32,000 nucleotides of DNA from the NCBI RefSeq assembly GCF_024345995.1, contig NZ_JAGQCE010000003.1, positions 112,759 through 144,758 of the forward strand, written 5' to 3'. Of the stretch, positions 1-32,000 are shown in pieces. A model generated the notes under the pieces. The model made no database searches. It had not been told where the DNA came from and saw only the letters and a program-made list of their open reading frames with translations. Numbering within the stretch: the first letter of the stretch is position 1; every line of letters starts with the position of its first letter. A program made the translations under genes and the position numbers. The DNA is from Synechococcus sp. Cruz-7E5. Lineage in GTDB: Bacteria; Cyanobacteriota; Cyanobacteriia; PCC-6307; Cyanobiaceae.

Positions 1-7
1 GGCCTCG

Positions 8-1894
8 GTGGCGGAAAAACTGCTCACTGCCCCTCCAGAGGGCGTACGCCAAAGCGTACTGCTCTTGGTTCTCGTCTGGGCTGGTTTCGTTGCGGCATCA
101 GCAGGGGAGAAGAGGGCTTCGTGCCAGAGCACCCCTTCTCGCCAGGATGATGGCCTCAATGTCAGGGCCCCAGGCCGCCCAACACCCGAGAGACCCGTGA
201 CGACAACAGTTCCCGCAGCAGTTCTGACAACAAGCTTCGCGGAGTTTGCCCAACGGGCCGACTATTCGCTGCTGGATTCACTGCATGCGGATCCTCAGGC
301 GAGCGGCGATGGCCACGATCACCGGCCCCGCCAGGTGTTCTCCGGTCATTACGTGCCGGTGACTCCAACCCCGCTTCCAGCGCCGGAGTATGTGGCGCAC
401 AGCAGAACCCTGTTCCACGAACTGGGCCTGAGCGATGGGCTGGCCCACGACGATCAGTTCCGCCGTCTGTTTTCAGGCGACATCTCGGTGGCGCAGGGGC
501 CGATGCGCCCCTTCGGCTGGGCAACCGGTTATGCCCTGTCGATCTACGGCACCGAATACATCCAGCAGTGCCCGTTCGGAACCGGCAACGGCTATGGCGA
601 TGGCCGGGCCATTTCCGTGTTCGAAGGCGTCTTCAACGGCAGACGCTGGGAGATGCAACTGAAAGGTGGTGGCCCCACGCCCTACTGCCGCGGCGCCGAT
701 GGACGGGCGGTTCTCCGCTCCAGCGTGCGTGAGTTTCTGGCGCAGGAGTTCATGCACGCCCTGGGGGTTCCCAGCTCACGCTCCCTGACGCTGTATGTGT
801 CCGGGTCTGAAACCGTGCGCAGGCCCTGGTACTCACCGAACTCCAGGTCGTTCGATCCCGACATCATGGTGGACAACCCTGCGGCGATCACCACACGAGT
901 GGCGCCATCGTTTCTGCGGGTCGGCCAGCTGGAGCTGTTCGCCCGTCGCGCCCGCAGCGAGGCCCATCCGGGTGCGCTGAACGAGCTGCAGATGATCGCG
1001 AGTCACCTGATCGAGCGGAACTACCGGCCGGAGATCGATCCGAGTCTGGATTTCAGCGATCAGGTGGTTGAGCTGGCGGGATTGTTCCGCACGCGGCTCA
1101 TCTCACTTGTGGCCAACTGGATGCGGGTTGGCTATTGCCAGGGCAATTTCAACAGTGACAACTGCGCCGCGGGTGGGTACACCCTCGACTACGGACCTTT
1201 CGGATTCTGCGAACTTTTCGATCCCCGCTTTCAGCCCTGGACCGGAGGCGGCGAGCATTTCAGCTTCTTCAACCAACCGGTGGCCGCCGAAGCCAATTAC
1301 CAGATGTTCTGGTCAGCCATCCGGCTGCTGCTCGAGGGCAACACCGAGGCAGTGGCGCGGCTGGATCAGATCCAGGGCGACTTCAGCGAAGCGATGAACC
1401 GGGAAATCGAGGCGATGTGGGCCGGGAAGCTCGGGCTGACCACCTATGACGCCGCGCTGGTGAACGAGCTGCTGGAGCTGATGGTGCTCTCCAAGGTGGA
1501 TTACACGATCTTCTTCCGCAGGCTGTCTGCCATTCCAGAGGATCTCTCTGCCTTGAAAGAGAGCTTCTACCTGCCCAGTTCAGAAGAGCTCGAGGTGCGA
1601 TGGACGCAGTGGCTGCAGCGCTGGCGGGATCGTGTCACGGCAGGTGGCGACACCAATGCGACATCCGCAGCGATGAAACGGGTGAACCCCGCGATCACCT
1701 GGCGCGAATGGCTGATCGCACCGGCCTATGAACAGGCGGCGCAGGGTGACTTCAGAGCGATCCAGGAGCTGCAGGCGGTGTTCAGCCATCCCTACGAGGA
1801 GCCATCCGCGGAGCTGGCGGCCACGTACGACCGCCTGAAGCCCAGGGAGTTCTTCAACGCCGGGGGGGTGTCGCATTACAGCTGTTCGTCGTGA
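8..1894 (+). CDS. selO: Protein adenylyltransferase SelO (YdiU/UPF0061 family)
   Basis: 628-codon ORF with SelO-family blocks along its length ('[10 protein letters not shown]', '[25 protein letters not shown]', '[28 protein letters not shown]'). The ORF is open to the window edge and an in-frame GTG at 197 is an alternative start, so the 5' end is uncertain. Confidence 0.85.
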
Positions 1895-1935
1895 GGCTGT
1901 TCGTCGGGAGGCGATTCCGGTCGGGCTGAGCTCAC

Positions 1936-2341
1936 TCAGCCATCGATCAACCAGAGGGCCTCGCGGCCGGCGGCCACCGCGAAATGGAGATCACTCCTCA
2001 GGATCCGCAGGGACAGGCGACTGACACCGGTCCAGTCGTTGCGCAGCAGCTCCACGATCGACACTGTGCTGGCGCCGAATCGCAGGCCGCGCAGCAGAAA
2101 GCAGCCGAACGTCTCCAGCCGGGGCGTACCGGGACTCGTGATCGGCTGCTCTCCGGGCAGTCGGCGGCGGTGCTGCTCCGGCTCTCCCAGAGGAACAGGG
2201 AGGGACTGGGGGCCGGGTCTTGGTAGCGCGTGGAGGGGGACATCAGGGCTTGGCGCCGGAACACGCCTTGGCGGTGGAACCAGGGCGCCGTCGCGCAGGA
2301 TCCCGAAGCCGCCAGGGTTCTGCGCAGCAGTGATCCAGTAT
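1936..2341 (-). pseudogene. Divergent, heavily decayed fragment of a DUF3427-type helicase C-terminus (stub S1)
   Basis: Shifting minus-strand frames give 'WFHRQGVF..SPSTRYQD..SLFLWES'. This parallels 'WIHREGVL..FSPTTR*RD..SLFHWES' in stub S2 and 'GREGVLF..FSPTTRYNDY..WEFHWES' in the helicase at 8312. The DNA block at 2180-2203 is nearly identical to 2983-3006. The left limit is uncertain. Confidence 0.35.
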
Positions 2342-2521
2342 TCAAGTTGCGCCGAGGCTGGCGAGAATCTTGCGGGCCAGCGGTTCCTTGATTTCGTTGT
2401 GTCTGGGGATAGCTTCCTTGACGCCAGATGCTGGGTTGATCCAGATGGAGTGTGAAGCTCCTTCCCGTTTAAGAACACATCCAGCCATGCGTAACCGCCG
2501 TTCCAGATCACGGCGTTTCAT
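2342..2521 (-). CDS. hicA: HicA family mRNA interferase toxin (59 aa, absent from ORF track)
   Basis: Translation: MKRRDLERRLRMAGCVLKREGASHSIWINPASGVKEAIPRHNEIKEPLARKILASLGAT. It has the HicA 'GSH' core and a 'PRH..EIKEPL.RKIL..LG' tail, as in E. coli HicA. Its ATG overlaps the hicB stop (ATGA at 2518-2521). Confidence 0.8.
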   Translation of the reverse strand: MKRRDLERRLRMAGCVLKREGASHSIWINPASGVKEAIPRHNEIKEPLARKILASLGAT

Positions 2522-2736
2522 CCGATCTGCAGAGGCATGCGCACGGCATCGGTTGGCAGGCCACGGCTGATATCAGCCTCACGATCTTCAAGCAGCAGCT
2601 CAATGGCGGACTGCAGATCCTTTCTTGCTTCTTCCATGGATTCTCCCTGGCCGTTAGCTCCGGGAATCTCCAGGCAGATCGCCCAGAAGCCACCCTCCGG
2701 AGCTGGCTCGATCACGGCAGTCAGTTCCCCCTTCAT
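2518..2736 (-). CDS. hicB: HicB family antitoxin (UPF0150-like)
   Basis: 'MKGELTAVIEPAPEGGFWAICLEIPGANGQGESMEEARKDLQSAIELLLE' is the typical HicB N-domain. The ATG at 2736 is preferred over the TTG at 2763 used by the ORF track. It is translationally coupled to hicA. Confidence 0.75.
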   Translation of the reverse strand: MKGELTAVIEPAPEGGFWAICLEIPGANGQGESMEEARKDLQSAIELLLEDREADISRGLPTDAVRMPLQIG

Positions 2737-2838
2737 CAAACCAGCCTCATTACCACATTCCAATCAGTTTAGGTTCAGCAAAAAGTGGCAGCAGTCAGGG
2801 AGGCGACCAGGCGCCCTCTCTTGACGCGTTGCCCCCCT

Positions 2839-3140
2839 TCAAACCGCCAACCCCATCCCCTGCATCCACCCCGCCGGGATCGCCCTATCCAGCCGCCAGC
2901 GAATCGCCATCGGCCGTTCCCCCTGGTGGCGCACATACCGCGCAAAGCCCAGACACCGAAACGGCTCGGCCTCCCTCGCGCCGGCTCTCCCAGTGGAACA
3001 GGGAGGGGCCGAGGGCCAGGTCGCGCTAGCGGGTGGTGGGGGAGAAGAGGGCTTCGCTCTTGCGCAAGGTGATGAACATCAGGTCGGTGGCGCTGGGCTG
3101 GTGAGCGAGCACGCCTTCGCGGTGGATCCAGGGGGCGTCG
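2839..3140 (-). pseudogene. Helicase 3'-end stub S2 (DUF3427 C-terminal fragment with an in-frame stop and a frameshift)
   Basis: The minus strand reads 'WIHREGVLAHQPSATDLMFITLRKSEALFSPTTR*RDLALGPSLFHWES..'. After a frameshift it continues 'GFARYVRHQGERPMAIRWRLDRAIPAGWMQGMGLAV*'. This is collinear with the C-terminus of the 8312 helicase. Confidence 0.6.
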
Positions 3141-3150
3141 GCGCAGCCTT

Positions 3151-3326
3151 CTAGACGAGAAGCAGTGGGCCGCTGTCGCCACTTTCAGGGTTGGGGGACT
3201 GTCTTCGCAGCACCACATGGCTGCCTTTCTGACGCACGATCTCGAAACCGAAGCAACTCAGGCAACGTTGACCTCGTCTTCCCGGTACAGGATCGCCGTG
3301 AGGCGCTTGGGGGTGGCGGTCGTCAT
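3151..3326 (-). pseudogene. Decayed hicB'-hicA' remnant (antitoxin N-terminus fused to toxin core by deletion)
   Basis: The minus strand from the ATG at 3326 reads 'MTTATPKRLTAILYREDEVNVA*' (HicB-like start). In another frame, 3249-3151 reads 'GFEIVRQKGSHVVLRRQSPNPESGD..*' (HicA/YcfA core 'RQKGSH'). Confidence 0.4.
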
Positions 3327-3484
3327 GGTCGCCGGGGTGGTTTGACCTTCAGTCTGGCTGGTCTCAAACCGGCAACGCCACGTTGAGGGGCGCTGCGGCA
3401 GAGCCGGCGCCGCGGATCCCGTAGAAGCCGGCATGAGAGCGCAGGCTTGGTCTAGACTCGATATAGATCAGCTGTGGGGGTGTC

Positions 3485-3745
3485 ATGCGCGCCAAGTTGT
3501 TCCGCAACGGTCGCAGCCAGGCGGTGCGGCTGCCCGCCGAGTTCCGCTTCGAGGGCACGGAGGTGGAGGTGCATCGCGATCCCGAGAGTGGCGCTGTGGT
3601 GCTCACACCGGTGCGGCCATCGGCCCGCGCCTTGCTGGATCAAAGGGACGCCCTGCTGCAGGAGCCTGGCTTCCAGGCCGAGCTGGAAGCGTTTTTCGAG
3701 GGGTTGCGCGACACGCGCCCTGCGGAACCGGTGGAGTTCCTCTGA
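3485..3745 (+). CDS. vapB: VapB-type antitoxin (AbrB/SpoVT fold)
   Basis: 'MRAKLFRNGRSQAVRLPAEFRFEGTEVEVHRDPESGAVVLTP' is the classic AbrB-type VapB N-terminus. Its stop overlaps the vapC ATG (TGATG). Confidence 0.85.
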   Translation: MRAKLFRNGRSQAVRLPAEFRFEGTEVEVHRDPESGAVVLTPVRPSARALLDQRDALLQEPGFQAELEAFFEGLRDTRPAEPVEFL

Positions 3746-4143
3746 TGGCTGCGGCAAATGGGAGGCTGATGCTCGACACCAACGCCGTGAACGCCTTTCT
3801 GAAAGGCCTGTCGCCACGGCTGGATACCTGGGTGCGTGAGCAACGCTGTTCCCTGTCATCGATCGTGGTGGCGGAGATCCGTTACGGCCTGGAGAAGCTG
3901 CCGCCAACGTCGCGGTTGCAAGCGCTGGTGGAGAACACCCTCAAGACCCTGGAGATCCTGCCCTGGTCAGAAGCCTGCGCCAGGGTGTACGGCCGACTGC
4001 GGGCCGATCTCGATCGCAACGGGAAGCCGTTGGCGGCGATGGATCTGCTGATCGCCAGCCATGCCCTCAGCGAAGGTTGCGCCCTGGTGACGGCGGATCA
4101 GGCCTTTGCCAATGTGGCCGATCTGCACCTGGAGTCCTGGTAA
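3745..4143 (+). CDS. vapC: VapC PIN-domain ribonuclease toxin
   Basis: 132 aa starting 'MAAANGRLMLDTNAV'. PIN acidic residues are present (LDTN, AEI, MDLLIA, VTAD). The start lies inside the longer track ORF 3433..4143, in the same frame. Confidence 0.85.
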   Translation: MAAANGRLMLDTNAVNAFLKGLSPRLDTWVREQRCSLSSIVVAEIRYGLEKLPPTSRLQALVENTLKTLEILPWSEACARVYGRLRADLDRNGKPLAAMDLLIASHALSEGCALVTADQAFANVADLHLESW

Positions 4144-4198
4144 TGGCCAGCAGGCAGGGGTTGGCCAGGTGCCTTCCCGCTTGGCGTTGTGCCCCCCC

Positions 4199-4410
4199 TC
4201 ACACCGCCACCGCCAACTCCGGATAGAAGGCCCCCGGAATCGCCCTGTGCAGCCGCCAGCGAATCGCCATCGGCCGCTCGTCCTCGTGGCTCACGTGATC
4301 AGTAAAGCCGAGGCAAAGGAAAGGCAGTGTCATACCGTCCCGGTTACTTAGCGGATGGCGACGTCGTTGTAGTGGGTGGTGGTGGCACCGTTAAGAAGCT
4401 CCTCTTCGAC
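4199..4410 (-). pseudogene. Helicase 3'-end stub S3 (internally deleted)
   Basis: The minus strand reads 'GMTLPFLCLGFTDHVSHEDERPMAIRWRLHRAIPGAFYPELAVAV*' with an intact frame for about 48 codons. Upstream, 'gatggcgacgtcgttgtagtgggtggtgg' matches helicase 8585-8612 after an internal deletion. The stub ends 2 nt from the hicA stop (4413). Confidence 0.65.
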
Positions 4411-4412
4411 CA

Positions 4413-4625
4413 TCACAGCAGCTGGCGGAACTGCTCAGGCGTCAGACCTGCATCGCGCGCAATCGCGCCCATGGTGATGGCGTTGATGGGGTCATGTCTT
4501 GGGATCACCAGCCGACGCTCGCCATTGCTCAGGATCAGATGACCCGACTCGCGGACAATCCGATACCCCAGCTTCAGAAACACCCTCACGGCTTCCTTCT
4601 GGCTGATTCCAGGCAGACGTGGCAT
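4413..4625 (-). CDS. hicA: HicA/YcfA family toxin
   Basis: 'MPRLPGISQKEAVRVFLKLGYRIVRESGHLILSNGERRLVIPRHDPINAITMGAIARDAGLTPEQFRQLL' shows YcfA-like HicA architecture. It directly follows its hicB partner with no gap. Confidence 0.8.
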   Translation of the reverse strand: MPRLPGISQKEAVRVFLKLGYRIVRESGHLILSNGERRLVIPRHDPINAITMGAIARDAGLTPEQFRQLL

Positions 4626-4823
4626 TTAGAGAGCGAGTTCCATCGTCTCCACGCTGCGCACGCCACCCTCCTCCGCTTCTACTTCCAGCCAGAGGGCAAT
4701 CGCTTCGCGGATGTTCGCCAGTGCTTCGTCCCTGTTAGCTCCCTGGGAGTGGCAGCCGGGCAGGTCAAGACAGCTCACCGACCAACCCTCTTCGGTTTCC
4801 AACAGCCGGATGCGGTAGCTCAT
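4626..4823 (-). CDS. hicB: HicB-like antitoxin (UPF0150)
   Basis: 'MSYRIRLLETEEGWSVSCLDLPGCHSQGANRDEALANIREAIALWLEVE' is a typical short HicB/UPF0150 protein. Confidence 0.75.
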   Translation of the reverse strand: MSYRIRLLETEEGWSVSCLDLPGCHSQGANRDEALANIREAIALWLEVEAEEGGVRSVETMELAL

Positions 4824-4899
4824 GCCGGTCTGACTCCCTGACCTGCGTTCAGGCTAAGGGCATGGAGCTGGCCTCTGTACCGAAGCCTCCCAGCCCACC

Positions 4900-5020
4900 T
4901 CAAACCGCCACCGCCAGCTCCGGGTAGAAGGCCCCCGGAATCGCCCTGTGCAGCCGCCAGCGGATCGCCATCGGCCGCTCGCCCTCGTGGCTCACATAAT
5001 CGGCAAAGCCGAGGCCAAGC
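4900..5020 (-). pseudogene. Helicase 3'-end stub S4
   Basis: The minus strand reads 'GLGFADYVSHEGERPMAIRWRLHRAIPGAFYPELAVAV*'. It has an intact frame and is near-identical in protein sequence to the end of the 8312 helicase. Confidence 0.7.
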
Positions 5021-5085
5021 TCACGCCATGGACGGTGGTGATGGAGAGGGGATCCATCCTGTCTTTGGATGAACTCGGCCAATGG

Positions 5086-5439
5086 CTAAGCAATGGGAGG
5101 ATCCTTGCCCAACGCAGCCAATAGAGAGCTTCTCAGACCTGGGAGGTCATTGTTGATCGAATCCCAGAGAATCAGCTGATCCACGGCTTCGTACACATGG
5201 ATGATTCTGTTCCGTGTTCCAACGATGCGGCGTAGATCGGGAATGATCGTGAGCACACTCGGATCGGCCTCAAGGGCCCGCTTGAGAGCCTCGCCAATGA
5301 TTTCGAATTTGCGCTCCACCGCTGATTGGATCAGCTCATTGTCAAGGTAGTGCTCAAGCGTGCAGTTCTCGATGAAGCGTCCAATCGCCTCGATGGCCTC
5401 AAGGGCGTCAAGCAGGCGTTTCAGCGCCTCTCTTCGCAT
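5086..5439 (-). CDS. hepT: HepT (DUF86) HEPN-type toxin
   Basis: 117 aa with the Rx4HxY motif 'GTRNRIIHVYEAVD'. It lies immediately downstream of its MNT partner. Confidence 0.8.
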   Translation of the reverse strand: MRREALKRLLDALEAIEAIGRFIENCTLEHYLDNELIQSAVERKFEIIGEALKRALEADPSVLTIIPDLRRIVGTRNRIIHVYEAVDQLILWDSINNDLPGLRSSLLAALGKDPPIA

Positions 5440-5440
5440 T

Positions 5441-5767
5441 TCAGAGTTCCAGGATTAGCCGGCGTGACGCGTCCACGTCTTTCCGGAAATAGGGATTGTG
5501 GATCATGGATTCCGTCAGGAGATCCACCGGACGGCCGAAGAGGGCTTCCAATTCATCGGCGAAGGAACAGAAGCGTCGTGCATAGCCCGGTTCCCGTTGG
5601 CCCGTCATCTGCACGATGAAGTCCAGGTCACTGCTGGCAGGGTCAAACAGGCCCTTCGCTGCCGAGCCGAACACTTCCAGCCGATCCACGCCGTAACGGT
5701 TGCACAGGTGCCTGAGCGGCTCCAGCCGATCGGCCAGCAAGGGCAGCAGCGGGGCAACCGTGTCCAT
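5441..5767 (-). CDS. mntA: MntA-type nucleotidyltransferase antitoxin
   Basis: 'LEVFGSAAKGLFDPASSDLDFIV' carries the GS...DxD minimal nucleotidyltransferase motif. Confidence 0.8.
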   Translation of the reverse strand: MDTVAPLLPLLADRLEPLRHLCNRYGVDRLEVFGSAAKGLFDPASSDLDFIVQMTGQREPGYARRFCSFADELEALFGRPVDLLTESMIHNPYFRKDVDASRRLILEL

Positions 5768-5797
5768 GGGGTCAGGTTAATGGAGCTTTCGGGTCCT

Positions 5798-5876
5798 TCA
5801 TACCGCCAAGGCCAACTCCGGCACGAACGCCGCCGGGATCGCCCTGTGCAGCCGCCAGCGAATCGCCATCGGCCGC
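5798..5876 (-). pseudogene. Helicase 3'-end stub S5 (shortest, 26 codons)
   Basis: The minus strand reads 'RPMAIRWRLHRAIPAAFVPELALAV*'. It ends 5 nt from the doc stop (5882). Confidence 0.7.
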
Positions 5877-5881
5877 CAACC

Positions 5882-6230
5882 TCATCCCAAGGGCTTGATC
5901 TGCTCCTTGACCCACTCGGTCCATGCCTGCCGATCAAGCGTTCCGGAGGCCACAGCAAGAACAACAGCTTCGGTGGATTCTTTGGAAGCGGTCAACTCAT
6001 AGCTGTTGAGCATGAGCATCACCTCCATGGCTGCGTGGCCGACACGCTTGTTGCCATCCACAAAGGGATGGTTCTTGATCAGGGAAAAGCCTAGAGTGGC
6101 AGCCTTCTCGATGAGAGTGGGATGGAGATCAACACCTGAAAAGGTCTGACGGAGCTGGGCGAGTGACCCTTCCAAGAGACGAAGGTCTCGCAATCCGGGG
6201 GAACCCCCGGAGGCGGAGATAGCGAATCAC
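5882..6230 (-). pseudogene. doc: Doc (Fic-fold death-on-curing) toxin, probably inactivated by a 5' deletion/frameshift
   Basis: The Fic motif 'HPFVDGNKRVGHAAM' is present. A GTG at 6230 overlapping the phd stop reads 'VIRYL', a typical Doc start. The frame then switches and 'SASGGSPGLRDLRLLEGSL' follows only about 6 codons later. About 14 codons seem to be missing. The only in-frame start is the TTG at 6193. Confidence 0.6.
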
Positions 6231-6421
6231 GCCAGACGTCGGTAAAGCTCCTCATTTTTTGCCAGCACGTTCGATGCGGCTGCTTCGAAGTCTGCGGATG
6301 GTCGGCTCAGGAGATCGCGTACGGCGGCCGAGGCCAGGACCTCCTGAGACACGTTGAGCAGCCCGGCCACCTCGGCCAGGGCACGGGACTGTTCTTCGTT
6401 GAGCTCAATGGCGAGGGCCAT
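6227..6421 (-). CDS. Phd-position antitoxin (small, helical/RHH-like)
   Basis: 64-aa ORF directly upstream of doc, with its stop overlapping the doc GTG: 'MALAIELNEEQSRALAEVAGLLNVSQEVLASAAVRDLL...ELYRRLA'. The family assignment rests on position only. Confidence 0.6.
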   Translation of the reverse strand: MALAIELNEEQSRALAEVAGLLNVSQEVLASAAVRDLLSRPSADFEAAASNVLAKNEELYRRLA

Positions 6422-6478
6422 GGCAGACCTCCTGAGCCAGAAGGATAGGAGAGGTCGAAAGGGGATCGCCGCCCCCCC

Positions 6479-7521
6479 TCAAACCGCCAACGCCAACTCC
6501 GGCACGAACGCCGCCGGAATCGCCCGGTGTAGCCGCCAGCGAATCGCCATTGGCCTCTCGCCCTGGTTGCTGACGTAATCGGCAAAACCGAGGCAAAGAA
6601 ACGGCAGCGTCACCCCGCCGCGCTTGTTCTCTTCTCGCACAAACAGCAGCACCTTGCTGCCGCGCTCTCGGTGGTGGATATATCTCTGCCCGGTGGCGGA
6701 CGCTTCCCGGGTGAGGCTCTGGCTCTCCCAGTGAAACTCCCACGGGGAGATGGCGTAGTCGTTGTAGCGGGTGGTGGGGGAGAACAGGCGCTCACTCTTC
6801 TTGAGGGTGATGAAGAAGACGTCGCACTGAGTGGCCCGATCGAACAACACCCCCGACTGGCCGGTGGTTTGCTGAGTATCGGTGATTAATCCAAAGGCGG
6901 CATAGATCTCGGCGCGGCTGTAGCGGGCGTGGAGGGCCAGGGGCACGGGCTGATCCAACGCCAGGGGAGGGGCGAGGTGGTCGGTGCGCTCCAACAGGAG
7001 TGCGAACAGTTCGCGCAGCTCATTGAGAAAGGCTCGACAGGCCCAGAGGCGATCCAGCGCGTCTTGCAGACCAAGCCGAACAGGCGACGTTCCCCAGAGC
7101 TGGAGCAGCAGCATGCGCCAACGCCGGCGGTCCAACTCGCTCAGGTTCTGCACCTCGGGTGGCTGTCCATGGGCGAGGCCCTGCAGGAGGAACGAGAGGC
7201 GGTCGGTGTCGTCCAGGTGGAGGAGGCGCCCCACTCCCCCAGCTCCATCCCAAGCCCCTCCAGCAACCCCGCCAGCGAGCAGCGCCCGAGCCGGCGAGCT
7301 TCGGCGAGCAGCTGGGGCCGGCGCGTGGGCAGCGACTCGCGCAGGTTCGCCAGCACCCGCTCGCTCGACACCCGATCGAGTTGCAGGCTGCAGCCGGCGG
7401 GCAGGAAGGGAGACCCGTCTTTGATCTGCTGCTCCAGCTGGTCGCGCGTGCCGCCGAGCAGGGCGAGGTAGCGCAGGTCGAAGCGGAAGTTCCGGTGGGC
7501 CTGGCCGATGAAATCGAGCAT
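6479..7521 (-). pseudogene. Helicase paralog fragment S6 (C-terminal ~345 codons; frameshifted, 5'-truncated)
   Basis: It aligns by eye with 8312-9480, from 'LDFIGQAHR.FRFDLRY' through 'FITLKKSE.LFSPTTRYNDYAISPWEFHWESQS' to '..ERPMAIRWRLHRAIPAAFVPELALAV*'. There is a net deletion of about 126 nt and a frame change near 7240. Homology stops at 7521, next to the mnt start. Confidence 0.8.
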
Positions 7522-7547
7522 CGTGGCCTGCTGGTTGAAGCTTCGCG

Positions 7548-7889
7548 ATGATGAAGCCCATGACCACCACGCCGACCCCTCTGGTGACCCGCGAAGCGCT
7601 GCAGGCGTTCACGCAGCGGCTGGTGGAGCGCTACGCCCCTGAGAAGGTGATCCTGTTCGGTTCTTTGGCTCGTGGAGAGGCGCGCTGGGATTCAGATGCC
7701 GACGTCCTGGTGGTGATGCCCTTTGAGGGCCGCCACCTGGCCAAGATCCGTGAAATGCGCCGACTCTGCCAGGTGCGATTCCCCCTGGATCTCCTGGTCC
7801 GGCGGCCGGAGGAGATTGAGGTTCGTTATCGGGGGGGTGATCCGGTCGTGCGCGAGGCGCTTGACCATGGCGAGGTGCTGCATGGCTGA
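7548..7889 (+). CDS. MNT-type nucleotidyltransferase antitoxin
   Basis: 'VILFGSLARGEARWDSDADVLVV' is the minimal NTase motif. It overlaps the downstream HEPN gene by 8 nt. Confidence 0.8.
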   Translation: MMKPMTTTPTPLVTREALQAFTQRLVERYAPEKVILFGSLARGEARWDSDADVLVVMPFEGRHLAKIREMRRLCQVRFPLDLLVRRPEEIEVRYRGGDPVVREALDHGEVLHG

Positions 7890-8286
7890 ACCCTGGTCGG
7901 CGGTTCCGGAGTGGATAGCCAAGGCTGAGGGCGATTGGGAAGCCCTTGAGATCCTCCTGACCAGGAACAGCCCAGGCTTGCGAGATGCGGTGGTGTTTCA
8001 CGCCCAGCAATGTGTGGAGAAACTCTTCAAGGCACGGTTGATCCAGCTCGGGCAGACGGTCGACAAGATCCATGACCTGGCCACCCTGTCTCGCCAGCTG
8101 GAAGCTGTGGATCGCCAGTGGAGCTGGGATGGTGAGGAATTGGCTGATCTCTCCTCAGGAGCGGTGCTCGCTCGCTACCCGGGTTTTGAAACCTCAGCAG
8201 AGGAACAAGCAGATCTTGTGCAGATCGCCAGCAAGCTCAGGCAGGCCCTGAGGATCCTGCTTGGCTCAGAGCAGCAGGAAGAGTGA
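7882..8286 (+). CDS. HEPN domain protein (toxin partner of MNT)
   Basis: 134 aa starting 'MAEPWSAVPEWIAKAEGDWEALEILL', with 'HAQQCVEKLFKA', 'KIHDLATL' and 'ARYPG' typical of PF05168-type HEPN. The start is internal to track ORF 7723..8286. Confidence 0.8.
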   Translation: MAEPWSAVPEWIAKAEGDWEALEILLTRNSPGLRDAVVFHAQQCVEKLFKARLIQLGQTVDKIHDLATLSRQLEAVDRQWSWDGEELADLSSGAVLARYPGFETSAEEQADLVQIASKLRQALRILLGSEQQEE

Positions 8287-8311
8287 ACAAAACGACTGAT
8301 GTGGTTGGAGC

Positions 8312-10723
8312 TCACACCGCCAACGCCATAACCGGCACGAACGCCCCCGGTATCGCCCTGTGCAACCGCCAGCGAATCGCCATCGGCCGCTCGCCCTCGT
8401 GGCTCACGTAATCGGCAAAACCGAGGCAAAGAAACGGCAGCGTCACCCCGCCGCGCTTGTTCTCCTCCCGCACGAACAGCATCACCCGGCTGCCCCGCTC
8501 GGCGTGGTGGATGTAGCGCTGGCCCGTGGGTGAGGCTTGCCGCGTGTTGCTCTGGCTCTCCCAGTGGAACTCCCACGGGGAGATGGCGTAGTCGTTGTAG
8601 CGGGTGGTGGGGGAGAACAGGCTCTCGGACTTCTTGAGGGTGATGAAGAAGACGTCGCACTGGGTCACCTCATCGAACAACACCCCCTCACGGCCGGGGA
8701 AAGGCCGGGCGTCGTTAAGCAGGCCGAAGGCGGCGAACACCTCGGCGCGGGCATAGCGGCCGTGGAGTTTGAGGGGGATAGGGCTTGGATCGCTTCGGCC
8801 CCAGTCGAGCGGCGCCACCAGGTGGTCGGTGCGCTCGTGCAGGAGCGCGAACAGCTCCAACAGTTCGGCGCGGAGGGCGGCGGCAGCCCAGAGCCGGACG
8901 AGGGCCTCGGCCAGGGGCACGTGCTGCCGGCCGCTTCCCCACAGCTGGGCCATCAGCATGCGCCAGCTGCGCTCGGTGACGGGATCGAAGCCCGCCGGAT
9001 CGGGCGCGAGGTGCCGCTGCAGCTGATCCGCCAGCCAGCGCAACCGCTCGGGGTCATCCAGGTGCAGAAGGCCGCCAGCGATCCCCCGCCCCAGCCGCTT
9101 CTCATCGTCGCTGGGCTCCCCTGAGGCCGCCCCAGCCGCCACCCACCCCAACTCCCGCTGCAGCAAAGCCCACGACCCCGCCACCTTGTAAAACTCCACC
9201 AGCTCCATCCCAAGCCCCTCCAGCAACCCCGTCAGGGAACAGCGCCCGAGGCGCCGGGCTTCGGCGAGCAGCTGGGGCCTGCGCGTGGGCAACGACTCGC
9301 GCAGATTGGCCAGCACCCGCTCGCTCGACACCCGATCGAGCTGCAGGCTGCAGCCGGCCGGCAGGAAAGGAAAGCCCTCTTTGATTTGCTGCTCCAGCTG
9401 GTCGCGCGTGCCGCCGAGCAGGGCGCGGTAGCGCAGATCGAAGCGGAAGCTCCGGTGGGCCTGGCCGATGAAATCCAGCACTGTGAGGCAGCTCTTGCCG
9501 CGGCAGAGGCGCAGACCGCGGCCGAGCTGCTGCAGGAACACGATCGCGCTCTCGGTGGGCCGCAGGAACAGCACTGTGTCGATCTCGGGGATGTCGAGGC
9601 CTTCGTTGAACAGATCCACGGCGAACAGGATCTGCAGCTCACCGGAGCGCAGGCGGCGGATCTGCTCGGCGCGCTGCTCCCGGGGGCTGGAGGCATCCAG
9701 GGAAGCGGCGCGCAGGCCGGCGGCCACGAACTTGCGGGCCATCCAATGGGCGTGCTCCACCCTCACGCAGAAGCCCAGGGCCCGCATCGCTTCCAGGTTG
9801 GTGACCTTGTCTGCCAGTTCGCGCAGGATCAGGCGCAGGCGGGCGTCGTCGGCGGTGTAGAGGTTGGAGAGGGCCTCGGTGGCGTAGCCGTTGCGGCGCC
9901 ACTCGACCTGCGACAGGTCGGTGCCGTCGTGGAGGCCGAAGTAGTGGAACGGGCACAGCAGGCCCTGATCGAGGGCGCTCCAGAGGCGCAACTCGGCGGC
10001 GATGCGGCCGTCAAACCAATGGAGGATGTCCTCGCCGCCGGTGCGCTCGGGGGTGGCGGTGAGGCCCAGCAGCAGGGCGGGTTCTAGGTGGTGCAGCCAG
10101 CGCTCGTAGCTGGCGGAGGCGGCGTGGTGGAACTCATCGACGATCACCACGTCGAACGTGTCCGGCGCCAGGCCGGCCGGATCCAGCCCAGCGAGCGACT
10201 GCACCGAGGCGAACACATGGCGCCACTGGCTGGGGCGCTGGCCATCCACCAGCAGCTCGCCGAAGGAGCCATCGCGCAGCACCTGGCGGAAGGTGGCGAG
10301 GCTCTGCTGCAGGATCTCGCGCCGGTGGGCCACGAACAGCAGGCTCGGGTGACCCGGACCGCCCTGGCGGGCGTAATCAAGGGCGGCGACCACGGTTTTG
10401 CCCGTGCCGGTGGCGGCCACCACCAGGTTGCGCCAGCGGCCATGGAGGCTGCGCTCTGCCGAGAGCTTGTCGAGGATCTCCTGCTGGTAGGCGTAGGGGC
10501 GGATGTCGAAGAAGCTGAGCGGGGTGGCGTCGGACGCCGACTCCGCCTACACCGCCCGATCAAAACGCCGGCCTTCGATCTCGCTGGCGGCGTAGGGCTC
10601 GAATTCGCCTTCCTCCCAGTAGCTGTCGAAGGCGGCCTGGAACTTGGAGAGGACGCCGTCGTTGTCGTGGGCGGAGAGGCGCACGTTCCACTCCAGGCCG
10701 TCGTGCAGGGCGGCGGCCGTTTT
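8312..10723 (-). pseudogene. PLD-like/SF2 helicase/DUF3427 defence-type protein, 5'-truncated with an in-frame TAG
   Basis: Helicase motifs present: 'AATGTGKT', 'VIVDEFHH', 'LGLTATPER', 'QQLGRGLR'. The DUF3427-type C-terminus is 'FITLKKSESLFSPTTRYNDYAISPWEFHWESQ'. Upstream in frame is '..LHDGLEWNVRLSAHDNDGVLSKFQAAFDSYWEEGEFEPY..RAV*AESASDATPLSFFDIRPYAYQQEIL'. The TAG is at 10549-10547. The frame closes at 10724-10726, where GC content drops. Confidence 0.85.
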
Positions 10724-10855
10724 TCAGGAGACCCTAATCATGGGTTGAATAAGTAACTTGGCGTGAAAACTTCTGTCGCGATTCGTCTGCATAGCCGCAT
10801 AATGCAGATATTGATAGACTGCTGTGGCTAGCCGCAAAACAGGCTAGAAGTCCCC

Positions 10856-11971
10856 ATGACGCTTAAACTTGTGCCTTCAATCTATGAGGTCTACGGGTTC
10901 GGACCAAATGATAATACAGCTGAAGCGCAACAAGCTCGCTTTACTGCAACTTGTCCATTTATTGGCGGCAGGTGCGATGGAGGGGGCAATAGGCATCAAA
11001 CGAAGATAAAGCTAGGAACGTCTCCATTGAGAGATAATTTTGAGCCATCACTTGATTCCGTGGTTCCCGGAATTTGTTCAATTCAACACGGAGGTACAAT
11101 TTGGGTGGTCTGTCCGCGAAGGCTGCTTGGATTTGGCGGGAGTCCCGATTCAGCTCAAGTCAACTATGCACTACAAGAGCATGAAAAAGAAGCACTTCTA
11201 GCCTCAGGTTTGCCGGCTGGTATTGAACTAGGTGTTTGGGCCGAAGTGTACCTTAACTATGGAGACGATGAAACTACAATTAACTACCACTTTGACTTTG
11301 TCATTTCCGAGCTTCATCGGAATGCCAGTTTTCATGAGATGATTGGAAGTTACGGAGCCATTGAAGATGCTGAGCATATTGATCTTGTTGCCGCAGCAAG
11401 AAAGGGGCAGTATATCCAAGGTCGCCTAGATCAAAATGCTCCGATAAGCGTGCTTCCTAATTTACAGCACCCATATATCATTGAAGTAATGACAGCGAGT
11501 ACTTCGGGTTCAGACACAAGTGCTGGAACCGACATAGCATCATCATTCAGTGACGCTATTCTTGGAAGAAGCCACAGTTGTCCGGGTATTAATAAGCGTC
11601 AAGTTTGGGGAAGAATGGCGACCCAGCTATTTGCAAAGTCTGCTTTAGCAGACGCTTGGGGCGGCAAGACTGTTTGGGTTGTTCAAGATGAACTTCTAAA
11701 GAATATAGCATTAACAACAAAGCTTGGAATGATGACTGACGGTAATATTGGAGGCGTTGACAAAATTAGCTTTGTAGGCTTGAGCTATAGAAAAGAAGAT
11801 GAAGATGGATGCTCTATGCAAGTTGTCGGCTTGCATGAAAAGAGGTCTGGACTTGATTTTGCAGGCAGTGGAAAGTGTGTGGATATACTTTTGCCAAAAG
11901 TATATCCATGCAAAAAGGAGTTGCTAAAGTCTGTTCTCAGAAGAAAACTTTCCGCCTTAATAGTACTGTAG
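10856..11971 (+). CDS. Type II restriction endonuclease, NotI-family-like
   Basis: 371 aa, AT-richer than the flanks, and convergent with a C5-methyltransferase 5 nt away. The N-terminal Cys cluster 'CPFIGGRCDGGG...GICSIQHGGTIWVVCPRRLL' and 'IIEVMTAS' resemble NotI 'CPF..C.K...GVC..DWLVCPNR' and 'LEIQTMD' (from memory). Confidence 0.65.
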   Translation: MTLKLVPSIYEVYGFGPNDNTAEAQQARFTATCPFIGGRCDGGGNRHQTKIKLGTSPLRDNFEPSLDSVVPGICSIQHGGTIWVVCPRRLLGFGGSPDSAQVNYALQEHEKEALLASGLPAGIELGVWAEVYLNYGDDETTINYHFDFVISELHRNASFHEMIGSYGAIEDAEHIDLVAAARKGQYIQGRLDQNAPISVLPNLQHPYIIEVMTASTSGSDTSAGTDIASSFSDAILGRSHSCPGINKRQVWGRMATQLFAKSALADAWGGKTVWVVQDELLKNIALTTKLGMMTDGNIGGVDKISFVGLSYRKEDEDGCSMQVVGLHEKRSGLDFAGSGKCVDILLPKVYPCKKELLKSVLRRKLSALIVL

Positions 11972-11976
11972 ATATC

Positions 11977-13077
11977 TCAAGAAATCAGTCGCTTAATCTG
12001 CTCCCCAACTGCATGTGCCAACGGCGGAGGTACAGCATTTGCTACGAGCCGGTGTTGATCAAGGTCCCGCACAGTTCCAGTTCTTGCACGGATCGGTCCA
12101 AAAAGCATATGTGAATCCGGAAAGCCATGTAGTCTCATGTATTCACGCGGAGTGAGATATCTATTGTCGGATGGATGGTAAAAGGCCTCGCCACCCCTCA
12201 ATGTAAGAGCTGGCTTACTCCACGACATTCTCCGAAACTTAGTGGTATCTTTTTCCGGATCAAGCCTCATTCGCTGATCTTTAGGCAAGTGGAATTGCCT
12301 TGCGAGGCATTCGCCTTCGGGAACACCATTGATTCTCTCCTGATCACGTTTTGGAGTGATGTCAACATGGCTAGGAACAACGGGGGTTCCGTCACCCTTT
12401 CTACAGGGCTTTGGCAAGTCCGATATCGCATCGCCAACTGTAAGATATGGAAGCAGATCGTTGAACAGGCTAGTTTGCGCACTGGCCCTGCTTGAATCGA
12501 AATGCGTAGGCTCGGGAAAGTCAAAATCGGTTAAGTCTCTCATCGCCAGTATAATTACACGGTCCCTAAGTTGAGGAGTCCCATAATCAGCAGCTCGAAG
12601 TACGCGGTACTTTACGCAATACCCAATTTCATTGAGCGATTGGATAAGGGATGCAAGAACAGAGCCACTCTTGCCGTCCTTTCCCTTCGCACTGAGTAAG
12701 CCTTTCACCTGTTCAATTAGAACAGCCTTGGGGCGAAAAGCTTTTGCGTATTCCAACATTTGATACAACAGAATACCTCTGTCGTCTTCAACAGATTTTC
12801 TACTACCAATTAGAGAAAAAGACTGACATGGGGGTCCGCCTGCAAGCAAGTCTAGTTCTCCAGATGTGATCCCCAGATCATCAAGCAGTTGGTTAGGCCT
12901 AAAGTCCCGAATGTCCCCGCCAAGCAGGGGGGTTATCCCTTTTTGCTTGCACCAGTGTTGAAGAGTTAGAAAGGCATGTTTGTCGACTTCACTGCAAAAT
13001 ATAGGTGCAAATCCAGCTCTGTGCAGACCCTCATCAAGTCCACCAATTCCACTAAAAAGTGAGATAGCAGTGAGCAC
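11977..13077 (-). CDS. DNA (cytosine-5) methyltransferase
   Basis: Motif I 'LFSGIGGLDEG', motif IV 'GGPPCQSFS', motif VI-like 'IEQVKGL', motif VIII 'QLRDRVI', motif X 'ANAVPPPLA'. Low-GC gene. Confidence 0.95.
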   Translation of the reverse strand: MLTAISLFSGIGGLDEGLHRAGFAPIFCSEVDKHAFLTLQHWCKQKGITPLLGGDIRDFRPNQLLDDLGITSGELDLLAGGPPCQSFSLIGSRKSVEDDRGILLYQMLEYAKAFRPKAVLIEQVKGLLSAKGKDGKSGSVLASLIQSLNEIGYCVKYRVLRAADYGTPQLRDRVIILAMRDLTDFDFPEPTHFDSSRASAQTSLFNDLLPYLTVGDAISDLPKPCRKGDGTPVVPSHVDITPKRDQERINGVPEGECLARQFHLPKDQRMRLDPEKDTTKFRRMSWSKPALTLRGGEAFYHPSDNRYLTPREYMRLHGFPDSHMLFGPIRARTGTVRDLDQHRLVANAVPPPLAHAVGEQIKRLIS

Positions 13078-13277
13078 GGGATCACGCAGGTCAGAGCAAC
13101 AGTAGCACAGATGTACTCCCTAGTCAAGCTGGTGCCCCTTGGCTATACACAAACTTTCATTGAGGCGTGCATCCTGGCAGTCCATCATAGCCATTCACCT
13201 GATCCGCTACCGCGGGGTCCCTGCCATCACAGCATCATTCTGAGGCCAGGTGATGGCAGGCATTCGACAATTCAGTC

Positions 13278-13757
13278 TCAATACCCCTGCTTTCTAGCAA
13301 TTACCCCCCGCACCCCACCCCGCGGCTGCTCGCAATCCCCCTCCCGCCGTGGAATCAGATGCCAGTGCGCATGAAACAACGTCTGCCCCGCCGCCTCGCT
13401 TGAGTTCAGCCCCCCTCATGCGTTGAGCAAACCAGCCCAGCCGCTGATCGTGGCGTCCTGGGCACGCAGCTTGCTCCACCACGGCGTTCCACTCCGGCTG
13501 GTGCAGCTCCAGCCCGTCGGCCCCATGACGACGCGGGATCACCAGGCTGTGCCCCTCGCTCACGGGATAGGCATCGGCGATGCACAGCGCCAGCTCGTTC
13601 TTCAGCAGCACCCGGCCACAGCCCTCCAGCGCGCAGAACACACAGTCCGCTTCGCGGTGGCCGTAGCTGGCCTGCATACCGCGGAAGCAGAACGCCTGCA
13701 GGTTGCTGATGGCGGCGGAACCGCCATGGTTCCTAGGTGCTCCCATATCCAGGGCCA
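13278..13757 (-). pseudogene. HNH-HIT gene fragment A (3' ~480 nt, frameshifted)
   Basis: The minus strand reads '..PRNHGGSAAISNLQAFCFRGMQASYGHREADCVFCALEGCGRVLLKNELALCIADAYPVSEGHSLVIPRRHGADGLELHQPEWNAVVE'. A deletion of about 20 nt and a frame change follow, then 'FHAHWHLIPRREGDCEQPRGGVRGVIARKQGY*'. Confidence 0.7.
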
Positions 13758-13813
13758 AGCTGGGTGCTCTAAGTGCCAGTGTGCATCAATCCGGCGTATA
13801 ACAAGCGGGAAAG

Positions 13814-14686
13814 ATGGTATCCAAAGCGTCTCGAGAAATGGCTACTGACTGGTCAAGAGAGGAAGTCGCAGCAACCGTGGCGGACTACTTCGCCATGCTT
13901 GCTGCTGAACTCTCCGGGGTTCCTTACAATAAAGCAGCTCACCGGCGTGCGCTGATTAAGCGCCTCTCAGTTCGTTCGGCGCAGTCCGTTGAGTTCAAAC
14001 ATGCGAATATCAGTGCCGTACTGATTGACCTGGGATTCCCTTATATTACTGGTTACAAGCCTCGATCCAACTATCAAGGCCTGCTGCATGACGTTGTTTC
14101 CGAGAGGCTTGTATCTGATAGCCAGCTCCTGAATGTTGCGGCCGCAGATGCTGACAGGCCGATCGTGGTGCCGGAAGTTGAAGACATTCTTGGAGTGCTC
14201 ACCACACCTCCAGCCATGCAGTCCGGAGACAAGGAACCTGGTAGAGGAAGTATTCAGGCAACGCGGGCATGTATCTCAGTCAACTACTTGGAGAGAGAAG
14301 CGCGTAATCGCTCGCTTGGTACTGCTGGTGAGCTCTTTGTCTTGAACTTTGAGCGTGCAAGGCTGATCAACCTTGGCAAAGAAAGGCTAGCCGAGAAAGT
14401 CGAGCACACATCGCAAACGCGCGGCGACGGGGCCGGCTTTGACATTCTCTCTTATGAGGAGACTGGCGCCGATAGGCTCATTGAAGTAAAAACAACAAAG
14501 TATGGACGAGAAACTCCGTTCTTCGTGTCCAGAAACGAGCTTGCGGTGTCAGAATCAGAAGCATCTCGTTACTATCTCTACCGTTTGTTTGGATTCAATG
14601 TTAAGCCTCGTCTTTTCACCCTTGCTGGCGCCTTCTCGGAATCATGCAGGCTTTCTCCTTCAAGCTATCTGGCATCCGTTATCTGA
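13814..14686 (+). CDS. DUF3883 domain protein (PD-(D/E)XK-like nuclease C-domain)
   Basis: 290 aa. The C-terminal 'GELFVLNFERARL...DGAGFDILSYEETGADRLIEVKTTKYGRETPFFVSRNELAVSESEASRYYLYRLF' is the DUF3883 core. The N-terminal 'SVEFKHANISAVLIDLGFPYITGYKPRSNYQ' module recurs in restriction-type proteins. GC is lower than in the flanks. Confidence 0.8.
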   Translation: MVSKASREMATDWSREEVAATVADYFAMLAAELSGVPYNKAAHRRALIKRLSVRSAQSVEFKHANISAVLIDLGFPYITGYKPRSNYQGLLHDVVSERLVSDSQLLNVAAADADRPIVVPEVEDILGVLTTPPAMQSGDKEPGRGSIQATRACISVNYLEREARNRSLGTAGELFVLNFERARLINLGKERLAEKVEHTSQTRGDGAGFDILSYEETGADRLIEVKTTKYGRETPFFVSRNELAVSESEASRYYLYRLFGFNVKPRLFTLAGAFSESCRLSPSSYLASVI

Positions 14687-14716
14687 TCTCTTTGATGCTG
14701 GTCTACAGAGCACATC

Positions 14717-15552
14717 TCAATAGCTCCGATGCTCCGCAATCACCCCACGCGCCCCACCTCTCGGCTCCTCGCAATCCCCCTCCCGCCTCGGAATCAGATG
14801 CCAGTGCGGATGAAACACCGTCTGCCCCGCCGCCTCGCCTGAGTTCAGCCTCCCTCTTGCGTTGAGCAAACCAGCCCAGCCGCTGATCGTGGCGTCCTGG
14901 GCACGCAGCTGCTCCCGTCGCAGCTTCAGTAGCTCCACCACGGCGTTCCACTCCGGCTGGTGCAGCTCCAGCCCGTCGGCCCCATGACGGCGCGGGATCA
15001 CCAGGCTGTGCCCCTCGTTCTCCAGCAGCACCCGTCCGCTGTCCTCCAGCGAGCAGAACACACAGCCTGCTTCGCAGTGGCCGTAGCCGGCCTAGACGCC
15101 GCGGAAGTCGGTGCGCCCTCTTGCGTAGGCACACAGCCGTCGCGCTTGCCGGCGTTGCAGCGGAAGCAGAGCGCCTGCAGGTTGCTGATGGGGCCAGAGC
15201 CGCCCTGGTTCCTGGGGATGGTGTGGTCCACCTCCAGGGCCCGATGGTGCTCGCGGAAGGCATCGAGGCGCTGGCGGCAGAGCTCCAGCAGCGCGTCGCG
15301 CTCGCCATCGCTCAACGCGTCGCCGCCGATCAGGCAGTCGTGGCGATCGCCATAGGCGGTGATGCCGATGAAGGTGAACCCGGCCCACCATGCGCTTGCC
15401 AGGATCCGGCAGGCGATGTCCTGCGCTGGGGCCTGGCTGCGGCGGCCCAGCAGCTCCATGAGCAGCAACGCTTGGTCGATGGGGGTCATGCGCATGCGTT
15501 CGGCGATGAACTGCCGCAGGCGCAGGTAGGTGGCGGAGGGGGGCGGGGGCAT
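14717..15552 (-). pseudogene. HNH-HIT fusion gene, most complete copy (B), inactivated
   Basis: N-terminal region: 'MPPPPSATYLRLRQFIAERMRMTPIDQALLLMELLGRRSQAPAQDIACRIL'. HNH core: 'ALEVDHTIPRNQGGSGPISNLQALCFRCN'. A frame change and a TAG follow ('DFRGV*AGYGH'). HIT part: 'CVFCSLEDSGRVLLENE[gap]GHSLVIPRRH...GQTVFHPHWHLIPRREGD..RGGARGVIAEHRSY*'. Confidence 0.75.
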
Positions 15553-15698
15553 GGGGCCATCCTGGCCGGGTGAGACGGGGGTGGCACTTGTAAAGGGAGG
15601 AAACACAGGTCAGCCAGGTCGCCATGTCCAGCTCGCGATCACCCGAGCCCTTTGCCACCGCCTTGCATGCCTACGCACCACGTTGGTAGAGTCTCGAT

Positions 15699-15992
15699 GT
15701 GATCAGGTCGTTTCGTTGCCGCGACACCCAGGCCCTCTTTGAAGGGAAGCCAGGGCGCCGCTTTGGAGGCTTCGCTCGTGTGGCGTTCCGCAAGCTCGCC
15801 ATCCTCGACGCCGCCGGATGCCTCAACGATCTGAAGATCCCACCGGGCAATCGCCTGGAGCCGCTCAGGGGGAACCGCCATGGCCAGCACAGGGCCTGTC
15901 TCTGAAAACAGTGCATCAACGACCAGTTCAGACTCTGCTTTGTCTGGACGGAAGCCGGGCCAGAGGAGGTCGAGATCGTTGACTACCACTGA
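15699..15992 (+). pseudogene. higB: HigB (RelE/ParE superfamily) toxin with in-frame TGA
   Basis: The sequence reads 'MIRSFRCRDTQALFEGKPGRRFGGFARVAFRKLAILDAAGCLNDLKIPPGNRLEPLRGNRHGQH RACL*KQ CINDQFRLCFVWTEAGPEEVEIVDYH*'. The stop at 15903-15905 is in the same frame as both halves. Confidence 0.75.
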
Positions 15993-15996
15993 CGTG

Positions 15997-16281
15997 ATGC
16001 TCGTGCCACCTGGCGAGGTGCTGCTGGAGGAGTTCCTGCGGCCCATGGGAATCAGCCAGTACCGGTTGGCGCTGGCGATCGGTGTGCCGGAGAGCCGCAT
16101 CAACGCGATCGTGAAGGGCAAACGGGCAATCACTGCCGACACCGATCTGCGCCTGTGCCGTTTCTTCGGCCTGAGCGAGGGCTTCTGGCTGCGGATGCAA
16201 GGGAGCCACGATCTGAAGCTGGCGAAGCAGGCCCTGGAAAGCGTGCTGCCGACGATCGAGCCAATTCAGCCAATGTTGTGA
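15997..16281 (+). CDS. higA: HigA antitoxin (XRE-type HTH)
   Basis: 'MLVPPGEVLLEEFLRPMGISQYRLALAIGVPESRINAIVKGKRAITADTDLRLCRFFGLSEGFWLRMQ' is a canonical HigA. The ATG lies 5 nt after the higB stop and is internal to track ORF 15880..16281. Confidence 0.85.
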   Translation: MLVPPGEVLLEEFLRPMGISQYRLALAIGVPESRINAIVKGKRAITADTDLRLCRFFGLSEGFWLRMQGSHDLKLAKQALESVLPTIEPIQPML

Positions 16282-16301
16282 GCACGGGTTGCGGTTCAGT
16301 G

Positions 16302-16502
16302 GCAGCAGCTGGTCGCGCTCGGCGTCGCTCAGCTCTACTGCTACGCAGAAGCCTTCGGCTACGCCGCCCACCAGGGCGTAGGTGCCCTTCTCGCAGCGGG
16401 TGATGCCGTTGAAGGTGAACCTTGCCCACCATGCGCTCCCCAGGATCCGGCGGGCCACGTCCTGCGCCGGGGCCGGTAGGTGGCGGATGGGGGCGGGGGC
16501 AT
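16302..16502 (-). pseudogene. HNH-HIT 5' fragment C (internally deleted)
   Basis: The minus strand reads 'MPPPPSATY[deletion]PAPAQDVARRILGSAWWARFTFNGITRCEKGTYALVGG..ELSDAERDQLL'. Homology ends about 20 nt from the higA stop. Confidence 0.65.
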
Positions 16503-16582
16503 GGAGTGATGGTGGCGGCTGCCGCCCCAGCCCCCACCCAAATACTGATGACAAAAGGCACACAGGGTCTTAGGGTGTTGCC

Positions 16583-16864
16583 ATGAAGCCCTTTCGCTGG
16601 AGCGCAGGCAAGAACGAGGTCCTTCAGCTTCAACGAGGTGTTTCCTTTGAGGCCGTGGTGGTCGCTATCGAATCCGGTGATCTGCTCGACATCGTTGAGC
16701 ATCCGAACCAGGCCCGCTACCCAGGCCAGTGCATTCTTGTCGTTCTGATCTCCGGCTATGTCCATCTGGTGCCATATGTCGAGGCCGACGATCACCTCTT
16801 TCTCAAAACCATCATTCCCAGCCGCAAAGCCACCATCGCCTACCGCCCAGGAGACGCACCATGA
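16583..16864 (+). CDS. brnT: BrnT-like toxin (DUF497-type)
   Basis: 93 aa, 'MKPFRWSAGKNEVLQLQRGVSFEAVV...LKTIIPSRKATIAY'. It is coupled (ATGA overlap) to a CopG/RHH antitoxin of the kind that pairs with BrnT-family toxins. The family call is from memory. Confidence 0.6.
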   Translation: MKPFRWSAGKNEVLQLQRGVSFEAVVVAIESGDLLDIVEHPNQARYPGQCILVVLISGYVHLVPYVEADDHLFLKTIIPSRKATIAYRPGDAP

Positions 16865-17130
16865 ACCCCCTTGATCACGAAGAGCAGGAGATCCTGGAAG
16901 CCTTCGAAGCGGGCACTCTCCGTTCAGTGGCTACGGCTGCAGAGCGCTCCCGCCTGGAAGCCTCCGCAAGGTCAACGGCCAGCAAGGATCAGCGCATCAA
17001 CATTCGCCTCACCAGTGAGGATCTAGGCGCCTTGCGTGCCCGTGCCCTGCAGGAGGGTATTCCCTACCAGACCCTGATCAGCAGTGTCCTTCACAAGTAC
17101 GTGAGCGGCAGGCTTCTCGATCGACCCTGA
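16861..17130 (+). CDS. brnA: BrnA-like CopG/RHH antitoxin
   Basis: 'MNPLDHEEQEILEAFEAGTLRSV...KDQRINIRLTSEDLGALRARALQEGIPYQTLISSVLHKYVSGRL' has the typical C-terminal RHH of this antitoxin family. Confidence 0.7.
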   Translation: MNPLDHEEQEILEAFEAGTLRSVATAAERSRLEASARSTASKDQRINIRLTSEDLGALRARALQEGIPYQTLISSVLHKYVSGRLLDRP

Positions 17131-17152
17131 GCGTGTGGAGCTTCGTGGTTTC

Positions 17153-17219
17153 GGGCGGCCCGTCAGGCTGGCGTCCCTGCTGGGATCTCTTCTGGCGTGG
17201 GCGCGTGGCGGCTGCAGCC
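17153..17219. repeat. Repeat X, copy 1 (matches 19109-19176)
   Basis: 'gggcggcccgtcaggctggcgtccctgctgggatctcttctggcgtggg...gctgcagcc' versus 'gggcggctcgtcaggctggcgcccctgctgggatcccttctggtgtggg...gctgcagcc'. Confidence 0.7.
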
Positions 17220-17289
17220 AACCCGGCTGCGGGTGTGGCTGTGCCGCCCCAGTCCCCTTCAGCCGCAAGACCGGTGGGCAGGCCACGGT

Positions 17290-18056
17290 TCAATACTGCT
17301 GTTTGTCCTTGATGACCGCCCGAACACCTCCGCGGGGGGATTGGTCATCACCTGTTCGCCGGGGGATGTGATGCCAATGGGCATGAAACACCGTCTGCCC
17401 CGCCGCTGATCGAGGCGTCCTTGGCACTGAGCTGCTCACGCCGCTGCTTCAGCAGGTCCACCACAGCGTTCCATCCCGGCTGGTGCAGATCCAACCCATC
17501 GGCCACATGGCGCCGCGGGATCACCAGGCTGTGGCCCGGCGTCACCGGGTAGGAATCGGCGATCCACAGCGCCAGTTCGTTCTCCAGCAGCACCCGGCCG
17601 CTGCCCTCCAGCGCGCAGAACACACAGACCGCCTCACGGTGGCCATAGCTGGCCTGAATTGCAGCGGAAGCAGAGCGCCTGCAGGTTGGTGATGGCGTCG
17701 GAGCCGCCCTGGTTTTTGGGGATGGTGTGGTCCACCTCCAGGGCTCGCTGGTGCTCGTGCGCGCCGCAGCACTCGCGGCGGCCCCGGGCGCATCGGTGAA
17801 CCCTGGATTTCACCGAGCCACTGATCGGGCTGCGGTGGGCAAACACCTCTTCGCCGCGCTGCTCACGGAAGGCATCGAGGCGCTGACGACAGAGCTGCAG
17901 CAGCTGGTCGCGCTCGGCGTCGCTCAGTTCGTCGCCGCCGATCAGGCTGTAGGCGCCGTTGCCGGTGAGCACCTTGCCCACCATCGGCTGCTCAGGATTC
18001 GCCGGGCCATGTCCTGCGCTGGGGCCGGGCTGCGGCGGCATGGCAGATACCGTCAC
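17290..18056 (-). pseudogene. HNH-HIT fragment D (lacks 5' ~40 codons; frameshifted), retains the fullest HNH core
   Basis: HNH part: '..GDELSDAERDQLLQLCRQRLDAFREQRGEEVFAHRSPISGSVKSRVHRCARGRRECCGAHEHQRALEVDHTIPKNQGGSDAITNLQALCFRCN'. After a frameshift: 'IQASYGHREAVCVFCALEGSGRVLLENELALWIADSYPVTPGHSLVIPRRH..'. After a deletion/frameshift: 'GQTVFHAHWHHIPRRTGD..RGGVRAVIKDKQQY*'. Confidence 0.7.
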
Positions 18057-18451
18057 GCCTCAGCGTCGGAACCCGGCATGACCAGCGGCTGCACCCGAGC
18101 GATCAGTTCCTTCACCTGCCGGTTGAAGTCTTCCCGATCCAACCCCAGGGGTGTGGGATCGGCGTCGTAGCGGAACTGCACGGCATAGACGGTGAGTTGA
18201 GCGAGCGGTTGCAGCTTGGCCGTGGCCACTCCCTCGGCCTCCAGCAGCAACAGCAGCCGACGGAGGTCATGGGTGAGCGGCGGGTCTCCGCCGAGCTGTA
18301 AGTACCAGGCTTTGAGCGCCTTCTCCACCGCCTGCTGCAACCAGAAGCCCCAGGCGCCCTCGCGGAACACAGCTGGATCGCTGGAGGCCTCGGCGGTCTC
18401 CAGATCGGCGCTGGCGATCCTCAGCAGTCCTTGCGGCTCAGAGAGCACCAT
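18053..18451 (-). CDS. HEPN domain protein (toxin partner of MNT)
   Basis: 132 aa with 'LQQAVEKALKAWYL', 'THDLRRLLLLLE' and 'VQFRYDADP', the PF05168-type HEPN pattern. It overlaps the upstream MNT gene by 14 nt. Confidence 0.8.
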   Translation of the reverse strand: MVLSEPQGLLRIASADLETAEASSDPAVFREGAWGFWLQQAVEKALKAWYLQLGGDPPLTHDLRRLLLLLEAEGVATAKLQPLAQLTVYAVQFRYDADPTPLGLDREDFNRQVKELIARVQPLVMPGSDAEA

Positions 18452-18794
18452 CCAGCAACCGCCCCTCCCGGAACGCCCTGCCGATCACGTGAGTGCGCCA
18501 CTGGCGCCGTTCCTCGCACTCCCGCTCGGAGTACAGCAGCAGATCCAGCGAAACATCCGCTCGCGCCAGCAGCCCCCACAGCTGATTGAGCACATCGAAG
18601 CGGTTGCGTCCCTCCAGCCAGGCATCCGGGGCCGTGATCAGCAGATCGATGTCCGAGTCAGGGCCAGCGGTGCCCCGGGCCCTGGAACCGAACAGACGCA
18701 CCTCCGAGCCAGGGATCACGCCATGGATCACAGCCGCCATCTTCTCCAGGCGGCTGTCGATCGGTAGCGCAACTGGGGTGTTCATGCCCTGCAT
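18438..18794 (-). CDS. MNT-type nucleotidyltransferase antitoxin
   Basis: 'VRLFGSRARGTAGPDSDIDLLI' is the minimal NTase motif. Confidence 0.8.
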   Translation of the reverse strand: MQGMNTPVALPIDSRLEKMAAVIHGVIPGSEVRLFGSRARGTAGPDSDIDLLITAPDAWLEGRNRFDVLNQLWGLLARADVSLDLLLYSERECEERRQWRTHVIGRAFREGRLLDGAL

Positions 18795-18805
18795 TCTGAT
18801 TCCAC

Positions 18806-19062
18806 TCGCTCGGCGTCGCTCAGTTCGTCGCCGCCGACCAGGCTGTAGGCGCCGTTGCCGTAGGCGGTGAGGCCGTTACCGGTGAGCACCCTGCCCACCA
18901 TCCGCTTCCCAGGATCCGCCGGGCCACGTCCTGCGCCGGGGCGGGGCTGCTCCTCCCTAGCAGCTCCATGAGCATGAGCGGTTGGTAGATGTGGCTCATG
19001 CGTATCCGCTCGGCGATGAACTTGCGCAGGCGAAGGAAGGCAGCAGAGGGGCTGTTGGCCAT
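18806..19062 (-). pseudogene. HNH-HIT 5' fragment E (variant allele)
   Basis: The minus strand reads 'MANSPSAAFLRLRKFIAERIRMSHIYQPLMLMELLGRSSPAPAQDVARRILGS..'. After a frameshift it continues '..GDELSDAER'. Homology ends about 12 nt from the MNT start codon (18794). Confidence 0.7.
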
Positions 19063-19108
19063 GGAGTGATGGTGGCGGCTGCCGGGCGACCGGGCCAGGT
19101 TTGACTTT

Positions 19109-19176
19109 GGGCGGCTCGTCAGGCTGGCGCCCCTGCTGGGATCCCTTCTGGTGTGGGGGTGCTGAGGCTGCAGCCC
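19109..19176. repeat. Repeat X, copy 2
   Basis: See 17153-17219. Here it lies upstream (to the right) of HNH-HIT fragment E, inside a minus-strand coding-looking stretch ('..LADLLQLPGAAAVAVDLIATAKGRGQFLRELLRSGL..'). Confidence 0.7.
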
Positions 19177-19389
19177 ACTCCGCAGCAGCTCGCGGAGGAA
19201 TTGCCCCCTCCCCTTGGCGGTGGCAATCAGATCGACCGCCACCGCCGCGGCCCCAGGAAGCTGCAGCAGGTCGGCGAGGGGTGTCGTGCCCATCGCCCTC
19301 GGCGGGGATGCCTGTGCTGCTCTCGCTCGTTCTCCACCAGAGCGTCCTGCCGCCAGGACAGCTGCAAGGATGCAGTCCAGAATGGGGCC

Positions 19390-19704
19390 ATGGCTGCCCC
19401 TTCGACCCAGGAAACCTCCCTCTCCCAGCGGCTCCAATGCGCCCGCGAGCAGGTGCTTGCCGTGGCTCACCGCCATGGGGCCCGCAACCTGCGGATCTAT
19501 GGCTCGGTGGCCCTTGGCCAGGATCGGCCCGGCAGCGACCTTGACCTACTGGTGGATCTGGAGCAGGGCTGTTCCCTGCTGGAAGTGATCGCCCTGCGGC
19601 AGGAACTGGAAGCTCTCTTGAATTGCCAGGTGGATCTGGCGGAAGCAGCGCAGCTGCATCCTTTGATCCGGGATCAGATCATTACGCAGGCCAAGGCTTT
19701 GTGA
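19390..19704 (+). CDS. mntA: MntA-type nucleotidyltransferase antitoxin
   Basis: 'MAAPSTQETSLSQRLQCAREQVLAVAHRHGARNLRIYGSVALGQDRPGSDLDLLVDLE'. The ATG at 19390 is internal to track ORF 19153..19704. Confidence 0.8.
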   Translation: MAAPSTQETSLSQRLQCAREQVLAVAHRHGARNLRIYGSVALGQDRPGSDLDLLVDLEQGCSLLEVIALRQELEALLNCQVDLAEAAQLHPLIRDQIITQAKAL

Positions 19705-20042
19705 GCAAAGATCTTCTTTACCTCACCAGCATTTCTGAAGCTCTTGAGCGAATCAATCTCTACACCCCTGAAGGCCGCTCAGCTTTCCTTGCTTCCACGC
19801 TTGTGAAGGATGGAGTGATCCGCAACTTGATCATGATCGGCGAAGCCGTGAAGAATCTGTCGGCGGACCTTCGCGAGTCCGAATCGTCCACTCCTTGGAA
19901 GTCCATCGCCGGCATGCGAGATGTTCTTATTCATGATTATTTGCGTGTCAACCTGGAGCAGGTATGGGAAACCGTGGCGCGTGATCTTCCTCCCCCTGGT
20001 CTCACCGTTAGTTCGCTGATTGAGCGGCACATGAACGATTGA
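19701..20042 (+). CDS. hepT: HepT (DUF86) HEPN-type toxin
   Basis: GTG start overlapping the mnt stop (GTGA). 'VSKDLLYLTSISEALERI...GMRDVLIHDYLRVNLEQVW' contains the Rx4HxY motif. Confidence 0.8.
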   Translation: MSKDLLYLTSISEALERINLYTPEGRSAFLASTLVKDGVIRNLIMIGEAVKNLSADLRESESSTPWKSIAGMRDVLIHDYLRVNLEQVWETVARDLPPPGLTVSSLIERHMND

Positions 20043-20045
20043 GCT

Positions 20046-20118
20046 GCAAAGCCAGCATCGCCTACTACCCAGGAGTCCCACCATGAACCCCCTGGATCAC
20101 GAAGAGCAGGTGATCCTG
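20046..20118 (+). pseudogene. Scar of a brnT-3'/brnA-5' junction (deleted brnTA cassette)
   Basis: The 73 nt 'gcaaagccagcatcgcctactacccaggagtcccaccatgaaccccctggatcacgaagagcaggtgatcctg' match 16824-16896 with about 7 mismatches. They include the stop/start overlap and 'MNPLDHEEQ'. Confidence 0.7.
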
Positions 20119-20123
20119 CGCTC

Positions 20124-20375
20124 GCGGCACTGCTGCAGCAGCGCGTCGCGCTCGGCGTCGCTCAGGTCGTCGCCGCCGATCAGGCTGTCGCGGCCATCGC
20201 CACAGGCAGTGATGCCGCTGCCCAGGATCCGGCGGGCCACGTCCTGCGCTGGGGCCGGACTGCGGCGGCCCAGCAGTTCCAGGAGCAAGAGCGGTTGTTC
20301 GATGGGGCTCATGCGCATCCGCTCGGCGATGAACGCGCGCAGGCGAAGGAAGGCAGCAGAGGGGAGCGGGGGCAT
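20124..20375 (-). pseudogene. HNH-HIT 5' fragment F
   Basis: The minus strand reads 'MPPLPSAAFLRLRAFIAERMRMSPIEQPLLLLELLGRRSPAPAQDVARRILGS[del]GITACGDGRDSLIGGDDLSDAERDALLQQC'. Confidence 0.7.
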
Positions 20376-20450
20376 GGGGGCATCCTGGCTGAGGTGTGAC
20401 GGGGGTGGCTGGCATTGGTACGTTGCCCAGAGGGCCAGCAGAATGGACCC

Positions 20451-20768
20451 ATGACCCGGACAGCACCGCCAACCCCTCTCACGGCCGAAGAGGTGCTCAA
20501 CCGCCTCCGTCAGCGCCAGCCGGACTGGCACCGCCGATTTCATGTGGTGGAGCTTGGCTTGTTCGGCTCCGTTGCCCGCGGCGATGCCCGCCCAGACAGC
20601 GATCTCGATGTCTGGGTCCAGCTCGACCCTCTCACTCCCTACGCCCTGGTGCACTTGAAACAGGAGCTGGAAGAGCTGATGCAGTGTCCCGTCGACCTGG
20701 TGCGCCTGCGGGAGCGCATGGCCCCAACCCTCCGAAAGCGTATTGAGCAGGAGGGGCTCACGGCGTGA
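20451..20768 (+). CDS. mntA: MntA-type nucleotidyltransferase antitoxin
   Basis: 'MTRTAPPTPLTAEEVLNRLRQRQPDWHRRFHVVELGLFGSVARGDARPDSDLDVWV'. The start choice (20451 versus 20415) is uncertain. Confidence 0.75.
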   Translation: MTRTAPPTPLTAEEVLNRLRQRQPDWHRRFHVVELGLFGSVARGDARPDSDLDVWVQLDPLTPYALVHLKQELEELMQCPVDLVRLRERMAPTLRKRIEQEGLTA

Positions 20769-21123
20769 CGGAGGACCAGAAGGATGTCCTGTTGAGCCTC
20801 CTGAGCGCGCTCAAGCGTGCCCAGCGCAAATCCAGGTCTCTGATTGTCAATCCTGAGTTGCTGGATCAGGAGGAAGGAGAAGATGCTCTGGATGTGATCT
20901 GTATGCAGTTCCTCGCAGCCGGTGAATCTTTGAAGCGTTTGGAGCGCCTGTATCCTGACCTCCTACAGAATCGTTATCCCCATATCGACTGGGAAGGGGC
21001 CATGGGGTTCCCGATGTCATCGCTCACCAGTATTTTGATCTTGATGTTGAACAAATTCTTGTCATCTGTGAACAGTCGCTGCCCGGCATGATCCATGCGG
21101 TTCAAGACCCGTTGGAGAACTGA
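20765..21123 (+). pseudogene. hepT: HepT (DUF86) toxin with a frameshift at the catalytic Rx4H motif
   Basis: The first frame reads '..YPHIDWEGAMGFPMSS..'. From 21013 a second frame reads 'DVIAHQYFDLDVEQILVICEQSLPGMIHAVQDPLEN*', ending at 21123. The expected 'MGFRDVIAHQY' is broken inside the Arg codon. Confidence 0.75.
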
Positions 21124-21200
21124 CGAATCGGCACCACGTAGCTCATGCGCGATGGCATCCATCTCTCCAGTTCCTTTGCCCCCTTTTGACCGTGCCTACA

Positions 21201-21317
21201 GTGAGTCCTTTGCTGCTACCGCCGAGCGAGCGGCTGGCCTTGGCGATCGCCCTGTGGGACAGCCCCGAAGCGGCTGTGCCCTGGGATGAGGTGCGGAGCC
21301 AGCTCGGCATCGGATGA
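21201..21317 (+). pseudogene. Truncated addiction-module antitoxin-like peptide
   Basis: A GTG-started 38-codon ORF, 'VSPLLLPPSERLALAIALWDSPEAAVPWDEVRSQLGIG*'. The 'L.P.ERL.L...LWDS' block resembles the N-terminus of the 'putative addiction module component' family. No partner gene is present. Confidence 0.4.
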
Positions 21318-21379
21318 CTCCGCCCTCAGTCCACCTTCTACCTGAGGCGGTGGTGGATCTGCTGGAAACGCAGCGCTGC

Positions 21380-21440
21380 TGGATGCGGAAGGGGCGGGGG
21401 CATGGGGGCATCCTGGCGGGGTAAGCCGGGGGGCACTTTC
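21380..21440 (-). repeat. HNH-HIT start-codon/leader scar G
   Basis: 'gggcgggggcatgggggcatcctggcggggtaagccggggggcactt' matches the ATG-plus-leader region of copies B (15541-15591) and F (20364-20418). Only a few codons of the ORF remain. Confidence 0.5.
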
Positions 21441-21860
21441 CTGCGACAGTGCTGCCAGAATCAAGGATGTAATCGACGTGCCGATGCCCAGTTCCGACTC
21501 TGAGCTTGAACGGCAGCAGCAGTCGAGCCAGGCAACATCTGCCTGAACTGTGCCTCCATCGGGGCCATATCCAGCACGGCACCTGCGCGGATCGCAGCGA
21601 AATACTGCTCTCGCTGTGATCCCAGTCTGAGTAATCGAGCGGTCCGATCCCTTCGGCCAGCACCCGCCGCGGCACCGGACCCAGCTCTGGGTGGTGGACC
21701 GCAGGGCAGGCCCGGGCGCTCATGCGAACCACGATCTCCTGAAGGATGGTGGTCGTGTCCATCAGCAGCTCGATGGCAGGCGAGGCGATGGTGAAGGGCA
21801 TGGGGCCGTCCGCAGGAGACAGCCATCGTTCTTCGCCGCCGCGCACAATGCCCAGGGGTT

Positions 21861-22847
21861 TTGATCGCTCTGGCCATGTTTCTGATTCACAGCAGCATCG
21901 ATCAGGCGCCCCTGTTGGCGGGTGCCGTAGTGGGGGCCTGCCGTGGCGAGGGTTGGCTCAATCCCCTTCAGCCTCGCTTCCTTGGGGTTCTGTTCGATCG
22001 ACTTCTGGGTTTCAAGGCCGATTTCGACCGGTTGGCGCCCTGCTCCCCCGAGGAGGTGCTGCAGGCTTTGCCCACGGCTGAGCAGCGACTGGAGCTGGTG
22101 GAGTTGATGGTGACGCTGGAGATGCTCTGCGACGCGATCCCCGCGGAGCTCGAGACCTCCATCGAGCACTGGGCTGAAATCCTTGGGGTGGAAGACCGCA
22201 GCCTGCGGCTGGCCCGTGACCTGGCCGCCAACGCTTCCGCTCAGGCTCTTCTCGATTTCTATCGTTACAACTGGGTCGGCGAGCAGCACCGGCTCAACCC
22301 CGCCTTCCAGGGGCTGCTCGCCCGCCATGGCAAGCGGGCGTACGCGCTCACCGTCGAACCGGACCCCGCCGAGGCTTCCCGCTGGCGTGCGCTCGAGCAC
22401 TGCCAGGCAGGAAGCATCGGTCGCGCCTTATGGGACTTCTACCAGCAGCGTGGCTTCGGTTTCCCGGGGGAACCGGGTGCCGCCAACGCGGCCTTGGCTC
22501 GTCACGACTGGCTGCATGTTCTGGGAGAGTTCGACACCACCCCGATCGGTGAGTTGGAGGTGACCGCATTCCAGGCCGCCGCCAGCACACTGCCGGGCGC
22601 CACCCTTGGCTTCATCGGTGCTGTCAGCATCCTGCAGACGGGCCTGCTGCCGAGTCTGGTGGTGCCGCCGGGCCATCACCACGCCCTCGATGTACCGGGG
22701 GGGCCGGAGCGGATTGCGGACGCCATCCGCCGAGGTCGAGCCTGCCGGCGCGATGTGTTCCGGGAGATCGACTTCTTCGCTGTGGCGGACGATCCGCTGC
22801 CAAGCTGCCGCTCCCGGTGGGGCATTCCGGAGCCGGTCGTTGAATGA
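21861..22847 (+). CDS. Coq4-family-like protein; last codons supplied by an IS remnant
   Basis: 328 aa with 'ARHDWLHVLGEFDTTPIGELEV', which fits the Coq4 HDxxH-x11-E putative metal motif. The terminal 'IPEPVVE*' (22824-22847) is antisense to IS3-type transposase sequence. Confidence 0.55.
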   Translation: MIALAMFLIHSSIDQAPLLAGAVVGACRGEGWLNPLQPRFLGVLFDRLLGFKADFDRLAPCSPEEVLQALPTAEQRLELVELMVTLEMLCDAIPAELETSIEHWAEILGVEDRSLRLARDLAANASAQALLDFYRYNWVGEQHRLNPAFQGLLARHGKRAYALTVEPDPAEASRWRALEHCQAGSIGRALWDFYQQRGFGFPGEPGAANAALARHDWLHVLGEFDTTPIGELEVTAFQAAASTLPGATLGFIGAVSILQTGLLPSLVVPPGHHHALDVPGGPERIADAIRRGRACRRDVFREIDFFAVADDPLPSCRSRWGIPEPVVE

Positions 22848-23023
22848 CTCGGCAAAGCCGTTCTGCCTCAGGGATCCTGGCTCGATGTCGGCGGTGGTAC
22901 GTGGGCTGTTGTGTCACCTCGATGACGCGACAGACGTTGGTGACGGTCTTGCCCCGGGCGATCAGCTGCTCAAGATTTGAGCTTGCGGATGATCTGCTCG
23001 GGTGTGTGGCGGATTCGTTTCAT
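22824..23023 (-). mobile_element. IS3-family remnant (orfA N-terminus joined to orfB C-terminal motif)
   Basis: The minus strand from the ATG at 23023 reads 'MKRIRHTPEQIIRKLKS*'. After a frameshift it reads 'EQLIARGKTVTNVCRVIEVTQQPTYHRR'. It then jumps to 'RQNGFAESFNDRLRN', the DDE transposase C-terminal signature. Most of the element is deleted. Confidence 0.6.
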
Positions 23024-23085
23024 GGTGGTGTCCCCGCGGCACATTCAGGCCCATAAGATGCGGCCACGGCCGGGGTCCAGCAGTT

Positions 23086-23853
23086 GTGACTGAGGTCCTG
23101 ATCCTCCTTCTTGCCGGCGCGGCCGGTGCCTTTCTGAACACGGTGGCGTCCAGCGGATCGGCGATCGTGATCCCGATCCTCATCGCGATCGGGCTGGAGC
23201 CGGTCATGGCCAACGCCTCCAACCGGCTGTTGATCGTCGTCGGCTGCGCCACCGCCGTCTGGCGCTTCCATCGCGCCGGCCTTCTTCCCTGGAACGATGC
23301 CCTGCGCTTCACGATCCCGGCGGTGCTCGGGGCGGCCTGCGGCGCACTGCTCGCGTCGGTGTTCGGCGATCTGCGCACGACCCAGCTCGTCACCGTCGCC
23401 GTTGCGCTCACCCTGGTCGTCGTTCTGTTCAACCCCACCCGCTGGCTGGCCGCGGATCGACCCCAGCAGGAGCCCGAGCGGGGGCCTCTGGCGTTGGCAC
23501 TGATGGCGCTTGTCGGGGGGTGGGCCGGCCTGATCGCGGTTGACTCCGGTACCTACGCCCTGGCGGTCCTGGTGCTGGTGGCCCACTTCCCAATCCGGGA
23601 AGCCAACGGGATCAAGGTCACGGTCCTCGGCGCGGCTGCCCTGACCTCGTTGCTCATCTTCTCCGGCCAGGCGGAGGTCGACTGGCGGTCGGGCCTGATC
23701 CTCGCGGCGGGCAGTGTGCTGGGTGCCTTGCTCGGGGCGCAGCTTGCCCTTGGGCCCCATGCCGCGAAGTGGGTGTTTCGAGTTCTCGTCCTGGTCCTGG
23801 TGATCGAGATGGTGCCCCTCATCGTCAGGTTGCTGGGGTCCCTGAGCATCTGA
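23086..23853 (+). CDS. TauE/SafE (DUF81) family anion exporter
   Basis: Polytopic membrane protein starting 'VTEVLILLLAGAAGAFLNTVASSGSAIVIPILIAIGLEPVMANASNRL'. The GTG start at 23086 is inferred; the track ORF begins at 23002. Confidence 0.8.
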   Translation: MTEVLILLLAGAAGAFLNTVASSGSAIVIPILIAIGLEPVMANASNRLLIVVGCATAVWRFHRAGLLPWNDALRFTIPAVLGAACGALLASVFGDLRTTQLVTVAVALTLVVVLFNPTRWLAADRPQQEPERGPLALALMALVGGWAGLIAVDSGTYALAVLVLVAHFPIREANGIKVTVLGAAALTSLLIFSGQAEVDWRSGLILAAGSVLGALLGAQLALGPHAAKWVFRVLVLVLVIEMVPLIVRLLGSLSI

Positions 23854-23944
23854 CCGCTGGCCCCAAGGGCAGGATCCTGATGGCGGCCTTCATTGCTGCC
23901 GACCGCCTGAGACAATCCACCCTCGCCCGTGCCCAGCGAAACAG

Positions 23945-24469
23945 ATGTCCGTTCTCGGCAGAGAGGCGATCCTGCAGGCGATCGAAGCGGGCACGATCGG
24001 GGTGACGCCGTTCGTTCCAGAGCGGCTGGGCCCCGCCTCTCTCGACCTCACCCTCGCCGGCACCTTTCGCGTGTTCCGCAAGGTGCACGCGGTGATCGAG
24101 GTGCGCGAGCACACCGACTACCGGCAGCTGACCGAGAAGATCAAGGTGCCCCAGGGCGAGCACATCCTGATCATGCCGGGCGAGACGGTGCTCGGCATCA
24201 CCCAGGAGCGGCTGCGCCTGGGCCCCGGTCTGTGCGGCTGGCTGGAGGGTCGCAGCCGTTTCGCGCGGCTTGGCCTGATGGTGCACATCAGCGCCCCCTT
24301 CATGGGACCGGGGATTGACAGCCAGCAGGTGCTGGAGATGAGCAACTTCGGCCCCGCTCCCCTGGCCGTCTATCCCGGCACCGCGATCTGCCAGTTCGTG
24401 TTTCAGAAGCTGGTGGGCAGCGAGATCTATGCCGGCGGCTTCGCTGGCCAGACGGAGGACTCCTTCTGA
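23945..24469 (+). CDS. dcd: dCTP deaminase
   Basis: 'MSVLGREAILQAIEAGTIGVTPF...SLDLTL...GWLEGRSRFARLGLMVHISAPFMGPG...AICQFVF' shows the dUTPase-fold Dcd pattern. Confidence 0.9.
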   Translation: MSVLGREAILQAIEAGTIGVTPFVPERLGPASLDLTLAGTFRVFRKVHAVIEVREHTDYRQLTEKIKVPQGEHILIMPGETVLGITQERLRLGPGLCGWLEGRSRFARLGLMVHISAPFMGPGIDSQQVLEMSNFGPAPLAVYPGTAICQFVFQKLVGSEIYAGGFAGQTEDSF

Positions 24470-24573
24470 CCATTCCCAGCACCCGCCTCGACTGTCGGCC
24501 GTGATCACCTACCGCGACCGGTGCATCCGATTGATTTCCGTTCGGCGGTCCAGAGCAGAAGAGGTGGAGCTCT

Positions 24574-24815
24574 ATGAACAGTTCTGATTTCGATCAACGT
24601 TTCGATGCCGGCGAGTCCGTGCTTGAGGCCCTCGACATCGGCGGTGCCCGTCGCCGCGAGTATCTTGAGCAGGTACGGCAGGTGGATATCAGCTGGGTGG
24701 ATGATCGCCGCCGCGATCGATTGCAGGTGGGGTCACTGCTGCAATCGCTGGCCCGAAACGTGGCCACCGAGGTGAGCCAGGCCGTGCTCGCGGTGGATGC
24801 CAGCGGCGCCGATGG
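24574..24815 (+). pseudogene. Chimeric remnant: RHH/BrnA-type antitoxin N-terminus fused to a DUF4143-type ATPase fragment
   Basis: 'MNSSDFDQRFDAGESVLEALDIGGARR' is an antitoxin-like start. It is followed by '..SLLQSLARNVATEVSQAVLAVDASGADGA', which resembles AAA/DUF4143 proteins. The ORF runs into the convergent gene at 24820. Confidence 0.4.
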
Positions 24816-24819
24816 GGCC

Positions 24820-25080
24820 TCAGAAAATCCACAGGGTTTTCTTCTTGCAGTAGCCCGCCCCGATGTTCATCCATCCGGAGGCACAGGGCTTTCCGTTGGT
24901 GGGCTTCACCTGGTAGTAGATCGGTGAATTGCAATGCTGCTTGAGGTCATTGACATACCCAAGCGGACACTGGTCGTAACCAGGCAGTTTGGGAATCCGC
25001 TTCTGCGCCTGTGCCGGGGCCGTGGTCAGCAACGGAAGGCTCAGAAGCACGCCGGCCAGAGCGAGTTGGAGCTTCTGCAT
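24820..25080 (-). CDS. Small secreted cysteine-rich protein
   Basis: 86 aa from the ATG at 25080. Signal peptide 'MQKLQLALAGVLLSLPLLTTAPAQA', then 'QKRIPKLPGYDQCPLGYVNDLKQHCNSPIYYQVKPTNGKPCASGWMNIGAGYCKKKTLWIF' with 4 Cys. No family recognised. Confidence 0.55.
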   Translation of the reverse strand: MQKLQLALAGVLLSLPLLTTAPAQAQKRIPKLPGYDQCPLGYVNDLKQHCNSPIYYQVKPTNGKPCASGWMNIGAGYCKKKTLWIF

Positions 25081-25123
25081 CTGGTGGGTTTTCACGTTTT
25101 CAAACTCTAGGAGTCGGTTGCCG

Positions 25124-25160
25124 GTGGCGGGGGTGTGACGGGGTGGCACTTGTGGAGGAG
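25124..25160. repeat. HNH-HIT leader scar H
   Basis: 'gtggcgggggtgtgacggggtggcacttgtggagg' matches the leader of copy B ('gacgggggtggcacttgt', 15574-15591) and of copy F. No coding part remains. Confidence 0.5.
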
Positions 25161-25187
25161 AAGCCCTCGTTATCCTCTGCGCCATGA

Positions 25188-25381
25188 ATGCTCCCCCATG
25201 CAGACCACGCGATCGTGGACAAAGCCAAGATCTGCGGCTATCTGTTTACAGTCGTGCATCCCCAGCTGGTCGGTTCAAGGCCAGGGTGTTCTTTCCCCTG
25301 GGCTACACAGTCAAAAACTGGACGCGTCTTCATGATGATCTGCTTACCCATAGGCGAACCGGAACGGTTCTGCGGATTTAG
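25188..25381 (+). pseudogene. Frameshifted DUF6883-like gene
   Basis: One frame reads '..ADHAIVDKAKICGYLFTVVHPQLVG' and the next reads 'AGRFKARVFFPLGYTVKNWTRLHDDLL'. Together they resemble the 'L..YLL...HP.GR.KA.FF..LGY' block of DUF6883 (from memory). Confidence 0.35.
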
Positions 25382-25779
25382 AACAACTCCTACGGGAGGA
25401 GAGTTGTGATAAGCGCTATACAGGTTGGGTCTAATGCAACCTCTCAGCCATTCAAGACGATCTGACTGATTCCTACTTTCTCAGTCCAGCCAAGACTCAT
25501 CACTGCATTTCCGGAATAAGCCATGTTTGCCGTGCATCAGACAGTTGCCCTGGCCCAGGACAGCCCAGACGCCGGCTTTCGGACGGGCGGTCTGGGCGCC
25601 ATCGTTGCCATGGACGGTGTCGACAGCGTTGAGGTTGAGGTCGGCCTCCGATTCTCAACCCCCTTCCGATGAACTCGCTTTGATTCCTGTGGGTGCTCTG
25701 GGGCCCTGAGACGGCAGGTGAGCGATGCGGGCACAGCCGATGAAGGGTCTCTTCTGGCACAGTCACCTGGCTACCTGGC

Positions 25780-25977
25780 GTGCGGGTCAGACCTATGGGC
25801 GATACCTATCAGATCCTGCGCGATGACGGTGTGAAGGACGGCATCGCCGGCAGGGTGTTCGCCAGCTACGACGAGGCCTACGCCGTGGTGGAACGGTATT
25901 ACGCCGACATCTGCTGCTCCGACGATCGGGAGTATTACCGGATCGTGCCGGTTGCTGGGTCAGGTTCGGGAGCCTGA
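25780..25977 (+). CDS. Small hypothetical protein
   Basis: 65-codon ORF (alternative ATG at 25795): 'MGDTYQILRDDGVKDGIAGRVFASYDEAYAVVERYYADICCSDDREYYRIVPV'. The composition is protein-like. No family recognised. Confidence 0.4.
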   Translation: MRVRPMGDTYQILRDDGVKDGIAGRVFASYDEAYAVVERYYADICCSDDREYYRIVPVAGSGSGA

Positions 25978-26074
25978 ACGCTCCCGGATAAAGCGGCCCA
26001 TCGCAAAGCCGAGCCCTTGCTGGCTGCCAGCAGAAGCCCCCCATGGGCGCCTGGGATCTGCGCGAGAACGGGCG

Positions 26075-26236
26075 CTACTGGCTCTGTGCGGCTCTCGGCG
26101 CTGGCGGAGAGGCTTGATCCGCCTCCAGCTTGTCCTTGCAGGTGGAGCAGAGCACAGTCCCTTTCTGATCTCGATAGAGGCGCATCGAGCGTTCGATCTG
26201 CACGCCACAGCCAGAACAGGGGAAAAGAGGGCTCAT
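26075..26236 (-). CDS. Small zinc-ribbon protein
   Basis: 'MSPLFPCSGCGVQIERSMRLYRDQKGTVLCSTCKDKLEADQ..' with a CxxC...CxxC pair. Confidence 0.45.
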   Translation of the reverse strand: MSPLFPCSGCGVQIERSMRLYRDQKGTVLCSTCKDKLEADQASPPAPRAAQSQ

Positions 26237-26430
26237 CGGTTGCAGGACTCCCCATTCCATCTAGTGGAGCTTGAGTTCCGGAGCCGTCTCATCCATGACC
26301 GATGTACGGCCAAGATCACTGGGTGGTTGCCTTCCATTGGGGCCCTGAGCAGAGCCTGACCCCCAGACTGACCCTGCACGACCTGCCCAACGCCCGCGTT
26401 GGCCTGGTGATCCGGCACCACACCACCACC

Positions 26431-27918
26431 ATGACCAACTCCGCCCTTCCGCCGATCGCAGGCGATGAAGCCGGGATCCTCGCCCTGATGCAGCAGGCCG
26501 GCCCCGTTTTCCGGCCGCGCACCAATCTCAACCTGGCCCAGATCCGCTCAGGCTTTGCCTGCGCCCTGCACATGCACCAGCCCACTATTCCCGCCGGGGC
26601 GAATGGTGAGCTGATTTCGCATCTGCAGTACATGTTCGAGCACCCTGGCGAGGGTGACAACCACAACGCCGAACCATTTGCCCACTGCTACAAGCGCCTC
26701 GCGGAGATCCTCCCCCAGCTGATTTCAGAGGGCTGCAACCCACGGATCATGCTGGATTATTCCGGCAACCTGCTCTGGGGTTTTGAGCAGATGGGCCGTC
26801 ACGACATACTCGACGCCCTGAAACTTCTCGCCTGCGATCCCAGCCTGCAACCCCACGTGGAATGGCTCGGCACCTTCTGGAGCCATGCCGTGGCACCCTC
26901 CACGCCCATCCCCGATCTCAGGTTGCAGATCCTGGCCTGGCAACACCATTTCGCGGCGCTCTTCGGCCCTGAGGCACTGCAACGGGTGAAGGGTTTCTCG
27001 CCGCCTGAAATGCACCTGCCCAACCACCCCGACACCCTCTATGCCCTGGTGAAGGCTCTCAGGGAATGCGGCTACCAGTGGCTGCTGGTGCAGGAGCACA
27101 GCGTCGAGAACCTCGATGGCTCCAGCCTCAGCCAGGCGCAGAAGTACATCCCCAACCAACTCGTGGCGCGCAACTCCAGCGGTGAGTCGGTGAGTATCAC
27201 AGCTTTGATCAAAACCCAGGGCTCCGATACCAAGCTGGTGGGCCAGATGCAGCCCTGCTACGAAGCCATCGGGCTGGGCCGCCAAGCGCTGGGAGACACC
27301 ACGATCCCCTCGCTCGTGTCGCAGATTGCCGACGGCGAAAATGGCGGTGTGATGATGAATGAATTCCCATCCGCCTTCATCCAGGCCCATCAGAAAATCG
27401 CCGCCCAGGCGAGTGATTCCGGTGGTGAACCGGCCACCGATTCAGCCACCGTGGCGATCAATGGCACCGAGTATCTGGAGTTACTGGAAGCCGCCGGTGT
27501 CCAACCAGCCGATTACCCAGGCATTCAGGCGGTTCAGCAACACAAGCTCTGGGAGGCCGTTGACGGCCAGACCAGGGGCAACCCACCCACCCCAACGGCC
27601 ACCGAAGCAGCAATCGCCGCACTCCAGGCCAGCGATCCCCACTTCTCGATGGCGGGTGCCTCCTGGACCAACGACCTCAGCTGGGTCGAGGGCTACGGCA
27701 ACGTGCTGGAGCCGATGAACCGCCTCAGCGCCCATTTCCACCAGGTGTTTGATCCCCTGGTGGCGCAGGACCCCACCATCACCAGAACCCCGCGCTACCA
27801 GGACGCCCTGCTCCACCTGCTGCTGCTGGAAACCAGCTGCTTCCGCTACTGGGGCCAGGGCGCCTGGACCGGTTACGCCAGCGAGATCCATAGGCGCGGT
27901 GAAGCCGCGATCGGTTAG
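26431..27918 (+). CDS. Glycoside hydrolase family 57 protein
   Basis: 495 aa from the ATG at 26431. Contains 'FACALHMHQPTIPAG' (GH57 HxHQP block) and conserved 'QWLLVQEHSVE' and 'ADGENGGVMMNEF' regions. Confidence 0.85.
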   Translation: MTNSALPPIAGDEAGILALMQQAGPVFRPRTNLNLAQIRSGFACALHMHQPTIPAGANGELISHLQYMFEHPGEGDNHNAEPFAHCYKRLAEILPQLISEGCNPRIMLDYSGNLLWGFEQMGRHDILDALKLLACDPSLQPHVEWLGTFWSHAVAPSTPIPDLRLQILAWQHHFAALFGPEALQRVKGFSPPEMHLPNHPDTLYALVKALRECGYQWLLVQEHSVENLDGSSLSQAQKYIPNQLVARNSSGESVSITALIKTQGSDTKLVGQMQPCYEAIGLGRQALGDTTIPSLVSQIADGENGGVMMNEFPSAFIQAHQKIAAQASDSGGEPATDSATVAINGTEYLELLEAAGVQPADYPGIQAVQQHKLWEAVDGQTRGNPPTPTATEAAIAALQASDPHFSMAGASWTNDLSWVEGYGNVLEPMNRLSAHFHQVFDPLVAQDPTITRTPRYQDALLHLLLLETSCFRYWGQGAWTGYASEIHRRGEAAIG

Positions 27919-27946
27919 TCCGCCCAGGTCTTGAAGTTGGCGTGGA

Positions 27947-29344
27947 TCACCGGCTCGATTGGGTGGCCCCGGGCGCCTGATCGATCAGCGCCTGGCACTG
28001 GTGCTCGTTCCAGCCCTCACCGCGCCAGCGCTCACCCAGGGAGCCACTGATGGCACTCACCAGCAACAGGGCGGGCAACAACGCCGGATCGCCCTGCAGG
28101 GTGAACACGAAAGCCGCGCAGAACAGCGGGCTGCCGTGGGCACTGGCGAACAGGGCGGTGGCGCCGACCGCTGCCAGCTGGGCCAGCTCAGTGGCGCCCA
28201 GGCCGGCGGACCGCAGGGGGCTGGTGAGGAGCGCACCCAGGGTCATGCTGTCGTGCATCAGGCCACCGGGAGCACCCGCTGCCAGGCTGAGCACGGTGGC
28301 CAGGGTTCGCCACAGCAGGGTGAGCGAAGGCCCGCCATCCCCCCCGGCCAGGGCCGATGCCAGTGACAGGGATCCATCGTTGAGGCTGAGGCCGCCGCTG
28401 GCGAGCGCCAGCAGCGTGAGCAGGCCGGCCAGCAGCAACGCCCCGCCCAGGCGCCTGCGCACCAGCAGCCGCTTCACCCAGGCTGCCGCCGGGATCAGCA
28501 GCCGCACCAGCAGGGCGCCAGCCGCAGCACCCACCAGGGTCAGCAGCATGGCCCAGCCCCACAGGGCCGGCGCGAGGCCGCCCAGGTCCAGGCCCGGCAG
28601 GCGAGCCGGTTGTCCCATCGCCGTTGCCACCACGGTGCCGCTGCCCGCCAGCAGCAGCGCGGGCAGCACCAGGGGCAGTCCACTGCGTTGCCCAAGCTCC
28701 TCCAGGCCATAGGCCACCGCCAGCAGGGGTGAACGGAAGGCCGCACCCAGCCCGGCGGCTCCGCCGATCACGGCCACCAGACTGGAGGGAAGCTGGGCCA
28801 GGGGGCTGCAGCCGGGCCAGCGTCGCCGGATCGCCAGCAGCACACTGGCTCCGAGTGCCACCGAAGGGGACTCCACCCCGACTGTGAGTCCACCCAGATG
28901 GGTGAGCAGCATCAGCGGCAGCCGCCGCAGCTGGCTGGCCAGGCTCAGCTTCTCCAGCCAGCGCGCTTCCGCCTCGGGGGAAACCTGCCGGCCGGAGCGA
29001 TCCAGGGCCAGCAGGGGGGCGACGCCGCCGCCTCTACCGGCCGCCAACGGACCCCAGGCAAGCCAGATCAGCAGTGCGCTGGCCGCGAACACCAGCACGG
29101 CTCCCAGGCCAGGTGGCAGCCTCTGAGCGATGCCGCCATGGCCACCCTCCAGACCGGGCAGCGGCCACAGCCAGCGCTGCAGCTGAAAGCCCAGTTCGGA
29201 GAGGGCCTGGTACGGCCACTGCAGCAGCCCCAGCACCAGGCCCAGCAGCAGCCAGACGACAAGAACAGCCACGGGCACCGCAGGATCAGACCCCAGCGAA
29301 GCAGCCAACGATGGCAAGCACCCGCAGGCTGCGCGAAGAGTCAT
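27947..29344 (-). CDS. ClC-family chloride channel protein
   Basis: Polytopic membrane protein with 'GGLTVGVESPSVALGA', 'GGAAGLGAAFRSPLLAVAYGLEEL' and 'APGGLMHDSMTLGALL', which correspond to ClC selectivity-filter segments. The start is uncertain. Confidence 0.75.
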   Translation of the reverse strand: MTLRAACGCLPSLAASLGSDPAVPVAVLVVWLLLGLVLGLLQWPYQALSELGFQLQRWLWPLPGLEGGHGGIAQRLPPGLGAVLVFAASALLIWLAWGPLAAGRGGGVAPLLALDRSGRQVSPEAEARWLEKLSLASQLRRLPLMLLTHLGGLTVGVESPSVALGASVLLAIRRRWPGCSPLAQLPSSLVAVIGGAAGLGAAFRSPLLAVAYGLEELGQRSGLPLVLPALLLAGSGTVVATAMGQPARLPGLDLGGLAPALWGWAMLLTLVGAAAGALLVRLLIPAAAWVKRLLVRRRLGGALLLAGLLTLLALASGGLSLNDGSLSLASALAGGDGGPSLTLLWRTLATVLSLAAGAPGGLMHDSMTLGALLTSPLRSAGLGATELAQLAAVGATALFASAHGSPLFCAAFVFTLQGDPALLPALLLVSAISGSLGERWRGEGWNEHQCQALIDQAPGATQSSR

Positions 29345-29386
29345 GGCACTGCAGGCCTGGTGCCCGTTTTCAACAGCAGCGGGCGA

Positions 29387-30208
29387 TCAGCTCGGCCAGC
29401 TCCAGATCAGCCCCTGGACGGCATAGAACCCCCCTGCCGCCAGAAGTACCAGGGCACTGACGCGGGTGAGCGTGGCTCCATGGCGCAGCAGCAGCCTTGA
29501 GGTGCCCAACAGGCCGGCCCAGAGGCTGGTGGCGGCGATCACGGCGGTGTAACCCAGGGCGTAACTCACCATCGTGACCACCGATAACAGAACCGAGCCG
29601 GTGCCGGCCGCAGCGGCGAGCACCGAGAACAGCACCGGACTGGCACAGGGAGAGCTGACCAGAGCGAATCCCATCCCCACCAGGAACGGGCCACCGGCCG
29701 GAGGCAGTTCGGGCAGGCGGGGCAGCCGCAGGGGGAGCCACCCCGCCAGATTCAGGCCCATCACCAGGATGAGCAGTCCCACCCCCAGATGGACCGGGCC
29801 GCGGTGGTCCACCACCACGGCTGCGGCGAACGAGGCGACCAGGCCGAACAGGCTCAGCACCACGACGGTGCCGGCCACGAATCCAGCCACCCTGACGAAG
29901 GCCTGACGCCGGCTGAGCGGCCCGAGCGTGCCGATGTAACTGAGGTTCATCGGCAGCATCGCCAGCAGGCATGGCGAAACGCTTGCCAGCAGCCCACCGG
30001 CGAAAGCCGCCAGCGGAATCAGAAACGGGGGAATAGCGCCCCAGTCCTCGAACCGTTCGGCGTAGGCCTGCGACGTCGACAGGATCGCCTGATCCAGTTG
30101 AGCGCCGATCTGCGGCAGCCAGTGCAAAACCAACCCTGCCAGCAGGGTCACCACGGCCAGGAGCACCAGAATCGCCGGTCCTTGCCTGCGCACGGCGGAT
30201 CGGCTCAT
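29387..30208 (-). CDS. ccdA: Cytochrome c biogenesis protein CcdA (DsbD-type thiol-disulfide transporter)
   Basis: 'LLASVSPCLLAMLPMNLSYIG' and a second 'LVSSPCASPVL' Cys motif. Six-TM-type profile. Confidence 0.85.
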   Translation of the reverse strand: MSRSAVRRQGPAILVLLAVVTLLAGLVLHWLPQIGAQLDQAILSTSQAYAERFEDWGAIPPFLIPLAAFAGGLLASVSPCLLAMLPMNLSYIGTLGPLSRRQAFVRVAGFVAGTVVVLSLFGLVASFAAAVVVDHRGPVHLGVGLLILVMGLNLAGWLPLRLPRLPELPPAGGPFLVGMGFALVSSPCASPVLFSVLAAAAGTGSVLLSVVTMVSYALGYTAVIAATSLWAGLLGTSRLLLRHGATLTRVSALVLLAAGGFYAVQGLIWSWPS

Positions 30209-30690
30209 CGCTTGAGCATCGATTGAACTTTGCTGATCGCCTTGCTGTAGGCGCTCGCATCTGTGCTGGCCCGGAAGGTCTGCGCCGTGGTGCCGGTGGC
30301 AGGGTCGATCACGGCCACCAGCGAGGTCTGGCTGCGGTTGGCCTCCAGGAAGGCGCTGAGGCCGAGCGCCCGGGCCCGTTCGTGCGAGGCCTTCAAGGTG
30401 GCGGCATCAGACACGTCGAAGGTCACGAAGGTGGCCTTGCCGGCCTTGCTTTGCTGCAGGGAACGCAGGGTCGGCGCGATCGTGCGGCAGGCCGGGCACC
30501 AGCTGGCGTAGATGTCGACCACGACAGGTTTGCCCTGCAGGGAAGGGGCGAGGGCACCTCCCTGCTTCTGGGCCACCCATCCGCCGGGGCCAGGTTCCCG
30601 GGGTGGGGAGGCGACCGGAACGGAGCCAGGCAGGCCGATGGGCAGGGGGATTCCGAGGGTGAGCAGCAGAGCGGTGAGGGGCAAGGACAT
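30205..30690 (-). CDS. Thioredoxin-like (TlpA/ResA-type) thiol:disulfide oxidoreductase
   Basis: Signal/anchor, then 'VVVDIYASWCPACRTIAPTL' (WCxxC). It overlaps the ccdA start by 4 nt. Confidence 0.8.
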   Translation of the reverse strand: MSLPLTALLLTLGIPLPIGLPGSVPVASPPREPGPGGWVAQKQGGALAPSLQGKPVVVDIYASWCPACRTIAPTLRSLQQSKAGKATFVTFDVSDAATLKASHERARALGLSAFLEANRSQTSLVAVIDPATGTTAQTFRASTDASAYSKAISKVQSMLKR

Positions 30691-30750
30691 CGCGGTAGAG
30701 AATGCGAACGCCTGATCTACCGGCGAACCCTTCCGCTGGATTGCCCGGGC

Positions 30751-31635
30751 TCACCCATTCCCCGGCCCCTGCGCGGCGGCGAGCTTGCGGCGGCCGAAAC
30801 CGACCATGGCGAATCCGGTGATGTTCATCCAGAGGCTGTAGATCGCAGCCGGCACGGCCATGTCGATGTTGTTCAGCAGGCCGGCCGTGATCGCGATCGC
30901 GAGCGTGCCGTTCTGGATACCCACCTCGATGGCGATGCTGAGCCGCTGGGCGAGGGGCAGACCCAGCTGACGCGCCGAGAGGAAGCCGGCCGCCGTTCCC
31001 AGCAGATTCAGCACGACCACCGCCGCGCCCACCTGGGCGATGAAGCCGGGCAGCCTGCCTGCTTCCTTGATCACCAGCAACAGGATGATCAACGCCAGCA
31101 GACCTGCGGCCAACCGCCCCATCTGCTTCTCCAGCCTCAGCGCTGCGGCGGTGAACCGCTGCCGGATCCCCATGCCGATGGCCGTCGGCACCAGGGTGAT
31201 CAGCACGATTCGCAGCATCGTCGGCAGCACAGGCAGGCTGATCTCCGCGCCGGATCCCATCAGCCTCTGCAAGGCCAGATTGGCGAGCACGGGGATCGTG
31301 AACACCGTCACCACGCTGCTGATCGCCGTGAGCGTCACCGACAGGGCCACATCCCCCTTCGCCAGGTAGGTGATCAGGTTGGAAGAGGGGCCGCCGGGGC
31401 AGATCGCCACGATCACCAGACCGACCGCCAGCGCCGGTTCCATCGGCCAGAGCCAGGCCAGCAGGCCGCCGATCAGCGGCAGCACCACGATCTGACAGAA
31501 GCTGCCCAGCGCCACGGCCCGGGGATAGCGGCTGATGCGCCGGAAGTCCTCCGGAACCAGGCTCAGCCCCATCCCCAGCATCACGATGGCCAGGGCGACG
31601 GGCAGCAGAACAGTCGTCAGCAAGCTGTTCTGCAT
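30751..31635 (-). CDS. Bile acid:sodium symporter (BASS) family transporter
   Basis: 'MQNSLLTTVLLPVALAIVMLGMGLSLVPEDFRRISRYPRAVALGSFCQIVVLPLIG', and 'ICPGGPSSNLITYLAKGDVALSV' is typical of BASS. The ATG at 31635 is preferred over 31668. Confidence 0.85.
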   Translation of the reverse strand: MQNSLLTTVLLPVALAIVMLGMGLSLVPEDFRRISRYPRAVALGSFCQIVVLPLIGGLLAWLWPMEPALAVGLVIVAICPGGPSSNLITYLAKGDVALSVTLTAISSVVTVFTIPVLANLALQRLMGSGAEISLPVLPTMLRIVLITLVPTAIGMGIRQRFTAAALRLEKQMGRLAAGLLALIILLLVIKEAGRLPGFIAQVGAAVVVLNLLGTAAGFLSARQLGLPLAQRLSIAIEVGIQNGTLAIAITAGLLNNIDMAVPAAIYSLWMNITGFAMVGFGRRKLAAAQGPGNG

Positions 31636-31764
31636 CGGTGCCAAGGAACGGTCCGGACAAGATCGCATTGATCCTGTCTGCCGTCTCTGCAGGCCCCACT
31701 CCAGGCAGCTGACCCGCTGCTGCGCTGCGGGGCTGTCATCCTGGAATCAGCTCCGTGCCGCTCG

Positions 31765-31908
31765 ATGGCCCTGCGCTGCGCCAGCGAATTTCCGCCCTCT
31801 CCCGAGCTGGCCAGGCCGCTTGAGCAGAAGCAGGTGGTGCCGCCGCCCCTGGAGTCGTTCAGCAAGCAGGAACTGAGCGAACTGGTGCGGCAGTTGCTGG
31901 GGGAGTGA
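31765..31908 (+). CDS. Possible 47-aa protein translationally coupled to the downstream deacetylase gene
   Basis: ATG-started ORF 'MALRCASEFPPSPELARPLEQKQVVPPPLESFSKQELSELVRQLLGE'. Its TGA overlaps the next ATG (TGATG). No family recognised. Confidence 0.3.
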   Translation: MALRCASEFPPSPELARPLEQKQVVPPPLESFSKQELSELVRQLLGE

Positions 31909-32000
31909 TGGGTGCCACCGGACTGGTGATCGATCCAGCCTTCCGCCTGCACGACACGGGAGTGGGCCACCCCGAGAGCCCGCAGCGGCTGGAGGCGATC
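31908..32000 (+). CDS. Histone deacetylase/acetoin-utilisation (AcuC) family protein, 5' part only
   Basis: 'MGATGLVIDPAFRLHDTGVGHPESPQRLEAI' is the canonical HDAC-family N-terminus. Truncated by the window end. Confidence 0.7.
   Translation, partial: MGATGLVIDPAFRLHDTGVGHPESPQRLEAI

Follow-up and report, generated by a model that had tools for sequence, protein, structure and literature searches.

3' remnants of a predicted type IV restriction gene alternate with toxin-antitoxin cassettes in Synechococcus and may record serial C-terminal displacement

Results

The window analysed here is a stretch of 32,000 nt from the freshwater picocyanobacterium Synechococcus sp. Cruz-7E5 (NZ_JAGQCE010000003.1, 112,759-144,758), the features of which are given in Table 1. 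Intact relatives of its helicase gene are about 1050 aa long, carry PLDc_2, ResIII, Helicase_C and DUF3427 domains (Pfam) and match PADLOC mREase_IV (E 1e-269) and PDB 7CLG (E 1e-79), so that the anchor gene is predicted to encode a SauUSI-like type IV (modification-dependent) restriction enzyme with PLD-helicase-DUF3427 architecture. In SauUSI, DUF3427 is the specificity domain (PMC6765204). An earlier note on this DNA had described a near-full copy at 8312; the copy is present but is a 5'-truncated pseudogene, beginning at profile position 749 of 3150 (nhmmer), lacking the N-terminal third and interrupted by an in-frame TAG at 10545-10547. An inserted low-GC m5C-methylase restriction-modification cassette (10856..13077; 42-51% GC versus ~65% in the surroundings) adjoins its inner boundary, and SelO lies downstream of the helicase in most cyanobacterial loci. 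We also observed a mirror array of 5' stubs flanking the opposite end of the island.

Table 1 Features of the window (BLASTN values are per cent identity and E)
Feature	Coordinates	Strand	Evidence or remark
SelO (protein adenylyltransferase), conserved right-hand flank of the hotspot	8..1894	+	Pfam SelO E 2.8e-66
S6, decayed terminal stub, resembles helicase clade B aa ~913-996	2141..2331	-	blastx E 3e-13 vs clade-B helicases
S6, BLASTN core	2170-2247	-	72%, E 2e-6
HicB1/HicA1 cassette (HicA 2342-2521, HicB-like 2518-2763)	2342..2763	-	Pfam HicA_toxin E 1.6e-9; weak UPF0150
S5, clade-B helicase lineage, end ...AGWMQGMGLAV*	2839..3143	-	frameshifts and internal deletion
S5, BLASTN parts	2839-2965 and 2983-3076	-	78% and 73%, E 8e-25 and 1e-10
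HicB3/HicA3, decayed remnant	3151..3330	-	read from sequence
Mini-stub, last ~20-25 nt of helicase + TGA (3366-3368)	3366..3390	-	aligned with helicase ends and mini-stubs of L013, L018, L021
VapB (MazE/AbrB-type)/VapC (PIN), opposite orientation	3485..4143	+	Pfam MazE_antitoxin E 3e-11, PIN E 3e-16
S4, two internal deletions	4199..4410 (BLASTN 4198-4345, 4354-4385)	-	84% and 88%, E 1e-42
HicB2/HicA2 cassette	4413..4823	-	Pfam HicA_toxin E 9e-8, HicB_lk_antitox E 6e-10
S3, 40-codon stub, terminal frame intact	4900..5019 (BLASTN 4899-5019)	-	88%, E 6e-39
MNT (5441-5767)/HepT (5086-5439) cassette	5086..5767	-	Pfam NTP_transf_2 E 5e-11, HepT-like E 1.6e-18
S2, 26-codon stub	5798-5876	-	BLASTN 90%, E 6e-26
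Doc (5882-6193) and upstream small antitoxin-like gene (6227-6421)	5882..6421	-	Pfam Fic/DOC E 8e-14
S1, ~345-codon stub, different recognition-domain allele	6479..7547	-	internal rearrangement at 7120-7233
S1, BLASTN parts	6478-7120 and 7233-7520	-	78% and 92%, E 1e-149 and 2e-120
MNT (7548-7889)/HEPN (7882-8286), opposite orientation	7548..8286	+	Pfam NTP_transf_2 E 6e-10, HEPN E 1.2e-18
Predicted SauUSI-like type IV restriction gene, 5'-truncated pseudogene (helicase + DUF3427)	8312..10716	-	nhmmer profile 749-3150; in-frame stop
Putative restriction endonuclease	10856-11971	+	no Pfam family for the ORF
C-5 cytosine methyltransferase	11977-13077	-	Pfam DNA_methylase E 2e-57
Mirror array: repeated HNH-HIT gene fragments, with TA cassettes and a NOV_C gene between them	13281..21438	-	self-BLAST, tblastn, Pfam

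BLASTN of the helicase region against the 6.5 kb downstream yielded minus-strand matches, and a repeat search returned the same families of copies, confirming the overall observation of the earlier note that helicase 3' remnants (stubs) lie between toxin-antitoxin (TA) cassettes. Five of the six copies it had listed were recovered in place (E 1e-25 to 1e-149), the sixth (S6) only in part, and an additional mini-stub was found immediately before the HicB3 spacer. S1-S5 have intact terminal frames and an in-frame TGA aligned with the helicase stop; the note had stated for every copy that the stop is kept. S6, corresponding to nhmmer profile 2840-2922, has no recognisable native 3' end and does not demonstrably keep the stop, because its supposed stop at 1936 falls in sequence (1936-1978) that aligns with the SelO flank in other genomes and its helicase match spans only ~2141-2331. 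The G-runs that had been reported are real but follow the stops of the 6479, 4199 and 2839 copies, and the shared downstream sequence amounts to ~40 nt between the 4199 and 2839 copies. S1 reaches to 8 nt from the MNT start codon, and the S4 junction residue directly after the HicA2 stop is also found in four other loci (L002, L011, L018, L030).

All four abutments of stubs on toxin stop codons that had been noticed are real (HicA at 2342, decayed HicA-like at 3151, HicA at 4413 and Doc at 5882). Unlike the stubs, the VapBC and MNT/HEPN cassettes lie on the plus strand. The HicB1/HicA1 cassette also occurs in six other loci, intact HicB3/HicA3 homologues occupy the same junction in five, and copies of VapB/VapC are 92-94% identical in three. 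HicB2/HicA2 occurs 13 times in other loci, preceded by a helicase end in 13/13. The antitoxin-like gene at 6227-6421 has no Pfam match and was assigned by its position and its conservation with L005 and L028.

Across Cyanobium/Synechococcus 5.2, the interval between the helicase gene and selO is a hotspot. Stubs, 1-9 per locus and 114 in total, are present there in 38 of 55 cyanobacterial loci, and its length ranges from 878 nt to >10 kb. The 48 non-cyanobacterial loci gave a single weak downstream candidate (L050) and another partial one upstream in L077. Segments between stubs (n=134) have a median length of 723 nt, about one TA pair. Pfam matches were obtained for 15 of the 20 largest protein clusters tested, all to TA families (MNT/HepT, HicAB, MNT/HEPN, FitA/PIN, DUF433/DUF5615, Doc, MazE/PIN, ParE and HigB) except one, the SelO flank gene. 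Dozens of independent assemblies, from isolates and from metagenomes, show this architecture, with shared units 87-96% identical. At this site related genomes have no cassette, a single one or different ones, as the earlier note had anticipated. Tandem stubs without cassettes, which it had regarded as contrary to its reading, were found in part: in L030 a full clade-B gene is followed after 6 nt, with no cassette, by a clade-A stub from position 1418, and L085-88 retain only a 100-nt cassette remnant.

The helicase end ...TTGGCGGTTTGA with a family-specific spacer stands upstream of the cassette in 32/32 occurrences, whereas helicase sequence follows the cassette in about 15/25, at several depths for one cassette (Fisher 7.6e-5). 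This linkage asymmetry identifies the native unit as a helicase end plus the cassette downstream of it, and the earlier picture of each stub capping a cassette needs revision. Similarity among 126 helicase ends ceases, in most, at the stop codon or within ~10 nt beyond it; the 12-nt TTGGCGGTTTGA is near-invariant there, often with a G-run next. Junctions are tight, lying 0-11 nt past toxin stops or, in one case, 8 nt away from a start codon. Where HicA2 meets the helicase sequence, the evidence for microhomology is ambiguous. Many right-hand junctions are conserved between genomes, and both junctions are conserved for HicBA2+stub in six loci, HicBA3+stub in five and HEPN/MNT+stub in at least 12. 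A single cassette family can be preceded by different helicase-end alleles, indicating that crossovers occur inside the terminal repeat.

The stubs derive from former functional alleles. Comparison of the 8312 copy with S1 gave dN/dS values of 0.30 (214 codons) and 0.12 (95 codons), and the earlier hand count, which gave 7 synonymous and 5 replacement differences between the 8312 and 6479 copies in their 40 terminal codons, proved exact. Every stub in the window resembles an allele live in some other genome more closely than it resembles the neighbouring 8312 copy: the recognition part of S1 is 90% identical to a foreign live allele versus 73% to the window copy, and S5 is 92.5% and 89% identical to live clade-B alleles versus 62% and 76%. 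The proposal that the stubs were functional alleles from elsewhere and not local duplicates is thus supported. Live genes are themselves mosaic, and DUF3427 begins with a hypervariable block: discordant pairs are 90-99% identical up to profile ~2300 and 52-70% over 2400-2800, and identity over the final 350 nt is 76-97%. The core was more identical than the recognition part by >0.12 in 135/703 pairs, and the reverse by >0.05 was seen in 0. Across loci, identity of stub to resident gene showed no gradient with array position (rho -0.08), so arrays are not simple chronological stacks.

Stubs undergo deletional decay. Most lack the hypervariable block or carry frameshifts, stops or deletions. Their inner boundaries do lie at different depths in the gene, as first noticed, but much of this is secondary: S2 results from a ~310-nt microhomology deletion at GGTGGCCAGAT/GCGGCCGAT in a longer stub found in L005, and the S1 boundary arose by deletion between copies of a 10-nt repeat, CACAGTGCTG, in a parent stub whose junction residue persists in at least 12 loci. 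With related stubs counted as independent, the stub interior is kept in ~55% and the tail in ~93%, and the 3' end is kept in 68/76 internal versus 16/31 array-terminal stubs (p 4.5e-5).

Helicase ends showed no conserved attC-like hairpin (0 covarying pairs, -2.4 kcal/mol), and neither a tRNA nor an Rfam match was found at the locus. Neither an integrase nor a transposase was present in the set scanned from the 55 loci, which comprised large ORFs and the 20 largest clusters of cassette proteins, bearing out the earlier remark that the array contains no recombinase.

Discussion

Our results suggest that the array is probably, though by no means certainly, a fossil record of serial C-terminal displacement of the predicted restriction gene by gene transfer, the same model having been put forward for Rhs orphans and for T6SS arrays of effector-immunity genes (PMC5361080). 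DUF3427, the 3' third of the gene, would be the target-recognition domain, with very divergent alleles in the population, each directly upstream of its own small TA operon and before selO. Incoming DNA from another strain would bring a helicase 3' part, its stop and a TA cassette, recombining by homology in the conserved helicase core at its left end and joining illegitimately inside the resident gene at its right end, which would find no homology because the variable block and the cassettes differ. The resident 3' remainder and cassette would thereby be displaced downstream as a stub-plus-cassette unit, and repeated rounds would produce an array. The conserved last ~80-350 nt of the stubs would then act as direct repeats through which homologous recombination moves, duplicates, reorders and deletes units within and between genomes. 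The stubs themselves would be junk eroded by microhomology deletions, leaving the parts that are hard to lose, namely the TA pairs, whose addiction may preserve units, and the stub tail beside the downstream cassette.

We infer the one-sided homologous and illegitimate joining, the spread by homologous recombination and the retention role of TA addiction or promoters; the illegitimate joining was not seen, since the closest relatives are only 93% identical and no event was caught. The tight junctions count against this displacement model because random illegitimate joins predict otherwise, and we can attribute them only to later trimming or short native spacers. The lack of a positional gradient in identity and the ambiguous microhomology at the HicA2/helicase junction weigh on the same side. 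Integration of a circular cassette+stub module would explain the conserved right-hand junctions equally well. In such a Campbell-type, integrase-free scheme, which we regard as unlikely as a complete account, recombination between helicase ends would release a circle of TA cassette and stub, and a single crossover into any helicase 3' end would duplicate the fragment, giving full gene, cassette and stub. The exact topology seen at both island ends would follow, and the conservation of both junctions of HicBA2, HicBA3 and HEPN/MNT with their stubs fits the scheme, as do the crossovers in the terminal repeat that the varying upstream helicase-end allele indicates. However, the scheme leaves the origin of the first cassette-stub junction unexplained, one cassette has several right-hand contexts, L030 has a cassette-less stub, the shortest repeats (25-80 nt) are poor RecA substrates, and no circles were observed. 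It is better seen as a route for spreading existing units than as a full rival to serial displacement.

The earlier note had combined a foreign origin of the alleles, which stands, with an analogy to integron-like or tRNA-island-like accretion, which is not supported. Such accretion, resembling that of islands directed to tRNA genes or to gene 3' ends, would require a recombinase encoded elsewhere in the genome to insert cassettes at a core site on the helicase stop codon. The loss of similarity among all 126 helicase ends around the stop codon, the near-invariant 12-nt motif with its frequent G-run and the succession of single small units within arrays would suit this, but we consider it improbable given the missing hairpin, tRNA, Rfam match and integrase or transposase in the scanned set, the cassettes in both orientations and the second, unrelated site that the left array would need. 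Furthermore, a single fixed crossover site could not produce stubs that range in depth from 20 to 1,700 nt, nor primary junctions at 1418, ~1850, ~2609, ~2686 and ~2700. It is also improbable that the stubs serve as a silent reservoir of recognition domains, like pilS or silent hsdS, switching enzyme specificity by gene conversion: they span the specificity domain, the mosaic live genes have their hypervariable block between conserved arms, and the terminal frames of S1-S5 are intact, but most stubs are decayed as described above, the recipient gene in the window is dead, and crossing over would delete intervening DNA because the repeats are direct. Local tandem duplication with later divergence, or an assembly artefact, to which direct repeats in one orientation and the misjoining of repeats in short-read assemblies might point, is for practical purposes refuted by the 8-38% divergence of the copies, purifying selection, matches to different foreign alleles and recurrence in independent assemblies.

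Silent hsdS copies of phase-variable type I systems are complete, lie inverted as a rule and depend on a dedicated recombinase for switching; the copies here likewise are partial specificity regions adjoining a restriction gene, but they are direct, decaying and interleaved with TA operons. In tandem accretion at tRNA genes or protein-gene 3' ends (CIME/ICE, tycheposons), the target gene receives a new 3' end from the incoming element, and its former end is retained as a direct repeat. Arrays can accumulate at a single target gene, and an integrase with a fixed crossover point yields fixed-length repeats. Former 3' ends would be retained as direct repeats at one gene here too, but with no integrase, no tRNA and stub lengths of ~20 to ~1,700 nt. 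Chromosomal integrons (superintegrons) form long arrays of small cassettes with a repeated element between them, in which TA cassettes are thought to protect against inter-repeat deletion. Unlike these, the present arrays have no IntI, attC hairpin or attI, their repeat is a coding remnant of variable length, and their cassettes, which lie in both orientations, consist of two-gene operons that carry expression signals of their own.

The integron parallel has also been drawn for T6SS effector-immunity arrays (PMC5361080), where, as proposed here, serial insertion at a conserved anchor displaces old units downstream without an integrase, an origin by homology-facilitated illegitimate recombination and ordinary exchange by homologous recombination being proposed. 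Those arrays keep immunity genes of obvious benefit and have mostly lost effector remnants, whereas the cargo kept here consists of addictive TA pairs, and long anchor coding remnants persist. Rhs and CdiA polymorphic toxins, with their C-terminal displacement and orphan module arrays (Koskiniemi 2014, PMC3967940; see also Jackson 2009, PMC2935791, and Poole 2011, PMC3150448), likewise present a main gene that has 5'-truncated copies of its 3' region behind it, each with its own small downstream gene or genes, a constant 5' and a hypervariable 3' region, orphans corresponding to alleles live in other strains, and repeats that permit later homologous recombination. The present system differs in that its anchor is a predicted type IV restriction enzyme instead of a secreted toxin, its variable part is a putative DNA-recognition domain, the accompanying genes form self-contained type II TA operons, oriented either way, instead of being cognate immunity genes, conservation returns at the extreme 3' end of the gene, and the island carries a mirror array of 5' stubs at its other end.

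Helicase 3' ends and toxin-antitoxin cassettes in the window

When the 6.5 kb beyond the gene was searched with the helicase region by BLASTN, partial helicase copies were recovered on the minus strand (E 1e-149 to 2e-6), and a repeat search returned the same stub families, so the copies that an earlier note had described downstream of the gene are real. Five of its six stubs, S1 (nearest the gene) to S5, stood; S6 is helicase-like only over ~2141-2331, and a mini-stub lying between S4 and S5 is an additional copy. A TGA aligned with the helicase stop ends S1-S5, where helicase similarity ceases at once or within a few bases. Retention of the stop had been claimed for every copy and fails for S6, whose supposed stop at 1936 lies in sequence that flanks selO, the conserved gene bounding the far end of the interval, in other genomes.

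The intervening cassettes consist of adjacent small genes from known type II toxin-antitoxin (TA) families, with predicted toxin and antitoxin roles; Pfam assigned HicA/HicB, PIN/MazE, HepT/MNT, HEPN/MNT and Doc. The units are two-gene TA operons, two of the seven in the window being on the opposite strand. Toxin stop codons at 2342, 3151, 4413 and 5882 do lie 0-10 nt from helicase-derived sequence, as had been noted. The mini-stub directly precedes a spacer and the decayed remains of a third HicB/HicA cassette, which is intact at five of the compared loci (L004, L012, L023, L026 and L041).

Features of the helicase/TA array, the low-GC insert and the mirror-image array (helicase array in gene orientation, from high to low coordinates; BLASTN percentages in brackets)
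Feature	Position	Strand	Place and basis
Helicase pseudogene	10716-8312	-	
HEPN/MNT cassette	8286-7548	+	between helicase pseudogene and S1; Pfam
S1	6478-7120 (78%) + 7233-7520 (92%)	-	BLASTN
Antitoxin/Doc	6421-5882	-	between S1 and S2; Pfam
S2	5798-5876 (90%)	-	BLASTN
MNT/HepT	5767-5086	-	between S2 and S3; Pfam
S3	4899-5019 (88%)	-	BLASTN
HicB2/HicA2	4823-4413	-	between S3 and S4; Pfam
S4	4198-4345 (84%) + 4354-4385	-	BLASTN
VapC/VapB	4143-3485	+	between S4 and mini-stub; Pfam
Mini-stub	3366-3390	-	~25 nt, helicase tail and TGA (3366-3368)
Decayed HicB3/HicA3	3330-3151	-	between mini-stub and S5
S5	2839-2965 (78%) + 2983-3076 (73%)	-	BLASTN
HicB1/HicA1	2763-2342	-	between S5 and S6; Pfam
S6	2170-2247 (72%)	-	BLASTN
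selO	1894-8	+	past S6
Putative restriction endonuclease	10856-11971		low-GC insert; no Pfam family
C-5 cytosine methyltransferase	11977-13077		low-GC insert
HNH-HIT 3' part	13761-13281	-	mirror array
HNH-HIT full copy	15606-14720	-	mirror array
HNH-HIT fragments	20402-20118, 19062-18889, 18037-17293, 16502-16291	-	mirror array
HTH antitoxin-like gene	15880-16281		mirror array
BrnT/BrnA cassette	16583-17130		mirror array
HEPN/MNT cassette	18053-18794		mirror array
MNT/HepT cassette	19153-20042		mirror array
MNT/HepT-like cassette	20415-21091		mirror array

The anchor gene and its truncation

Intact relatives of the helicase are single polypeptides of ~1050 aa with PLDc_2, ResIII, Helicase_C and DUF3427 domains (Pfam; for example at L010). 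They match the PADLOC type IV methyl-directed restriction enzyme model (E 1e-269), and their best solved structural relative is 7CLG. The anchor gene is a SauUSI-like type IV restriction enzyme, with restriction activity predicted from its sequence. The C-terminal DUF3427 of SauUSI gives that enzyme its specificity for 5mC/5hmC DNA (PMC6765204; PMC3141236). The window's own copy, previously taken to be near-full, proved to be a 5'-truncated pseudogene: it starts at position 749 of the 3150-nt full-gene profile, carries a nonsense codon at 10545-10547 and lacks the N-terminus up to ~aa 260 of ~1050, and with it the catalytic HKD motif of the PLD domain.

The truncation point coincides exactly with a low-GC insert (42-51%; 10716-13077) that encodes the putative endonuclease and the methyltransferase. 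A restriction enzyme that depends on m5C should not be compatible with an m5C methylase in one cell, and DUF3427 enzymes are reported to be toxic to Dcm+ cells (PMC6765204). This incompatibility would explain why the anchor gene is dead in the window. The insert probably marks a clash of methylase and methyl-directed nuclease, and it looks like a concrete case of two defence systems in conflict. On the minus strand, an AT-rich stretch immediately preceding the helicase remnant (10730-10800) translates as ...SFHAKLLIQP..., which is PLD HxK-like and falls about where the helicase's own PLD motif is expected. The resemblance may be due to chance, or the stretch may be left over from a foreign PLD-type gene that arrived with the restriction-modification insert.

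The helicase-selO interval as a hotspot

The window falls within the freshwater/brackish Cyanobium/Synechococcus 5.2 group, and the helicase nearest to its own shows 93% identity. When 33 genomic and 22 metagenomic loci were scanned with a full-length DNA profile of the gene, the helicase-selO interval emerged as a syntenic hotspot across these 55 loci, ranging from 878 nt with zero stubs (L010) to >10 kb with nine stop-bearing stubs (L012). Stubs were present in 38 loci and totalled 114; among 48 helicase loci of other phyla there was one weak candidate. Related genomes thus carry zero to nine stubs at the site, in line with the expectation that strains with no or other numbers of cassettes would be found. 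As a general explanation, misassembly is excluded, because the arrangement recurs in many independent assemblies and its copies are 8-38% diverged.

Inter-stub segments (n = 134) had a median length of 723 nt (10th-90th percentile 457-1482), which corresponds to one TA pair. The largest cassette-protein clusters were MNT, HicB, HepT, MNT(HEPN), FitA-like, DUF433 and DUF5615, followed by HicA, Doc, MazE, PIN, ParE-like and HigB; family assignments rest on Pfam matches only, since GC3-based ORF picking sometimes took antisense ORFs. Bigger ORFs in the intervals encoded HipA/HipB, a glycosyltransferase, a signalling protein or selO itself. The metagenome scan for pairs one event apart yielded no strain nearer than 93%, and no recent event could be reconstructed. 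No relative of the helicase C-terminus was found on the viral contigs searched, giving no sign of phage carriage of the units. We found no prior description of this locus type in the literature; the study of TA pairs in CB0101 places them in genomic islands and says nothing more specific (PMC5498466).

The islands share a layout of TA cassettes with HNH-HIT fragments, an HNH-HIT gene, a variable centre, the helicase, the TA/stub array and selO. The centre holds a GmrSD-type type IV enzyme in L001 (6908-8948), SIR2-HerA and other genes in L010 (2232-8948), and the low-GC endonuclease and C-5 methyltransferase in the window. A second, mirror-image array occupies 13281-21438 of the window (minus strand), where fragments of an HNH-HIT fusion gene alternate with TA cassettes. 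Other Cyanobium loci also show such an array, and L010 has a single HNH-HIT copy. Between the full HNH-HIT copy and the 3' fragment, in cassette position, is a further defence-type gene, encoding a 290-aa NOV_C protein (NO VEIN C-terminal, DUF3883-type nuclease-like; 13814-14686, plus strand, E 7e-21).

Origin of the stubs and mosaic live genes

Between the resident helicase and S1, dN/dS was 0.30 (214 codons, dS 0.63) and 0.12 (95 codons, dS 0.24), and the two therefore diverged under purifying selection. This comparison carries the argument for the earlier proposal that the stubs diverged as functional alleles elsewhere; the hand count offered for it (7 synonymous and 5 replacement changes between the two in the last 40 codons) was exact. 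Codon-position counts over the last 26 codons of six copies (55/51/79) gave a weak bias dominated by S5. Every window stub is nearer to a live gene of another genome than to the window's own copy: the recognition part of S1 reaches 90% (L017, L085, L086) against 73% for the own copy, S2 reaches 96% (L029) against 90%, the upstream piece of S5 (3140-2981) 92.5% (clade B, a helicase lineage; L024/L025) against 62%, and its terminal piece (2970-2839) 89% (clade B, L020) against 76%. The S5 terminus, AGWMQGMGLAV, is that of clade B.

Live genes are themselves mosaic. By sliding window, identity in discordant pairs is 90-99% as far as profile position ~2300, falls to 52-70% over 2400-2800 and returns to 76-97% in the last 350 nt; across all loci, a hypervariable block covers the start of DUF3427 (~2350-2800). 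The core was more identical than the recognition part by >0.12 in 135 of 703 pairs, and the reverse by >0.05 occurred in none. The recognition end has therefore been exchanged between lineages; a hypervariable block between conserved flanks is the signature of recognition-domain swapping, here in a predicted type IV restriction enzyme. All stub ends look alike because the tail of the live genes is conserved.

Junctions and the travelling unit

We listed all occurrences of four cassette families (HicBA2 13, HicBA1 8, MNT/HepT 8, antitoxin/Doc 3), and in 32 of 32 the cassette was preceded by a helicase end, ...TTGGCGGTTTGA, and a family-specific spacer. In two MNT/HepT copies this end was decayed and had no recognisable stop, and the allele upstream of one family differs between occurrences. 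On the right, helicase sequence from ~2609 begins within 0-2 nt of HicA2 in L004, and a diverged form of this junction occurs in the window, L002, L011, L018 and L030; elsewhere the neighbour of HicA2 is helicase from ~2930 (L028) or ~3056 (L026), or unrelated DNA (L064, L021). HicA1 and HepT each have at least four right-hand contexts. Left linkage (32/32) thus exceeded right linkage (~15/25; Fisher p 7.6e-5, with the right side tallied by eye and counts that are not phylogenetically independent). The travelling unit is therefore helicase 3' end, stop, spacer and cassette, and the irregular joint is that from cassette to next stub, contrary to the earlier pairing of each cassette with the stub capping it.

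Across 126 helicase ends, similarity ceases at the stop codon or within ~10 nt; two families share ~45 nt beyond. Many stops are followed by a run of 2-13 G before the cassette-specific spacer (window 6478-6470, 4198-4190 and 2838-2831; L020 14971-14983), which may be prone to slippage or act as a hotspot for breakpoints. The run is frequent but missing from about half of the ends, which speaks against a universal insertion site. The shared CCAGCTGCT at the primary HicA2/helicase junction adjoins the joint and is not at the joint itself. In L030 (6813-11678), no cassette separates a complete clade-B helicase from the clade-A stub downstream, which starts at position 1418; the two are 6 nt (GGGAGG) apart.

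Erosion and retention of stubs

One primary junction can bear differing internal deletions in different genomes. After the HEPN/MNT cassette, at least 12 loci share the residue CATCAT, CGCGAAGC, TTCAACGAG...CACGATGCT, which corresponds to helicase position ~1850, and the deletions that differ come after it; in the window, a 94-nt deletion between two copies of CACAGTGCTG produced the S1 boundary. S2 derives from the stub type seen in L005 by deletion of ~310 nt between GGTGGCCAGAT and GCGGCCGAT; L005 retains a fragment of a lost HEPN gene at this site. In four metagenome contigs (L085-L088), only 100 nt of the HEPN/MNT cassette remain between a full gene and a stub that starts at position 1644.

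Of the stubs whose start precedes position 2770, ~55% still have the interior (2910-3010). Where a cassette follows the stub, the tail (3090-3130) is still there in ~93%, and it is kept in 68 of 76 internal stubs versus 16 of 31 array-terminal ones (p 4.5e-5). Of the boundaries described earlier, the variable depth of the inner one holds and is partly erosion, and the fixed outer one appears to be retained selectively or mechanistically. The tail possibly holds expression signals for the next antitoxin, or serves as a homology arm that lets the unit spread; equally, terminal stubs may simply be the oldest. A sigma-70 promoter scan of 1900-8450 gave no match, such a scan being uninformative for a GC-rich cyanobacterium.

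Proposed mechanism and alternatives

On balance, and with slightly better than even confidence, we read the array as serial C-terminal displacement of the anchor gene. Incoming DNA, bringing a different recognition allele and its own TA cassette, would pair within the conserved helicase core. Because of the hypervariable block and the differing cassettes, its right end would lack homology and would be joined illegitimately inside the resident gene, shifting the resident 3' remainder and its cassette downstream. The mirror HNH-HIT array would be the expected product of the same process at the other border of the island. Formed units would then spread and be reshuffled by ordinary homologous recombination in the conserved tails, and deletion would erode everything unprotected. 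[quoted passage not shown] Counting against displacement, stub joints lie closer to the ends of coding sequences than would be expected of random joining. Proximal stubs are more resident-like than distal ones in the window, a trend that does not hold across 81 stubs (rho -0.08, p 0.46).

Units are common to different genomes at 87-96% identity, in different array positions, and L012 holds two diverged copies of one unit. These observations, together with the varying upstream alleles, argue for spread by homologous recombination; spread by integration of circles would account for the conserved right junctions equally well. In a more tentative reading, which we consider possible but rather doubtful, the helicase-end and HNH-HIT-start repeats would be portable attachment sites at which units are captured, excised, shuffled and passed on by homologous recombination, with TA addiction and antitoxin promoters in the stub tails preventing collapse. 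If true, this platform would be a RecA-driven, integrase-free counterpart of the integron, stocking abortive-infection-type modules at both island ends throughout a clade of freshwater picocyanobacteria.

Site-specific accretion, integron-like or at tRNA or gene 3' ends, to which the earlier note had likened the array, is disfavoured. RNAalifold on 29 stub ends found no attC-like hairpin (8 weak pairs, -2.36 kcal/mol, 0 compensatory pairs), a tRNA scan found no tRNA or tmRNA, and an Rfam search of the whole window gave no match. Neither an integrase nor a transposase was seen among the 20 largest clusters of cassette proteins or the large ORFs scanned between helicase and selO at the 55 loci, which bears out the reported absence of a recombinase; the remaining window ORFs resemble housekeeping or defence genes. 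Moreover, stub depths are incompatible with one site (inner boundaries at profile positions 1418-3100), and two different anchor genes, the helicase and HNH-HIT, are involved. A role of the stubs as silent cassettes for specificity switching is unlikely, since most are broken by frameshifts, stops or deletions, the interior survives in only ~55%, and they are direct repeats.

Implications for phage defence

Serial displacement would extend C-terminal displacement from secreted polymorphic toxins, for which it has been described so far, to an intracellular defence gene. The part swapped would be the domain by which a type IV restriction enzyme selects the modified DNA that it attacks, and the arrays could be read as a record of how the specificity of a phage-defence gene has changed. 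Brackish and freshwater picocyanobacteria are reported to carry TA pairs in genomic islands (PMC5498466), and displacement may explain their presence there, if every incoming restriction allele brings such a pair behind it that is afterwards difficult to shed. For wild populations, the locus is a natural system in which to measure deletion bias, stabilisation by TA pairs and one-sided (homology-facilitated illegitimate) recombination.

Comparison with known systems

Integron arrays adjoin an IntI tyrosine recombinase and carry attC hairpins, and their cassettes are mostly single promoterless ORFs in one orientation, whereas neither element was found with the helicase array, which consists of two-gene operons on both strands; even TA-studded superintegrons resemble it in outline only. 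Integrase-driven islands have a tRNA/tmRNA or fixed core, fixed-length repeats and an integrase at the edge, none of which was found here. Specificity switching of the hsdS/pilS kind uses intact silent donors with a dedicated recombinase or an inverted layout, in contrast to the direct, mostly broken helicase stubs.

The closest parallel is with Rhs/CDI/T6SS arrays. As in those, a main gene is followed by 5'-truncated 3' copies with their own downstream small genes, live genes have a constant 5' and a hypervariable 3' part, and orphans match alleles that are live elsewhere. In those systems, however, the tip is a delivered toxin with cognate immunity; here it is a DUF3427 tip sensing DNA modification, accompanied by autonomous type II TA pairs. 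The array thus works like the Rhs/CDI/T6SS displacement family without being a member of it, having a restriction enzyme as its anchor and a DNA-recognition domain as its tip.

Follow-up and report, generated by a model that had tools for sequence, protein, structure and literature searches.

The window, a stretch of 32,000 nucleotides of the Synechococcus sp. Cruz-7E5 genome, holds between positions 13278 and 21438 seven co-oriented, minus-strand pieces of a gene encoding an HNH and HIT domain protein (HNH-HIT). They are interleaved with HigBA, BrnTA, HEPN/MNT, two MNT/HepT cassettes and a DUF3883 gene. The original prediction had proposed at least seven pieces; tblastn, with an intact 333-aa ortholog (P0002) as the query, and blastn recovered all seven at the predicted positions or a few bases off. 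HNH (PF01844) and HIT (PF01230) domains were recovered in the pieces by Pfam, and the pairwise DNA identity between pieces was 64-90%. No copy in the window is intact, and B and D carry deletions and frameshifts, which agrees with the predicted inactivation of every copy.

HNH-HIT pieces and cassettes

All pieces, termed A to G, lie on the minus strand. Piece A (13278-13761) is a displaced, frameshifted 3' fragment covering codons 159-333 and the stop codon (tblastn 13281-13761 in two frames, E 2e-61). Piece B (14717-15600) consists of an L2 leader and a full-span HNH-HIT pseudogene, matched by tblastn at 14720-15552 over aa1-333 (E 7e-57) with aa1-210 and aa195-333 in two frames. The alignment of B showed a frameshift and deletions of ~40 codons in HNH, including the first CxxC, and of ~13 codons in HIT; both domains were matched by Pfam. 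Piece C (16291-16540) contains an upstream element (U) with a large internal deletion, the leader, and codons 1-9 and 37-107; tblastn matched aa37-107 (16291-16485, E 8e-8), blastn extended to codons 1-9 (up to 16504), and in the leader alignment GGGGCTGGGGCGGCA was joined directly to GCCGCCACCATCACTCCATG. Piece D (17290-18041) had been described as a 3' fragment, which is incorrect: it is almost complete, with an ATG (18041-18039) and a stop codon of its own, and lacks codons ~4-37. It matched aa34-53, 68-190, 195-286 and 295-333 in three frames (tblastn 17293-18046, E 4e-55), has at least three frameshifts and is 85-97% identical to a copy in L036. Its ATG lies 11 nt past the HEPN stop, a spacing that is identical in four other genomes. 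Piece E (18806-19062) covers codons 1-107 with a frameshift after ~codon 53 (tblastn 18788-19050, aa5-107, E 6e-35; aa5-53 and aa66-107 in two frames) and is 91.5% identical to the main gene of L069. Piece F (20118-20409) comprises an L2 leader and codons 1-109 (tblastn 20118-20375, E 5e-26). Only an L2-type leader, the ATG and ~4 codons are left of piece G (21391-21438), the remainder being deleted; it is 88% identical over 50 nt to the leader and start of B (blastn, E 1e-11) and 93-95% identical to leaders in L058, L040 and L007.

All cassettes named in the original prediction are supported by Pfam, and they do occur in both orientations. The DUF3883/NOV_C gene (13814-14686, plus strand; Pfam NOV_C 7e-21) is a candidate defence gene (PADLOC PDC-S36 1e-109), and the unit of gene 3' end, DUF3883 and 3' fragment is 94% identical in L067 and L079. 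HigB/HigA (15699-16281, plus strand) matched HigB-like (4e-7, partial model) and HTH_3 (6e-9); HigB is frameshifted (68 aa vs ~92), and its homolog is full length in other loci. BrnT/BrnA (16583-17130, plus strand; Pfam BrnT_toxin and BrnA/CopG antitoxin) is 95.7-97.7% identical in L016, L051, L049, L036 and L053. MNT/HEPN (18053-18794, minus strand; Pfam HEPN 3e-16, NTP_transf_2 2e-10) is in sense orientation and 88-93% identical in L075, L053, L011 and L060; its ATG lies only 13 nt after the break of E, too close to leave space for a separate promoter. MNT/HepT (19350-20042, plus strand, MNT start approximate; Pfam Polbeta/NTP_transf_2, HepT-like 1e-23) has 89-93% identity in 8 other loci. 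It is followed by a genuine brnTA scar (20042-20118, plus strand), which consists of the brnT 3' end and the first 12 brnA codons fused to the broken end of F and is 90% identical to 16820-16896. The same unit (aa~111, brnA scar, hepT-mnt) was present in L069, L011, L034 and L071, and its undeleted precursor (gene, U, brnA..., hepT-mnt) in L046 and L029. The second MNT/HepT cassette (20415-21091, plus strand) combines an MNT gene (20415-20768; Pfam NTP_transf_2 1e-13) with a HepT-like toxin (20765-21091) that has a frameshift in the catalytic region and no Pfam match; it is 93-97% identical in L070, L053, L066 and L040, where HepT is full length. A further decayed cassette after G is probably the Unstab_antitox-like remnant of an antitoxin gene with an internal deletion (21186-21378, plus strand). 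Its 121-nt core occurs 18 times in other loci; the ORF at 21186-21317 resembles, by eye only, a recurrent cassette ORF, and cassette ORFs matched PF09720.

Upstream regions, helicase side and chromosomal site

The 5' fragments had been sorted into two allelic types. The types are real, but they correspond to alternative upstream regions, a conserved ~150-nt element U (C and E) and an alternative leader L2 (B, F and G), both widespread in relatives. Over 100 copies of U on the sense strand were found across 45 loci, and its consensus is 80-99% conserved. In the window, a U element of ~112 nt (17146-17257, minus strand) follows the stop codon of D and is fused to the brnTA cassette; in units elsewhere, the complete U of ~150 nt and the leader sit immediately upstream of the gene ATG. 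The U element and leader of E (19063-19186, minus strand), in which U is 5'-truncated by a microhomology deletion, is 83% identical to 17150-17230 and was aligned to more than 60 U copies.

The array flanks one end of a conserved defence module, a DNA-defence gene pair with the HNH-HIT gene at one end, a SauUSI-like helicase at the other and a variable slot between them. Enzymes of the SauUSI family are type IV restriction enzymes with a PLD nuclease, a helicase and DUF3427 (PMC3141236). The second anchor gene (8312-10720, minus strand) has ResIII, Helicase_C and DUF3427 and, by its sequence, would likewise be a type IV restriction helicase. Unlike that family, it is constantly paired with the HNH-HIT gene, and the window copy lacks the first ~240 residues, where relatives have weak PLDc_2 matches. 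PADLOC matched mREase_IV at model positions 244-933 only (3e-198; tblastn aa241-1052), whereas the helicase of relatives was matched over its whole length (E 4e-258). With no HNH-HIT copy intact and the helicase N-terminus missing, the module is predicted to be dead in Cruz-7E5.

A mirror array (2142-7524, minus strand) alternates helicase 3'-end fragments with PIN, MNT/HepT, Fic and HEPN cassettes, as identified by Pfam. Its 8 tblastn HSPs represent about 6-7 pieces, most reaching aa1052, and repeat families D1, D2, D5 and D8. Most helicase fragments in the window, and many in relatives, extend to the stop codon and are truncated at their 5' side. On the outside, the module is bounded by the 5' end of HNH-HIT, together with the U or L2 upstream region, and by the 3' end of the helicase gene. 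The slot holds a low-GC (43-48%) insert (10856-13077) with a C5 cytosine methyltransferase (minus strand; Pfam DNA_methylase 2e-57) and a 371-aa ORF (plus strand), for which no Pfam, NCBIfam, PADLOC or plasmid match was found. In contrast to the arrays, the slot, which has no repeats on its flanks, carries non-addictive genes (GmrSD, an SLFN-type helicase and a methyltransferase). The site is fixed in the chromosome between a conserved core gene (window 23825-24508) and SelO.

Recurrence across picocyanobacteria and horizontal origin

We surveyed 77 non-redundant picocyanobacterial loci (Cyanobium, Synechococcus 5.2 and Vulcanococcus). At least one extra HNH-HIT fragment was present in 60 of them, giving 238 extra fragments, all tblastn matches on the gene strand. 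Sixty-three per cent of the fragments start at codon 1-10 with the native upstream region, while their ends are scattered from aa27 to aa333. The mix of upstream regions is the same for fragments as for full genes. The spacers are usually ~0.7 kb and contain almost solely type II toxin-antitoxin genes; of the 37 families matched by recurrent spacer ORFs, almost all of the 25 listed are toxin-antitoxin families. Each cassette type has a single orientation relative to the fragments, which argues that cassettes travel with their flanks and not by transposition. Fragments further away from the intact gene were not significantly shorter (rho -0.14, p 0.13), so a simple order with the newest unit beside the gene is unsupported. 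The array in the window represents a two-sided architecture that recurs throughout the clade.

The leader types alone are insufficient to show the different origin of the fragments that had been proposed from them, but the cross-genome comparison shows it. For A, B, C and E the nearest relative in another genome is 87-92% identical, compared with 75-82% within the window, which speaks against recent in-situ duplication. Cassette polymorphism is rampant among relatives with an intact gene: L009, the closest relative by flanking core genes (91-95%), has two fragments only and none of the window's cassettes. Furthermore, cassettes are 95-98% identical (brnTA 96-98%) between genomes whose flanking core genes are at 84-91%, and near-identical brnTA is placed in different array contexts in other genomes. 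Compared with L016, L051 and L053, identity stays at ~45% up to the U edge, jumps to 95-100% precisely there, and drops again past the cassette. These sequence comparisons support a horizontal origin of the window fragments and cassettes. Neither of the two tests that could have refuted the original prediction did so, and it needs extending rather than correcting.

Assembly of the arrays

The arrays were probably built via recombination without a dedicated integrase. On balance, we lean towards homology-anchored, partly illegitimate recombination that adds cassettes and displaces the old gene edge, with deletions eroding the fragments and addictive cassettes surviving. Reconstructed from its end products, such a one-sided-anchor mechanism would start with DNA from another strain, in which a cassette lies beside a copy of the edge, recombining homologously inside the gene. 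The other end would join slightly further out, illegitimately or by microhomology; a two-end join of this kind is named homology-facilitated illegitimate recombination or 'sequential displacement'. The incoming edge would restore the gene, and the resident edge would be shifted outward, truncated but with its promoter side retained. Repeated rounds would yield units of 5' fragment and cassette, and the direct repeats, once formed, would allow RecA recombination, inside one genome or between genomes, to swap units, change their order or remove them. Useless fragments would be worn down by microhomology deletions. Between direct repeats only cassettes that punish their own loss, the toxin-antitoxin pairs, would persist; this survivorship may be the reason why the arrays hold almost only toxin-antitoxin genes, other cassettes having been lost.

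The junctions of higBA fit a one-sided anchor. On its right, L2 leader and gene start follow in 11 of 12 loci, while the left partners vary (fragment ends at aa78, 98, 107 or 277, a U leader, or another cassette). At the left junctions with aa107, aa98, aa78 and the U leader, the last 13-25 nt of the cassette flank are identical; these joins may stem from one insertion and later deletions, and there would therefore be fewer independent illegitimate joins than is apparent. Several junctions are microhomology deletions. A solo U was formed across GCCGCCAGC, further deletions affect the inside of U in the C leader and the 5' side of E's U, and the F unit derives from the precursor seen in L046 and L029. 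An argument against the displacement model comes from the marine relatives RS9909 and RS9917, in which both edges carry cassettes but no fragments occur.

An unlikely alternative is Campbell-type cycling, in which neighbouring fragments recombine and a circle of fragment and cassette is excised, transferred and re-integrated by a single crossover that duplicates the fragment. With a first unit in place, no illegitimate step would be required. Overlapping duplications of the kind left by a single crossover are seen in E(1-107)-cassette-D and C-cassette-B, the unit with the brnA scar recurs in five genomes with different neighbours, and all repeats are direct, as excision demands. However, neither the first truncated fragment nor a cassette not already beside the gene is explained. 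One and the same cassette also occurs behind very unlike fragment ends and in helicase-side arrays, whose repeats are different (L014, L046), and a circular form was not observed.

It is decidedly improbable that a recombinase encoded elsewhere inserts the cassettes at the U or L2 edge in an integron-like manner. The 5' edge of U is sharp, and at least five unrelated cassette ends meet it within ~3 nt of one position, beside a conserved G-run motif, which is more regular than expected from random illegitimate joining. U is also more conserved than the adjoining coding sequence and persists as solo copies, a conservation that the displacement model leaves unexplained, and the cassettes are compact, usually one toxin-antitoxin pair. 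On the other hand, no integrase or transposase family matched the window ORFs scanned, and no recombinase was found among the recurrent array ORFs in the 25 families listed of 37; attC-like structures and tRNA genes were not found either. Only ~20-25% of gene copies carry U, most having L2 or another upstream region, and U is absent from the helicase-side arrays. On the left, the cassettes end at positions that differ by 0-25 nt, with plain microhomology joins among them, and U lacks a conserved fold (alifold energy -0.6, fold z-score -1.05, covariation not above the level of shuffles).

Very doubtful is a role of the fragments as gene-conversion donors that diversify two domains, the N-terminal DNA-binding one in HNH-HIT and the C-terminal DUF3427 sensor in the helicase. 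The analogy would be pilS or orphan Rhs tips, with toxin-antitoxin pairs stabilising the store. The fragments match exactly the terminal domains of both enzymes, the N-terminal ~117 residues are winged-helix-like in a low-confidence model, fragment ends cluster near domain borders (~aa 95-130 and 185-200), and DUF3427 is a modification-sensing domain (PMC6765204). But many fragments are frameshifted or just 9-40 codons long, and, in contrast to classical silent copies, they retain a promoter and a start codon. In intact genes the N-terminal domain is conserved, not hypervariable, with many invariant columns in residues 20-52, and the clustering may merely mark where tblastn alignments stop. 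Local tandem duplication followed by divergence and later insertion of cassettes, although all copies are direct repeats at a single locus and three (A, B, D) span the stop codon, is barely credible, as it is contradicted by fragments whose nearest relatives lie in other genomes and by the much shorter, different array of the closest relative, and random decay would not favour 5' edge retention.

By analogy, the architecture is best read as a new variant of the 'sequential displacement' arrays of Rhs and T6SS loci. The same mechanism has been put forward both for Rhs orphans and for effector-immunity arrays of T6SS loci (Kirchberger 2017, PMC5361080; Jackson 2009, cited there). Shared with them, and with CDI orphan modules, are co-oriented truncated copies after one intact gene, an outer edge kept in the copies, small gene cassettes between them, and a proposed homologous anchor and illegitimate join followed by exchange through homologous recombination, with no integrase. 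In contrast, none of the repeated pieces described here is a polymorphic toxin tip, and toxin-antitoxin pairs that act autonomously take the place of cognate immunity genes. The arrays extend from either end of a module of two genes, with 5' fragments at one end and 3' fragments at the other. They belong to a cyanobacterial clade, and their fragments resemble by-products rather than a store that could be used.

Chromosomal integrons (IntI, attI, attC) similarly form long arrays of short cassettes parted by a repeated element, and are often rich in toxin-antitoxin cassettes, which are thought to stabilise the array. In both, an array-side promoter can drive sense cassettes, as E reads into MNT/HEPN; the antisense cassettes keep ~45-70 nt of cassette-specific upstream sequence, which probably holds their own promoter. 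Unlike integrons, the arrays have no IntI that was found, their repeats are gene fragments of conserved sequence whereas attC is structured and sequence-variable, and their cassettes lie in both orientations with boundaries that are not nucleotide-precise.

The region is a decayed case of a recombination hotspot common to freshwater and brackish picocyanobacteria at one chromosomal site. It resembles defence-island or integration hotspots between conserved core genes, of which the E. coli immigration control region is an example, in its fixed site and in a defence and toxin-antitoxin content that differs between strains and includes type IV restriction genes. In typical hotspots the replacement is clean, whereas here the anchor genes are repeatedly and partially duplicated, which leaves a readable record of successive events.

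HNH-HIT gene pieces and the cassettes between them

Several direct-repeat families were detected between 13.3 and 21.4 kb of the window by ORF listing, repeat finding and self-BLAST. A tblastn search with an intact 333-aa HNH-HIT ortholog (P0002) placed six minus-strand pieces with E-values of 8e-8 to 2e-61: A (13281-13761, aa159-333), B (14720-15552, aa1-333, split over two frames), C (16291-16485, aa37-107), D (17293-18046, four parts spread over three frames), E (18788-19050, aa5-107, again over two frames) and F (20118-20375, aa1-109). Piece G (21391-21438, also minus strand) is a 48-nt copy of the B leader with the start codon. The sequence beyond G is the remnant of another antitoxin gene; a reading of the element at 21258-21378 as the 3' flank of the HNH-HIT gene was rejected, since it belongs to this remnant. 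Pfam matches to the HNH (PF01844) and HIT (PF01230) domains were obtained in A, B and D. Copy B is frameshifted and lacks ~40 codons, including the first zinc-binding CxxC, as well as ~13 codons of the HIT domain; frameshifts were also present in D and E. The original prediction of inactivated HNH-HIT pieces alternating with cassettes was borne out by tblastn, Pfam and self-BLAST, and all copies in the window are pseudogenes. Piece D had been described as a 3' fragment and has to be reassigned: it is a near-full copy with its own ATG, 11 nt past the HEPN stop, from which codons ~4-37 are absent. The internal deletion of C resembles that of D. C (16465-16504) and D (18033-18041) have independently lost approximately the same stretch near the N terminus (codons about 4/10 to 37), and ~30 fragments in other genomes begin at aa31-50, which suggests that the proline- and GC-rich start of the gene is a recurrent deletion hotspot.

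All predicted cassettes (HigB/HigA, BrnT/BrnA, HEPN/MNT, MNT/HepT twice, and DUF3883) were recovered by Pfam. Adjacent small predicted toxin and antitoxin genes were recognized as HigB/HTH, BrnT/BrnA, HEPN/MNT and HepT/MNT. The cassettes occupy both strands of the window, and those antisense to the fragments retain cassette-specific sequence over about 45-70 nt upstream. The MNT/HEPN cassette begins 13 nt past the break of E (18794-18807) in the orientation of E, a junction also found at two other loci (L011 and L024), and its transcription probably depends on the upstream region of E. No sigma-70-like promoter was found by the promoter scan, and terminators were fewer than the shuffled expectation. 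Two toxin genes have decayed beside apparently intact antitoxins: higB (15699-15905) is frameshifted to 68 aa, and the second hepT (20765-21091) is frameshifted at the catalytic region and has no Pfam match.

Single-linkage clustering of spacer DNA collapsed into one cluster owing to shared leader and fragment remnants, and was replaced by ORF clustering and per-cassette searches. The ORFs of 194 spacers from 77 loci were clustered, and 95 recurrent representatives, scanned against Pfam, matched 37 families. Among the 25 of these 37 families that were listed, almost all are of the type II toxin-antitoxin kind, including BrnT/BrnA, HigB, HepT/MNT, PIN/VapB, PIN_2, DUF5615/DUF433, DUF6883, HicA, PemK/MazE, ParE, TacA/GNAT and Unstab_antitox, and none is a recombinase or integrase. 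The scanned window ORFs likewise gave no match to integrase or transposase families. The orientation relative to the fragments is fixed for each cassette type.

Two-sided arrays in picocyanobacterial genomes

A protein search returned 1034 HNH-HIT homologs, typically 333 aa long, from Cyanobium and Synechococcus. The family comprises an N-terminal domain followed by HNH (PF01844) and HIT (PF01230) domains over about 333 aa. The AlphaFold model of an intact ortholog had a mean pLDDT of 49.6; moderate confidence was limited to the N-terminal ~117 residues, which look winged-helix-like. The conserved layout runs from HNH-HIT through a variable gene (GmrSD or an SLFN-type helicase) to a 1052-aa PLD-helicase-DUF3427 protein, and in relatives toxin-antitoxin pairs flank the outer sides of both ends of this module. 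Scanning one genome per species gave 76 loci, all picocyanobacterial by sequence. The record titles of five loci (L011, L051, L063, L069 and L072) name Microcystis elabens, Mesorhizobium, Rhizobium, Acidovorax or Bordetella; such titles probably reflect bins that are mislabelled or contaminated.

Across 77 non-redundant loci, tblastn identified 53 full-length copies and 238 further fragments, with at least one extra fragment in 60 loci and a maximum of 11. Every match lies on the strand of the main gene. Fragments begin at codon 1-10 in 63% of cases, their ends range from aa27 to aa333, and the gaps between them are mostly 0.6-1 kb. As the arrays are present in a complete chromosome (Cyanobium sp. 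BSA11S) and in several isolate genomes, they are not assembly artefacts; long arrays are found, for example, in BSA11S and in Synechococcus WH 5701. The chromosomal site is a single one: a conserved core gene (window 23825-24508), which had no match in the Pfam scan, flanks the island in 17 loci and SelO does so in 5. At one locus (L073), SelO and the 3' fragments of the helicase are on the strand opposite that of the HNH-HIT pieces, and part of this island appears to be inverted. The marine Synechococcus loci of RS9909/RS9917 (L002/L003) carry toxin-antitoxin cassettes at both outer edges of the module (8554-9756 and 16193-19252) and zero gene fragments; cassette gain need not leave a scar.

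In the window, the island begins immediately to the right of SelO (8-1894) and extends to ~21.8 kb, from where core genes again align with the closest relative; the next identified gene past it is a TauE-family gene (23002-23853). GC content is about 62-67% except in a single low-GC patch (11-13 kb), and neither tRNA or tmRNA genes nor Rfam matches were found in the 32 kb. The second anchor gene of the module, a minus-strand helicase (8312-10720), has ResIII, Helicase_C and DUF3427 domains by Pfam. It matches the PADLOC model for methyl-directed type IV restriction (mREase_IV, PDLC03659) at 3e-198, with model positions 1-243 absent. A SauUSI-like type IV enzyme combines a PLD nuclease, an SF2 helicase and DUF3427; of these, the window copy has the helicase and DUF3427. 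The helicases of relatives match the model over its full length, and the region lost from the window copy (the first ~240 residues) is the one with weak or faint PLDc_2 matches in them.

Downstream of the helicase lies a mirror array (2142-7524, minus strand), in which helicase 3'-end fragments alternate with PIN, MNT/HepT, Fic and HEPN cassettes. Eight tblastn HSPs correspond to about 6-7 helicase pieces, most of which reach the stop codon. This is the first array that the original prediction implied by naming the HNH-HIT array a second one. Arrays of helicase 3' fragments were found in 11 related loci.

Between the helicase and piece A, a low-GC (43-48%) insert (10856-13077) encodes a C5 cytosine methyltransferase and a 371-aa ORF that had no match in Pfam, NCBIfam, PADLOC or plasmids. 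The insert adjoins the N-terminally shortened type IV helicase, and all HNH-HIT copies are dead too; a newly arrived m5C methylase may have come into conflict with the putative resident methyl-dependent system. A 29-nt near-perfect palindrome (11880-11908), at the 3' end of the 371-aa ORF and immediately ahead of the methyltransferase gene convergent with it, may act as a terminator for both or as a regulatory site.

Origin of the pieces, upstream elements and junctions

Pieces A, B, C and E are each 87-92% identical to a fragment or gene in another genome, versus 75-82% to the best match within the window. Recent in situ duplication is therefore not seen, in line with the original prediction that the fragments differ in origin. 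The cassettes, too, have close counterparts elsewhere: brnTA at 95.7-97.7% identity in five other genomes, mnt/hepT at 89-93% in eight, mnt/hepT' at 93-97% in four and the DUF3883 gene at 94% in two; the core flanks of cassette-sharing genomes are 84-93% identical to the window. In a sliding identity profile, three loci (L016, L051 and L053) share with the window only the block of U, brnTA and truncated U (95-100%), with unrelated DNA on both sides, and L036 shares the longer block D-U-brnTA-C. The predicted cassette polymorphism is evident in the closest relative by flanking core genes (L009), which has an intact gene, two fragments and zero window cassettes. The original finding is confirmed and extended.

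Two recurrent kinds of sequence precede gene copies. About a fifth of copies have element U with its leader, ~150 nt and non-coding, immediately 5' of the ATG. Conservation of this element across genomes (80-99%) exceeds that of the adjoining coding sequence, and its 5' edge is sharp and adjoins a G-run motif (GGGnnnnGGGACTGGGGCGG). More than 100 U copies occur across the homologous loci (L001-L080), about 30% of them solo with no gene fragment behind. The window has minus-strand U copies at 17146-17257, following the D stop and joined to brnTA, and at 19063-19186, preceding E and truncated on its 5' side; the C leader is U with an internal deletion. The alternative leader L2 (TTACAAGTGCCACCCCC...CCAGGATGCCCCCATG) is found ahead of about half of the copies, B, F and G among them. 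The mix of upstream types is the same in full genes and fragments, which argues that the fragments are former full copies. A structured RNA or attC-like fold for U was rejected: it has neither an Rfam match nor a supported fold as RNA or DNA, RNAalifold yielded essentially nothing, the fold z-score was -1.05, and covariation in the predicted helices was no better than in shuffles. Phage carriage was also rejected, as the HNH-HIT family and U are absent from viral contigs, where only generic HNH matches and four exact 18-mer U matches, taken as short chance matches, were found.

The right side of the higBA cassette is joined to L2 and a gene start in 11 of 12 loci. The left junction lies 0-25 nt past the higA stop and its partners vary: fragment ends at aa107, 98, 78 or 277, a U leader, with an 8-nt microhomology (GCCGCCAGC) at the join, a different cassette or, in L014 and L046, sequence from the helicase side. 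Some of these left junctions have the same residual flank and so probably derive from one insertion with later deletions; others are independent. At least five cassette ends, unrelated to one another, are joined to U at positions no more than about 3 nt apart, beside the G-run motif. The F unit, in which aa~110 is fused to brnA codon 12 and followed by hepT-mnt, recurs in four other genomes with differing neighbours, and its undeleted precursor is kept in L046 and L029. This precursor, the internal U deletion in C and the 5'-truncated U of E show short-repeat deletion directly. As a test for an age gradient, fragment length was compared with rank from the intact gene and showed no significant trend (rho -0.14, p 0.13).

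Proposed mechanism, known systems and implications

The observations are best fitted by a series of events in which homologous recombination would be anchored in the gene edge, an illegitimate or microhomology join would close the other side, and the resident gene edge would be shifted outward at every event. The direct repeats so formed would then undergo ordinary homologous exchange, and deletion would erode the fragments. This model is suggested by the co-orientation of the fragments, their kept outer edge and variable inner ends, the arrays on both outer sides of the module, cassettes moving with their flanks, the foreign origin of the pieces and the lack of a recombinase among the families listed. 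The junction patterns, in which end products alone are visible, are compatible with a homologous anchor and an illegitimate join. RecA could loop out any cassette lying between direct repeats, leaving only addictive ones to persist, and we infer that this accounts for the near-exclusive toxin-antitoxin content. The slot between both anchor genes, which has no flanking repeats, contains ordinary defence genes.

Campbell-type cycling of excised circles, a close variant of this displacement model, is an alternative of rather low probability. It is rather improbable, in our judgement, that the gene edges are a selected, integrase-free cassette platform instead of scars. Here U or L2 with the first ~100 codons would serve both as a promoter for sense cassettes and as a portable homology arm, by which RecA would take up, swap and disseminate toxin-antitoxin and defence cassettes within the population. 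Such a platform would explain why U is more conserved than the gene, why its sharp edge is common to unrelated cassettes and why solo copies survive; as a variant, the events may be started by an unknown recombinase or by a G-rich, structure-prone motif at the edge of U. A site-specific system, to which the tidy edge and the conservation of U would point, has a low probability, no recombinase having been found among the families listed.

A displacement model with a homologous anchor has been put forward for the T6SS effector-immunity arrays of Vibrio and for Rhs orphans (PMC5361080). Like the arrays described here, Rhs/CDI/T6SS arrays consist of an intact gene and co-oriented truncated copies that keep the outer edge; the 'intact' copy of the window is itself decayed. 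Their modules combine a variable toxin tip with a cognate immunity gene, whereas here conserved HNH-HIT or DUF3427 fragments alternate with cassettes that are self-contained predicted type II toxin-antitoxin pairs. In contrast to integrons, no intI tyrosine recombinase gene was found next to the array among the scanned window ORFs and the 25 of 37 families listed. The attC sites of integrons are imperfect inverted repeats whose structure is conserved while the sequence varies, whereas the repeats here are HNH-HIT gene fragments and U is conserved in sequence without a supported fold. Integron cassettes are mostly promoterless and in one orientation, unlike those here, which lie on both strands, the antisense ones with their own upstream sequence. 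Islands that target tRNA genes, such as tycheposons, carry partial tRNA arrays and an integrase; the 32 kb window has no tRNA gene, and no integrase was found among its scanned ORFs. In silent-cassette gene conversion of the pilE/pilS type, the partial copies lack promoters and their variable segments stay in frame, whereas the fragments here keep the upstream region and start codon and many are frameshifted. A full-text literature search found no description of the two-sided architecture, which is weak evidence of novelty given incomplete coverage. The kind of process is already known from displacement arrays and hotspots; new are the two-sided array at the borders of a type IV restriction module, the toxin-antitoxin genes it contains, its prevalence among picocyanobacteria and the conserved U.

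Defence and toxin-antitoxin islands gather at hotspots, and their growth without mobile-element machinery is largely unexplained. Each event seems to leave a datable scar in the form of a displaced gene edge, and since the same layout occurs in more than 70 genomes, the order, source and junction of successive acquisitions can be read directly. The mechanism is testable in culturable Cyanobium and Synechococcus strains. The arrays suggest a rule by which only addictive genes persist between direct repeats, which would explain the dominance of toxin-antitoxin genes in such arrays and perhaps in superintegrons too. The locus also points to a putative, widely conserved partnership between HNH-HIT and a SauUSI-like type IV restriction enzyme in ecologically important picocyanobacteria.
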